A stretch of DNA of 64,000 nucleotides from NCBI GenBank assembly GCA_040285855.1, contig JAUFOQ010000002.1:2976001-3040000 (forward strand), in the 5' to 3' direction. The DNA comes from Eukaryota sp. GEM-RC1. Its lineage: Eukaryota. Under the pieces are notes generated by a model, which made no database searches, was not told where the DNA came from, and was given only the letters and a program-made list of their open reading frames with translations. The translations under genes and the position numbers were made by a program. How positions within the stretch are numbered: position 1 is the first letter of the stretch; each line of letters starts with the position of its first letter. Below, one piece after another: positions 1-64,000 of this stretch.

Positions 1-46
1 TTTTATTTATTAGTATATCTATTAAGACCAGTATTAAAGAATGAGC

Positions 47-2042
47 TTACATATTATGATCATGGTAATAAGCAGCACTAATGTAGGTACCATTAATACG
101 TAATCCTCGTTCATTAATCCTTTCATAAGCATCTTTGAGCTTTCTGTCATTATTAGAAAACCAAACGGATGCACTTTTAAAGAAATTGACATCCCGCTCA
201 AATAATCTTGTTCGCCGTCCTTTATCGAGTGTGCCTTTAATTAGCTTCACAAACTGAGGAAACTCAGATAGAGACAATGATTGTGGTAAAAACCTGATAT
301 AAAGACAGTTGCAGTTACTTCGGGTAGGTAGAGAATCATCTGAAGGTCCATCCGCATCAGCAAAACGACATGAGATTACTTGATGAGAATCCGGCCATGA
401 AATATTGCTTCTATTGATCTCATCAACAGCTTTTCGAGCAAAAGCATTAGTGGAGAACTCGACAAAACCTGTTGAAGAAACATCGTTCTGGAAGACATTA
501 AAAGGCTTTTTTAGAACAATGGGGTTTAATAGGCCCAAATTTAGAGGCAAATAAAGCCAATTGGTGAGGGTCAATACCTGCAGGAATATCAGAAAACATC
601 ACATTTGTTAATGATCGGCGAGCAGCTGGAATTCCAGATGGAACTGTAACAGGGGACTTTATAGGTGGACGAGACGGAGGAAAAGTGGAGGTTGGAGTTG
701 AAATACCAGGGGGAGGTGTGATAGATTCTTGTTCATTGTGTACATTAAAACATGAAGTTGAGTTCACTTGCGAGCCTTTAGGGACGTAACTAGCGTCAGG
801 ATAGATATATAGAGAGGGAATGCTGTGGCTTCCAGTTGTTCCGATATCAAAGCAATCCTTGATGAAGAAAGCCACATTGATTATAAAGTCTGGAACATAT
901 TTGGAGAAGAATTCAAAGGGGGTTTGTCTCTGGAGAAGAGGTGTAAGTTGTGCATGAGAAGAGAAGTTCCTAATAGTGGTGAGCAGGCCGAAAATAGAGG
1001 TGACTGTATCATTATATTGTGTGGAGCCTATAGTTTTTTCAATTTCTGAAGCATATCGTTCAGGAATCTTTTTTAACCAATTGTCAGGAATATTGGTTCT
1101 GTAACAGTTTAACGCAGATATAAGAGGAAATTTGGTCTTAATCAAATCATGCATATGGCGGAGAATATCACCAACATAACAATGGTCAGCGTTTAAAGCA
1201 GTAGATGTTAGTTGGTTGTACTTACAAGCACTTAAGGTAAGAGGATGTCTTTGGAGATCTGATATATAAGGACGGTTGATGACGTGCTTCTGCAAGCATC
1301 CTTTGATAAAATTGGCTTCAACAGGAGTCAACTTGGTTAGATCAAGGGAAGGCTCGCTTGATATATGATAAATAGCTCGTTGTTGCTCCTTAGGGGTGTT
1401 TCCAAAGGGGTGGGTACCGGTAAGAATTTGATGAACGATGATTCCCAAAGAGAAAACGTCTGCCCGTTTACAGAGTCTGGATCCAGATTCAAAAACAGAC
1501 ACATCGGATTCGGGAACTTGATAGCCCAGAGTTCCAGCAGCATTATCAGTTTGAATGTGGGTCCGATCTGCGGGGATATAGTGACTAACTCCAAAGTCAG
1601 CAATTTTAATGGTAACAGATTGGTCCGCAGCAACATTTACCATGATATTAGCGGGTTTCAAATCAGCATGAATGACGTCTTTTGAATGGATATGAGCAAG
1701 GCCATCAATAAGTTGATGAATAACGGAGAGCTTAACACCACGATCAAATGTATATGTTCCTTTTGATACCGCTTCAAAGTACTGTGAAAGGTTCATATCA
1801 CACTTTTCTAGAACTAGGTACACAAAATTGAGATCAGATTCGTCGATATCCAGCATTTTGATGATATTGGGATGAGAATTATCCCCATAAGAACATCGGT
1901 GAAGAGAGGCGAACTCAGGAGACTCTAATTTGGCGTACTCTTTGAGAATGACATCGGTGAAGACTCCAGCTTGCTTGAACTTGCCTTCATACACATTGTT
2001 TTGTGAGCGTGAGATTAGTAGTCCTCTTTCGATCTTAGTCAT
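47..2042 (-). CDS. IRE1/RNase L-like kinase + KEN ribonuclease + RRM-like domains, paralog 1 (ORFs 498..2042 and 47..574 joined by a frameshift)
   Basis: Kinase motifs HPNII, LVLEKC, HADLKPANI, DFG, GTLGYQVPE, DVFSLG..GTHPFG. KEN-like WLKKI...SIFGLLTTIRNFSSH...FFSKYVP. RNP-like VMFSDIP, TGFVEF, LYIRFLP. Removing one G from the run near 522-525 gives PIKPIVLKKPF, matching paralog 2. Confidence 0.8.
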
Positions 2043-2890
2043 GGGAGAAGAATTATTTCAAATTTAAAATCCCCAACAACTCTTCACACAACTTGTATTA
2101 GACTTTCACCCCCAACCAGACCCTCTGATTAATTCTCAGACCGATCAACTCTTCTGATGTTTGTTTCTGTCTTTCTCTACATATAATCCTTTTCTCTATC
2201 ATTTAGGTAATCTCCCTTTCGAACAATATCATCTATTTCTCCGTAATTCTGTTTTGGAGACCTCGCTGTACTTCGATGTTCGTCTATCAGTTGTTCTCTC
2301 TATTCTCTCCACGTAACAGTTCATTTCCGTCCCTTCAGAAGTACTGCTTTGAATCATTCTCTGAGTCTCTGGACAGTTGCTGTCAGTCAATCTTGAATGG
2401 TTTTGATTGACATTTATCTATAGATGTGGTATCTCACTTCTAGAACTTTGGGATCCCGTTGCAGAAACAATGATCTTGTGCTTCCACTGCTTGCTATAGG
2501 ACCATAGTATGTCGTAATGATTAACAAATCTTGTTACCAACCGAAATGCAGGTCAACTACTGGTAATTACTCTGGATGTTTTGAAGATATTTATTGAAAG
2601 TCTATTTTCTGACCTTTTTTCATAAAAAATGTTCCTTTGACAGTTTCAATTTTTAATCCAACAATGTTTATATTGGTTCTTTATGGATTATTCGTTATGT
2701 TTGCCTTTAAGAAGCATTCCTAAGTATATGTACCTGTGTGGGGTTTTTTTTGTTATAAATCCTAATATATTATCTTTAAAGGCTGTGCTAGTGGCAGTCC
2801 TATTTTAGCGTTTAACGATGAGCAAGAAAATTTCAAATAATTACGAAGTAATGCAGTAATTGACGAAAGAAATTGGAACTGGATGTGATA

Positions 2891-3007
2891 CATATATTCT
2901 ACAACATGAAATACAATGCCACCCCAAAAACTACATCTGATACAGCGCCACCCCCCTAATTCTTGGGTTTTTTGGGCGGCGGTGTATTAGATGTTCTAGA
3001 GTACATG
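2891..3007. mobile_element. Small TA-flanked MITE
   Basis: Imperfect TIRs catatattctacaacat / atgttctagagtacatg with TA on both sides. The paralogous site near 43045-43055 is empty. Confidence 0.65.
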
Positions 3008-3565
3008 TACATGTCAAATTTAGTTGTTGTACTTAACTACCAATTTGATTTGACGAATTTGACCCTTCATTTTTTCTGAATTAGTAATTAATTGTTCATC
3101 AAATGTTACAAATAATCCTTTTATGTATATCAAAAATCTTGAGATACATGCAGGTATAATTGACCTCCATTTTTCAGGCAAAACGGCTGGTATGTATGTG
3201 ATGAAAAAACCCAATCGTGAGCACTTGATACGATCATGAGAGTATACTTCAATCAGTTTTCTGATGTACGACAATCCAAATTGGCCTAATTCCAGATACT
3301 CAGTCTAATAATCAACAAATTCATCATTAAAATACACAGCTGATAATGTTCTGGTAACACACAGTTATGTAACTGAACCACGATTGATTGAGAATCAAGA
3401 ATGATTTACCGATTGGCCACAGTGAGAAGACTTCAAAGTTGCTCGAAAGTTACTTCCCCCGTCGAAGTTACTATATTTAATTCTTAGTGTTCATTGAATT
3501 AGTTACAAAATTTGAAGAGTCGACTGGTTTGTTTAAATGACATCAATCAAAACGTCATCAAACCT

Positions 3566-4166
3566 CAGGCCATCTCATGATATAATTGAAAATAAATTGT
3601 ACCTCAAAAAGCGCCAAATAAAAATGTGAAATTAATTTGGGGGTATAGTACTGTATACGAGTCCTTGGCCCTAAATGTAATTAAATCAAAATAACACACA
3701 AATAAAATCAAAATATTTTTATAAATATCATACTAGTAGTGCAATTCATTGGACAGTGGCTGGTCTAAAAGTATCTGACCTTTTTCTTCATATGTTCGAT
3801 CCAATATTGTCATTTTATCGAGAGCCATGAAAATTTATCAGCGTTTTAATTGCTAAGAGTATATTTCCTGTACTCCTAAAGAATAGGTGGATTGGATGAG
3901 AAAGCGGCTTTTCGTTTCATAAATTTTTGGCAGTTTCATTGAAATGAGCACAGTGTACGGTTATGGTGACAGGACCTTACGAGATGCGTTCATTCGACAT
4001 AGATCTGAAAGAGAGTTTTGCACTTAGTATGAGTATACCGGACCGCAAGTGTATGAAAGAGATTATATATGTATTGATTTACATTTTGTCATATTTGCAT
4101 GATCGTAAAAAAGTGTCTAATTATATATAGATAAATAGAATTGATATCTATTTAGGAGGAGCCCTG
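3566..4166 (-). mobile_element. hAT-type MITE, family A
   Basis: Ends caggccatctcat / aggaggagccctg. Flanks tcaaacct / tcagacct (7 of 8 match). Termini are shared with 35108-35753 and 43597-44253. Confidence 0.75.
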
Positions 4167-4275
4167 TCAGACCTATCAGTAACCATCTATTATTACATCA
4201 CAAAACAAAGAAATCGCTCAATGAAATTAAATAAACATTATATTACAGAAAAATGAACATACCAATACATTATAC

Positions 4276-6348
4276 TTATAACTGGGAGTCATAAAAATAT
4301 GAAGCACTTACATAGGTCCCTTTGTAAGTTAAACCATCAACATTAATTCTCTCGTAAGCTTCGCGGAGCTTTCTTTCATTACCACCAAACCATACACTAC
4401 CAGTCTTATAAAAACTATTTACTGCAGTACCTCTGTCAAATAATCTTGTTGGTTGTCCCCTCTCAAAAGTCCCTTTAATCCGTTTAACAAAGTCACGGAA
4501 ATCAGATAATGAGATTGAATAAGGCAAAAACTTGATGTACAGAGAATTGCAGTTACTTTTACAAGGCAAAGAATCATAAAAATTATCATCGGAATCAGCA
4601 ATGCGACATGATATTACTTGATTGGATTCTGGCCAGGAAATATTGTTTTGATTGACCTGATCAACCGCTTTTCGAGCAAAAGCATGAGAAGCATATTGGA
4701 CAAAACCAGTTGACGAGCCATCAGTCTCCGGACGTACACTAAAGGGCTTTTTAACACGAAACGGTTTGATAGGACCAAATTTAGATGCAAATAAGGCAAA
4801 TTCATGACAGTCAATTCCATTAGGAAGATTGGAGAACTCAACCTTAGTTTTTGAGGGTTTTCCTAGTCTCTGTTTTGCAACAACACTAATGAAGGGCTGT
4901 ACTGGTGGTCTTCGGATGGTAGGGGTAGGTGTAGTAATACGAGGAGGAGGCGTGGTAGTGGGAGGTGTAGTAATACGAGGAGGAGGCGTGGTAGTGGGAG
5001 GTGTAGTAATACGAGGAGGAGGCGTGGCAGTGGGAGGTTGATGGGTTACACTGGATCTTGGAGTTGAGTTCACTTGCGAGGCTTTAGGGACGTAACTAGC
5101 GTCAGGATAGATATATAGAGAGGGAATGCCATGGCTTCCGGTTGTTCCGATATCAAAGCAATCCTTGATGAAGAAAGCCACATTGATTATAAAGTCTGGA
5201 ACATATTTGGAGAAGAATTCAAAGGGGGTTTGTCTCTGGAGAAGAGGTGTAAGTTGTGCATGGGAAGAGAAGTTCCTGATAGTGGTTAGCAGGCCAAATA
5301 TAGAGGTGACTGTGTAATTATAGTTTCGAGGGCTTATGGTTCTTTCAATTTCTAAAGCGTATCGTTCAGGAATCTTTTTTAACCAATTGTCAGGAATATT
5401 GGTTTTGTAACAGTTTAACGCAGATATGAGAGGAATTTTGGTCTTGATCAGATCATGCATATGCCGGAGAATGTCGCCAATGGAGCAATGGTCAGCGTTT
5501 AAAGCAGTAGATGTTAGTTGGTTGTACTTACAAGCACTTAAGGTAAGAGGATGTCTTTGGAGATCTGATATAAAAGGACGGTTGATGACGTGCTTCTGCA
5601 GACATCCTTTGATAAAATTGGCTTCAACAGGAGTCAACTTGGTTAGATCAAGGGAAGGCTCGCTTGATATATGATAAATAGCTCGTTGTTGCTCCTTAGG
5701 GGTGTTTCCAAAGGGATGGGTACCGGTAAGAATTTGATGAACGAGGATTCCCAAAGAGAAAACGTCTGCCCGTTTGCAGAGTCTGGATCCAGATTCAAAA
5801 ACAGACACATTGGATTCGGGAACTTGATAGCCCCAAGTTCCAGCAGCATTATCTGTTTTAATGTGAGTCCGATCAGCGGGGATATAGTGACTAACTCCAA
5901 AGTCAGCAATTTTAATGGTAACTGATTGGTCCGCAGCAACATTTACCATGATATTAGTGGGTTTCAAATCAGCATGAATGACGTCTTTGGAATGGATATG
6001 AGCAAGGCCATCAATAAGTTGATGAATAAGGGAGAGCTTAACAGCACGATCAAATGTATATGTTCCATTTGATACTGCTTCAAAGTACTGTGACAGGTTC
6101 ATGTCACACTTTTCTAGAACTAGGTACACAAAATTGACATCAGATTCGTCGATATCCAGCATTTTGATGATGTTGGGATGAGAATTATCCCCATAGGAAC
6201 ATCGGTGAAGAGAGGCGAACTCAGGAGACTCTAATTTGGCGTACTCTTTGAGAATGACATCGGTGAAGACTCCAGCTTGCTTGAACTTGCCTTCGTAGAC
6301 GTTGTTTTGTGATCGAGCAAGAAGCAATCCCCTTTCAATCTTTGACAT
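4276..6348 (-). CDS. IRE1/RNase L-like kinase + KEN ribonuclease + Pro/Thr linker + two RRM-like domains, paralog 2 (intact, 690 aa)
   Basis: Same kinase and KEN motifs (IRNFSSH). RNP-like VEFSNLP, TGFVQY, LYIKFLP. No signal peptide, TM helix or ankyrin repeats before the kinase. Confidence 0.85.
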   Translation of the reverse strand: MSKIERGLLLARSQNNVYEGKFKQAGVFTDVILKEYAKLESPEFASLHRCSYGDNSHPNIIKMLDIDESDVNFVYLVLEKCDMNLSQYFEAVSNGTYTFDRAVKLSLIHQLIDGLAHIHSKDVIHADLKPTNIMVNVAADQSVTIKIADFGVSHYIPADRTHIKTDNAAGTWGYQVPESNVSVFESGSRLCKRADVFSLGILVHQILTGTHPFGNTPKEQQRAIYHISSEPSLDLTKLTPVEANFIKGCLQKHVINRPFISDLQRHPLTLSACKYNQLTSTALNADHCSIGDILRHMHDLIKTKIPLISALNCYKTNIPDNWLKKIPERYALEIERTISPRNYNYTVTSIFGLLTTIRNFSSHAQLTPLLQRQTPFEFFSKYVPDFIINVAFFIKDCFDIGTTGSHGIPSLYIYPDASYVPKASQVNSTPRSSVTHQPPTATPPPRITTPPTTTPPPRITTPPTTTPPPRITTPTPTIRRPPVQPFISVVAKQRLGKPSKTKVEFSNLPNGIDCHEFALFASKFGPIKPFRVKKPFSVRPETDGSSTGFVQYASHAFARKAVDQVNQNNISWPESNQVISCRIADSDDNFYDSLPCKSNCNSLYIKFLPYSISLSDFRDFVKRIKGTFERGQPTRLFDRGTAVNSFYKTGSVWFGGNERKLREAYERINVDGLTYKGTYVSASYFYDSQL
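4928..5035 (-). repeat. 36-bp coding tandem repeat (ITTPPTTTPPPR), about 3 copies
   Basis: ggtgtagtaatacgaggaggaggcgtgg.agtggga is repeated. Paralog 1 has only one related unit. Confidence 0.9.
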
Positions 6349-7160
6349 TGGAGAAGAACTATTTCAAAATTAGATCTTCAGTTGATCAATTGTTATTAGT
6401 GTTATTATGTATATGTGCAAGTCTCAGAATAAGAGATTTAACTTATCAATTTGGCATAACCGTTTGATTTTTTCTTTGTTCCGTTCGGTGCCTAAGTTTT
6501 TAAATCAAATAAAAACTGTGGTACTGTTGACCAGGAATTTTCGGTGTCTAGTGTTTCATAGCTTTTACAATGATATGTATTTTTGTACCCTCCATCAATA
6601 AACTGTTTTTTTTATGTTTGTTTTTGCAATTTCAATTCATAGATGTACTAGTACCTTATTAAGTACCGAATTAAGTCTGATTGTTTGCAAATCGCAATTT
6701 ATGAATGATTATCTTCTTAAGAACTGTTGTCGTAATGTCAGTACCAATTTTGATATTCTACAAGAGAAGTTTTGTAAGCATAACTATGAAAGAGACACAA
6801 CCGCTGGCATTGCAACGCACAAGACTACAAAATTGAGGAATATCATCATTTAAAATCATGTTCCGCTGGAGAAGTTTCAGGTTCACAGTTAAGAACTACC
6901 AAACACATTCAGCGAAGACCAGTTAATTGTGCTGTAAAACAGTATCACTTTCAGTAATAGATTCAAGGACAACAAATGTGTTCTTGATTCTACTACTGAA
7001 AGTGTATTGAAAAATCCAAGTAAAGGACTGCACTATAAGTATCACACGGTTTGCATTGGTTTATTGTCTTGTTTGACAACTGAGAAAATGTCAGTGTCAT
7101 TCAAATATATTATTTATCGATTATCTGAACTACTTGAAGTATTCCCGAAGCAGTTCAAAC

Positions 7161-8118
7161 CATACCTAGGCAATACAGATACACTGTATCCTGTATTTGT
7201 ATCTGTATTCTGTATTTGTATCTGTATACTAACATTGATTTGTATCGTGTATTCTGTATTTTGTGTATTTTGTGTATTTTCTTCAAACCCTTCAATTGAA
7301 ACTGACAAAGAAGCTCCCACCAGTCTACTGCAATAATAAACAGCGTCTACAAATTTGCTTCAAGGTTGAAAAGAGATCAGATGTGTATTGAACTCAAAAC
7401 TGTTAGATGAGCACACACAATAGCATTTGTTTTTTTCCTTATTCCTCAATGTATGTTTGTTCTTTCCAATCATCTCTCTGATGTTAAAGCAACATCTCCT
7501 TTCAGTGTACTGAAGAATATCTTAAAGAAGGAGGGAAACCCTATTATAAAGGGAAAAGAAGTTTTTCGAATAACAGTCACACTGATGATTACTGAGTTTT
7601 GAAGTAATTTACATCCTTAGACTGGAACTGACGTAAAAATAGTTATTTATGTGATACCTTAGAGTAGAACGGGAACAAAATGATTTTTATATAAATACAA
7701 TATATGGACTTCATGGTTGTACCAACATACTAGTATGTTCAACTTATCGAGAGAAATAGAAATGCATTCTCATAATAATGGAAAGCACAATCCGCTTTTT
7801 CCAATCAGACTTTCGAAACTTAGACTTCTTTTCTTTACAAAGTTCTTCAAAATCCTTGTAAATTTGTTCACCAGCAAAACTAATCGATCAGGTTGGAAAA
7901 AGCGAAAGGTTGGAACAGAAATTTGGAATACATGTGATCCAATATATGTTGAACTGTGTTAAATACAAACATGTCTAACAACAATGAGCAGTACAATGCC
8001 ACGTCAACAGAAGAATCTTATGACCAAGGATGTCCTTGTATCTGTATCTGTACTTTTGTATCTGTATTCTGTATTTGTATCTGTACTTTGAAATGTTTTC
8101 GTGTATTTCCTAGGTATG
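7161..8118. mobile_element. Non-autonomous hAT element, family B
   Basis: TIRs catacctaggcaatac / gtatttcctaggtatg. Perfect 8-bp TSD gttcaaac (7153-7160, 8119-8126). tgtat subterminal repeats. Confidence 0.9.
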
Positions 8119-8485
8119 GTTCAAACAGTATATCAGTCTGTTTTTTCACATACTTTGAGTGTTTATCATCTCCTCAGTACCATCTTCAGCTGAGATTGCC
8201 AGGAACATCTATCTTATTTGATTGATCATTGTGACCTCAATTCTGATCACGGTCGAACAATTCTTTGACATAATAATCATGTTATTCAAGGTGTCTGGAC
8301 ATTATGTGTTCGATACATGTAACAGCTGTATTTGGTTAAAGAACAATCGATAAATTCTGTTTCTTGGACTTTACACCCTTTTGCAGAAAAAAGACATTCA
8401 AACCAAAATACAAAAATTTCAATCAATTTTGAATCAAAATGGTATATATATCAAACTTTTGATAAAGATGCCAGTCCCCTCGTTC

Positions 8486-8996
8486 TAGGATTGTAATTTT
8501 GAGTCAAGCTGACTCACTGAGCTTTGAGTCAGTCAGCTGGAGTCAGGCTCATTTGACTCATGAGTCGTGTCAAGCCTATGTTTTTGTCTGTGAGACTCAC
8601 AGTGAGAGTCAGCTCTACTCAAGTTTACACTAATAAATATAATTTAATACAATTTAAACGTATTCTATTACAATCACGTGGACATGGAATTAGTAGCTGT
8701 TCTCTGTACAAATTCATTTGCATGGTAATGTGCGGGATGAGCTGATAGCTTACTTATCAACAGGCATAGTTGATGCTGTGATGGATCCCCTAGATTGGTG
8801 GAAACGCTGCCAGTCAGATTATCCTAGCTTAGCTTGCTTAGCTCGCGAATACTTAAGCATTCAGCCAAGTTCAGCAACAATTGAACGTTTGTTCTCTGCT
8901 GCAAACCAAATTGTAACAAAGAAAAGGGCTAGGCTATCTGCAATACTGCAAGGTGTTTATTGTGTTTACGCTCGTGGTACGGAACAATATGTATGA
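8486..8996 (+). mobile_element. hAT transposon remnant with C-terminal dimerisation domain
   Basis: DPLDWWK...YPSLACLAREYLSIQPSSATIERLFS...KKRARLS at 8718-8996. Upstream gagtca/tgactc subterminal repeats. Confidence 0.85.
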
Positions 8997-9210
8997 AAAG
9001 ATGATATGAGAATTCTGACAATAACACAAAAAAGTTGTGTATACAAAATATACAAATTTTTTCGTAGAGAAATGGACTTTTCTTGACTTTTCTTGCCAGA
9101 CGACTCCTCGATTACGTTGACAGAAACACTAGCGATGTAGCTTCATCCTCTTGAAATATGGAGACAACACAATTAAGGAAAAGAAGTGAATTCCCCCTTC
9201 AAAATTCAAA

Positions 9211-11536
9211 ATGAGGGATGCCCTCTCCATCATCAACAGAATCCAACATGACCCTTCTTTCAATCCTGACGAGTTCCTTATAGGCTTTGAAGACAGATTT
9301 ACTGGCACTCAGTTCGTCAACTTTACTTCTTTCATCAAACTCAACATGCCTTCCCACAGAGTACGCTATATCATGCAAAACAACGTTGTATTATGGTCTC
9401 GACTTAAGAAAATAGACATCCTGGGCCAACAACCCTCTTCTCTCAACCAGTTCTCTGCCATTAACTCCTTTACTGCTGGCTCTTTGACTAGGATCTTCAA
9501 ACCAACTAGCCATTCCCGTCAAAACTTCTCTGTCGTCCTTCCTAATTTTGACACCACATCTTCCTCCATCACTATTATTCGTGCTTCCGTCGGACTCTCG
9601 CACACCCTCGTGTTGACGAAGCAATCTGACTGCTATTCATTCGGTCTCAATCAGTTCCATCAAGTTTCTCCTTCCTCTTTCCAATCACACTCTTTTAAAC
9701 AACAACCTGTACATTTCATCTCTTCCAAAGTTCTCTCTGTTTCAGCAGGATCTCACTACTCAATGCTAGTTACAAGTGATCATAATGTTTATGGATTTGG
9801 TCGTAATGATTATGGGCAAATAGGCATTCTTGAAAAGTCAATGCTGACGTCAGTTGATGAGCTCTTGTTTGAATCAGTTGGTCCTCTGGGTCCAGTAGTC
9901 GTCAGAAATTTAACAATCGTTGAATATTTCAATTCTAAGAATATTTTAAAAATTGCTTGTGGTGAGACTCATTCCCTTGCCCTTTCTATATTTGGTTCCG
10001 TATACACATTTGGAAACAATTACCACCACGCATGTGGCCATCATGATCCCAATTCAATCACGCCACGTGAACTTTCCCTTCCTGAACCAGCAATCGACAT
10101 TTCAGTTGGCCGATATCATTCACTAATTCTTCTGTCTTCGGGTTCTGTTCTTTCTTTTGGTTCTAATGCTAGTAATCAACTAGGTAGAAGTCATCTATTA
10201 AATGATTATCGACCTTTACCAATCGACGGTTTGATTGACCCCTTCAAGATAGCACACGTGATGCTCGAGTTGCAGTACAAATTGCTGCTGGTAGTGAGCA
10301 TTCGGTTGTGCTATTGCAAGGTAACGATGTGTTAGTGTTTGGGAAAAGTAGCAGTGGTGGGTGTGGTGTGGTGGCAAAACGAGTGGCACCAGTTATTCTA
10401 TCTTGTTTGTCAAATTTAAATATTTGTAAAATATTTGCGGGAATCGGAGGTGCCACTGCGGCTGTTGATACAAATGGTTTGGCCTATGTAATTGGTGGAG
10501 AGTTTGGACCTAAATTACGTAGTTATAATGACGATTTTTATGTTTCAGTGGCACTTTCCCTTTCTGTGTCATACTTGATCTCTTCTTCTTTTGTTGACCT
10601 TACTGATTGCAATCTAGGGTTGTCAATGATTGAAGATGATCGAAAGACGCTGATCAAAGATTTGAGTGACACTGACATGACCTGCAGAGGCAAAATTTTA
10701 AATTTTTATTGTGCATGTGATAATCAGTTTGTTGACCGTGTTGATTTTGTGTTGTTTTTAAATTGCTTTCCCGATTTGGTTACAGAAATCAAATTAATGA
10801 TTAAAGGAAAACGGTCTGAAAACAATCATATTTCAAAAATTGAAAAAAAGTCGAGTGAAATCGATATTTACTGGAATTTTAAATCTTGTCAAATATTTGA
10901 TTTAATTCAGTTCTTATATGGTCATGAAGTTCAACCACCGTTGCCTTCTCTCAATTCTCCACTACTTTTCACAGCAATCTCTCCTAGTTTTGATGGCTCT
11001 CAATTTTCTACTCCAGATGCATGGGATATCAACATGCTGATTCATCGTGACGTCAGCATTAGAGCTCATCGTGTGATTTTGTCTATTTTTTCATCATTTT
11101 TTCGAGCCATGTTCACGTCATCAATGGCTGATTCAAAAGAAAGTCAATCAAATTAGAGTTTTGTGATGCTGTATCGATGTCGTTGATTTTGGATATTGTC
11201 TATAACAACTCAATCACTCCTACGTGTGAGCTGAATTGTGATGATGTTCAATCAGCAATCATTTTGGCTGATCATTTGGGATTCACTTCAATTCTACCAA
11301 TATTATATAAATATTTGATGAATTTTGTCGATGTTTCTGGGTTGGTGTCGTCAATTATTTTGGCGGAAAAGCTAGGACTTTCAGAATTGATTGATCATTG
11401 TCTTTGTGGACTGATGACGTGTTGGTCTTTGATTGACAAGAAGTCGTTATTGAGTTTACCTTCTAAAACATGGAGTCGAATTCAATGTCGATTAATCCAA
11501 GAAGGATTTCCAATCACTTTGATTGATTTTGATTGA
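9211..11536 (+). CDS. MJ1316-like domain + RCC1 repeats + BTB domain protein (three ORFs joined by frameshifts)
   Basis: N-terminal IINRIQHDP..IGFEDRFTG..PSHRVRYI..VLWSR..KID. RCC1 repeats SAGSHYS, GRNDYGQIG, IACGETHSLAL, GSNASNQLG. BTB IRAHRVILSIFSSFFRAMF. Confidence 0.75.
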
Positions 11537-12011
11537 TGAACTCCATTCCATTCTTCATAACATCTCGTGATTCTGTGGATTATTTTGTGAGTTTCTCAAT
11601 GCCCATGTTGAATCTTTGAAGCCGCATAGAATTATGAACATTTCATTAATCAGTTGATTTGATCACCAGTGTTATCAACGTGTGATTTTGTAGTCAATCA
11701 ACATCCTTTCTATTTTTTTTTGATGACGTGATAGAGTGAGAGGTTTATATCGGAATCACAACTCTTGATAGTCGAACTCTTCTCAAATACAATATGTTCT
11801 TCAAATGTTCTGTTCTTACTAATAACTTTGTTTTAAAAGAAAGAAGATGCTGAAATACATTGTCAAATCATTGATAGTCCAAGATTAAGGGTGTTCCTCG
11901 TTACTTAAAGAGGAAGAAAGAAGAAATTGAATAGTAAATAAGCAGGCTAAACAACTAATTTGATTGCAACTTAATTTTGATTGCAATACAATAGTATATA
12001 CATTTATAACA

Positions 12012-14134
12012 CTATTTGACAAAAAACCATTCAGTTTCCGATCTTTTCTTAACCCAAGCTTGAAAAATGAAATTGACTTCACCAGAAATACATTGTGAAA
12101 ACACCTCACATAATTGAGAATGAAATCCAAACCTCACCTTAATTTCACTAACAACAGAATCTAATTCATCTGGTAAAACAAATGATAAATAAAAGACCAT
12201 CTGCCTAAAAGCATAAGCTGCGTTTTTGTAATTAGATCCATTGGGGTTACTCTTGGACAATCTGGCAATGAAATCAGCACATTGTTTAGCCAATTGACCA
12301 AACAATAAGCAATTTTTAAGGCCAAGTTCAGAGATAACCTCATATAGATTCATTGTTGTTAAGATATACATTTGTTCAATAATTCTGGCATTTTGAGTTA
12401 TTTGATAGCCAACAGGTCGTCCTGCTCTCTTAACACAATAATGATAAAACTCTTTCCCACTGTTCAACTCATCTATTTCAGCACAATCAAGGTTGTAGTA
12501 ATTGGCATATAGAGTGTCCTTCATTCAAACTTTCTTGGCCAAAGTAAGGAAATATTCACAAAAGTTATGTTCAAAAATATCAATGGCCAGTTCTGGTACT
12601 AGTGTCAATTTAGTAGAGTTAAATTCATATTCTTTCATTGCAGATATAAGCTTATTAGGCATTTGAACATGACAAAAAGGTTAAAATACACTTCAAAGAG
12701 GGTTTTGCCAATCTTCTCCATAACTTTCTTTCGTTCATCCATAACTTCTTTTGTTAGAAGCTGTTTAAGCAAACTATCGACCCATGGAACTTCCTTGTAG
12801 TGAACTTGTGATTGTAGATCAAGTAAAAGAAGAGATCGACGTCGGAAGAAAGCTAGAAGGAGTTGAAAAGCCACATATCTGACTCTTTCATCTGGAATTG
12901 AAGAAACTAGCCCAAATACAGTGAATTTTCTACTCATCTCTGCAAGAATCTCAGCTGAGCGAATTTGACACTTTCCTTCAGCAACTTCAGTTAAAGTGAA
13001 TAATCGAGCACGCTGAATTACACGAGAATATTTAGGGCACGTGATCCTACCAAGAAACACGTCAACATCTTCTGCATTGATTCCTAGTGAGCAGTTATAA
13101 CTCTTTAAAAGATCCAAAACGACAACTCTTTCATCCTCAAATCTCTGTACCATATCAACTATATACTGTTGCTTCGCCCTCAATGTTAAAGTCTGTTCTG
13201 ATCCCGGTAGTCCTCTTTTTTTCTTAATTCCATTCAATTGTGACAATATAACACGACTATCTCTAGCATTAGGATTCTTTCCCTTAGTAAAGAAGTTTAT
13301 GGCAGCATTCATGATGATGTGATAGCCTTTGCTTAAACGTTTACACTGTTTTTGTTCATTTGATAACTGGTGATATTGAGATTGAAATAATTCAAACCGT
13401 TCTCGGGAGATATCGTCTAAATTGGTAAAGGGTTTGTTGTTGTCCATTGTAAGGATGGTTAGTTCTACAAGGAGATCGATGACAGGAAGAACGTCAGAGA
13501 CAGCTGCTGCATGTTTCTTTACAGATCTACGGAGCCGGAGCCGATTGACTTCAGAAATAGCTCCAGCGATGTCGATTACAGCAGTTTGAGGTACAGAAGT
13601 ATCAATAGAAGAAGCACCAGTTGGTTGAGGAAAGAAACGGAGGAGAGAGAAGAAAGGCGAAATGTCTTTGAGGATTGAATTAGCTTGTGACGTTAGCTTC
13701 TGATCCTTGAAGTAAGAATACACCAATAAGGCCCCTTCTTCAGTGGTTGGACACTGGAAAGATGACTGGGAAATTAACGATTGCAGCTCCAAATGGCCCT
13801 GATCTGTCAAAAAATATGAGTTAGCCAAGTGACGAACAGCAGCAGCATCTAGAGAGTCAAAGGGTTGGCTGTTTTCTAGCAAGGTATGAAGTTTCATTGC
13901 ATAGAGGCGTTCGTGGTTCATTATCGGACCTCCTGCAGCCAGAGAGCCAGAGACAAATCCTCCGTATATCACCTGAGGTGTTATCCAGGTCCTCAAAGAT
14001 AAGGGATTACGAGATCCAACTGTGATGTTACCTCTAAGAACTCCTTTTATAGCTGATGCAAACTCTTCCGCTTTCATAGAAGCACCTGATTTCTGACTCC
14101 TTAGATAATTGGAGTACAAAAACAGAACAGACAT
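12012..14134 (-). CDS. Uncharacterised protein resembling a bacterial conserved-hypothetical family (ORFs 12635..14134 and 12012..12524; start uncertain)
   Basis: Blocks VGSRNP..WIT..GGFVSG..AAGGP, RRRSLLLLDLQSQV..EVPWV, bridging frame MPNKL..VPELAIDIF, then LYANYY, IEQMYILTT, KNAAYAFRQMVFYLS. Confidence 0.6.
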
Positions 14135-14754
14135 CTCTGGTTATCGAGTGATTGAAAAGATTGAAAATCCCTTCCGAGTCTGTTCCAATTGAAATCGTTC
14201 ATCTATGGTCAACACTTTGCAACGTAGATGGATGGAGCTTTGTCTAATACAAGGTCTAAAATATATATACGTAAAAAACTGAGAACATGTGTGTAGGAGA
14301 AAGTAATTGAGTTCTGTTGGAGTAACCATACTGTAGTTTAGTTTCTTGGTTGATTGCTACATATGAGTTGATAAAGTGATGATGAAAGTGTGTGCAAAAC
14401 CCAGAATTCTGTCCTAGATAGTTCACATTGTCCGGTTTCAACAATCCATGATATACATAACAGCAATCTAGATGGAAGCATGAGTACTGAATCAACAATT
14501 GAATCCTATAGAAATTCCTTGATTTTTGGCTCTGCAAGACGTCAAGGTGCCGGTAACTCAAGTGTCCAAATCACTTTGCAGGAAGAAGGAGTTAACTTTG
14601 TTAGACAAAACAACTTGTCATTGTTTGTTAGCGATGACATGTGATTATCTCTTTCCGATTCTTGAGAAATCTGTTGACTTTTGTTACAGTACAAAACTTT
14701 CCTAAAAGAAATTTTCAGTTCTACATTTTTTGTTCTTCCTTCCAGATTTGTCTA

Positions 14755-15069
14755 ATGATGATTGCATCTGCCGATCCCCTGATAAGCGCTGTAAGTGAGC
14801 TGTGGAAAACCTTTCGTTCAAAAAGAAGCCCTGACCTGCTCGAAGTGAGGATTCATTGTCTGTACATCCGATCATTAGCTTGGACCAATATGAAACAATA
14901 CAAAAAGCTGTGCATTTACGTCAATACCCTGAAGTGTGTGAAGTATCCGCGTAAAGAGGAAGCATTGTCTGTTATCCGGTCGGAACTTCTGGACCCAAAG
15001 TCTGCTAAACTGTCGCCGTATGAATACGAGCTTATCAGCGATATGGTGTTCCGATCGAGAGCTTACTGA
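14755..15069 (+). CDS. Small hypothetical protein
   Basis: ATG-initiated ORF of about 104 codons, more GC-rich than its flanks. No motif recognised. Confidence 0.3.
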   Translation: MMIASADPLISAVSELWKTFRSKRSPDLLEVRIHCLYIRSLAWTNMKQYKKLCIYVNTLKCVKYPRKEEALSVIRSELLDPKSAKLSPYEYELISDMVFRSRAY

Positions 15070-15691
15070 GTTCACGCTTAGCCTCAACCGTTTACCGAAT
15101 GGTTGCTTTCTTGTTTTTTTCCGTGTACATTACGTTTTCCTTGTATAAAAGATCTTGGTTTTATGACGATTTTGATCTTCAACATCCCCCAATGATTGTT
15201 CCACGATAAGAATGTCTGGAATCAAAAATTCAGTTCCTCAACCTTCATCTACTTCTAGTAGTGTCTAATCCATTCTGTACTTCTAGCATCACGGATTCTA
15301 CATGTAGATAATTGTTCGTAACTTATCGTGATTCAATGTGATTCAGTAGAGCATGGTTTGCTGCTTCGACAACACAATCATGGTCGATACCGACGTTCAC
15401 AGTTTGTGTACAACAATTCGCAGAAACCCTATCCTGATGCCCTATCCTTTAAGTAACAAGCCACTGCCACATCAACCCATATCGTAGAACCCATATTACA
15501 ATTGTAGTACTCTGTCTTGCTGTTATTGAGACACTATCCACATTCATGTGTGAAAAACTAATGGCGAAGCAGTACAATGCAGTTTTATCACGTAGACAAC
15601 TTTGGCTTCAACCAACAACCACCACCTTAGATACGATGGATGATGTTTCTCGATCTTTTTCGAGTCTCATTTTTTCCATCTTTTTTTGAAA

Positions 15692-16611
15692 ATGCACACA
15701 CACACTACTGACACCACTGTTTTCAAATCTACTGTTGGCAACCTTCATTATCAAGTTCTATCTGTGAATGATCCGGACAATTCATCTCCTCGTTTCGTCT
15801 GTGTCGCGGGATTGAATCAAAATATGAGCTTCTGGAAACCTATTATGGAACATCATCTCACTATCCCTGCCCATGTACTTGTCTTCGACAATCTCTGTGT
15901 AGGCCAAAGCGATTCTGTTTCTTTTTTTGTTTCAACTACTACTACATTCGCATCAGCTATTCTTGAACTTTTAGATCATCTTGAATGGACTTCAAACCTA
16001 TCTATCATTGGCCATTCTCTAGGTGGAATGATATCCCTACGCTGTGTTCTCATGAGCATCCCCACAAACCCAGATCGCTTCTCTCACGTTATACTATGTT
16101 CAACTCGTGGTCCTTTCGAACTACCACCTGTCTCCACCGCCTTCCGTTCCATCCGCTACCGCTGTAAATACCCAACACTAATTGTCCGTCAAATCCTTCG
16201 CTTTGGTGACCATTCTGACTTCTGGAGAAGTCCGTGTGACTGGGATCCTTCCATGACCAACGCAGAGTACTACGCTCAACAAAGCGTCCTAGCGAAAGAA
16301 GGTTCTAGTCATTCAATTAGCTCACTGTTGAAACAAACTGTAGCTGCCGTAGTCCATCACGTTAGTATGTCTTGTTATCCTTTCTAATTGTAGATGACAA
16401 TGAACTAAACCAACTGCGGGAGTCGAAAGCTAAGTTTCTGGTAATGACAGGAGAACAGGACTTCTACGTGAAACTTCAGTGTTCTGATATACTTCGGGAG
16501 AAGTTGAATGCAGAAATGGTTAGAATGGGTGGAGGACATTGCTTTGTACAGGAGAAGCCCAGAGAGTTACTAGCAAAGGTTCAAGAGTTTATAGTAAGTG
16601 AACCTATGTGA
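15692..16611 (+). CDS. Alpha/beta hydrolase with one 29-nt intron (16365-16393)
   Basis: VFDNLCVGQS, nucleophile elbow GHSLGG, GEQD, GGHCF. Splicing GTATGT...CTAATTGTAG joins the two ORFs in frame. Confidence 0.85.
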
Positions 16612-16914
16612 TGATTGGCGAATGCTAGTGGTTTTTGTACATTTTTTTCATCAAATTATTCGGGTTTTTTAAAAACTGTAAATTCTACAAGAAGTTTTCG
16701 CATAACCAAGTGTTTAATTAAGGCGTTTCTCTATTCTTTGGAAACAGTAGTATTTACAATTAATCAGATTGTTGGATATGCATTTATCAGTTCTAATGTC
16801 AAGGAATCGTTCAATGGTAGTAATAAATTACTCATTTATAAATTGAATTCATGACACCAACTACCATCGTGACCACCTACAAAAAAACACACATCACAAA
16901 TATTTGAAAACACT

Positions 16915-18348
16915 TCATCCCCACCTAAAATGGAAGGTCTGACCTCCACCTCCAAAGGGATTGCCTTGTCTAAATTGAGTACCACCAAACGGATTCCCTC
17001 CACCAAACGGATTCCCTCCAAAACCTCCAGGATTAGCTCGAGCATCATCATATTCCTTTCTCCTCTCAACATCTCCAATAACCGAATATGCTTCAGACAG
17101 CTCTTGATACTCCTTTTCCGCTTCCGACCGTCTCTTCTCATCATCAATCTTGTCTGGATGTAGTTCAACAGCCTTCTTCTTATAAGCTTTTCTTATTTCT
17201 GACTGGGTGGCATCCTTTTCGACTCCTAAAACCTTGTAGTAGTCAGTGTCTCCATAGGAAGAACTAGAAGCCTGGCGTTGTTGTTGAGCGTGGGAAAGAC
17301 GTTGTCGGATAGACATATTCATAGGATCTTGATTAAGAGCTGCTTGTAAGGTCTCAACCATTTTTGATTGATCTCCAACTATATCATAAGCATCAGCCAG
17401 TTTAATCAAATTATCAACTGTAGAGTCGAAGTCGACTAATTTCGAACATGAGTCGACAGCTTCCTGACCGTTACTCATTCCCAAATGAGCATCACACGTC
17501 AGCGATTGCAGACGATCTAAAACTGATTGCGGTGGGTTAGGATCAATCACAAGCAACGTCGACTTCTTTTCTAACAGTGATTGCCAATTTTTCGAGTCAT
17601 AATCATTCTGAGCTCCCGCCATTACTTTATTTATCTTCTTACTTTTCTTATACAATTCTTTCAATGGCTTGTTATCAGGATCACGTTGCAGAGCTTTCCT
17701 TAGCACAACAATAAGATTTTCAAATTGACCAAGATTATACATTGCTTTAGATTCGAGCAGAATTGCCGTGTCTTCTTTAGTAAAACCGATTTTCAAGAGT
17801 TTTCCCGTATAGTCAAGCGCTTTCTCGTATTTTCTAGCTGCTAGAAGCTTTTCAACAAGAATCTGGATGACCTCAGAGTCAAACTCCACCTCTTTAAGAT
17901 ATCCTTTTATCTTGTCCAGGGACTTTGTGGTAAGAATGGATGTCTGGGTTTTCTCAAAGGAACGTACTTTCGCAAGTGGATAAGCAGATTGTAGGTCTGT
18001 TTTTGCATGGGGATGAGAGAGAGAGGAAATGAAGGAGGAATATTCTGAGAAGAAGCCACTCTTTACCAAGAGCTTTCCCTTTCGGATGGCAGCATTCTTG
18101 TGAAGTGGGTCCAAGGAGAGAGCTGCTGAGTAGTCTGCAAGAGCAAGGGAAATTCGAGTCTGGGACATGTAGACAGTACCTCGTTTGACAAAGACAGTTG
18201 CAGATGGATGTTCGTCTAAAGCCTGTGAATAATGGTTGAGTGCTGTTGTGAATGCACCAAGACGGAAGGCTTTATCACCGTCTTCTACATGATCACACAC
18301 AGCTAACAGTGAAAGACAGAACAGGAGTAGTAGTATAGGTTTAAACAT
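16915..18348 (-). CDS. DNAJC3: DnaJC3/P58IPK-like TPR + J-domain co-chaperone
   Basis: Signal peptide MFKPILLLLFCLSLLAVC, TPR repeats, DYYKVLGV...HPDK, G/F-rich tail. Confidence 0.85.
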   Translation of the reverse strand: MFKPILLLLFCLSLLAVCDHVEDGDKAFRLGAFTTALNHYSQALDEHPSATVFVKRGTVYMSQTRISLALADYSAALSLDPLHKNAAIRKGKLLVKSGFFSEYSSFISSLSHPHAKTDLQSAYPLAKVRSFEKTQTSILTTKSLDKIKGYLKEVEFDSEVIQILVEKLLAARKYEKALDYTGKLLKIGFTKEDTAILLESKAMYNLGQFENLIVVLRKALQRDPDNKPLKELYKKSKKINKVMAGAQNDYDSKNWQSLLEKKSTLLVIDPNPPQSVLDRLQSLTCDAHLGMSNGQEAVDSCSKLVDFDSTVDNLIKLADAYDIVGDQSKMVETLQAALNQDPMNMSIRQRLSHAQQQRQASSSSYGDTDYYKVLGVEKDATQSEIRKAYKKKAVELHPDKIDDEKRRSEAEKEYQELSEAYSVIGDVERRKEYDDARANPGGFGGNPFGGGNPFGGTQFRQGNPFGGGGQTFHFRWG

Positions 18349-18535
18349 TGTTTGAAAACTGCCGTCGAATTTTTTCTTCAACTGCACACGTGTCGCAACG
18401 TGGCAGAGACATATGGTTTATCTACAGTAGTTCTTTATCACTATGTCCAGACTATTTTCTCTCGGTCATTAGATTTATTACTACTATTTTGTTTAGTTGA
18501 ATCATGTACAAATTTAATCTCATTGTCTTTTTTCC

Positions 18536-20863
18536 ATGACAAAGACTTCATCGATACTTGATTTGCATTTAACGGATGTTGTCGCAGCAGACCGTGTTCC
18601 TGATGGCGGCTCAAATCTCATAGCTTCTCTTAATGACTTTACGGCTTTTGTTCTCAAGCAAAAGATATTTGTGGCTTACACACAACAAAGTCTCCAACTT
18701 CAGACTAAAATCAAGGACTTTCAGGGATCTATCATTGATGTAGTTCTCCTCAATGGATCACAGCCTGATTCTTGTATCTTATGTTTCACTACTGATACCT
18801 GTCATCTGCACATTTACCAGATCAACAAAGGACAAGCTCCATCTAAAGCAAAGAAATCCAAGCTTAACAAACTTACTCTGATAGCCACCTGTTTGTATTC
18901 CTTCAATACATCTTCTGAACTTCAATCATCTTTACGTCTTCTTACTAGAACCTTTCTTCAAGTTAGTGATACTGGTTCTCTTTGGTTGTTCTCTGGTTCT
19001 TTCTTGTTTAAGCTTGATGTCATCAGTCTCATTTCCACTAGTGCTTCCACTAGTGGAGAATCACCTCTTCCTTTGTGTCGTTTTCCATCTACACTTGAAT
19101 CTGCTACTTCCCCTGTACTTTCTCGATTCCACTGTCCTTCTACCATTCAGTCTGTCTGCTATTGTCCAACTTCTTCTTTGATCACGATTACAAGCTCGTC
19201 TGATGGTGTTTTCCTTTTAAATTGTACTCTTGAAGTTGTTCAGCAGCTACCTTCGATCAATTCACTTTCCGTTCTACAAATAAATCACTCCACGTTCCTG
19301 TCAGTTAATCACTCTTCGATTGAGCTCTTATATGTTACAATCGATTCAATCTCACTGATTTCTCAGCATTCCATCAATTTTGATTACAATCATCTTTCGA
19401 TTGATTCTAGAGATGACGTTGTTTTACTCTCAGACAATGACCAATGTCTTTTTCTTGGTCTTTCTGACAGTCGTATTGTTTCTGATTTGGTGTTTAACAA
19501 TGATGGCCGTCGACTATTCGTTGGTCCTGCAGCTAAAAAAAGATGATGGTTTTTACTTTTATTGTGTTATTGAAAAACCAACAGATCACGGTATCATTAT
19601 TTCAAAGTGTTGTTTACCTTTATCCTCGTTGTTTGATGACGTGACGGTGGCTGATGACGTGGCAGTTGATGACGTGACGGTGGCTGATGACGTGGCAGAT
19701 GTTGACGTGGACACCAAAGACGTCCACCAAATGAACGAATGTGGAGGAAATGTTGTTGAATACAGTGTGTCCAATGATGACGTGATTGGTGACGTGTCAA
19801 TGGGCGGTGCTGACGTCATGGTTGACATTATTACTAATCGTCTTGCACAACACCTTCCTAATTTAATTGAATCAGCCATCGTCCAATCAGTCAGTCGCGG
19901 TCTCAATCAAACCCTTCCCCCAATCACTCAATCAATGTCGTCAATCACTCAATCACTTTCCAGTGCCACGTCACGGACCACAGCCCTATCACGTACCCTC
20001 ACGTCACATATTGAGGCTTTGACTGCTAACATTAAGATTTTCTATGCCCATTTAAATACTAGTACTGCTGAGCTGGCACAGGATCTAAAACCCAAGCTGT
20101 CTAAAATTGTTTCCAAATACTGCGTTGGAATTCCAATCTTCCTTGTGTTCCACTTGTCTTGACAATTTTAGTTCTTTTCTTTCTGATCACCTCATCCCCA
20201 CGTTGAATGATTGCTTTAAGGATCAGTTAATAGAGATCACTGATTTAATGAAGCAGGCAAGTGGTAGTTTAACTATGGAAAGTGCTTCTTTTGATTGTGA
20301 TTATGGGAGTCAAATGAGTGAAGTTATTACTGGAGTTAGCAAGCTCAAGAGTTTGATTGGGAATGTTTCTGGAAGGGATCATAATGCCGATTGTTTCCAG
20401 TCAAATAATGGAAAAAATTTGTGATTTGAATTCTAAAGTTGATGAGATCAACTGTCAAAGTACAATCGGTCATAATGATGATGCCATACTACTGCTACTT
20501 CTTTCCAAAAGTGATTACAAACAGATATTTGAGTTAATTGTGTCTCAAAACTCACTGGAAAGTGCACAAAAGTTATTCGAAACTGTTCTGTCTAATACGC
20601 CCTCCATAATGCCCATTGTGAGGTCTTTAGATATGGAAACTATTTACCATTTACTTAACTTGTTAGCTAATATTCTACCTACAACTAGTTATCTTGATCC
20701 AGCGCTTAAGTTTACCAGTAGTTGTTTGGCCAAGGTGAGTACTAATGGAGAAGTCGATGAAGAGCTCAAGTTGATGATGATTGCCATTGATCACGTTATT
20801 GATTGTTTGGATCATGAGAATGTAGCTGATGTGAAGTTTTGGTTGGACGATTTACTGAATTAA
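18536..20863 (+). CDS. Large frameshifted gene, possibly EDC4/Varicose-like (beta-propeller, low-complexity linker, helical C-terminus)
   Basis: Four overlapping same-strand ORFs. The architecture and C-terminal helices loosely resemble the EDC4 C-terminal domain. Confidence 0.35.
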
Positions 20864-21179
20864 TTTGAAGTTTTGATCAATTGTAAATGTGATTATTTGT
20901 CTTGAAACAGTCGTGCCTTACGCTATAACGATAATATTTGGACCAATCAAACTCAGAGTGTGTATTACATTTAAGTTGTTTTTTACATTTAAGTTGTTAA
21001 TACACATTGGTGTACTGTGTTTTTGATATATTTTTACTGAAAATACAGTGAACTCTCTAAAATTACACGTCTTTTCTTTGCACACACACAATGTACAACC
21101 GTCTCATGTTCTAATTGCAACATTGCAGATAATAAATGCTCTACATCTACATCTGCTCTTGAACTACTACTACACAATT

Positions 21180-21395
21180 TGTCTAGTGTACCATTCAAAT
21201 ACTTTGGGAAACTTCTATACAAATGCGAGTGCGCCAAAGAGTGTGATTAAAATTTTCCCTATGATCACGGCACAATTTTGAAAAGACATCGAAGAAGTTT
21301 TCGGCAGCACTTCCAATATTACCAAGAATTGATATAGCAAAAGGAAGGAAGGCAAGCTGGACTTTGAGGATATTGATTATTAGATGTATATACAC
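21180..21395 (-). pseudogene. Fragment of the C-terminus of an RLE-type (CRE-like) non-LTR retrotransposon
   Basis: FLPFAISILGNIGSAAENFF..LC..W.TRI aligns by eye with 39978-40520. Confidence 0.6.
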
Positions 21396-22992
21396 TGTAG
21401 TGTTGTTGTCAATTAATTTTGTTTGGCTAAAAAGAACATGAGATTAGAAATGAAATGTGACGATGCGTCAGCTAAATTGCTGAATCTACTGAAAGTAAGC
21501 AACTACATTGTACTATGCACATTCAGTAAAACTTTTTATTGGTTTAAGTTCTGTTTTCGTAATGATTTTGATTTTGCGCAAATGTTTAACAGCAATTTTC
21601 ATTCAGCCATAATTGTATGATGATGAAAAGACGTTCGTATCTTCTTTGTTGATATGGTAAATAAAAAGCGTTTTTTGCTAATTTGGAAAATCAGTATTGG
21701 TTGATGATCTGAAAAGCTCCATTAATTCTTAGAAATTTCAATTAGAAAAATGCTTCTAGACGATTCAATTGCTGATTGTTGTTACACTGATATTGAGTTT
21801 GAGTTTCTGTTCGAACTCTATTTTTATATATCCAGTAAAGTTCTTCTTCTACTTAAGTCTTGAGATCAATAGTTTCAGGGAAATGTCGCAATTGAACCGT
21901 GATTTAAGTAACTACTCAATTTTTCTGAAGAACCGCAATGTTTGTATGGTTATTAAATCGTTCCATGTCATTTGACTTATCATTTACCTTTGCACTGAAA
22001 CTGTGGATTAGTGTGTATCACACGGGTCCTGTTATTACAGGTTATCTGCTGTTGGATAAATTTGATTACTATTGGATAGAGCCGATTGTTTCTCAAGTAA
22101 TTTATGCAATTAAACAGCAGTTAGAAGAAGTAAATATTATACTGGTCTGTCAAACTAGTTCCACTAAATTTTTAAATTTACCTCTAATTATTCCCAGAAA
22201 GCTGCAAACTGAATCTATTCTACCAACTTTTTTCATTTTTTTGATTGTTTTTGATGATAATATATCAATGAATCACCTTCATATCAGACTTGGATATTTC
22301 TGAAGAAAAGTATAGTAATACGTGAGACTTCGAAACATAATGTAGTGTAACATGGCTGTACCGTTTTGTGCTTTTCACGAAATTCTTGGGGAATAATCTG
22401 AGCATGGAATTGTATGTATGATCAATAGTTGTATTTTAGAATCAACAGTAAGAGACATCACATGTTTAGAATTGGACATACTAGTACTATGGTTTTTGGA
22501 TGTTGTTGGTTCAATATCAACTATCGTGAAGTAAACCAAAACATGTCACTTTTTCGAATTGTCAGACCTTCATTCTACGCAAAATATTGCACTATGTTAT
22601 CTTGCACAACATCCACTTACCAATATTTCCACAGACGACAATTATACAAACTTGTAAGATCGGGCTATAATGATAATGGAAAAAAAGAAAACCACAGTAA
22701 TGTTTCAAAGAAAACAATATTCTCAAAATCTCTATTGGATAGGAAAGCAGAAATGTTCTGTTCTTAATAAAGTCACCTTCACCTTCTAGTTGTTGTCCTG
22801 AAAGAAATCATTTCACATTTTTCCACATGAATCAACAGACACCAAGGTAAGCTGTCATCATGTAATCAACGTGTGTATAACAATGTGAAGGTCTCTAGCT
22901 GAACATAAACTACAAATTTGCTATACATAACATTCTTTATTACTACAAAAACACGGCTCCCTTAATTAGACAAAAACACTGGTAAGTGTAAC

Positions 22993-23515
22993 CTATGATA
23001 TACCCATGAACTCTTGCATCTCCTTATTAAGTTCTTCAGTAGACTTTTCAGTTGGGGTGCTTTGTCTCCTGAAGTTCTTACGGGTTGACATTCTGTGCTT
23101 CTTGACTGATACACCGCGAGTCTTATTTCCACGTCCTTTAGTTGAGCCAGGTTTGTCCTGTTGCTTGAGAGTGGAAGAGACACGGGCTGCATCTTTTGAA
23201 GCTTGGCTGCTAGTTCAGAGACTCTTTTGATGGACTTGGCGGCTTCCAGTTCGGCTTTTTCAGTTCTTTGCGAGTGGCTTCAAGAGTTTGAGGAGAAACA
23301 GCAGCTCCGGAGCGTCGAGCTGCTTGCTTAGCCTTCCGACTGACAATACTAGAAGCTTGAGTCTGAAGTTGACGACGATTTCGTCCTCCACGGGTTCCTA
23401 CAGTTCCGCTTTGAGCAGGTGCATTTTGGTTCCGTTGTTGTTGAGATGCAACACGGGTAGACCTACGAGGGGCAGATGTTTGAAGAGTGGGAATGCGTTC
23501 ACTTAAGGAAGACAT
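22993..23515 (-). CDS. CHTOP/UIF-like mRNA export adaptor (two homopolymer frameshifts)
   Basis: N-terminal SLSERI and an Arg/Gly-rich region. Adding one A in each of two A-runs gives a coiled coil ending KSTEELNKEMQEFMGIS*, a UAP56-binding-like motif. Confidence 0.5.
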
Positions 23516-23962
23516 GTAGAGAGAAAACCGTGTTTTTTGAATTTATAAACGTAATAAGTTCCAAAAACTTAGGCCTGATATCTTACAACAGCTGCATCTC
23601 AAACATACACATACAGATGGAACAGATTTATGAGCAAAACTATCTCAGAAGATCTGGTTTTGATACAATTAATCTAAGTGAATACCGAAAAACTACCACC
23701 ATAAAAAAATGCACAGTTGAAGTGGGATGACGAGCAAACACTTTGATCAAATTCTATCGTTAAATCGTATCGTTTTTACTGTTTTTAAAACATTTATCCT
23801 AATCGTCTCCAACGCTTTACTAGCAGTGGGTTCTTTTTGTGATGGACTCAGGACATAATCAGTCGCACTTCAGCAATTCTGACAGTGTACAGGACAAATT
23901 TTGTAGTGAGACTGATTACTGCTACTAGTGCATGTGTACATTGTAGATTCAAGTTTTCTTCA

Positions 23963-25641
23963 ATGACACTTTCGGGACATTCTGCTGCTCCTTCACGCCT
24001 TTCATCTATTGTTGGAGGACTGGCACAAACAGCTGTATCCACCTTCACGGGCAATCAAGGCCTTAATATTATTGAACCACTTATCTTTGAGCAAGATCGT
24101 CCTGGTACATGCGCTGTTAGAGTGCCATCTTTCACATCTGCTTCAACACCAAAACTTGGCCATCATGCCCGATCATCTCCCATCGGTCTTCCTTCTCTCT
24201 CTGAACCCACCGTTATGCGTCACTACGTTCGCCTCAGCCGTAAGAACTACAGCATCGATGATAACATGCTCCCCTCTAGGTAGCTGTACTATGAAATAGT
24301 AAGTTCCTACATCCCCTCTCACACCAGCAATCCTCGTATCAATGAACAAATTGCTCGTCTCCCTGGATTTGCTGACATTCACCCTTATCAACCAGAATCC
24401 ACTGTCAAGGGAGCCAAGGAAGCTTTAGCTGAATTAGGAGGGTTTCTACTTGAAATTACTGGCATGTCTGGTGTCACTCTGGCTCCTAAAGCTGGTGCCC
24501 ATGGAGAACACACTGGTTTAATGGCCATTCGAGCTGCTCATATCAAAAGCGGACAAGATCAACAACGGCGTGTATGTCTCTGCCTAGACTCTGCCCATGG
24601 TACTAACCCCGCTACTAGTGCTCAGGTTGGATATAAGGTCGTTACTGTGAAATCTCTAGCTGATGGAAGTATTGATATGAATGATCTCAAGTCAAAGCTG
24701 AATGAAGAAGTTGCCTGTATCATGATCACAAATCCATCAACTATTGGTTTGTTTGAAACTAATTTCAAAGAAGTTTCTGATTTAGTTCATAAGGCCGGGT
24801 TTGTTCTCCTTTCCCTTCCTCTCACCTCAGTGGCTATGTTTACATGGATGGAGCCAATCTAAACGCTATTCTAGGCCGTGTTCGTCCCGCTGATCTAGGT
24901 GTAGACGCGATGCACTTCAATCTCCACAAGACAATGTCCACACCTCATGGAGGTGGTGGGCAAGGATCTGGGCCAGTTGTGTTCTCTCCTGTGCTTACCC
25001 CATTCATGCCATGTCCTGCTGTTGTTCGACAATCAGACCTTGATCCTGAGCTATCGAGAACTCTTCCTAGTGCTAAGATTGATGGAATTCGTTATTGCAC
25101 TCTTGATAACCATCATGTGCCTGAATCAATAGGTGAGATTGGAGGTTTCCATGGTAACTTTGGTATCTGTATGAGAGCTTTAGGTTGGTTAAAGGCGATG
25201 GGAAGAGAGGGTCTGTCAAAAGCTTCTGGTGATGCCGTTCTCAATGCACGATATCTCTTCCATCATTTAAAGGACACCCTGAGCGCTCCTTATAGAGAAC
25301 AACCTTGTATGCACGAAGCCTTGTTCGACGACACTTGGTTGAAGGGAACTGGTGTTTCTACCATGGATGTAGCTAAGACACTGATAGATGAAGGTTTCCA
25401 CCCTCCCACTGTGTATTTCCCAATGGTTGTAAGTGGTGCAATGTTGGTTGAACCTACTGGAAACTGAGAACAAGGCGACGTTAGATCAGTATATTAAAAC
25501 TATGAAAAAGGTAGCACATGGAGTTAAGAATTCAGCAGAGTTTAGAGAGCAGGCTAAGAACGCCCCCATTATGCTCCTATTAGGAGAGCGGACGAACTGG
25601 GTGCAGCTAAGAATCCAGTCCTACGTTACACAAAGAAATAA
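23963..25641 (+). CDS. gcvPB: Glycine dehydrogenase (glycine cleavage P protein) subunit 2; introns 24299-24327 and 24799-24830; several frameshifts
   Basis: EPLIFE, RHYVRLSRKNY, PLGSCTMKYNP after splicing, AGAHGE, SAHGTNPA, YMDGAN, PLP-lysine motif NLHKT, PHGGGG, VEPTETE. Confidence 0.9.
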
Positions 25642-26884
25642 TATACAATGGAGAGATTTTAATAAAGTTGGTGTATATTGATGTTTTGGTTGTGTTTTGC
25701 TTTTGGTTGGGAAACTTTGACATAAAGACTAGAGTAAAGTTGAATTGGATCTCGCGGTTGCAGTCTCCAAATTTAACTAGATTTTGCAGTTGATTAATGC
25801 TAAGTATACTAGTAGTTTTGTGAAATATACACTGTCTTGATTTTCCAAAATACAAAAGAAACTATTGGCAAAATAGAGGTTCAAAGTAAATTGCAAATTT
25901 ATTCAGTGAGACGTCTGTATTCTTTACAACAATTAGTCTGAATTCTTAATTAGTCTGAATCTCTCATTAACCTATTGTGCAAAATATTGTCCCAAGAAAT
26001 GTGGTGGCAGAAGTATTTGGTAACTAAATGCTGATTAGATAATGGTATGTGTGCGGAGAGTCATTCCATTTCTGGCCCATATTTTGCTGAAGAGGTTCAT
26101 TATTGTTTGACCACTTTAAAAGGGTCCGCCAACTTTGAATAGTACTAGTATTCATTCTGTTTTTGGATAAATATGTTTATTGACAACAACACTACAGAAC
26201 TTATTCAATACATATCTTCAAATTTTGTTTCTGGACAAGGTTGAATTGACATGGACAGTTCTTATCGTACAATTGCCACAGATCAGTATAAAAAAAGACA
26301 GTTTATTGATGGAGGGTACAAAAATACATATCATAATAAAAGCTATGAAACACTAGACACCGAAAATTCCTGGTCAACAGTACAGATCAGTATTGTTTCT
26401 GGATTTCCTCAATATTCAACAACTAATGAAGGTGTCTTTCATGAAAGAAGTTCAAGAGATAGAACAAAACATATAAGAAGACATCCATTACAGTTTCATT
26501 GTTTGAAACATCTGTGTATTCTAATTTATAATATACTAGTATTCTATTTTATGAAACAACCTAAACTGCTGATCGATCCTCAAAGAACTAACACATATTA
26601 CAAATTGAATCAAAGACATCATAACATTAGGTATTTGCCTTCAACAGGACTCTTGCTGTTATTTTCTCGTGAGTGGCTCACGAAATATAATGACAATGAA
26701 CTGAATTTTTGTAATAAATACTCAACATCTGTTTTGGATTGTCTATTTGTTCTTATGGTATACCCTCACAATTGAACCGTGTTTGGGCTCATCAGGCTAA
26801 GGAAGCACTCAACGTCATTTGGTTCTCTGAAGACTACCAGTTACAAATGCTTTTTGTTTGAACAATAATCATCTCACCAAAGTC

Positions 26885-28393
26885 CCGAGACTGACAACAA
26901 TATATTGCAATAGTATTGCTACAAAATTTTGGGGTCCAATCAATAATTGGTGTTGGTCCAATAAATTGGTTCAATAAAATCCAACTTAACACATATGAAA
27001 GTGCCAAAAGTTTAGATCAAATTTTACTACATATTTAAAGTTATTGACTCACACTGATTACGTTGTAATATTTGAATCAGGGATGCCGAAAAATATACTG
27101 TAGTGCAATATACTGCAATAAATATTATTACAATACAGATTGTGTCTGTTCCACTAGTACAATATATTTATTGCAAGACTGAAGTTATTGCAATATTTAG
27201 ACTCGTGTAATTAACAGAAGAAGTTGGTTATTGTGTTCTTAGACTTTGAGAGATAGTAGAGTATGAGAATATACCAACTTACGAAGATCCAAAGAGACAT
27301 GATGATCAGAAATCTTTATGACTTCATGGCAAAACCCCAATGCAAAAGTATTGTCTGATCTTTTTTTATTGGAAACCCCCATCACCTTAAAGGTAACGTT
27401 GAAGGTAAAGTCCCATATCCCCGAATCTTTATAAGGTGAGCTCTTACTACTTTACAACTACAACAAGCAACATTGATGATACTTGTTACTAACAAGTAAA
27501 GAAAAGTGAGGAATTCGATGTTTATGAACCAAACACAGGAACTATTCTAAAACCTTTGGCTAACATTGAGACGAGAACACCATCAAATCCGTCATTTGTC
27601 ATTGTCCTTATATCCAAATATAATCAACAACTGACAATAATGATTCGCAGTTTAAAGTTTAAACACGTGATCTGTTTCTGTGTTGTTGTATTTAATTTGT
27701 AGTTTACTCTTACTTCATAAACAGATCAGCTTCGCACATGTACATGTATTTGCTTCCACCAAGAATAAAACTTTCTGCTTAATAATTAATTTGTAATCAC
27801 GCTCAATTTACTTACAGGAACGAGAAACGTTACATGTAGTTCATTGTAGAACAATTTATAATCTCTGAAGAGTATTGGGAATATTGCAATATGTGGCAAT
27901 ATATTTATTGTAACGGGCGACAATATCAATATATTTATTGCAATATTCGCAAACCACAATATATTTATTGTAATATTGAAAACGTACAATATATATTCCA
28001 ATCTATTTTTCGGCATCCCTGATTTGAATTCAAAATTACAACAAAAACATCTTCAATCACGGAGCAAAAGATTCAGCAATTGCAGTTACTAGTAGCTTAT
28101 TTTTGTCTACCCATTAATGAAACAAATGAAGCAGAAACTGGTTCAAGGGATGTTGGTGCTTATGACACTTTACTTTGATCAAGTCAATTTTCATAAATGT
28201 ACACCTTGAAGAATACTGAAAGAATTAATCTTCAAAAAGTTGGCACAGTTTACAACAAAGAATTATTGCCAATATACTAGTAGTAGTACATTGTATTGTT
28301 ATTGGAACATTATTGGAAAACGGTGTTGCAAAAAATAACAACTACTGTCAATACCAATTTATTGCAAAACCAATAAAGGGTTGCCAGTCCCTG
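26885..28393. mobile_element. Older TIR element hosting a nested hAT insertion
   Basis: Ends ccgagactgacaac / gttgccagtccctg. Flanking direct repeat accaaagt(c). Confidence 0.65.
27078..28021. mobile_element. Non-autonomous hAT element, family D
   Basis: Perfect TIR cagggatgccgaaaaata. Perfect TSD atttgaat (27070-27077, 28022-28029). A related end occurs at 43341. Confidence 0.92.
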
Positions 28394-28548
28394 ACCAAAG
28401 TCTAAGACTGTCTTTTCTCATATATGTAAACGATATAAGCTAATTCTGTTTGATTTATTCCAGATATAATGTCATTCATAAACAACTGAGAATTCAGACA
28501 CTAAAGGCAGTTATCCTCAAAGGATCGTGGATGATCGAACATTGTCAA

Positions 28549-29139
28549 TTAGAGGTCATCTTCACCAGCATCACCTCCTTGGGATTTCATTGAACGCTTC
28601 TTGACACGTCCAAATTTGTTTCCGGTAAGTGGGGAAGTATAAGAGATTTCTATGTGTTCTTGACTGTCTGTTCGGACCATGAAGGATGGAACATTCACAA
28701 GTTGTTTTCCGACACGAATGTGACGACCGAAAACCAAAACACGGGCATGGTGGATGGATTTAGCTAAACCCTTTCTGAAGCACAAAGTTTGGAGTCTACG
28801 TTCCAACAAATCCTCAAGCTTGAGAGCAAGAACGTAATCGAGTTGCATTTTGTCCTGAGGAAGGATACCTAAACGGTTAAGTCTTCGAAGAAGAGCGGCT
28901 CCTTCAAAAATACGCTTGGGATCGTTTTCCTCAAGAGTGAGTAGCATACGGGCAGTTTTACGGATTTTGGCCAAGGTGAACTTGACACGCCAGACTTCGC
29001 GTTTGCATCGGAGACCATACTCTCCGACCAACTTTAATTCACTCATGATACGTTCCTTTTCATAAGGACGACGAGGGGTGTGTGAGGTCTTTCGGACTAA
29101 CGATTAGCTGGGTGGAGAGAACAAACAGTTAGGACGCAT
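28549..29139 (-). CDS. RPS9: 40S ribosomal protein S9 (uS4) with a 30-nt intron (29097-29126)
   Basis: Spliced start [48 protein letters not shown]. Confidence 0.97.
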
Positions 29140-29614
29140 TTTTGCAGCTAGAAAAGGAGTGTCTTGTCTTGCTGAATTTTATTGGTGCTCGATCCATTAG
29201 CACAACCTCCATCCTTACAAATCTCCATCTGTCCTCAGTTCCTGTGACTCTTTTTACTTTTGGTAACTATAAATGTAGGTTGGTTATCATGTTTTCTCTT
29301 CTGATTGAGTTCGCTAACTTATCAATTTCTATCTGTTTTTAGATACATATCCTGTCGACGTCGATTTGATTTGGTATGCCTGTCAATCTTTGAGTTTTTG
29401 CTATAATCTCATATGGTTTCAATTCAGTCATTTGCATCGCCAGCTTGGGTGACACTTTTCATCAATCACTATTGACCGAATTTATTTGACTGATTCATCT
29501 AGATCTGAACACATAAATATTTTGCAACTTTAATAATTCATAATCGCTATAATAGCCAATTCATTGTTTTCTTTGCATTAGTTTAAGTTACATGTACTAG
29601 AATAATTGCGAGAC

Positions 29615-30219
29615 TTATTCAAAATCACTATCAGAATCTATTTTAGCCTTCTTTGTGGGTTTCTTTGTGCCTCCACGAGTTGTCTTTGTAGTAGTTTTAG
29701 TCGTAGACTTAGCTGTAGATTTAGTCGTCTTTGTCTTCGGTTTGGCTGTAGATTTGGCTTTTGTAGTGGATTTTGTGGCTGCTTTAGTTTTAGTTTTCTT
29801 TGGTTCCTCTTCCTCTTCGAACACTAGAGGTTCTTCATCGTCAAATTTGAATTCAAAATCACCTTCAATCTGTTCTGAGTCAAAATGTTACCAGTATATG
29901 TACAATCTAGAAAACTGTTCATGACTGCTTCAATTTTGGCGTCAGTTCCTCCAACATTAAGCAGCAGCAAGGAACGACAAGGAACAATCTTACTACTGTA
30001 CATATGACCTTTTACATCCAGAAGAATATCTGATTTTGATACTTTCAGTCGACCAATACATCCAATATCACCACTGACTGTAAAAGAGTTATCTTCAATT
30101 TGAACAATTGATGAAGTGTCAGAAAGTTTTCCAAGAACAAGATTCATCTCAGAGCTGTTTTTTGACTCCTTAGAAACGGGTTTCTTTGAAGTGGAAGCCT
30201 TAGGAGAAGGTGATGACAT
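29615..30219 (-). CDS. BIN4/MIDGET-like topoisomerase VI accessory protein with Lys-rich tail (frameshift near 29870)
   Basis: SGDIGCIGR...LLDVKGHMYSSKIVPCRS...GGTDAKIEAVMNSF matches the conserved BIN4 block as I recall it. Confidence 0.7.
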
Positions 30220-30275
30220 GGTATAGGTAAGAAGGAGGATTGACGTTCAGAATCTGGAAAAACTTGACTAACCAA

Positions 30276-30641
30276 ATGTTTGTTCAAACATCTGATCATC
30301 AAACATACTCTGTCGACCCCCATCTTTCACAGTATTTTGGTTTCTCTCAAGAGTCGTCTGAGCCTATAGTTGTTTCTTTTGATTCGCCTGTACTGAAACA
30401 TATTCTCAAATTTCTTCGTTGGTTTCAACTCCGTAGTGGACTATGTTACACTGGATCAGTTGCTTCATTTTACAAAGAATTTCTTGACATCGACATCTCT
30501 TTTGCTACCTCTTTGCTGGAAGCTGCTCTGGAACTACATATAGAACCTCTGATTGAGCTGTTAAGTGAGGATCTACGCAAGAACATCGAAAACAACAGTG
30601 TCAAAAGAATTGATCAACTGTTGGACACCAAACAAACCTGA
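30276..30641 (+). CDS. Skp1-like POZ protein
   Basis: FVQTSD, VLKHILKF, EFLDID...LLEAALELHIEPLIEL. Confidence 0.65.
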   Translation: MFVQTSDHQTYSVDPHLSQYFGFSQESSEPIVVSFDSPVLKHILKFLRWFQLRSGLCYTGSVASFYKEFLDIDISFATSLLEAALELHIEPLIELLSEDLRKNIENNSVKRIDQLLDTKQT

Positions 30642-30805
30642 ACTATTTTTACGTTTTCCATCTACTAGTAGATAATGCTGCGGATCAAATGCAGTTCAAC
30701 ATGACATGTTCGTCTTTGGACTTCTTTTATATTTTTACTTGCAAAATTCTGTATAAATTCTTAGAACTGCATCTCAGACACTGATATACAACAACATTTC
30801 AGGTC

Positions 30806-31764
30806 TTGAAACTTGTCTTCACTCAATGGTTTCAAAGTGTACAATGTACATACACTTCTCCAGTGATATCTACTAATACAGATCATGCAATATCGTATTT
30901 TCGTCAGCAATGTGATACCCGTTATCAATGGAATCTCTTCGGGTCTATTCCCTGTATCTCTCAAGCAAGCATTTGTTTATCATCATCTCATCGAATTTCG
31001 TTGAATCCTTTCAAGAACCACTTCTTCAACTTCATTCTTCTCCGATATCTGGTAATGCTTCCCTCATCACGTCTACATCTCTTCCCAACCATTTCTCATC
31101 TTTTTCACTATGTCAGTTGTCATTTGATCACTTTCTGTTGGGTGGAATAATTTCCAATAAACTAGTTCTGTTCTCCCTTTGTACTCCAATCACCAATCAT
31201 TCCTTTGATCCTTTCCTGGTGTCCAATGCCCCTCCTCGTACATCTCTCTCCGTACTGTCTTCCTTTGATGGTGGTACTGCTATAGTGGCCAGCATCAACG
31301 TCGTCTTTCTGTACAAAGTAAATCAGTCTGCTTTCTTTACGTCTCCCACTGCATCTTTCAAAGTAAATGGAAGAATTCAACAGTTAGCAATCAATCCTAA
31401 TCCTAAATTATCACACATAATTTCAATTCTCTACACGAAAAAAGATCAATCATATTTGATTCTATTCGACTTGGCACGAATTAGCCGTGTTTTAAAGGCT
31501 CCATTGTCCCCTATAAACTTTATTACTCTCAATCCCTTCAAAACAACTCTCTTTGCTGCTTGTCAGGGTTCCAATCTCCAGGTTTGGTCATTCCGTCAAC
31601 TCCAACAACCCTTGTTCAAGACCTCCCTGGGTACTTCGATCACATCAGCTGCATGGCTTAAGAACGAAGTGGCATTGGTCGTAGGAACTGAAGAAGGAGA
31701 TGTTGTTGTGGTAGAGTTTGACAAGAGTTCTCGGGGATGGTGGTCACTCCTTATCCTGAACTAA
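30806..31764 (+). CDS. WD40/beta-propeller-like protein (frameshifted; ends approximate)
   Basis: IQQLAINP, LILFDL, LQVWS, ITSAAW, LVVGTEEGDVVV. Confidence 0.5.
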
Positions 31765-32849
31765 GGTGTGAAAGGGGAGGAGTTGGATGGGTGGATGTGA
31801 TAGAGAGGGAAAAGGGGGTTGAAGTATGTAGTAGCTCTCGGTATGAGTTGTATTCGACTTTTTTGAGTTAACGATTTCTATTGATTTTTTAAGTGTATTA
31901 TAAAAACAGTTTTTTTAGATTTTAGCTTCAGTAGACATCACGTCAGATAAACTGAAAAGTTCGTGATTTAAAAAAATATACAGTTGTATATCAAAAATAA
32001 TTCAACATGAAGATTTTACAAATTCTTTATGAAAGTTCTTGTAAGGAACAGAAGAACAAAGATTTACACACAAAAAAGACCTGAATTGTGGGGGCTGGTG
32101 CAGATACAACGGGTGCAGAAGCATTATGGAAAGATCTCAGTCCATTGGAGGTAAATTGATGAGGGTGATGTTGATAACTAAGTTCAGGAGGAGGAGTATA
32201 TTGTGGAGGTGCACTAGGAACATGAATTTCAGGAACATCAGAAAGATTGATACGGATTTAAACTTGGAAAAGCAGGAGGAGGGCGAGCTGTTGGATTGTA
32301 ACTGTAAGGATTTGAGTCTTGGTACGTAAGCTGAGAAGGATCAGTTACATGTGTTTCTATTCAGTTCAGTGTATGCTCGGAGAACGATTCATCGCGTCAA
32401 CGTTTTACATTTTTCAATGTGTCAGATTTTTGACTCTATTTTTTTAGAAGCACACTTCATGACATGACTTCTAAAACATGGAATGTAATCTGATTCGTCT
32501 TGAGATATATATGGAATTAAGTTCATTGAATCAGATCTCTCTAAAAAGAACGACTACACTAGCTGCAAAAACCGATTATACTTTGCTAGTCAATGACCTA
32601 CTGTTCTACTTCATTAAAATGAAGGACATGCCCACCACTCAATAAAAACGGATTAACTTACTAGAAAAGATGGATGGAAAATGTCCGTTTTCTAAACGAG
32701 TTCTTTTTAATCATCTGAGTTTTTTCAAAAAAAAGATCCGATCCGAATGATATAAACAGAAATTCAAAACCAAACAAGAAAGATCTGCAGGTTCAATCAT
32801 GACTTTTGAAGAAATCCGATTCACCATCAAAAAATGATCAAAAACCCCA

Positions 32850-33700
32850 TCACTTACCTTCACTCTTTTTAATGTTCGCGTAGTAAAGAAACAACCAGTG
32901 AGAGTAAACACCTGTAGAAACAAAGAGATGAAACAAAACATGAGAATGGAGAACAGAGAAAAACATTCGTAGACACTTTTTTTGAGATCTAAAGAAGAAT
33001 CGCTCAGGGATTCGTCCGACATAAATTAAAATCCCAACGAAATAAGAAACCAATTGACAGCATCCAAAAACCAAGTTAAAGTAGTAAAAGAAACACTTGT
33101 GTGAGTCAGAGAAAATACCACAACTACAGGGAGAAAAGTAGCCTGGAGACTGAATACAAGAGTCCGAACAAAAGCCTTTGAAGGTGATGAAAAACAGGGA
33201 AATAAAAGGAAAATAAGAGGAATAACACCAAGAATTAAACAGATAATTGTGAATACGTTTGTGAAAGAAGGCCCATAGACAAGACGTATATAGGAAAAAG
33301 TTGTGGCAGTAATATGAAAAGAAATCGATGCAATATCAACTTTGACAAGAGTAAAATAACACGAATGTGAAACACAATTAAACCAGTGAAACACTGTGCT
33401 AGATATAAACACCAGGCATCCACTAACAAAATAGGATATGTTGGGGGTTGTCCAGTCGAGAGGACAAAGTCCAAGTGCAAGATAAAGAAAACCGAAAAGA
33501 GAAATGAGGTGGCTCCAGATGTTGAAGGTCTGATTAGTTAAGGTAAATATAGAACAGAATGAAGCATGCAAGTTATAATTCAAACGATATAGAGCAGTAA
33601 TATACTGATTGCCCTGGAGGTACGAAGGTGCACAATCATAAGAGTGAGAGCCTTCTCCTTCAGGAGAAGTTCCATTTGTACGGAATGAGATGAGATTCGA
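32850..33700 (-). CDS. PAQR/haemolysin-III family membrane protein (frameshift near 33035; start uncertain)
   Basis: PSYLQGNQYI..YR, NQTFNIWSH, STVFHWFNC, KVDIASIS, IPERFF, HSHVLFHLFV. Confidence 0.85.
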
Positions 33701-33844
33701 AGATCAAAAAAATTAAGATAGGTTTAAGTCATTATCATAAAACGATGTCACATATACACTTCCCAGATCCAAGCCTAAAGCGACCCAAATGCTCATTTAT
33801 ATATCAATTTTTCATTAAATGAAAGAATATGAAGTGCAAAAAAA

Positions 33845-33868
33845 TGGAGGAGCAGGGTTTTGATCCCC

Positions 33869-33912
<44 letters not shown>

Positions 33913-33917
33913 CCCCC
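33845..33917 (-). tRNA. tRNA-Ala(AGC)
   Basis: 73-nt cloverleaf GGGGGTGTAGCTCAATTGGTAGAGC...TTAGCAT...CTCCTCCA. G3:U70 identity pair. Followed by a poly-T terminator. Confidence 0.95.
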
Positions 33918-34555
33918 GAAGTTGTTTGCTATTCACAGCCACTGTTTCTATAGATATGTCATTTGACGCATACAACTGTTCGAATCAGTTTTCATGAAGT
34001 TGTATAAGAACTGTGGTGGTGTTGACGAGGAATTTTCTGTGTCTTTTGTTTCATAGCTTATTTTGATAAGTATTTTTGTCCCCTAAAACTTTTTTTGCGT
34101 TGTTTCGTTCAATGCACAGATATTTTAATTCAATTTTAGGTAAGTTGTTCGGTGATGGACAGAAGGATCATAGTTTAGATACTTTAGTTAGTGTCTGTTA
34201 GTTATTAACTTCTGCAAATGCATTTATTTCACTGATTGATCATAAAGGCCGTTTTTCAATAAACAACTGTTATTGTAGCAAGCAATGTCAAACATGGTGA
34301 ATAGGAATTAACGATACTATGCCCACGTCCTGTTGATGTCTCATTTTACTGTCGTTTAGGAAAAGGTGTATCGAACTGGTAAAAGAGGATTATCAAAACG
34401 CTTTCTGTTGTTGTCAAAAAAAACAGATTTAAGTGCTGAGACAAACGGACAGGAACGACTAGTAAATATAAATAAAGGCTATATAAAATGTCGAAAGACG
34501 GAATCTCCTTACAGAAAATGAAGTCGTGTGGAATTGGTCTTAGTATCGATACATA

Positions 34556-34650
34556 CAGTCTACCCTCTAAAAAGTGACACCCCAGCGGCAGTCACTATAT
34601 CGAGGGTGTCACTGATCAGAAATGTCACTATTCAGAGGGCAGACCCTGAC
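34556..34650. mobile_element. Pogo/Tc1-like MITE end
   Basis: TA followed by cagtctaccctc, with internal inverted gagggcagac. The same terminus occurs at 38986. Confidence 0.5.
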
Positions 34651-34859
34651 TGGACTTATAATTTGCTTTCACAAATTCATATTTTCGTGTCCATTTTGGA
34701 CCGATTACCGTTAATTCAAAACTGGTACTAGTATTATTATTTTTTGTTTTGATGACATTGAGTATTAGATCATTTTTTTTATATTTTCGAATAAATGTAC
34801 GAATATTAAAATAAATTATTAGTACTGTAATTTATGAAATATCATATTCCATATTTGTG

Positions 34860-34992
34860 TTCCAACCATTTGCTGCTTTTCTGTTTGGATCGGGTGAACA
34901 ATTTTTCAAGGATTTTGTAGAACTTTGTGAAGAAGAAAAGCACAAGTTTAGAACGTCTGAATGGAAAAACCGTATTGTGTTTTCCATTACTC
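34860..34992 (+). pseudogene. RLE-type non-LTR C-terminal fragment
   Basis: Translates QPFAAFLFGSGEQFFKDFVELC..WKNRIVFSI, similar to the other copies. Confidence 0.55.
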
Positions 34993-35107
34993 GCAAAATC
35001 GAATAGTTGAGACACTGTACATGTACAAGTTTGGTATAGAAGTTAATGTTGAAAAACGTAATCTATTAACGGATAGGGATGAAATCGTTTGGATCTAGTC
35101 TTAGTTG

Positions 35108-35753
35108 CGGGCCCCTCATAAATAAAGATATTTTCTATCTATTTACATTTATTTCTATTTATATGTATTTTTGTCACTTTTTCACGATCATGCAAATAAA
35201 ACAAAATACTAGTATATATAAATATAAATTAAACGTCGAAAAGTAAACTTCATTGATCTATATAATACATCGGTTAATTTAGTGCTCAAGATTGTTGATT
35301 GACTGGAAACATGATGTGTGAAATACTGGAGCTCAGCCCAGAATCAAAGTCAAGTCATTTCTCCTCAAACTTTGCGAGCCTGACCGACGCAGACGAGCCT
35401 TTACCTGTGTTCTAAGCCGGAGTCACAACTATATCCGGGCATATGATCAGTGAACTAATTCTCATGGTCGTTCACGATGCCGAATATTGAAATATATGCT
35501 GAAGATCCACAAATAGCGACACAATTAGAGCAATTATACGAAGCAGAAAGTCAACTAACCCTTTTCGACAAGAAAGGGATGATCAAATGGATTGTGTAAT
35601 CATCAATTGTGACCGAGAGAAACTGTACTAATAAAATGTTTTGTTTTGATTTGGGTTTTACAATGTATTTTGTTTCAATTATATGTATTTTACATTTATT
35701 TTTGGCACTTTTTGATGTTCAAATTATTTTAAATTATCTTATGAGAAGACCTG
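35108..35753 (+). mobile_element. hAT-type MITE, family A
   Basis: Colinear with 43597-44253. Flanks cttagttg / cttagtgg. Confidence 0.8.
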
Positions 35754-36725
35754 CTTAGTGGTACTTGTATGTGTTTCTTTCGACAAATTCATATTTACGT
35801 AGGTATGTCAAACTTCGGTCAAAAATTTCTCACATCTTTTGGCAAATTGTGTAACCAATATGGCAAGAATTTTAAAGAAAGTTACTGGAGAGGAAAGTTG
35901 TCATTTTCCCTTTTCAATGAATTGTTTCTGTTTTTGATTCGATTTTGAACCGTCGCTTAAAATTCGGACATGAATTTGCGATGATGTAAAGTGTTGGTAT
36001 CTCACTTGTTAATATTGACGATAGTCTTTATTTGTGACATTATATAAGATGCGTTATTTATTATGCCATACAATGAAAGACAATCGTATTATGTCGTCGT
36101 GAATTTGTAGCATCACTGGGTGTACAGTACGTACTTTTAAATAATAGCGATATTTAGTGTTTTGTTTTCCAAATAGCTCAGCAGAAATCAGTCGAATTCA
36201 CTAATCTTCAAAGCATTTCAAATATTGAACTATTTAACACTGATACGTTCAGTCATTTTCTGTTTCTCAATTATAAACTGGGTCAAAATAGTAGAGTCTA
36301 ATAAAAGACTTTGAATTGGAATAATTTTGGATTGTAATACTGAAGATAAAATAAGATGAAACTTAAGGAAATTGTCATACAGTTTACATTAAACTACCAC
36401 CACCCTGGATTTACGGTGTGCAGCAAAAGCGGCACCAATTCCAGGGCGAACTATAAACTTCTACCACCAAAAGTTTAAACAACAAATGTGTTGGTCGATT
36501 GGAACAGCTCTACGAAATGCAGAACAAATTTCACGCATGGTGTTTGTCTGAGATGTTTAGAGTGGGATTATGCGTCTTAAGTGATGTTTTTCAGCCAAGA
36601 GCAATGCAAGAGCAACATGGACATGACACGTCATTCATTGTTGTTCACTTTTCCATTTTGACAACGCATCACTGGTCACCATGTGGTCTTCTACTGCAAA
36701 CTGTCTTCCCAACTAATCTTTTCAA

Positions 36726-38698
36726 ATGCCTTTCGCTGTTGGTATCGATTTAGGAACTACCTACTCATGTGTCGGAGTATTCATGAACAACAAGTTTGAC
36801 CTTCTATCTCTGTCTCTTATCTCAGTGTTGAAATCATTGCTAATGATCAAGGAAACAGAACAACTCCATCTGTTGTTGGTTTTACTGATACTGAACGTCT
36901 CGTTGGTGATGCTGCTAAGAACCAATCTGCTCGTAATCCCACAAACACCGTTTTTGATGCTAAACGTCTTATTGGCCGTCGCTTTAACGAACAAATTGTT
37001 CAAAATGATGCTAAACAATGGCCCTTCAAGATCGTCCAAGGTCCTAATGACAAACCTATGATCCAAGTTACCTGGAAGGAGGAAACCAAGCAGTTCCAAG
37101 CTGAGGAAATCTCCGCAATGGTTCTGACCAAGATGAAGGACATTGCTGAACAATATCTCGGTGAAGATGTTACCAAAGCCGTTATCACTGTTCCTGCTTA
37201 TTTCAATGACTCTCAAAGACAAGCTACCAAGGATGCCGGTCAAATTGCTGGTCTTGAAGTTCTTAGAATCATTAACGAACCCACCGCTGCTGCTATTGCC
37301 TATGGTCTTAACAACAAGTCCGAAGATGAACAAAACATTCTTGTCTTTGATCTTGGTGGTGGTACCTTTGATGTCTCTCTTCTTACTATTGAAGATGGTG
37401 TTTTTGAAGTTAAAGCCACCGCTGGTGATACCCATCTTGGTGGAGAAGATTTTGATGATCGCCTTGTAAAATGGTGCTGTGACGAGTTCCGCAAGAAGCA
37501 CAAAATGGACCTCTACTCTTCAGCCCGTGCCATGAGAAGATTAAGAACTGCTTGTGAACGCGCCAAGAGAACTCTCTCATCATCTGCTCAGACCACCATC
37601 GAAATCGATTCTCTTTATGAAGGTATTGACTTCTTTGTTACTATGACCCGTGCTCGTTTCGAAGAACTCTGTATGGATCTTTTCCGTGGATGTTTGGACC
37701 CTGTTGAACGTGTGTTACGTGACTCCAAGATCGACAAACATCAAGTTCATGAAGTCGTCCTTGTTGGTGGTTCTACCCGTATTCCTAAAATTCAAGAATT
37801 AATCAAGAACTTCTTTAATGGAAAGGAACCTTGCAAAACTATCAACCCTGATGAAGCCGTTGCCTATGGTGCTACCGTTCAAGCATCTATCCTTACTGGA
37901 AATACTTCTGAAAAGACCAAGGATCTCCTCCTCATTGATGTTACCCCTCTATCTCTAGGTGTTGAAACTGCCGGTGGCCAAATGACTACCTTGATTCCCA
38001 GAAACACAACCATTCCCTGTAAGAAGTCTGAAATGTTCTCCACATATTCTGATAACCAAACCTCCGTCTTGATCCAAGTTTTTGAAGGTGAACGTGCCAG
38101 AACTCGCGACAACAACCTTTTGGGTACTTTTGATCTCAAGGACATCCCCCCTGCTCCCAGAGGTGTTCCCAAGATTGAAGTTGCTTTTGAACTTAATGCC
38201 AATGGTATATTGGAAGTATCTGCTGAAGAAAAGGGTACCGGAAAGAAGAACCAAATCACTATCACCAATGACAAGGGTAGACTCACCAAGGAAGATATTG
38301 AAAGAATGGTTGCTGAAGCCGAAAAGTTCAAGGACGAAGACGAAGCTGTCAGAGCTCAAGTTGCTGCCAAGAATGAACTCGAAAACTTCACTTATTCCAT
38401 GAAGAATACCATGAATGATGAACAAATGAAGGACAAGTTTACCACTGAAGACAAGACTACAGTCGAAACTGAAGTCGGTGAAGTTCTGAAATGGCTAGAA
38501 GCTAACCCTGAAGCTACCAAGGACGAGTATGAATCCAAGAAGAAGGAATTGGAAGAAAAGGTCCAACCAATTATGATGAAGGTCTATGCTGCTGCTGGAG
38601 GTCAACCTGGTGTTCCTCCTCAAGGTGGAGTACCCCCACAACAACCATCTGCTCCTGATGCCAGTGTTCCTAGTGCAACCGTTGAAGACATTGATTAA
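36726..38698 (+). CDS. HSP70: Cytosolic HSP70 with a 32-nt intron (36794-36825)
   Basis: [12 protein letters not shown], spliced [39 protein letters not shown]-terminal VEDID. Confidence 0.97.
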
Positions 38699-39139
38699 AT
38701 GTTTTCTAATTTAGTCCCTTTTGTTTTGTTTATTAAAAAATTATTATTTGAATAAGTCTCAATACAACTTGTAGTCTATTGCTTGTTTGAAACATGAATC
38801 AAAAAAGGCTTTATTTAATACTGAAAAAAGCCACAAGTGTAACATGTCTGCAAAAATATGCACTTGTAAAAAAATACATAATTCAAATTTAAACGACTTC
38901 ATCCAGGGCTCCTCATAAATAAATATTAATTCTATTTATTTCTATTTCTATTTATTTTTGATCCTTTTTGGCGATCATGCAAATACAGTCTACCCTCCCA
39001 ATATGACCAGGTGTCGGACCAGACTTATTGGGAGGGTGGACTTATTCGGAGGGTTTGGTTTTTATAGAATGAACAGCGATCGTCGATCGTTTATAACAAA
39101 TAAAACAACAAGCTAAGACAACCGTGCGTCAATCAATCA

Positions 39140-39590
39140 GGAGACCGATGGCTCGTCAACTGGTTTTGTCCAATATGTTTCTCATGCTTTTGCTCGAAAA
39201 GCGGTTGATCAGGTCCATCAAAACAATATTTCCTGGCCAGAATCCAATCAAGTAATATCATGTCGCATTGCTGATTCCGATGATAATTTTTATGATTATT
39301 TGCCTTGTAAAAGTAACTGCAATTCTCTGTACATCAAGTTTTTGCCTTATTCAATCTCATTATCTGATTTCCGTGACTTTGTTAAACGGATTAAAGGGAC
39401 TTTTGAACGAGGTCAACCAAGATTATTTGACAGAGGTACTGCAGTAAATAGTTTTTATAAGACTGGTAGTGTATGGTTTGGTGGTAATGAAAGAAAGCTC
39501 CGCGAAGCTTACGAGAGAATTAATGTTGATGGTTTAACTTACAAAGGGACCTATGTAAGTGCTTCATATTTTTATGACTCCCAGTTATAA
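39140..39590 (+). pseudogene. 5'-truncated copy of the RRM-coding end of the kinase-KEN-RRM gene
   Basis: Near-identical reverse complement of 4276-4730, with one codon deleted (QPTR to QPR). The 3' flank is also copied. Confidence 0.92.
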
Positions 39591-39977
39591 GTATAATGTA
39601 TTGGTACAGTACATGTATGTCCATTTTGCTGTAATATAATGTTTATTTAATTTCAATGAGCGATTTCTTTGTTTTTGATGTAATAATAGATGGTTAGAAT
39701 CATACCTGGAAAATACAAGAGTTGAACAAAATACAAATACAAAAATACAGATACAGATTAAAATACAAAAATACAAAGGCAATGATGTTGTAGTATATGT
39801 GTTTTTAGTGGTTGTACATAGACAACAATGATGTTAAGTGATGGTCTACATGGACATGTATGTGGATTCGTTTGTATAAATACTTAAGTTAAACTATAGT
39901 TCCTTCTGTAAATAAAAAAACGGATTTATGTGCGGAGAAAAACACATAATAAGTTAAGTACAAATAGATAAACACTA

Positions 39978-40522
39978 TTAAAACAAATTATCAAACGAAC
40001 TACCTAATTCCGAAAAGTAGTTGCCTCCAAACAACTTGGACAAAATGGAATCAACATATCTATACATAGACCTAAAAATCGAAAAAGCAAATTTACTCTT
40101 CCAGTACGATCTGTTAAACTTCTTGCCAAGTTCTGAACACAAATTTTCAAATAAACTTAAAAACTCCTTGGTAGAAGAACCGAAATTTCCGTACAATGAA
40201 ACTGCAAAAGGCTGAAAGACGATATTATTGTGTCTTCGTGAATTCAATGCAGCAACTTGATGTCCATACTTAGACACTTTGGCGTTCTCAGCGTCTTTCA
40301 GCGGATCATTTGAGGGATTCAAAATGTTGGCAATAGCTGAAGCTTTGCAAGGATCAACGGTCGTAAAATCAACAACAATTTCTTGGCATGACAACCAAGG
40401 GCCAATAAAATCACCACGTTTCTGAGTAGAATCAGGGTGATCTGAAAGATGAGAAAGTAATGGTTCGACTTTGCCATGGAAACCATTTGCCTTAAACATT
40501 TCCAAACATGTATCTCGAAGAC
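39978..40522 (-). mobile_element. 5'-truncated RLE-type (CRE-like) non-LTR retrotransposon, endonuclease domain
   Basis: LRD...VEPLL...RGD...VVDFT...AENAKVSKY...FQPFAVSLYGNFG fits a PD-(D/E)xK-type RLE C-terminus. Confidence 0.75.
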
Positions 40523-40550
40523 TTTTTTTTTGTATCTCGAAGATTTTGTA

Positions 40551-41422
40551 TAGAGATGGGAGCCGGCTCAATTTAGCCGGCTGAGCCGGCTAGCCGAGCC
40601 AGCCGACTGGTCCAGAATAGAAAAATTTTCAGCTGCAAGCCGGCTGGCTAAATATATTTTTAGCCGGCTCAAGCCGAATACTTTAGGTTCTCAGAAAACA
40701 TAGCTAATAAAGAACGAATGATGAATTTAGAAATCGAAAATATCATTTACAGCGCTTTACAGAACAGTTTAGGGCTACTAATGTTTATCAACGTTCGAGC
40801 AACAGTAGAATTGGTGAATATAGTTGATATGTGTCAAATAATTGCCCTACTGTTTTTCTTGGGCACTGATAGTACATTCAGTGCCTTATGTACATTGTCG
40901 CAGTGTCTATTTCTGACACTTTAAATGTCTATTACATCTTTTGCTTCTAAATAAACCGCTATACTTGTGTTCCGAGACAGTAAAAAACCTAGAGTCCGTC
41001 AGAGCTCTTCCTCCAACGACTTTGTTTCTTTAGGACTAATTAAGCTCTTTCTCAAAAGTACTATCGTACTGTTGTCATATTTTAGGCAGACAGCCAATTC
41101 CATAGTGGTGTTTCGATTGTTTCACAGATTCAAGCGATAACTAACCGTCAAGTATATAAGTGATAATCACAAAAATATGTGACATGTAAAATCTGTGAAA
41201 ACTGGAATGTACTGATCAATGGTATCAGCATTGTGTCGTTTTGATACTCGGTGTAGTTGTCATTAACAATGGTTCTGAATCATTTTATTGATATATCAAC
41301 CAACATGCGGCTGAGCCGGCTTTAGCCGGCTTGAGCTGGCTAAAATGCGTTGTAAGCCGCAGCCGGCTGGCTAATGCCTGCGGCTTAGCCGTGAGCAAAT
41401 TTTGAGCCGGCTCCCATCTATA
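40551..41422. mobile_element. hAT-type MITE, family C
   Basis: TIRs tagagatgggagccggctcaa / ttgagccggctcccatctata. Perfect TSD attttgta (40543-40550, 41423-41430). agccggct subterminal repeats. Confidence 0.92.
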
Positions 41423-41901
41423 ATTTTGTATCTGTAAATAGAGACTGATCATTTGTCTCTCACTCCTAGTCAAACTCATTCTGCTTTTTCTTTCTTGTTG
41501 GTCAGGTTTTGGCACGTATTTTGTGTCCTGCTTTTGGAGAAACGCAATCAAGGAGCAATCCTTCCTCCAATTATTCCTTGACCTAGTCCAGTAGACTACT
41601 GTAGTTTGTTCATCTGCTTTTGTTTTGGTTGCTAATAAACTACGACAATTACTTCGTCTTTTATTTTGATTGACATGATGTTTTTATTTACTTCTTTAAA
41701 TCTCATGACGAAAAATTGGAGATAACTGAACTATAAGTACATCCAAAATAGGTACTTTACAGGTAAGTAAGTTCAGAAACCTAGTCCTAAAAAAAATAGA
41801 GTATTTTAATACTCAAAAATTAAAAATACAAATACAGAAATACACGAAATACAAAAATACAGATAACACAGAAAATTGTATTTTCCAGGTATGGTTAGAA
41901 T

Positions 41902-43340
41902 TGATATCTATTTATCTATATATATTTAGACACTTTTTTACGATCATGCAAATTAAACAAAATGTAAATCAATGCACATATAATCCCTTTCATACACTTG
42001 AGGTCCGGTGTACTCACACTAAGTGCAAAACTCTCTTTCAGATCATTGTCGAATGAACGCATCTCGTAAGGTCCTGTCACCATAACCGAACACTGTGTTC
42101 ATTTCAATGAAACTGTCAAAAGTTTATGAAACGAAATAGTGGATGTTGATAAAGCTGTTTTCTCATCCAATCCACATATTCCTTAGGAGTGAACGAAAGA
42201 TACTCTTAGCAATTACAACGCTCATTAATCGTCATGGGTCTCGATAAAACGACAATATTGGATCAAACAGAAGAAGAAAAAGGTTTAGACGAGCCAAAAA
42301 CATGTCCAATGAATTTGGTTGTTTCTTACTGTGACTTGCACTATGGCATTTATAAAAATATTTTGTTTTAATTTGTGTGCTATTTTGATTTAATTATATT
42401 CAGGGCCAAGGACTCATACTAGTATACTCCCAAATTTATATCACATATATTTTTGGCACTTTTTTATGTTCAATTTATTTTCAATTATCTTATGAGATGG
42501 CATGAGGTTTGATGACGTTTTGATTGATGTCATTTAAACAAACCAGTCGACACTTTAATTATTGTAACTAATTCAATGAATACTGAAAATTATATATGGT
42601 AACTTCGACGGGGGAAGTAACTTTCGAGCAACTTTGAAGTCTTCTTACTGTGGGCAATCGGTAAATCATTCTTGATTCTCAATCAATCGTGATTCAGTTA
42701 CATAAATGTGTGTTACCAGAACATTTTCAGCTGTGTAATTAAACGATGAATTTGTTGATTATTAGTCTGAGTATCTGCACATTTGGAATTAGGCCAATTT
42801 GGATTGTTTTACATCAGAAAACTGATTGACGTACAATCTCATGATCCTATCAAGTGCTCAGGATTGGGTTTTTTCATCATGCCTGAAAAATGGAGGTCAA
42901 TTGTACCTGCATGTATCTCAAGATTTTTGATATCAATAAAAGGATTACTTGTAACATTTGATGAACAATTAATTACTAATTCAGAAAATGTGAAGGGTCA
43001 AATTCGTCAAATCAAATTGGTGGTTGAGTACAACAACTAAATTTGACATATCACATTCAATTACAAATTCTTTCGTCGCGTACTGCATTACTTCGTAAAT
43101 ATTTGAAATTTTCTTGCTCATCGTTATACGCTAAAATAGGACTGTCACAGCCTTTAAAGATAATATATTAGGAGTTATAACAAATAAACCACACAGGTAC
43201 TTATACTTAGAAATGTCTTTAAAAGGCAAACATAACGTGAATGACCCACAAACATTTTGGATCAAAAAATGAAATTGTAAAAGGAACATTTTTTATGAAA
43301 TAGACTTTCAATAAGTGTCTTCAAAACATCCAGAGTAATT
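41902..43340 (+). repeat. Inverted, diverged copy of about 2565-4140
   Basis: Colinear reverse complement, e.g. gtaaggtcctgtcaccataaccg and aacttcgacggggga. ORFs 3020..3274 and 42783..43040 are counterparts. Confidence 0.92.
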
Positions 43341-43596
43341 CAGGGATCGAAAAACATATATTGCAATATATTTCTAGCATAAAAAATGTACAATAAATAT
43401 ATTGGAAAATGTGATCATTGCAATAAATATATTGGAAACTGAGATGATTGCAATAAATAATTGCAATATATTGCAATATTTTGGGTAAAATTTGGTTCGT
43501 GAAAATGTAAGAAATTGAGACGTCCTGCTGACTGAAAATCAACCACTACTAGAACGTCAGCGCTTTTAGTCGGTTACCCTTTCAGATACATGCATA

Positions 43597-44253
43597 CAGG
43601 GCTCCTCATAAATAAATATAAATTCTATTTATTTCTATTTACTTCTATTTCTATTTATTTTTGATCCTTTTTGGCGATCATGCAAATAAAACAAAGTAAA
43701 ACAAAATATAAATAAATATAAATAAAATGTCGGAAAGTAAACTTCATTGATCTATATAATACATCGGTTAATTTCGTGCTCAAGGTGGTTGATTGACTTG
43801 AATCATGATGTGTGAAATACTCAAGCACAGCCCAGAATCAAAGTCAAGACATTTTTCCTCACAGTTTGCCGTTTCAATGTCGAATCTAACCGACACAGAC
43901 GAGCCTTTACCTGTGTTCTAAGCCAATCCCACAACTATATCAGGACGTATGATCAGTGAACGATTCTCATGATCGTCCACGATGGTGAATATTGAACTAA
44001 TGCTGAAGATCCACACGTGGTGGCGACACAGTCAGAGCAATTATACGAAGCAGAAAGTCAACTAAACATCTTCGACAAGAAAGGGATGATCAAATGGATT
44101 GTGTAATCATCGATAGTGACTGAGAGAAACTGTACTAATACAATATTTTGTTTTTATTTGGGTTATATTTTGTTTTAATTATATTTATTTCACATTTATT
44201 TTTGGCACTTTTTGATGTTCAAATTATTTTAAATTATCTTATGAGAGGGCCTG
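43597..44253 (+). mobile_element. hAT-type MITE, family A (full-length)
   Basis: Ends cagggctcctcataa / ttatgagagggcctg. Its first ~80 bp are repeated at 38904. Confidence 0.85.
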
Positions 44254-44536
44254 CTTCATCCCTAAAGTTTAGGACCTAAACTATCTCAACATTAACCTTC
44301 ACACCAAAATATTAACTAATCTAGAGATATAGAAGGCATTCCTGAATGGAAAACACAACCGTTTCTTCTTGTGTGAATATTATTCCCCTTCTACTAGTAG
44401 TACACTCACCACAACAATTAGTAGAAAAGAAATAAAATTAGTATGTGTCCAAATCAACTTATTGAAAGGAAAAATTTGAGAATGAGTCCAATCTCTGCTT
44501 AAAAAGGTTTTATTAAAATGAAATACTAAATGACAA

Positions 44537-45015
44537 CTATGATTGATTAAGAGTGTATTTGCTCTGTATTTTGGTCTTGACTTCTGTAAAGGAGTCACGA
44601 TCTTCCAGTTTTGGATCATCCACAATAAGAACACATGAAGTAGGCCTTTTGTAGATGCAGCAACACCGAGTTCTTCTTTGGAGGGAACAAAGACGTAAGG
44701 AATGGATTTCTCCTCACAGAAGATTGGGAGATGGGCAATAACATCCATGGGATTGATGTTTCCAGCTATGAGACATATACTTGGGTTAAAGAGACGGAAT
44801 GAAGACAAACCCAGAAGTCTCACGGCGAATGGACTTTACAACTTCGCGAATTCCACGACGAAGAACTTTGGATTTTGCGGCTGAGATGATGACGATGGGG
44901 AAGACATGCCTTTCTTTGTAAGTTTGAGGCATTTTTTTGTGAATTTATCAGAAGCAAGAGGTTTGGAGATATCGGAAAGTCCAGTTACTGGGTCAATTTG
45001 ACGGATTTTGGCCAT
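44537..45015 (-). CDS. NHP2: H/ACA snoRNP subunit NHP2 (L7Ae family); GC-AG intron 44881-44909 and GT-AG intron 44780-44810
   Basis: Spliced [64 protein letters not shown]. One frameshift near 44647. Confidence 0.9.
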
Positions 45016-45350
45016 TGAGATGTAGAATGGTTAGAGGTTCAAGAGAGAAATTGTCATGATCCAATTTTCTTCATTACAATCTATCACATCTGTTAGAGTA
45101 GGTTTTGAAAGTATCATTTTTTAGCTATAATATACCAAGTCATGTTATGATATTAACAATGTAAGATATGTGCATTTTGTAATGCTTCTTGTAATCTAAC
45201 ACAGATAGTGATGTAAGATATTTGATCGACAAGTCACATTGAGTCATACCACAGCTGAAAGCACTGAAAGCGCCTGTACATTTAAACGGTCGAAAGTGAT
45301 TGACCGAATTTTGGTCTGGGAAAGCCATCAACTTCTTTTTCCCAGAAAGA

Positions 45351-48300
45351 ATGGAGACCCCGAAGAGCGAGGCTGCCTCGCATTCGACTGCTCATCACTA
45401 CAGATCTACATCCGTTGTGACCAAAATTGAGTATAAGGTATTCAACATACTACGTCGGATTTCCTTTGACTCAACCCGTTTCAACTTTCTTGCCTTATTA
45501 GTTGTTGTTCTAGAAGTCCTACAAATTGCGGGTGTTGTTCTGAACTCCATTTCTATTCCCCACTGGGATTCCTTCTTTGACTTTCGAGCCATTCATCATC
45601 TCACCCTACAACTCTCTTCTAATGTATATGGATTCGATCCCTGGACCGTTTATTATGCCGTTGTTGCTTTTCTCATAGCTTGCTGTCTGGTACTCCTTCT
45701 GACAGTGTTTTTTATGAGTGAAACCTTGTTGTCCTCTCTAGGAGTTGTTGTCAGTAAAGGATGCTTTGCATTCATGTGTTCCTTCCTTTATCTTCCTTTA
45801 CTATCTGTACTAACCACCTCTTTAACATGCTTCTCCCCTAACGATCCTGTTATCTTCGTATCCTTGTTTCCCCCAGAGACTTGTTGGAGCCTCCCAGGTG
45901 TACTAGTGAAACTACTATCATCGGTCCTTATCATTGGATTGTTCATTGTTTCTTTGATTCATTGTACGTGTGCTGCTGACGTGTCGCCTTCTTCAAAACG
46001 TGTCTGGGCCAGGGCAACTTCCTTCTCTCATTTGGCTTTTTTTCCTTTCCAAGAATTTTTTAATTGGAATACTTTTTTCTTCTTCCTTTTAGAACCTGGC
46101 TATTCCGTTTCTCTTATGTTGCGTTGTCTCTCTTCGTTCCACTTCTCTTCATTCGAAGCTTACCCTTCTACAAACTGCAATCAAATCAGAAGTTCATTTT
46201 GATCATATCACAATGGCCAGCAGCAGCATTTACGTTTCTTTCAAATTTAGCCATTTCTTCATTTGCTTCATTTTCAGGTTCCCAATCTGGACTGATAATA
46301 TTAATACTTTGGTTCGTTTTCTCTGTATTGTTTTCGTCCTTATTTTATTTTTTGGTCACTACTCATTTCAATCAAAAATCCTCTCCCCCTAAAGAGGTTC
46401 CTGCTGAGATTCCTTCTTCTGCTCCTCCGATTAGAAGTGTATCAATCGGAATTGATCTCGACATTGATTCCAGTCAATCATCGACTTCTGAGACCGATCA
46501 CCAATCGGACCATCATAAACAATCCAATACCCAAAATTATTTAAAATTTAAGTATTGGTTCGACGTTGAACTCTATGTTCGTTTCCTACAACCTAAACCC
46601 CTAAAGTCTATTTCTTCCCTTGTCGACTCTGCCGCCAACATTATTGACCAGGGAAATGCAAAGTTCAATGAAATGGTCGACGTTCATCTCTTTAAATGCA
46701 ATTTTGAAATTTTCGTTAAACAGAATCATTTATCCTTTATTGCTCTAAATTCTATAATTCACAATTTAGATGTAGATCTTTCCTTCCGCCATCGGTTTCT
46801 CTTGTATTTCTATCAAAAAACTACCGAGAATCTTCGAAGAATGACAAATACTGGGGAGGATTATTTCGATACCAAATCTTCCATCATATTTCAAAAGAAT
46901 CTTCGTGAAGTCAAGGAGCTGTATCAAGATTGTTTAGACGCCCTTGCTCAGTTCTGGAATCAAATGACTGTTGATAATCCTGACCTCTCGAAACTTCCAG
47001 TGATTACTGATAGATTGAGATTGACAAAGTTAAAAGCTGAGAATCTTTTCAATGTCTTATTAGCTTCTTTTCCTGATAATAAGGAGTTGTTGACTGTTTA
47101 TGCAGCCTATTGTAAGGATGTAAAAATGGATGACGAGCTGTCCCAATCAATTGTGGACTCTATTGAGCTCCAATCATCAATCGGTTCAGAAAAGAGCTCG
47201 TCGTTAAGAAGTTCTGCTCCATCAAGATCCAGTTTTGGAAGGAAGAAAAAGAGGAAACGTGGCCGTCGAGGGTTCATTCTTTCAGTTGCCAGTCAATCAG
47301 ATCACCATGATTTAGTTCAAACTCTATCACGTATGATTTTCTTTTCCTTTGGACTACTCCTTGTCGTTTCAGTATTGTCTTTTGTTTTCTTTTCCAGTAC
47401 TCTTGATGACGTGACGAATAGAGCTCTGCGATTGGTTGAAAGTTCTCATGTTTTGACCATTGCAAACAAACTTGCTCTTGAATCTAGATTATACTCACTG
47501 TATTTGAATTCTACACTGGAAAATTCTTTTAAAAATCAAATATTGGAGGATGCTGAACACGTCATGTACCATGGTAATAGAGTTTTCATTTCCTCCGATG
47601 CTTTTACTACACCTCGATCATATGTATGTCCCCGAGTAAATGATGCTGAGCTCTCCTCTGTCAATGATGACGTGATTAATTCATTTATTAAGGATCCTTC
47701 AATATTGGTGTTTTATTATAGAAATACAAATCCTCCGGTGAGTGAACCCAAAATTTTAAATTATTGGGAATTGGTCTCTTCGTTTACAGCTGCTGCTGTA
47801 GATTATTTGAACTCCCTCGAAGTCGGAGGTGTTGTTGACGTCAACAGATTCTTTAGATTTCTCTCAGACAATCGTCGATCTCTAAATATTGCTGGTAATA
47901 TACTATTTACTACAATTTTAGAAGCAGCGGAATCATTTTTCAATACCACAAGATTTGTTATTCTGTTTTCGTCAGCTTCCTCGTTGATTTGCTTGGTTTT
48001 TGTTGGAATATTTGGATTCTACCGAATTATTTCAAAAATTTCATGGCAACGACAAGCTGTATTAAATCTTTTCCTATGGGTTCCAAGTTCCACGTGTCAA
48101 TCAATCGTGGATGATCTAAAGTCAAAAAAGGCTTCTGGAGCAGTGGTGGATGAAGATTTTTCTGATCGCGAAGACCAGTCTCAAAATTCGGAAAAATCAG
48201 AAAATCAATCAAATCTAATTGATGAAGTGACCACCAAAGTAAAAACACACCTTGATGAATCGGTCAATCTGTATGTTGATTCTGAAGATGAAGAAGAAGA

Positions 48301-50688
48301 GCCGTTATCCCCCAAAAAAGTTTTTATTGGTTTTAGTTTCGTTTTCCATTTTTGTTCTGTTGTTGGTGCTCATTCTTCTTTTCTCCACAGTCTCAAAGAA
48401 TCAACAGGACTTGGTCTCTACTATTTCTGAAGGATTACGCTTGGAAGATACTGTTGTTGAGTTGTTGGCTTTGGATTTCATTCTTTGTTCAAGAACTTTT
48501 GCTCTAGTGAACTCGGGAGATTTGTTCTTTTATCAAAGTTATTGGCAATTTTTAAATTCTGGAACCCGAGAAGGATTGATTGAATCATTGTCTTATGATT
48601 TTGATGTTTCTACTGAAATTCAATTGCTTATCGGCGAAACTTCTGTTTACAGAGATCATATTCTTCATTATGACAAAGTCGCTCAAGTGCTGAATTCGCA
48701 AATTTTTAATTTCTCATCTGATCTTATTACGGAAATTTCAAATTTCGACTACGATTTAGATTCTGAAACCCGAATTCAACATGACCGAATTACTTTCCGA
48801 AATATCATCAATTGGTATTCTAATCTAGATCATGACTCTCAAATATCAGTTCAAGAAAAATTTAAAATTGTAAGAGAAACCATTAGTTCCGATCGATATC
48901 TAGAATACATTTCTAAGTCGATGTCTAATTTAGACAAAGTTCTTTTACTAGTCAGTGAAGATTCTGATCACAATATGGACATCATGTTTTCTAGAATTAG
49001 AGGATCTCAACTTTTAATCGTTGCGACTGTATTTGTTGTCTTCATTTTACTTCTTTTGTTCACCCGTATGGTTGGCTGTTTTACTTCCAAAATTCTTCGA
49101 ATGATCACGTATTCTGGTGTTGCTTTGGTGGCTGTTGCTTTATTGGTTTGTTTATTTGGCCTTTACCACCACTTTGATGACGTCAGCACGATCAGAACAA
49201 ACACGTCATTCGTTCAGAATCTCGTTGACCACTTTTCGAGAGCACGTTACATGATTACTAATTATAGATTCCATGGGGATCGGTTTTTAACTGGTGGTAA
49301 TCTTAACTCGTATAATGAATATTGGAACTATAGAAGAAATCTCGAGCAAGAACTTGAGGCTATACAACAACTAACGTTGACACGTGGCACTGTGATTGAT
49401 GACGTCATGTCACGAATTGAGTCAATATATGGCCAAATGAAGGTGGAGTATGGTGCTGTTTTCAAAGTTCAAGAGATTGCGTTCACTATCGCGTCTTCTG
49501 CCTACGACATTCCAATCAATATCACGTCAGAACTGATTGGAGTCGACTGGGATGTTCAGCAGGAACACAATTTTGAACGTATCGCTGTCAATCAAAGAAA
49601 TGTTGATATCACTAATCGATATACTAACAAAACATTTGATTTAAATAGGACAACCGATGAAAAATTAAATTTATCTAGATATTTGGTAATGTCACGTAGT
49701 TTCTTCAGTATTCTTGGTCGATCGTTTCATGTTTACCTAGCTCAGCCCAATGAGCTCCTTTTATCACGTTTCATTGAAGAATTGACAAAACTTTCAATCC
49801 CATCATATTTTAATATTGTTTTAGCAATTCTTATTGGTGGAGGTTTCATTTCTTTAGTTCTTTTAATCGTCACTGTAATTGTTTGTTTACCCCAAAAGGA
49901 GAAGGTCTCTCACGTCAAGCAATCAATCAATCTAGTGCTGATTCAAAAATTCAACACCCAAAGTATTATTTCTTTAATTCTTCTTGGCATTTCCCTTTCA
50001 GCCTTTTTTTGCCATTTGTTATTTGAACACTGTTTCTCTCTCCTATTTTCCCTCTGACCTACATCAAAGCGGTGTGCGAGGATCGTTGGTATTTAGAATT
50101 GTTGGGCTGGTTCTGGACACAGTTTATATTCCAAACACCCGACAATCGAGTTTGCGATTAATGTCTGAAAATTTAAAGAATTTGGAAAATGTTCATTCTG
50201 AGCTGTTATATTCCACTTCTTCACCAACAGCAGGACGGTATTCCCCTCAAAACGAACTACTGTTCAACAGTGGTTTCAATGTCTTAAACAACACTAACAA
50301 TCATGGTTTGAATTATCTTGTCAACAACTTTATTCTTATTTGCACTCAACTAATCAATCAAGAAGTTGATGTTGATTGGGATTTTGATGCACCAATCATT
50401 CAAGAAGCTATTGATACAGGACGGTTGTTGACTACAAGTTCATTAGATTCTCTAGATGTTTATTTTGAAGAGTTATCTGATTTAATTACAACTCAACGAT
50501 GGATTACGACTTCAGTTTTAATGTTGGTTTTTGTTACATCAATTGCAATTTATTTTGTAATTTTTCGAAATATGTTGAACACTTTAAGAGATGAAGAAGA
50601 GATCAGTAGTCAGTTGATTTCAATGATTCCACAGGCTATTATTGACTCGAACAAGTTGATTTCTGATTTTGTAGACTCAAAATTATAA
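45351..50688 (+). CDS. TmcB/TmcC-like multi-pass membrane protein (four ORFs joined by frameshifts)
   Basis: N-terminal TM bundle. Helical block AQFWNQM...AENLFNVLLASFPDNKELLTVYAAYCKDV. Repeated TM hairpins ending LFLWVP and LISMIP. Confidence 0.7.
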
Positions 50689-51021
50689 TTATTGTCTAGC
50701 ATTGTACCATAAAATTACATACAATAAACTATTTCCATAACAAATACCGTTTTGTCATGCTTTAAATAGTGCAATATTTAAAATTGGTTAAATAAATTGT
50801 CCTGTTCGATTAGAAACCAAGAGTCAGAGAACAGTCAAACAAAATCCAAAAAACCAGAAAATGAGCATGGATTTCACACTTTTGACCACTCTTTAAAGAA
50901 AATTAAAAAATGGTACATTAAAAGAATATGGAAATAAAAGTTCTTCAAAGTATTGGCGACACCACACAAAGAAATTTGTAACTTGTAAATTGTTCACCTA
51001 CACCAAACCAACTCACAATAT

Positions 51022-52122
51022 TTACAAATCCTTTCTCCAATTCGGAACACACTTTTTAGAACTATACAATATATAACCAGATTCAGCATCTTTTCGATCT
51101 CTGGCTTCTTCAACTCGATGCTTAAAAGCAACTGTACTTTGGATTAATCGATTGGGATCACGGTCAACTTCGACAGAAGTCACGGGAAGTCTTTCCCAAG
51201 CAGGAGTCGTTGACTTTCTTGCAGATATTTGAGCTGCACGTGCGCTGGCTCTTTGGATATCTTGCATTCTACGTGATTCTAAATCAATTGTAGGAATTCT
51301 CTTGACTTTTGTTGACTTTTTGACCTCTAATGTCGACGATTGATTGAACTTTGACTGCTTTTTTCTTCTTCAAGACCCTCTTTAATTCCATTCGACGTTG
51401 TTTAATTTTACTTTGTTCCAGTATTTTATTTTCAACTTCTCTGCGTGCCAAATCCTCAGCCTCCATTAACCTCTGTTCTTGCTTTTGAAGCCTCCAAAGT
51501 AAAAGAGCTTCCTGTTTACTGGTGGATAGCGCCGGCACAGAGGATTTTTTATTGTTTTGGGACCTTTTCCGACTCATTTCTTGGTCAACTAGAACTTCAG
51601 CTGAGGGTATAGCTGATTTAGCAGCCAGTAGTCTTGAACTAGGACTCAGTGGCCTAAGAGAAGGACGTTTTGGAGAGGAAGCGTCCAATGTCCATTTACT
51701 AACAGCTTCAAAGAAATGGTCTACGTCTGTAGCAAGAAATTCAATGGAAGAAGAGATTGAAGAGATATCAGAAGAGAGAGTGTTGTTTAAAGTTACAAGA
51801 TCAGACTCAATGACTGTCATGAGACTCTGAAGTTGGGCAAGGAAGGAGTCTTGGGTTTCAGGAGCAAGTTCTGTGTTCTGAAGATCGTCGACTAGTCTTT
51901 TGAAGTGAGAGACTTTTTTTCCAATGTTTAAGATAGACCGTAGAATAGAAGAAGATTCTTTGTTTAGAACGTCATCATTCCAGGTGTAAGAGTGGTATAA
52001 AGAGTCATATTCAGCTTTAAGATCAGAATGTCGCTTAAGAAAAGAGAGTATATCTCGGTAGCAGCGAGCAGAGGCCCTTTCTAGAGAGAGTCTGTCCTTT
52101 TCCAGTGTATTATGGTGGTCAT
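51022..52122 (-). CDS. CCDC112-like coiled-coil protein (frameshifted)
   Basis: Coiled coil with C-terminal VDRDPNRLIQST...VPNWRKDL. Confidence 0.55.
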
Positions 52123-52421
52123 CTTAGAAACAACTGAAATGCAAGTGATTCCTGTAGATTTCTTAAAAGTGATGTGTGAATTTGTTTGAACTACTGTAGA
52201 AGCAATTGTTGCAAATAAACTTGTTGAGTGTTTTTCTCCACAGATAAATCCATTTATTGTTGCACATAAACTGTTTATATCAAAGCCAGCCATACATCCA
52301 AAATTATTCTAAAAACGAAGATCATTGTTATGTTTGATAGTGAAACACAAGACCAGGTGTTGAATGATTGAATTAAACTTGAAGTAAATCTTAGTACCAT
52401 AACTGCCTTAAATAAATCAAA

Positions 52422-53129
52422 CTAAAATGATGGATTAGAGAACTCAAAAATAAAGATCTCAACTTCCTCTTCTTCGTCATCAATTCTTGGAAAATCACTG
52501 AAGATCTCACATGATTTAACAGAAAATCCAAACTCCTGACAATCATTAATCACAGCTGATCTTAATTTTGACTTGGACTGCGAGCCATCTCTAGCAACAA
52601 AAGAAACAATGAACATTCCTCCGAAGTCAAGAAGAGACTTTGCTGTTTGGAAAACCAGAGGAATAACAGAACAATCATAAAGAATATCCCCTCCCAGAAC
52701 TAAAGACGACCTACCATACTTTTGAATTAGGTCATCCACTGAATCTCCCCAAGAAAGAGACTCAATAGACACGGCGCCGAGTTGAGACTTATTGAGGGAG
52801 TAATTGGATTGTGCTAGACCCAGAGAAACCGTATCACTATCTGTGGCAATGGTCAAATCAAAGTACTTGGACAGTACCATTGATACCAGTCCAGTTCCTG
52901 TTCCCAGTTCATAAGCAAGGGAAGGGGTTGGAAGGGAAGACTTGGAGAAGATGGAGTTACAATCAATGTAGTACGAAAGAGCAAGAGACCCAGACCAGAG
53001 ATGGCTACCGGTTTTATCGCCAGGATCGTCAGAAAGAATGAGTAAGGCGTCCAGAAAGTTGTCACCACCGAATGGTTTATGGCCAGTCAAAGTGAGTGTT
53101 CCAAAAGAATACCGAAAGGAGTTTTTCAT
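52422..53129 (-). CDS. Seven-beta-strand lysine methyltransferase (METTL21/family 16-like)
   Basis: TGSHLWSGSLAL, ELGTGTGLVS, ATD, LSWG, GGDILY. Confidence 0.88.
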   Translation of the reverse strand: MKNSFRYSFGTLTLTGHKPFGGDNFLDALLILSDDPGDKTGSHLWSGSLALSYYIDCNSIFSKSSLPTPSLAYELGTGTGLVSMVLSKYFDLTIATDSDTVSLGLAQSNYSLNKSQLGAVSIESLSWGDSVDDLIQKYGRSSLVLGGDILYDCSVIPLVFQTAKSLLDFGGMFIVSFVARDGSQSKSKLRSAVINDCQEFGFSVKSCEIFSDFPRIDDEEEEVEIFIFEFSNPSF

Positions 53130-53563
53130 GAGAGAAAAAAGAGGTCAATAAAAAGACCGAGACATAAACAGTTAGAGGATCATTGAGGATCATTTTATCA
53201 GTGTGACATGATGATATTATTACAAACAAGATATCTGCGGACACAAATGATTAAAATGATTAGAATCTATTTCGAGTCTAATCGAAATGGAGAAGGAACA
53301 AAAAGCTGAAGTAGAAAAGTACAGTGAAACAAGACGACGAACCACAATGGATTCCATCGCTGGTCCGCAAACGATGCTGGAGGCAAAAACGAATGGAAAA
53401 GAAAACAGGGGAAACCTGAAGTAGAAACGGAAGAGGAGTTTTTGCAGAGTACTAGTTCAATATCTAACATGATGTCCTATATATATAGAACATGTCGCGA
53501 CATGATGATGTGACACTTGTTTAAAGGCAATAAAGCATCAACACAACATTTTTGTTTTTCAAT

Positions 53564-54036
53564 ATGGCCAAAATCCAAGTTATTTATGGAAGTGATACAG
53601 GCAATTCGTATGTCTGTGTTTAGCGTACTCTTATCACAGTGAGGAGTTTGCAACCGAAATCGCTGATCATTTCGGAGTTGAAGCCGTCGAAGGTGACGCT
53701 GTTGAGGTTTCTGAACTCCCCGAAGCTGAGACTTTGATCATCGTCACCTCTACTTCAGGTGATGGTGAATTCCCAGGTAACTTCGAAGAATTCTACACCA
53801 AACTGGAAGAAGAGAAGCCAGACCTCTCCAACACTAAATTCGCTGTTTTTGGTCTCGGATCCACTTCATATGACGAATTCTGTGCTGCCGCTAAGAAGGT
53901 CGAGGAACTTCTCCCCAAGTTCGGAGCCTCCAAAATTGATATCTCTGTGTCTAATTATGGGGACGATGAAGATGCTGATGGTTTCAAGACAAAGGCTGAA
54001 CCTTGGTTTGAGCAATTGAAACAAAAACTTTCTTAA
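53564..54036 (+). CDS. Stand-alone flavodoxin with a 32-nt intron (53608-53639)
   Basis: Spliced MAKIQVIYGSDTGNSEEFA. TSTSGDGEFP. FAVFGLGSTSYDEFC. Confidence 0.92.
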
Positions 54037-54476
54037 TGTGTATATTTGTCTGATCTCAAAAGTTTTCAATAAATGGAATCTAACTGTACGCTGTTTGTCT
54101 ACTACGGGATCAAACATCATCTAGTAACTTGTCAAATGCAAGTATCTCATTGTGTGATTCTTAAACCAGTTGCTGAGGATGGTTGAAGAAGAAAATTCCA
54201 GTGTCTGCCACTACACATGTCGAAGGTTCATTTGTGATCTAGAACAAAAACTGACAGTAATTTAAAAATCAATGTTATCATTTGTTACTTTGTATGTACA
54301 ATTCCTACGTAAAGGAAATCTGAAGAACGAACATTTAAAGCAACGTCTTGACTTTAACTGTAATCATCATCCTCAAAATATATTCCTGATCATCTCTTAT
54401 CTTCCAAGAGATAATAGAGCACTGCACTCAGAATGCATTTAGAAGTGGATATGTTTTTTAAGTAATGTGGATCTAA

Positions 54477-55547
54477 TAGGGCTGCAATGGGAGATGGGAG
54501 TTTCTCCCACTCCCAACACGTGTTCTCCCACTACCACTCCCACCTCCCACTTGTCATAGGTGAGACTCCCACTCCCAACAAATTCTCCCAACTCCCACCC
54601 AACTCCCATTTTTGTTTCTTCTAGTACAATGACACTTTAATTTATGAACATAACAATCACTAACTCTGTCTCTGATTCATGAACAACTGTCTCATCTCCC
54701 GACATTTGAACCATGATTTCAAACAAAGGACTGCTTCAATAGAATCACTACTCAAGGAAGCTCGTAACTTCGTAACAACACACCCTGTCTGAGAAAATTA
54801 CTGTTCACTTGGAGTTTGTGAAGCTCTATAGTTCTTAGCATATGCCGATAATCGTGAATACAACACATTTTCTTTTAAACCAAATTCAGCAATAATTTCT
54901 TCCAAAACATTGCAGTGTGGTTTTCTTTCAAGTGCTTAAAACCGAGGACGTCAGTGTTTAATTCCAGTTCATCACTTTGAACTGCTACCCCAATAAAATG
55001 TTTGTTTGTATTTGATTTCCACCGGGTTCACATCAAATAGGACTCCATCCATCAATCCTAATATATGCTTCAGAAGAATTACACATTTTTTTGAATTTAT
55101 CTTTCGAGTATCCTTTAAATAACTCATATACATTCAAATCATCATTTCTTATCGTGGTTCTTTTTTGAATGAATCTGAAAGAGAGGAAACAAATTCGATA
55201 AAATTAGGGTGCTCAACCAGACCAGAGATTTCAGGAACTTCAGATAAATCAAGTGATGACATGTGTGCAAATTTACATATAAACAACCGCACTCTTTATA
55301 AAAAGAAAATAAGTATAATAGAACAAAACAAACACAGTAACAATGTAATACACCTAGACTCAATATTCTAAAAAAATATAACTGTAATTGTTCAGCTAGC
55401 TTGTTTCTGTTTTAAAATTGAAGTTAGAGTTGTGTTTGCAAATGGAAGGTGGGAGTTTTTGGGAAGTTCCCACCTCCCAAAGAAGAGCTCCCACTCCCAC
55501 TCCCAAGGGTCATGGGAGATGGGAGTTGGGAGAAATTGACAGCCCTA
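54477..55547 (-). mobile_element. hAT deletion derivative, family E
   Basis: Ends tagggctg / cagcccta. Perfect TSD ggatctaa (54469-54476, 55548-55555). ctccca repeats. Decayed dimerisation domain TPSEQ*FSQTG..TKLRASLS..IEAVLCLKSWF near 54710-54830. Confidence 0.88.
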
Positions 55548-55881
55548 GGATCTAATCATATTTTTCCAAATTTCTTTACTGTATTAATCATAACACCTTT
55601 TCGGCTCAAAATTTCATATCACTAATAAAAATTATAAAGACGCTAGTGACGTCAAAAGTCAATATCTTTCAGTAGAAATAATTGATCGCACAATTAATCT
55701 CCACAACAAACGAAAAAATCAGAACAACTTCAAAGCTAATCAAAGATTTCCAAAAACTGTACTTACCGGAATTTTCCCCAAAAATAATTGTTCAACTTCA
55801 GTAAACGTTTCCAGGTTGATACTACTACAATTCATCACGTCATCAATGTTCCTAGAATACCAAAATTTCAAATATACACAA

Positions 55882-56708
55882 CTATTCATATTCTTCTTCC
55901 ACCGACTCCTCTCCCGAATCCTGATCATCAACTGGAGGAACTTCCACTTCCCCAACATCTTCCTCTCCTTCTTCACTAGGATTTACAACTGGAACATCTG
56001 GCTTAAAGTACTTTTCCTCTTCCAGTTCTTGTTCAACATCTTTAGGTTGCGAAGTACAAATCCCCTGCCAACCAACTTCCTTCACAAAAGACACTAGTTC
56101 AGTATATCTGGCAAAGTCTGGTTGACTTGGTTGGTAAGACAATGCATGCTTGATAGCTTGTGGATTTTTCTTTAGTTCAAAGTTGAATTTCGTGGTGATT
56201 TCCTTACGACTTTTGTTAGGCAAGAGGGTCCCAAATAGGGTAAAATTGGTTTTAAACAGCCGTAATCCCTCCATGAACGACTGCTCCTCCTCCACAGACC
56301 AACGGAGTTTACACCTAGGTTTTCCAAAAGAAGCTGAATTAATACGAGGGTTCTCATAATCAGGGAGTTCTAGTTCTGTGAGGTCTTCAAGAGATTCATG
56401 GTTTCTGGACTGTTTAGTGACTGGAGCTAGATTGGTGAAAACAATCTCTCCATTGACTATGGTTAAGGCGTTTTCTTGGGTATTTTCATCTTCATCTGAG
56501 GGGGAATCGTCAACAGCAGGGATTGATACAGTGGTAAGGCTAGGCGCAGATGCTGGTTCAGTGTCTTCTGAGGGTTTATTCTGAAGTTGAGAAGAGAGAC
56601 GGGCTCTTTTTCAGCACGAAGTTTTGCTCGTCTTAATGCACTAGGAGAGGGTTCTCCTATATCCTTGTCTTTATGAATAAGGTGTTTAAGTGTGAATGGT
56701 TCTGTCAT
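55882..56708 (-). CDS. Bdp1-like (TFIIIB B'') SANT-domain protein (frameshifted)
   Basis: INSASF...RWSVEEEQSFMEGLRLFKTNFTL..LLPNKSRKEITTKF..E.KKNP. Confidence 0.75.
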
Positions 56709-57089
56709 TGAGAAAGTTGAGATTCATGGTGGAGAAGAAAATCTGAAACCAAATTATTCGTTTCTGTGAGTTTCAATGACAATGAATGTTGCTTTAATGA
56801 TATTGAGGTTTAGTTTGTATTCTGATTTCGCTGTTTGTATTCTATAAAAAGTGTCAGTAAAACAGTGCACATTCTGATGTCACATAAAATAGGGTCATGT
56901 TAACTCCCGATGAAAAAAATCAAAAGGATATGAGGTAAATACAGTTTCAACATAGTGGTGTTTTAACATCATTTTGTTGGTGTTTTTAGTGTTATGAGGC
57001 TACTATTCAATATTTGTCTTTTTCTATAAGAATTTTAATAAATTTGTTTTTGATACTGTACTTTTATTTATCATAAATGTAATAGTTCA

Positions 57090-57860
57090 AACAACTAAAA
57101 TTTGATATCATTAAAACAACACCCGTCGCTATCAAATCTTACATAAAAGGAACTCACTGCTAATAAAGCTTTGGAGATGATTAGGGGAATTGTTAAAAAA
57201 CAGTAAAAACTTCAACCATGACGTATGATCAAAACGTTTGTTCATTCTATTTTATACGATTTTTCCGAAATCGTTTAAAAAATTCTATGCACTTTTTCCT
57301 AAACGTCCGTAAATTGAAACAGCTAAAGGACATAATTCGTATTCAACATGTTTTAAAGACAACAACATCTGCTCTCCGTTTACCAAAACATTGGTTCTGT
57401 TTTTCGACATTACAATTATTATTTGGTTCTAAAAGACCTTAGAAGTGGTTCAATAAATGACTCATTTTTGTAAGACTTACACATAGCCTGTATTTAATCT
57501 CTTACAGCATCATGCATACACGTTCGATAAGTTATATAGCGATTACAACTTAACAAATGAGAAAACATTAATTGTTTTCCACAGCTACATTGAAGATCAT
57601 TTGCCAAATTATATGGCCATATATAACAATGAAGTCTGATTGTAGTGGTCCATTGATGATCATTTCATAACAAACCAAATACGTGTGGAATTTGATTAAT
57701 TAATGCCACATCAGAACTCTCCTTTAAATCAATTAAAGAATTAGCGAAAGCTTGATTTTTTTCCTTAGCCTTTTCAATAAGTGTAATAAATTTCATTGTA
57801 TAAAATCGATGAGCACGAAATATTTCAGATAATTTAACATAAATTGACCTAAGCAATTCG
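57090..57860 (-). pseudogene. Decayed RLE-type non-LTR retrotransposon, 3' part
   Basis: AFANSLIDLKESSDVALINQIPHVFGLL. DNA similarity to 58570-59870. Confidence 0.65.
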
Positions 57861-58569
57861 AATACTGACTTTGTGTGTCAAGGCGTGGCATCACGTACAT
57901 GTACTTCAGATTGCTTCTTAATAATTCGTGGAAGACACAGTAGTATTGTCTTTCAACCTGAATATCTGTATATCGAGTCGAACAGTGTGTAATTTGGTCT
58001 GCGAATCAACTGGAAATACTACACTGTCATTGACAATTAGTCTCATTAGGCAAATAGTCTCACTCATAAATTAGTCTTGGTGAAACTATTTTTCCTTAGC
58101 TGGTGTTTGTGGATCGAAACTTTTGATAAAGTTAATTCCTCTTTTGCAGTTTTAAGGGAAGATTGAAAGAGATTAATGGACTAAAACACACTAAAAACTA
58201 TTCTGTGCTGTTGGTGATGTAAAAATTCAGGCAAAAGTACATGATGGAAATTGCTAAGGAAGTTGTTGATAATGATAATAATTCACGTCAAGATGCTTCT
58301 GGTGTCACTTTTGTCCAAAAACCAAAATCATGATGCGTTGCGAATGAAATTTTCATGAAGTGGGACTACAACCAATTTCACAGTTATAGCTACAACTGCA
58401 AGAAATTAAAGGAAAGTATCACTCAAACTTTGACGGTCAAACACCCTCCGAATACATCGTTTACCTGCAGTATTGAGGAGGGACATTGGAAGTTGTTGCT
58501 GACTAATCCAATGCTGATTTTTTTAAAACAGAACATTTTTATAAAACAAAAACACTAAAATAAACACAA

Positions 58570-59870
58570 ATACTAGAACTCAATATCATTAAAGCAACAA
58601 TCATTGCCATTAAAACTCACATCAGCTTTTTCTTCATAAAAAACACTGAGAGCTAATAGAGCTTTTGAAATCATGACAGGAATTGTTTTAAATATTGTAA
58701 AAACAATACGATTCAACCAAAATTTGAAATCAAATTTCTTGTTCATTCTTTTTTGACCACTTTCTCAAAATCAGAGAGAAAACAAAGAGCATCTCTTCCA
58801 AGTCGATCATAAATTGAAATTGCAAAAGGACATAAATTTGTACTCAACATGTCTAATATGTTTGAGAGCAGTCAGTGGTTCATCATATTTGTTTCTCTTG
58901 TATTGTTCTGAAGAATTCAGTGGAGAAACTTCATTTTTAGCATCCTTGAATACACTTTTTTTTGCAAACATCCACAGTAATCACATCAACAACGGTTAGT
59001 TCATCATTGACTGATGGAACTATAACATCAGCTCTTCTTTACCAAAAGTCTTGTCAGAATCACTAGTTTTTAAATTATTGATTTCCGGTGATCTCAACAG
59101 TGGCTCAACAAAAGATTCGATTTTGTAGGACTTACACATGGCATGAATTTGATCTCTGACAGCATCATGAATACAGGTTCTATAAGTATTGAAACGAGTA
59201 CAACTCAAAAGGTGAGAAAAAGTACACTGGTCACAATATTTAGTCTCAGTGGAAAATTAGTCTCACTGAGACTAATTTATGTTTTGCGTCCTTTTGACAT
59301 TTTAGAGGCAAATTTCGCTAGATGAAAATTAGTCTCAGTGAGACTAATTTATGAAGAGACCATTTTGAAACTAGGTTATGAATTAGTCTCACTGAGACTA
59401 ATTGTTGTGACCAGTGTATCTAATTTACCACATTTACATCGAAGATCATTGGTAAATTAGAGGGCTACAAGAAACATCGAAGTCTGAATATTGTAGTCCA
59501 TTGATGATCATTCAACAACAAACCATAAATCTGAGGAATTTGGTTAATCAAAGCAACTGAAGAACTGTCCTTCAAATCAATTAAAAAATTTGCGAACGCT
59601 GGATTGTTTTCTTTGGCCGAGCCAAGTCGAATTTTAAAATCCATACATTCAAAATGTTTTAAAAGGTGTTTTTGGAGTTTCTTAAGAGCAAATTTTAACG
59701 AGGTGACACATCGGTCTGGTATTTCACAAATATCTGCTAGAAAACAAGTTTGCCAGAGGTCAGGTGAAATTAGCGACAATTCAGATCTAATGATGATGGT
59801 ATTATAAATATAGAATAGTTTTTCTTTTACTTGTTTATCATAAAACTTTGTCAATAAAATTTGAAATCGA
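58570..59870 (-). pseudogene. RLE-type non-LTR retrotransposon 3' part (CCHC finger + RLE), interrupted by a MITE
   Basis: FRLR...RCKCGKLD|TFSHLLSC...HDAVRDQI...VEPLL. Confidence 0.75.
59225..59416. mobile_element. TA-flanked MITE related to 58022-60036
   Basis: TIRs cactggtcacaa / ttgtgaccagtg with TA TSD. Removing it restores the host reading frame. Confidence 0.9.
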
Positions 59871-60466
59871 CCAAGACTAAATTAAATCATCAAGAATTAG
59901 TCTTGGTGAGACTAATTAAAATACAGTTCAATTAGTCTCACTCATATATTAGTCTTGGTGAGACTAATTGTTATGTGTGCACGATTGAAAGTGTCTTAAG
60001 AATTAGTCTCACCAAGACTAATTGTCAATGACAGTGTAGAAGAGCAAATAGAACAAACAGTCCTATGCAAAAGGATCACTTCCTATAAAGCCAAAAGGAA
60101 CGATCAAATATTCTCACAATTCTACTTAACATAGGTAGACTAATCGTCAGGAACAGCAAGAACTGTTTTACCTTGTGAATCAGTTAGTAAAAATTGCAAC
60201 AAGACATGAAAAATAGTTACATGTATAACATGTACCACATACACATCATATACCATATACTGTTAGTTACAATTAGTACGACATCAACTGTTATCGTATC
60301 AGTGACATACTCTCAAACTTGTCAAGATGTCAACATGTCAATGTAGACATTAACCACAAATAGTTCAAACAGAAATTTAAGATCATTCGCTTAGTGAGAT
60401 GTCTATCGACTTCGTGTTGGTTAGATATCTCACTGTGCTTCGTCTCCCCACTGTCAGGAGCCTTCC

Positions 60467-60775
60467 ATGGGTCTTTTGATCCTCAGATCACTCCTTTGCT
60501 TGGTTTGTTGCTTTATTTTCACTCAAGACCGTCAGGTCTTTATGAAGATTTTCATGGGTCCCTCGATCCTCAAATCTCTTCTATTTCTTTTTTGTTTTTG
60601 TCTTTTCACTCAAGACCGTCAGGTCTTTATGAAGATTTTCATGGGTCCCTCGATCCTCAAATCTCTTCTATTTCTTTTTTGTTTTTGTCTTTTCACTCAA
60701 GACCGTCAGGTCTTTAAGAAGATTTTCTTGGGTCCGTCGATCCTCAAATCTCTTCTGTTTTTGTTTTCTTTTTGT
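60467..60775 (+). repeat. 87-bp tandem repeat, about 3.5 copies (29-aa hydrophobic unit)
   Basis: Units start at 60467, 60554, 60641 and 60728. Unit translation MGPSILKSLLFLFCFCLFTQDRQVFMKIF. Confidence 0.95.
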
Positions 60776-61630
60776 TATAGTACTCCATATTGTTGTGATT
60801 CTTGTTGTGCTTGTTGTATTACAAAATCCAAAATAAATCTCCAGTCATCACAATTTCTCCGTGATTTGACTATCGACGGGGACATTGAGTCTAATCCTGG
60901 ACCCGATCTAATTGAAAATCATTCCAATATTGATTCTTTGCTACCTCAAAGTTGGTTATGGACCACTATTGTAGACTTTTATGGACAGTACATCACTGAA
61001 CATAGTGTTAAATGTTCATATCTCTCGTGTGAAGCATTGTCACTTGCAATTACAGAGGACAATTTGGCTGAAGAGGAAAGAGATCGTTGGCATCTTCACA
61101 AACTATTTCAAGAAACCTTAGATTTGATGAATTCTTCCAGACCACCAACCAAACAATATTTGTTTATTCCAATAAACGATGGTATCTTTAATAATGAAGC
61201 TACTCACTGGACTCTGTTGATTTGTGATATTAAGAGAAAAAGATACTATTCCCTTGATCCAATGTTTACTCAAAATCAACATCAGAAGTTTTCAGATACT
61301 TTAGGTCGTTGCGAAGATGTTATTAGACAATTTCATGAGCGTGTGTTTTTTCCTTTCAATTATCATTATTTAGGAAGGCTTTTCGTAACTCAACACCAAA
61401 CACAAGGTGACTGTGGACCTTTTATTTTAGAGTACATGAGTAAATTTGTTGAATTTGAACAAACGTCACTAGATATCAACGTAATTTTAAGTCAAGTTCG
61501 ATTGTTCAATGAATATGATGCTCTAGAAATGAGGAAAAAAACTCTTTCTAAACTCTTTGGGGACTGGCTAAGCACTGTTTTGGATATAAGAATAATGATA
61601 AGAAGATTGGTCCTTTACATTCAAAAGTGA
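60467..61630 (+). CDS. Repeat leader + 2A + Ulp1/SENP (peptidase C48) domain
   Basis: SLLPQSWLWTTIVDFY, LFIPIN...THWTLLICD, YSLDP, QTQGDCGPF. Catalytic His, Asp, Cys and oxyanion Gln are present. Confidence 0.85.
   Translation: MGLLILRSLLCLVCCFIFTQDRQVFMKIFMGPSILKSLLFLFCFCLFTQDRQVFMKIFMGPSILKSLLFLFCFCLFTQDRQVFKKIFLGPSILKSLLFLFSFCYSTPYCCDSCCACCITKSKINLQSSQFLRDLTIDGDIESNPGPDLIENHSNIDSLLPQSWLWTTIVDFYGQYITEHSVKCSYLSCEALSLAITEDNLAEEERDRWHLHKLFQETLDLMNSSRPPTKQYLFIPINDGIFNNEATHWTLLICDIKRKRYYSLDPMFTQNQHQKFSDTLGRCEDVIRQFHERVFFPFNYHYLGRLFVTQHQTQGDCGPFILEYMSKFVEFEQTSLDINVILSQVRLFNEYDALEMRKKTLSKLFGDWLSTVLDIRIMIRRLVLYIQK
60854..60904 (+). other. 2A / StopGo ribosome-skipping motif
   Basis: FLRDLTIDGDIESNPG|P is an exact match to D(V/I)ExNPGP. 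Confidence 0.88.
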
Positions 61631-62770
61631 CTAATTACATGTCTGCTAATCAGATCACCAACATGACCCATTCTCAACAACAAGATTACTGGAAAAGATG
61701 GTTTAACTGTGATGACAGAAGTTTTCAAAAAGCCAATTTTGAATTCAACAACTATGCTGTAACTGATGGAATATCGATTTGTTTTCAATTTGTGAGAAAG
61801 GATCTGAAAGGAATGAAATGTAAACCTGATTCAAGTAAAGCTTCAGTAAAGGTACAATATTTCAATGAATGTGAAAGGTCTGATTTTGTTTCTAAACAGA
61901 TGGTTTATGTGGACATTGGAAAGAGAGATATGCTACAACTTGCATCTAAATCAGATAGGGAAACTCAAAATACTCTAAAGAAATACAATTTCTTACGATT
62001 GACATATGCTGAGTGGTCTAGAGTTTCAAGAAAGCATAAAAGAATCCACCAGTACCTTGTCAGAAAGAGATCTGGTACTAGTCCCTCAGGTCAGACAAAG
62101 ACTATTGAAGAATGGAACACTTGGTTAGGTGAAGAACAGGATTCTAAGACAGTCAACTACAACAAATTTAGAGAATTTATGCTGAATAAATGTATTCACT
62201 ACAATGCAACTAAAGACTTCTATGATTTGCATATATGGAGGATTCACAAAATCCAAAATCATGTCCATAAGCAAAAGACAGAGTCTAAATTGGTTAACAG
62301 CATTGTAAAAACTTTCGGTAGTCGTGGTAAAATCGTACTATGTATTGGTGATTTAGGTCAGAAGCCAATGGCGAACTTAAAACACAGTCCACCATCGAGA
62401 ACTAAGACTTGGACTTTATTCTTCCAGAGAAATGGTTTTCTAACAGTGATGAATGATGAGAGAAACACTTCGTCCAAGTGTCCAGAATGTCATGAAGATG
62501 TTTTTGAAACTTCTATTGAGGTTGTCAACCCAAAGCCCAAATCAAGAGAGAAGAGAGAATGGATTCATCCACATGGCTTACTAGAGTGTAAGAGCAAACA
62601 TTGTCTGGGAGAAGTCAAGAAGCGATTGAAGGGGGGAAAAGAAAGGGCATACAGTGCCCAGTCAAATGTATTGGAATCGCAACAAGATGGCTTGCTTGAA
62701 CATGATGAACATGTTCGAGCATTGGATGAATGGTAGTGATAAGAGAGTTGAATATTTATGTAGAAATTAG
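61552..62770 (+). CDS. Fanzor1 (eukaryotic TnpB-family RNA-guided protein), N-terminally short; frameshift in the G-run at 62631-62636
   Basis: VTDGISIC. RuvC-I YVDIG.RD (61912). CIGD. RuvC-II DERNTSSK (62458). Zn finger CPEC...CKSKHC. In the shifted frame YWNRNKMACLNM...EYLCRN* (stop at 62770). Confidence 0.85.
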
Positions 62771-62880
62771 CTTTATTTTTGTTAGCTGGCCGGTGAAACC
62801 CCGCCATATTTGGTTAAGTCCACATACAATGTATATAATTATGTTAACATCAGCCTTCGGGAGAGGAAAACCACAGTAGA
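62771..62880 (+). ncRNA. Candidate Fanzor omegaRNA scaffold (ends unknown)
   Basis: Immediately 3' of the Fanzor stop. Hairpins tggc-c-ggt(gaa)acc-cc-gcca, gtta/acata...tatgt/taac and cc(ttcg)gg. Confidence 0.5.
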
Positions 62881-63185
62881 ATTGACCAGATCAACACCAA
62901 ATGCATTCTGATCAACCTTCACCATTCACTCAACATTTACTGTGTCTGAACCACGGATTCAGTACTATATGAGTGAAGCAAATCTCAATAGGCATCATGG
63001 AACTATGCATGAACAGTGATGAACCGACGACATTGAAATGCCTCTTTTGGGGAGAGGAACATTTTACAAATTTCAAATAATGTCCATAAGATATTCGAAT
63101 TATTAATGTCTTCGACTCCAGTCTAAAGAGCACACACAGTTTATTTGCAGCAACATTGATGTTTAAAAACACCATAACAGGTAAT

Positions 63186-63612
63186 CTATTCAGCTTGCCC
63201 TGAAGAGCTAAACTTGGTTACAGCCTTTGTACCTTCAGAAACAGCATGTTTTGATAACTCGCCAGGCAACAACAGTCTAACAGCAGTTTGAATCTCTCTT
63301 GATGACAATGTATTCCTCTTGTTGATTCTGGCCAACCGAGAAGCTTCAGTAGCAATACGTTCAAAAATGTCATTGACAAAAGAGTTCATGATTCCCATAG
63401 CCTTGGTAGAAATACCAGTATCAGGGTGAACCTGACGGAGAACACGATATATATAAGTAGCCCAAGTTTCCTTACGGGCTTTTTTTTCTCTTTGTAGTAA
63501 CGGGAGCTCCTTCAGCAACAGCCTTTGTAGGTACTTTTGAAGGAGCTTTAGCTGCTACTCCTTTAATGGACTTGGTAGACTTTGTAGACTTGACAGATTT
63601 CTTACCCGGCAT
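63186..63612 (-). CDS. H2B: Histone H2B (frameshift near 63481-63490)
   Basis: MPGKKSVK tail. [16 protein letters not shown]...[30 protein letters not shown]. Confidence 0.97.
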
Positions 63613-63707
63613 AGACAACAAGGATAAGAGAAGTGATATCCTAATGTACAATTGGTGGGACGGCACACTCCGTTTGGCCGACATCTCTTGTTGTTTCTTT
63701 GTTCTCA
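63613..63707. promoter_or_regulatory. Probable bidirectional H2A/H2B promoter
   Basis: 95 bp between divergent ATGs, containing attgg (a reverse CCAAT). Confidence 0.5.
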
Positions 63708-64000
63708 ATGTCTGAGGAAACTGGTGCTCGAACTCTTTCCTATAAAGCTGGTCTTCAATTTCCTGTTGGTCGTATCCGTAGATATCTGCGTGAAGGAAAG
63801 TATGCTGAGCGTATTGGTGCTGGAGCTCCTGTTTACATGGCTGCTGTCCTTGAATATCTAACAGCTGAAGTGTTGGAATTGTCTGGTAACGCTGCAAGAG
63901 ACAATAAGAAGTCTCGCATTGTTCCTCGTCATATTCTCTTGGCTATCCGTAATGATGAAGAACTCAGCAAACTCATGTCTCATATTATGATTCCTTCTGG
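63708..64000 (+). CDS. H2A: Histone H2A (runs off the window; not in the ORF track)
   Basis: [11 protein letters not shown]...[50 protein letters not shown]. Confidence 0.97.

Follow-up and report, generated by a model that had tools for sequence, protein, structure and literature searches.

Two modes of activation have, to our knowledge, been characterised for kinase–KEN nucleases, those of IRE1 and RNase L. RNase L is a soluble pseudokinase without catalytic motifs. Other members of the group have departed from the IRE1 plan in different ways. Arabidopsis IRE1C has no luminal sensor and coexists with a full IRE1 (bioRxiv 651182; PMC6883098), but it keeps the membrane helix, is ER-located and has no RRM. 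Kinase–KEN proteins with ankyrin, LRR, TPR, FN3, CCCH, UBI or BRCT modules, together with lineage-specific KEN expansions, have been proposed to be defensive RNases (PMC3710099). The KEN effector has thus been reused with varied accessory domains, the CCCH fusion being a precedent for an RNA-binding partner; the term 'RRM' does not occur in the main text of that paper.

Here we describe two kinase–KEN genes, copies A and B, that encode C-terminal RRM-type domains and lie in a 64,000-nucleotide stretch of DNA from Eukaryota sp. GEM-RC1 (contig JAUFOQ010000002.1), referred to below as the window. Copy A (4276-6348, minus strand, as are all its parts) is a single intact ORF of 690 amino acids whose protein has an NCBI record. 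It comprises an IRE1-type kinase (aa 1-268; 5545-6348), a KEN/HEPN domain (aa 269-400; 5149-5544), a basic Pro/Thr-rich linker (4864-5073), RRM1 (aa 500-590; 4579-4851) and RRM2 (aa 598-690; 4279-4557). The linker is 30% Pro and in copy A contains 3.4 copies of a 36-nt tandem repeat (4917-5038). An earlier sequence-only reading had assigned the pair to 47..6348, which is exact: position 6348 is the copy A ATG and position 47 the stop of the last frame of copy B. The same reading had proposed a Pro-rich linker, as is indeed present, and a soluble, sensor-less IRE1/RNase L-like protein, in keeping with which no signal peptide or membrane helix was found.

With phmmer run against 1.84 billion proteins, an architecture search of the kind that the sequence-only reading had proposed, the full layout was recovered elsewhere only in Eukaryota sp. 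TZLM3-RCL (Skoliomonas sp. RCL), a soda-lake flagellate. Three genes were found there, with products 29-37% identical to those in the window: P0239 (37% over aa 7-686, E 9e-98), P0240 (E 2e-57) and a near-copy, P0388. All three begin at the kinase. Skoliomonas sp. RCL also encodes a canonical membrane IRE1, P0374 (KEN E 7e-38), whose membrane-helix hydropathy of 2.74 compares with 1.18-1.75 in the five family members. Because the homologues keep an R-[N/H]-x3-H motif and coexist with a normal membrane IRE1, the kinase–KEN–RRM–RRM proteins are, as judged from their sequences, a separate soluble family and not mis-annotated IRE1. A Pfam scan found an RRM in none of 13 KEN-bearing proteins from outside the family. 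A word-index protein search with the KEN domain returned only the two window proteins (2 of 115 candidates) and missed the true homologues, and with the other parts gave generic or ankyrin kinases only. None of 553 metagenome stretches was confirmed in one scan; a second gave two weak kinase-only matches among 213, neither of which the family profiles for KEN or the RRMs pick up. No match (0/29) was confirmed in viral contigs. Dictyostelium may have IRE-like kinases, although these were not confirmed in the literature found.

The distribution of these homologues bears on whether the genes might encode an ordinary membrane IRE1 with overlooked upstream exons, joined to the RRMs by chance. The organism does have introns (three identified by eye, of 30-32 nt). 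An in-frame stop, however, lies five codons ahead of both ATGs, with an AG there in copy A only, and the spacer between the copies (2043-4275), 71% of which is dispersed repeats, has no stop-free stretch on the minus strand longer than 94 codons, leaving no room for a copy B sensor exon. Hydropathy over 19 residues peaks at 1.18, whereas two true IRE1s reach 2.74 and 3.13. The sequence-only reading had allowed for upstream exons encoding a signal peptide, luminal domain or TM helix; because the Skoliomonas proteins likewise open with the kinase, such an exon is very improbable, and a hidden membrane IRE1 is in our view barely credible. Nor did Pfam match ankyrin repeats.

The kinase is readily recognised. 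It begins at residue 1-5, the N-terminal position first claimed for it, and matches Pfam Pkinase over residues 56-268 of copy A (E 2e-33). The three best of 634 matches in a PDB sequence search with copy A (E<=1e-10) were to yeast Ire1. In a kinase tree a split with 97/90 support sets 15 of the 16 other kinases apart from the IRE/KEN side, which includes the family (100/99); one unrelated long branch sits inside the IRE group, the exact position of the family is not fixed, and the family was not placed as sister to skoliomonad IRE1. The catalytic residues K34, E43, D127, K129 and N132 are present, as are DFG149-151 and a VPE motif; only the G-loop is degenerate, being glycine-free in both copies. 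The HRD position reads HAD in A (residues 125-127) and B, HSD in P0239 and HRD only in P0240. Copies A and B thus differ from IRE1 in having a non-RD kinase and no G-loop glycine.

The KEN domain is highly diverged. Pfam Ribonuc_2-5A (PF06479) gives 21.9 bits (E 2e-4) for copy A and 19.2 bits (E 1.4e-3) for copy B, and among the homologues 14.4 bits in one and no match in P0240, so that all members lie below the cut-off of 23.3 bits. The sequence IRNFSSH occurs at residues 357-363 of both copies, with about 0.012 such motifs expected by chance in the segment, and R358-N359-x3-H363 of copy A (5260-5277) has the spacing of yeast Ire1 R1056/N1057/H1061. KEN activity depends on the R and H here, as site-directed mutagenesis shows (PMC3710099), and every one of the four aligned members retains R-[N/H]-x3-H, as RH..H in P0240 and as RN..H in copies A and B and in P0239. 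The conserved Asp of the KEN 'DLL', by contrast, is replaced by Gly or His. When a family KEN profile was run against a set of 393 proteins, each of the 10 non-family matches at E<1 was KEN-bearing, the best being the two skoliomonad IRE1s (E 0.004). A first profile–profile comparison was not significant (E 0.18); a better one gave E 3.7e-4, at a probability of only 36%. An ESM feature search with the KEN domain gave matches of 0.85 and 0.83, which serve as a lead only. Among ESM Atlas structures no KEN row came up (TM <=0.37), and a PDB sequence search with the KEN segment alone gave no relevant match. A profile search of the PDB was dominated by the profile's bacterial kinase rows and was uninformative.

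An AF2 model of aa 1-405 aligns end-to-end with residues 562-955 of human IRE1a (357 residues at an rmsd of 7.0; Z 29.2). Its KEN part is all-helical at a low pLDDT of 31-49 and lines up with the KEN of IRE1 at an rmsd of about 7, although the fold match is partly circular because the AF2 alignment held KEN-bearing rows. A first AF2 model, from 11 aligned rows, had a pLDDT of 35 and the fold search made from it was set aside. Prediction of an aa 1-405 homodimer scored 0.01, which counts neither for nor against a dimer. The reciprocal profiles uphold the claim of a KEN-like domain at around aa 320-395, sub-threshold in Pfam as it is, and place KEN homology, at the level of sequence, directly C-terminal to the kinase.

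A KEN domain this diverged raises the alternative of an RNA-binding signalling kinase in which KEN is a nearly inactive remnant serving dimerisation or RNA binding. The equivalent of Ire1 Tyr1043, 13 residues before the Arg, is Tyr in A, Asp in B and P0239 and Glu in P0240, and is thus missing from three of the four aligned members; copy B has a Tyr two residues ahead of the position. Conservation of the full set of five Ire1 catalytic residues throughout the family was considered and rejected, as the homologue alignment shows it to be true of copy A only. Retention of K34, E43, D127, N132 and DFG would suit a working kinase. Against this, R-[N/H]-x3-H persists in every aligned member even though the distant ones match copy A at just 41/109 and 32/106 KEN positions, and the glycine-free G-loop of A and B argues against a vigorous kinase. 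We regard the signalling-kinase explanation as decidedly unlikely.

Both C-terminal domains stand as RRM folds, as the sequence-only reading had it. RRM1 is matched by Pfam (E 1.4e-8). RRM2 has no match in a Pfam scan but aligns with RRM1 by profile (E 1.5e-5) and resembles ESM Atlas structures with TM 0.63-0.72 in all 10 listed rows, and in nine of these the aligned stretch carries the name of an RRM family, always below the tool's family-naming bar. Judged against the RNP aromatic consensus, each RRM retains one of three canonical RNP1/RNP2 stacking aromatics: the RNP1 position-5 aromatic in RRM1 and the RNP2 tyrosine in RRM2. In P0240, identity to the copy A RRMs is just 14/85 and 14/80. 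The RNP motifs are thus degenerate, and direct RNA binding by the RRMs is a prediction.

This loss of aromatics would also suit an active RNase whose RRM folds contact proteins or hold the enzyme shut (UHM-type or autoinhibitory), with activation by a protein partner or metabolite and not by RNA. The protein-binding ankyrin, LRR, TPR, FN3 or MIB-HERC2/vWA modules borne by kinase–KEN matches also favour this explanation. However, RRM2 is basic (net +5 and +6, pI ~9.5) and keeps its RNP2 Tyr in A, B and P0239, and the UHM hallmarks, an R-x-F motif and an acidic helix, were seen by eye in neither RRM. On this evidence we consider protein-binding or clamping RRMs unlikely.

Copy B shares the layout of copy A but is not intact, so the tandem pair first described holds as a pair of like architecture, one member of which is frameshifted inside RRM1. 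Its first frame (498-2042, minus strand; 514 aa) encodes the kinase (1239-2042), KEN (843-1238) with its motif (954-971), the linker and the start of RRM1; the remainder of RRM1 and RRM2 lie in a second, stop-free frame (47-506, minus strand), which has a dN/dS of 0.28 against A (143 codons). The break falls at 507-512 (minus strand), where the coding strand has a run of six A and copy A has five, and this one-base insertion in a six-base run is probably an assembly error. An intron at the break was rejected, because no intron of the kind found in the window fits the phase there, and each of the nearest GT-AG options, inspected by eye, leaves a stop or removes part of RRM1. Programmed +1 frameshifting is not favoured: all four +1 switches in the window sit at A/T runs of 6-7, and at least one of the four has its stop far from the A/T run. 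Neither the frameshift nor a partial third copy of the family, at 39129-39590 on the plus strand, was described earlier; this orphan 3' fragment holds most of RRM1, RRM2 and ~100 nt of 3' flank and is 95% identical in DNA to A.

Copies A and B are under purifying selection, with dN/dS at 0.14 for the kinase, 0.19 for KEN and 0.25-0.32 for the RRMs. They diverge most in the RRMs and in the substrate loop (aa 332-345 of copy A; 5314-5355, minus strand), the counterpart of the RNA-engaging helix-loop element of Ire1, which in this family has ~5 extra residues. Seven of the 26 differences in aa 1-428 fall in this loop (p 0.0009 in a plain test, 0.05-0.06 allowing for patchy divergence). Divergence concentrated in the RRMs and substrate loop is such that recognition would change. 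Repeated duplication and mosaic divergence are compatible with a role in conflict, but are no proof of one.

RRMs commonly give sequence specificity, and so might instead serve a site-specific processing enzyme, picking one or a few endogenous RNAs for maturation or for cleavage and re-ligation in the manner of IRE1-like non-canonical splicing. Housekeeping processing enzymes, however, are usually single-copy and conserved, whereas here there are two copies and a fragment in 64 kb and three genes in RCL, with low identity across species; nor was any Rfam family found within positions 1-12000 of the window. The specificity of Ire1 can be stringent and tunable by few residues (PMC8104961), which speaks for such an enzyme, but we give it only a slim chance.

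We put at slightly better than even the prospect that the soluble kinase–KEN–RRM–RRM proteins act as cytosolic ribonucleases, recruited to and dimerised on RNA via their RRMs. With the sensor lost and two RRM-type domains at the C-terminus, such an enzyme would likely cleave the RNAs those domains grip: the RRMs would bind a target RNA, bringing copies together, and the resulting IRE1/RNase L-style dimer is predicted to cut that RNA. An RNase L-type unit needs dimerisation to cut (PMC8104961), and the A/B proteins would too. By analogy with IRE1 and RNase L, the kinase lobes would take up nucleotide and hold the dimer together back-to-back, two R-x4-H motifs would combine into one metal-free site leaving 2',3'-cyclic phosphate ends, and absence of the HRD arginine may make activation less reliant on activation-loop phosphorylation. 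More tentatively, RNA-driven clustering via the flexible linker may substitute for a luminal or ankyrin sensor, and the targets may be foreign or stress-related transcripts.

Compared with known systems, the A/B family shares with IRE1 (Ire1p/ERN1) an IRE-type kinase followed directly by KEN and an R-N-x3-H motif in register, with a model that aligns along the whole cytosolic kinase–RNase unit. It differs in lacking a signal peptide, luminal domain and membrane helix, in not conserving the Tyr1043 equivalent family-wide and in having two C-terminal RRMs. With RNase L it shares a soluble kinase-fold–KEN unit, but it has no ankyrin 2-5A sensor and retains kinase catalytic motifs, and its candidate sensor, at the C-terminus, would respond to RNA itself and not to a second messenger. 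UHMK1/KIS is a Ser/Thr kinase that likewise ends in an RRM-fold domain, but this is a single protein-binding UHM, the kinase belongs to another group and there is no KEN. Sensor loss alone is not new, given plant IRE1C; the RRM fusion is the new part.

A natural RRM-wired kinase–KEN nuclease would be a third switching mode, and would show how the kinase–KEN module can pass from ER stress to RNA surveillance in the cytosol. It would also offer a small, soluble, single-ORF enzyme for studying KEN substrate choice, a possible scaffold for targeted RNA cleavage and an initial candidate for an RNA-defence effector in a poorly known anaerobic flagellate group. A role for the A/B proteins in defence is plausible; the antiviral, anti-transposon or splicing roles put forward in the sequence-only reading are candidate roles. 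Less likely is a one-protein innate-immune RNase, an IRE1 offshoot that would detect foreign RNA with its own RRMs, oligomerise on it and destroy it or the cell's own RNA, with paralogues swapping RRMs and substrate loops on a homogenised core to change targets. If true, an innate-immune RNase would do the OAS/2-5A/RNase L job without a second messenger.

The two genes of interest are related reading frames lying head to tail on the minus strand, in keeping with the tandem of IRE1-like genes that the sequence-only reading had proposed. Copy A (4276-6348) is a single ORF of 690 amino acids encoding a kinase, a KEN-like domain (KEN being the nuclease domain of IRE1 and RNase L), a Pro/Thr-rich linker and two RRM-like domains. 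Copy B runs in its first frame from 2042 down to a stop at 498 (514 amino acids), the remaining RRM part continuing down to 47 in a different frame. A third piece of the family (39129-39590, plus strand) shares 95% DNA identity with the 3' end of copy A. The window is eukaryotic, with a GC content of ~37% and short introns (30-32 nt, GTTTG...YAG, in the three read by eye). A dispersed non-coding repeat of ~1.5 kb occurs at 2565-4139 and 41907-43340 (81-86% identical), one copy lying between A and B.

Copy B is broken by a single surplus A within a six-base run, past which the frame is stop-free with a dN/dS of 0.28 over 143 codons. An intron explains one of the ten frame switches between long ORFs of the window, and all four +1 switches fall at A/T runs of 6-7. 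We regard an assembly error as the probable cause, a recent truncation being the less probable one. Elsewhere, the gene for a TmcB-like large membrane protein (45351-50688, plus strand; TPR_TmcB, E 6e-15) is split over four frames at homopolymer runs.

No luminal sensor or membrane helix was found, as had been predicted: hydropathy peaks at 1.18, compared with 2.74 and 3.13 in two genuine IRE1s, an in-frame stop lies five codons 5' of both ATGs, and the homologues begin with the kinase. Both ATGs follow a pyrimidine-rich lead-in resembling several other starts in the window. That upstream exons encoding a sensor have been missed is highly improbable; the 2.2 kb upstream of copy B is 71% dispersed repeat and contains no stop-free stretch longer than 94 codons.

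The N-terminal kinase of copy A is IRE1-like, matching Pfam Pkinase (E 2e-33), and its top three PDB matches, out of 634, are all yeast Ire1. K34, E43, D127, K129, N132 and DFG are all kept, HRD is replaced by HAD and the G-loop is without glycine. In a tree of 38 kinase domains picked by us from stored matches (4 from the family, 18 with an IRE-like or KEN-bearing label and 16 others), the family forms a single clade (support 100/99), and a 97/90 split separates the family and the IRE/KEN kinases from 15 of the 16 others, the exception being a long-branch outsider placed on the IRE/KEN side. The family kinases are not sister to skoliomonad IRE1s in this tree.

A phmmer search of 1.84 billion representative proteins recovered the full layout in one other organism: among the best 150 matches, only P0239 (651 amino acids; 37% identity over residues 7-686, E 9e-98) and P0240 (700 amino acids, E 2e-57) span kinase, KEN and beyond. 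Sixteen of these matches, besides P0002, were scanned with Pfam, and local KEN and family RRM profiles were run against all 393 stored proteins. P0239, its near-copy P0388 (eight differences) and P0240, each with a kinase at the start and two RRM-like domains at the end, are listed as hypothetical proteins in Eukaryota sp. TZLM3-RCL; this is Skoliomonas sp. RCL, an anaerobic metamonad from a soda lake (PMC11316075). Judging from these matches, the window's organism is probably a relative. Canonical-looking IRE1s are present in two skoliomonad metamonads, Skoliomonas sp. RCL itself (P0374) and a related organism (P0273); the comparison in PMC3218828 reported no IRE1 in its three excavates.

In the KEN-like domain, the R-N-x3-H residues R358, N359 and H363 of copy A align to yeast Ire1 R1056, N1057 and H1061, Y345 aligns to Y1043, and R336 (K in copy B) lies 14 residues past a conserved Trp, the same spacing as R1039 (Ire1 numbering from PMC8104961). 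The Y1043-equivalent Tyr is not conserved across the family, and the motif reads RNFKSH and RHDRSH in the Skoliomonas homologues. Scored in isolation against Pfam Ribonuc_2-5A, the segment reaches 21.9 bits (E 2e-4) in copy A and 19.2 bits in copy B, both below the 23.3-bit cut-off. A profile of 12 non-family KEN domains gives it 6.8 bits, a score reached by 2 of 2000 shuffles, and an initial profile-profile comparison was weak (E 0.18). The evidence improves once homologues are added: all ten non-family matches (E<1) of the family KEN profile among the 393 stored proteins are KEN-bearing, the best being the two skoliomonad IRE1s (E 0.004), and hhalign gives E 3.7e-4 (probability 36%). A reference KEN profile ranks A, B, P0239 and P0388 right behind 26 KEN-bearing proteins and does not detect P0240. 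ESM features place two KEN clusters in the top three rows (0.85 and 0.83), which is a lead only; an ESM structure search with the segment returned no KEN row. An AF2 model of residues 1-405 (34 rows) has a pLDDT of 70 overall and 31-49 in KEN. Foldseek and VIA match it end to end to IRE1 as top hit (Z 29.2, 357 residues, rmsd 7.0), which we do not count as settling the fold since KEN rows were in the input alignment. That these proteins are kinases with a dead KEN domain is unlikely.

The two C-terminal domains proved RRM-like, RRM1 by Pfam (E 1.4e-8) and RRM2, which has no Pfam match, by ESM Atlas structures (TM 0.63-0.72 over ten listed rows, nine naming an RRM family) and by a profile match to RRM1 (E 1.5e-5). 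The RRM consensus has three canonical aromatics. RRM1 and RRM2 each keep one, and RRM2 is basic; RNA binding is therefore advanced as a prediction. That they are instead protein-binding or inhibitory modules is a less likely alternative.

Copies A and B share 92.6% DNA identity in the kinase-KEN part and 71.9% in the RRM part, with dS of 0.15-0.22 and ~1.0, respectively, a mosaic most readily accounted for by an older duplication whose catalytic part later underwent gene conversion or unequal crossing-over. dN/dS is 0.14 in the kinase, 0.19 in KEN and 0.25-0.32 in the RRMs. Residues 332-345, equivalent to the RNA-engaging loop of Ire1, hold 7 of the 26 amino acid differences within residues 1-428 (p 0.0006-0.0009 in a plain test; 0.045-0.06 when conditioned on the positions at which any codon differs). 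On balance, we favour a cytosolic RNase in which RNA binding by the RRMs would concentrate protomers via the flexible linker, nucleotide-binding kinase lobes would set the dimer and paired R-x4-H motifs would cut RNA, a catalytic logic drawn from KEN/HEPN work (PMC3710099, PMC8104961); that RNA is the activator, like the identity of the targets, is our inference. A site-specific processing enzyme is distinctly improbable.

Several neighbouring features were seen. A gene spread across three frames (9211-11536, plus strand) lies 2.9 kb from copy A in divergent orientation and combines BTB and RCC1 repeats with an MJ1316 domain, which Pfam annotates as RNA cyclic group end recognition (E 3.5e-12). 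The neighbourhood is curious because KEN nucleases yield cyclic-phosphate ends; gene adjacency carries little meaning in eukaryotes. A 394 amino acid ORF (61552-62736, plus strand) with a faint Cas12f1-like TNB match (E 0.093) adjoins a Ulp1 protease ORF with internal repeats (60425-61630), and is possibly part of a Fanzor/TnpB-like element. A hAT dimerisation-domain fragment lies at 8697-8996, and two long ORFs (501 and 170 amino acids) at 12012-14140 on the minus strand have no significant Pfam match.

Sensor loss is known in IRE1C, which lacks the luminal domain, although IRE1C retains its membrane helix (bioRxiv 651182, PMC6883098). KEN fusions to ankyrin, CCCH, UBI and BRCT, with defensive expansions, have been described (PMC3710099); 'RRM' is absent from the main text of that paper, whose supplementary architectures could bear on this. 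None of 13 non-family KEN proteins has an RRM by Pfam scan, and no kinase-KEN-RRM protein was found in the literature searched, which covers few subscription papers. This soluble branch of the IRE1/RNase L module is real and conserved, and apparently undescribed. Other kinase-KEN proteins (P0292, P0278, P0304, P0313, P0325, P0302 and P0003) carry LRR, TPR, FN3, MIB-HERC2/vWA or ankyrin, or stand nearly alone, and such variety suggests that KEN sensors are more diverse than has so far been explored.

Follow-up and report, generated by a model that had tools for sequence, protein, structure and literature searches.

Gene models related to a mobile-element copy in Eukaryota sp. GEM-RC1 carry a family-B-type 3'-5' exonuclease domain fused to Fanzor1, and this fusion is very probably real. 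The exonuclease-Fanzor lies within a polyprotein with a 2A-like motif and a C48 protease, which on the predicted sequences is a new Fanzor1 architecture, seen in gene models of three organisms. The copy in the window, which is the whole 64,000-nucleotide stretch of DNA analysed, is probably a broken, non-functional mobile-element copy produced by internal deletion, and what remains of it is most likely a dead fragment. The evidence on the other copies comes from predicted proteins (P-numbered), and the window copy itself is DNA. The sources of the close relatives' gene models are named Eukaryota sp. GEM-RC1, TZLM3-RCL and TZLM1-RC. According to the available text of PMC11316075, such organisms are free-living metamonads whose genes were predicted automatically on long-read assemblies. 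All of the relatives are automated gene models, in which neighbouring genes may be falsely joined. No DNA of the relatives was found among the viral contigs or metagenome contigs searched.

The features of the window copy are as follows.

60389..60438, + strand: long hairpin, candidate left-end structure (-27.7 kcal/mol, z -5.8, 0 of 200 shuffles)
60463..60775, + strand: three head-to-tail 87-base repeats of 83–88% identity (repeat family D1)
60881..60904, + strand: 2A-like core DIESNPGP (from the sequence)
60905..61537, + strand: C48 (Ulp1/SENP8-type) protease domain (PF02902; His-Asp-Cys intact)
61538..61558, + strand: junction, protease similarity passing to Fanzor similarity (codon view, parental proteins)
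61552..62636, + strand: Fanzor1 rear half, end of WED through C4 zinc finger (86–93% identical to P0001, P0002, P0007 and P0008)
62630..62770, + strand: Fanzor C-terminus, in the next frame past the G6 run (41 of 46 residues identical to P0007 679–724)
62693..62721, + strand: hairpin inside the ORF end, possible start of an overlapping omegaRNA (z -3.2, 2 of 200 shuffles, picked after a sliding scan)
62771..62980, + strand: expected omegaRNA or right-end region (from position; not delimited)

In the models, the full domain order is leader, 2A-like motif, C48 protease(s), basic linker, 3'-5' exonuclease and full-length Fanzor1. The exonuclease domain lies directly before Fanzor in relatives from three named protists. 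Its three motifs (DxE for Exo I, NxxxFD for Exo II, YxxxD for Exo III) are absent from the window copy. All of them are present in P0027, P0185, P0186 and P0179, together with the three RuvC motifs. Complete Exo I–III is also found in P0182 and P0184, each with a Fanzor front half, and P0188 has Exo II–III and a whole Fanzor. A single model, P0010 (1192 aa), contains 2A, C48, Exo II–III and a full Fanzor; Exo I is missing, therefore this model may itself be deleted or mis-spliced. P0022 is ordered 2A-C48-C48-linker-Exo I-II and lacks a second NPGP; from its linker through the exonuclease it resembles P0186 and P0027 (34–36% over ~300 residues). P0182 runs from the tail of a C48 through 2A, linker and exonuclease to the front half of Fanzor, and it groups with P0179, which of the long relatives is closest to the window Fanzor (52% identical in the rear half). 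A 2A motif thus separates the protease from the exonuclease-Fanzor in P0182 (clade A), with none between them in P0022 and P0010. In P0008, a member of the same Fanzor family as the window copy, the sequence opens partway through the exonuclease (E 1e-34), and identity to P0179 is 46% across 631 columns. False joins of neighbouring genes are suggested by P0185 and P0030, whose models open with a DEAH helicase and a DM10 domain, respectively.

The original prediction had placed the 2A motif, protease and Fanzor in one cassette, and these domains do travel together, related models holding all of them in one ORF; the intervening exonuclease and front half of Fanzor had gone unseen. In an alignment of seven long models, the distance from the Exo III helix to the Fanzor start is constant across all three subclades, and the Fanzor start corresponds to residue 23 of SpuFz1. 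Matches to PF03104 in the relatives range from E 8e-7 to 5e-14. The family profile finds SpuFz1, PpFz1 and GtFz1, then the exonuclease of Pol delta (E 2e-11). The AlphaFold2 model of P0186 is confident at 381–1096, with pLDDT under 50 in the exonuclease, and a fold prediction for P0184 from 16 sequences has a mean pLDDT of 32. The exonuclease is poorly modelled, therefore its identity rests on PF03104, the Pol delta match and the motifs. Foldseek matches the P0186 model to SpuFz1 and PpFz1 at E about 1e-27; for SpuFz1 the values are E 5e-27 and a TM of 0.82 of the target. The fuller relatives match the solved Fanzor1 structures (SpuFz1 8gkh, PpFz1 9cf0, GtFz1 9cer) in whole-length sequence and fold, and on the model are predicted to hold the WED and enlarged REC of Fanzor1. 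The solved structures are stand-alone proteins, whereas the relatives have the exonuclease directly before WED-I and lie within a protease and 2A polyprotein.

A search with the window Fanzor gave 749 representatives at E <= 0.001, with 150 listed, 137 of these distant. The exonuclease profile was built from six lineage models, so that 6 of its 13 matches are its own training sequences; it found none of the 137 distant Fanzors among the matches listed (best E 0.31). Likewise, a Pfam scan of 66 proteins identified no C48 or exonuclease family in 55 distant Fanzors among the matches listed. In a quick tree of the last 400 residues, the 12 lineage rows group as a single clade (SH-aLRT 99) against 60 others, taken from the 137 distant rows among the matches listed. 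The lineage clade has three deep subclades, every one of which has exonuclease-bearing members, therefore the fusion looks ancestral to the clade. An Atlas search returned only leads below 0.9, all ordinary Fanzor clusters of 618–707 residues.

At the left end, the similarity of P0016 to the window starts at 60399, therefore the family sequence extends into the hairpin at 60389..60438. The 87-base repeats code for a hydrophobic, Cys-rich leader with its ATG at 60467, and P0015, P0016 and P0020 have fewer of these units than the window copy. The protease ORF runs from the same ATG to 61630. The DIESNPGP sequence fits the 2A consensus D(V/I)ExNPGP given in a published abstract, with a predicted skip before Pro 60902, and a 2A motif is also present in P0004, P0010, P0022, P0179 and P0182. 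The best match for terminal inverted repeats is 10 bases long (60117–60126 with 62875–62884) and is reached in 91 of 300 shuffles; that for terminal direct repeats is equalled in 233 of 300. No transposase, TIR or TSD was found for the window element, and no RepHel domain in the relatives' models that were scanned.

The 2A motif, protease and Fanzor of the original prediction are real sequence features, recognised by DIESNPGP, the Peptidase_C48 match and the RuvC residues. The match to Peptidase_C48 (PF02902) covers 60953–61456 at E 1.4e-10, above the cut-off, and the protease is intact, with its catalytic His 61205, Asp 61256 and Cys 61412 in the contexts THW, LDP and QxxxDCG. It is 94–96% identical to P0014, P0017, P0018 and P0019. 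Among solved structures, the protease profile matches SENP8 best (E 5e-6), and Ulp1 is found at E 2.2e-5. SENP8 is a NEDD8-specific protease. The protease matches SENP8 as well as Ulp1, therefore SUMO specificity is not established. Family similarity stops after MRK, and not at MRKKTLSKLF where the protease had been thought to end: five of the five P0014-type copies that reach this point go on R/M-ILNLIIDTH, and two more models end sooner. The three longer protease homologs and P0022 have no reverse transcriptase downstream, having a further C48, linker or exonuclease instead. NeSL-like non-LTR elements, which run from Ulp1 into a reverse transcriptase, differ from the family in this respect. 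The deletion junction that had been offered as an alternative to a functional fusion is retained, but not the joining of a NeSL-like element to an unrelated Fanzor, since none of the protease copies seen runs on into a reverse transcriptase.

The window Fanzor has the RuvC-I Asp at 61912, the rearranged RuvC-II Glu at 62458 and the C4 finger. According to PMC10530073, Fanzor1 has a Gly at the canonical RuvC-II site and a Glu just before the zinc finger; the window and its relatives have IGDLG and DERNTS at these places. The published Fanzor1 C-terminal motif, D-X(125,275)-[TS][TS]xx-C4 finger-X(5,50)-RD (available text of PMC3627910), is represented by Asp 61912, 184 residues and TSSK-CPEC...C...C, with the last element RN and a frame break splitting the motif. 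This second frame break is at the G6 run, 62631–62636. Beyond it, the RuvC-III residue is Asn (62681) and the stop is at 62768–62770. Asn is found at RuvC-III in 23 of the 24 lineage models that reach that residue; in the 137 distant Fanzors among the matches listed there are 81 with Asp, five with Asn and 51 with no match. The RuvC-II Glu beside the C4 finger is common to the solved Fanzor1 proteins and the window family, and the RuvC-III Asn is as in GtFz1. The Asn was considered as a sign of a dead, TldR-like nuclease and this was dropped, since GtFz1 is reported in the available part of PMC11423790 to be active with Asn at RuvC-III.

The window copy differs from the solved Fanzor1 proteins in being without WED-I and REC. 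The family profile aligns TLW with SpuFz1 I281–Y283 (own numbering, tag length removed). The copy therefore starts at approximately SpuFz1 I281 and is without the WED-I and REC residues for the TAM and heteroduplex; it does not have the WED and enlarged REC by which Fanzor1 is recognised. The missing equivalents are SpuFz1 H21, T22, K25, R96, Q129, Q130, N133, Q148, R157, R260 and R268, which bind the TAM and heteroduplex (PMC10432273, in the part available). Going by these residues, the copy, even in frame, would be unable to read a TAM.

At the junction, AAACTCTTT occurs two times, 11 bases apart, and the parental peptides are alike at the join, being RIL in the protease copies and RTL in the Fanzor copies. 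The 11-base duplication is as would be expected for a deletion scar. Presumably the deletion was sealed by end joining of the microhomology type, which left a short templated duplication. Lost from the window copy are the linker, the exonuclease, WED-I and all of REC. As originally described, the Fanzor frame begins at 61552 after a TAA, has no start codon, and is one base off the protease frame. The GGGG at 61559–61562 had been read as the fusion point. Four of four Fanzor copies read IDTRTLWG at the join, with hundreds of residues upstream, so that TLW and GGGG (TGG GGA, a Trp-Gly codon pair) are native to Fanzor and GGGG is no error site, which puts the join at 61552 or earlier. Six GT-AG introns of 77–110 bases could bridge the frames on paper, with nothing to support any of them.

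Three other explanations of the window copy bear on this deletion reading. It is very improbable that cells read the locus in frame and so make a protease-Fanzor fusion, an RNA-guided deSUMOylase whose protease takes over from WED/REC. In its favour, both the protease and the RuvC motifs are preserved, and the frame would be opened by a one-base change within the runs of 3–4 bases at 61550–61562. Single-base breaks at homopolymers, which had been noted as common in the window, are seen in its host genes for H2B, a TmcB-like protein (three times) and an RCC1-like protein, so that single-base sequence errors may also be present in the window copy. The lack of a 2A motif between the protease and exonuclease in P0022 and P0010 also fits a fusion. 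However, the longest nearby run, A7 at 61535–61541, leaves the frame closed and both frame breaks must be errors, the junction is in no other model, the TAM and heteroduplex residues are gone, and SENP8 matches the protease profile level with Ulp1. Both halves have fuller forms, which also argues against the protease having replaced WED/REC. It is likewise very unlikely, if slightly more credible than the fusion, that the junction is an assembly artefact caused by a long-read misjoin of two repeat copies. The many one-base homopolymer breaks and the multicopy nature of both halves would suit a misjoin, but an 11-base templated duplication placed where RIL and RTL are alike suggests a repair scar and not a consensus error.

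An origin as a chimera, either of two subfamilies or of neighbouring insertions, with a protease-only 5' part and an exonuclease-Fanzor 3' part, is unlikely, yet has more to recommend it than either of these. The five longer P0014-type models all stop at the same place, ~80 residues past the protease, without an exonuclease, and by locus number the P0014-type models do not neighbour any of the Fanzor models found. A P0014-type protease and a P0007-type Fanzor are joined in no intact copy among the models seen. A test for a shared frameshift into P0022-like linker at the common P0014-type stop gave 9–10 of 15 identities against shuffled maxima of 9–10, with positive controls recovered at 16 of 16 and 24 of 26 identities. 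The available text of PMC3627910 describes Helitron2 ends and Fanzor1 elements that are truncated, deleted or chimeric, 5'/3' chimeras among them; PMC6338049 contributes nothing further. Against a chimera, the P0014-type protease and tail resemble the first module of P0022 (36–38%; tail E 2e-5), which continues to an exonuclease, and the two halves in the window are co-oriented and in the family domain order. Internal deletion of a single element remains the preferred reading.

For the full-length element, 2A skipping would release the leader, and in P0182 (clade A) the protease as well, and the basic linker would direct nuclear import. A right-end omegaRNA may then guide the exonuclease-Fanzor RNP to a TAM-flanked empty site, which Fanzor would cut with its D-E-N RuvC triad. 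The tethered exonuclease would trim the 3' ends and so block simple religation, and the cut site would be repaired from the element-bearing copy (restorative homing). Empty-site cutting and repair from the element-bearing copy is the OMEGA role given in the available text of PMC13565253. The protease may strip silencing or repair factors of SUMO or NEDD8; PMC2836005, in its accessible part, makes such a proposal for the Ulp1 domains of transposons. Trimming of Fanzor-cut ends is put forward tentatively as the role of the exonuclease, with odds somewhat against it; the main alternative is that the exonuclease trims the guide RNA. An RNA-tethered protease is possible in the P0022/P0010-type subfamily, where it would be added to a full Fanzor and not replace WED/REC. 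The boldest form of this scheme is speculative and has a low probability: a new transposase-less OMEGA element with a 2A polyprotein, in which Fanzor cuts, the exonuclease shapes the ends, at least one subfamily keeps 1–2 Ulp1-type proteases that strip SUMO or NEDD8 at the cut, and copying is break-induced.

To our knowledge, every Fanzor characterised to date acts as a stand-alone nuclease. The fusion bears on the fate of the ends after cutting and on the handling of host silencing. An intact 3'-5' exonuclease kept on Fanzor across subfamilies that are ~30–37% alike points to end processing, a role that one point mutant could test. If true, this would be a natural counterpart of a nuclease-exonuclease fusion. 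The engineered version, a 5' exonuclease (T5E) fused to SpuFz1, failed, lowering editing according to the part of PMC13434818 available, a result that counts against end trimming as the best explanation.

The exonuclease has motifs Exo I–III in common with the proofreading domain found in family B polymerases (Pol delta, 3iay). In Pol delta the polymerase domain follows, whereas in the relatives Fanzor stands there instead. Fanzor1-bearing DNA transposons (Helitron2 CRe-1/2/3, Sola2, MuDR-like, MCi-2) are alike in being multicopy, often truncated or internally deleted, and in having Fanzor at the 3' end, as far as described in the available text of PMC3627910. That text names no protease or exonuclease fused to Fanzor. 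With Helitron2 the window shares a strong 5' hairpin (60389–60438, candidate terminal structure); the window element differs from the Fanzor1-bearing transposons, neither a transposase nor an ATIR, TIR or TSD having been found in it. The Ulp1-bearing transposons Ginger1 and Mutator likewise have C48 inside a transposon ORF, according to the accessible part of PMC2836005. There Ulp1 follows a DDE transposase, whereas in the window family C48 precedes the exonuclease-Fanzor and is accompanied by 2A-like motifs; a further contrast is that the window protease matches SENP8 as well as Ulp1. An N-terminal 2A-like motif in a mobile-element ORF is also known from 2A-bearing non-LTR retrotransposons (PMC3708506, as listed).

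No natural Fanzor-exonuclease or Fanzor-protease fusion was found among the titles and abstracts listed; one could be recorded in supplements, in Repbase, in subscription papers or in the Fanzor surveys' locus tables. The word 'exonuclease' is absent from the main text of PMC10530073, PMC10711439, PMC10432273, PMC10691335 and PMC13565253, and Fanzor, Ulp1 and C48 are not mentioned in the 2A surveys PMC12338488 and PMC13405545.

The omegaRNA that had been placed at 62775–62880 was not borne out, this segment folding no better than shuffles (z +0.74) and having no Rfam match. A hairpin lies further on, at approximately 62925–62980, where 62900–62990 has z -3.1 (picked after a scan). Elsewhere in the window, one frame shift among the host genes is a short GT-AG intron. 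This intron, histones H2A/H2B and Hsp70 mark the window as eukaryotic.

The candidate left-end hairpin of the protease/Fanzor copy (60389..60438, + strand) begins approximately 350 bases past the end of an element with perfect 25-base terminal inverted repeats, which start (TA)CACTG. Many AATTAGTCTC repeats are found inside this element, as is a smaller element with related ends, and a degenerate copy of its end, with 6 mismatches out of 23, is present at 60257.

58019-60040, element with terminal inverted repeats
59223-59418, small nested element

Tandem C48 protease domains, either two or one and part of another, are present in the predicted proteins of further subfamilies (P0004, P0005, P0006, and P0022), therefore the number of proteases differs between elements. 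The element sequence is preceded by a DEAH helicase in P0185, an exonuclease-Fanzor model, and by a DM10 domain in the model P0030. These are probably insertions of the element into host genes or false joins.

P0002 and P0008, Fanzor models close to that in the window, share an identical frame shift directly after RuvC-I, the first nuclease motif. The shift is either a mutation that both copies inherited or an error that the sequencing makes systematically. The one-base break in the histone H2B gene lies in a run of A near 63480-63490 and is probably an assembly error.

63186-63609, - strand, histone H2B gene with a one-base frame break

A multicopy gene combines kinase, RNase 2-5A/KEN-like, and RRM domains, the second being a weak match (E 0.003) below the cut-off. 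Its layout is similar to that of IRE1 and RNase L, with an extra RNA-binding domain.

47-2057, - strand, kinase-KEN-like-RRM gene
4276-6363, - strand, same
39117-39590, + strand, same

An ORF with a KRGD...VVDFT motif had no match in a Pfam scan; the motif is reminiscent of the restriction-like endonucleases of non-LTR elements. Several fragments within the window are decayed copies of this ORF.

39978-40589, - strand, ORF with KRGD...VVDFT motif
58681-58923, 57216-57404, 21198-21356, 34857-35000, 35811-35936, fragments
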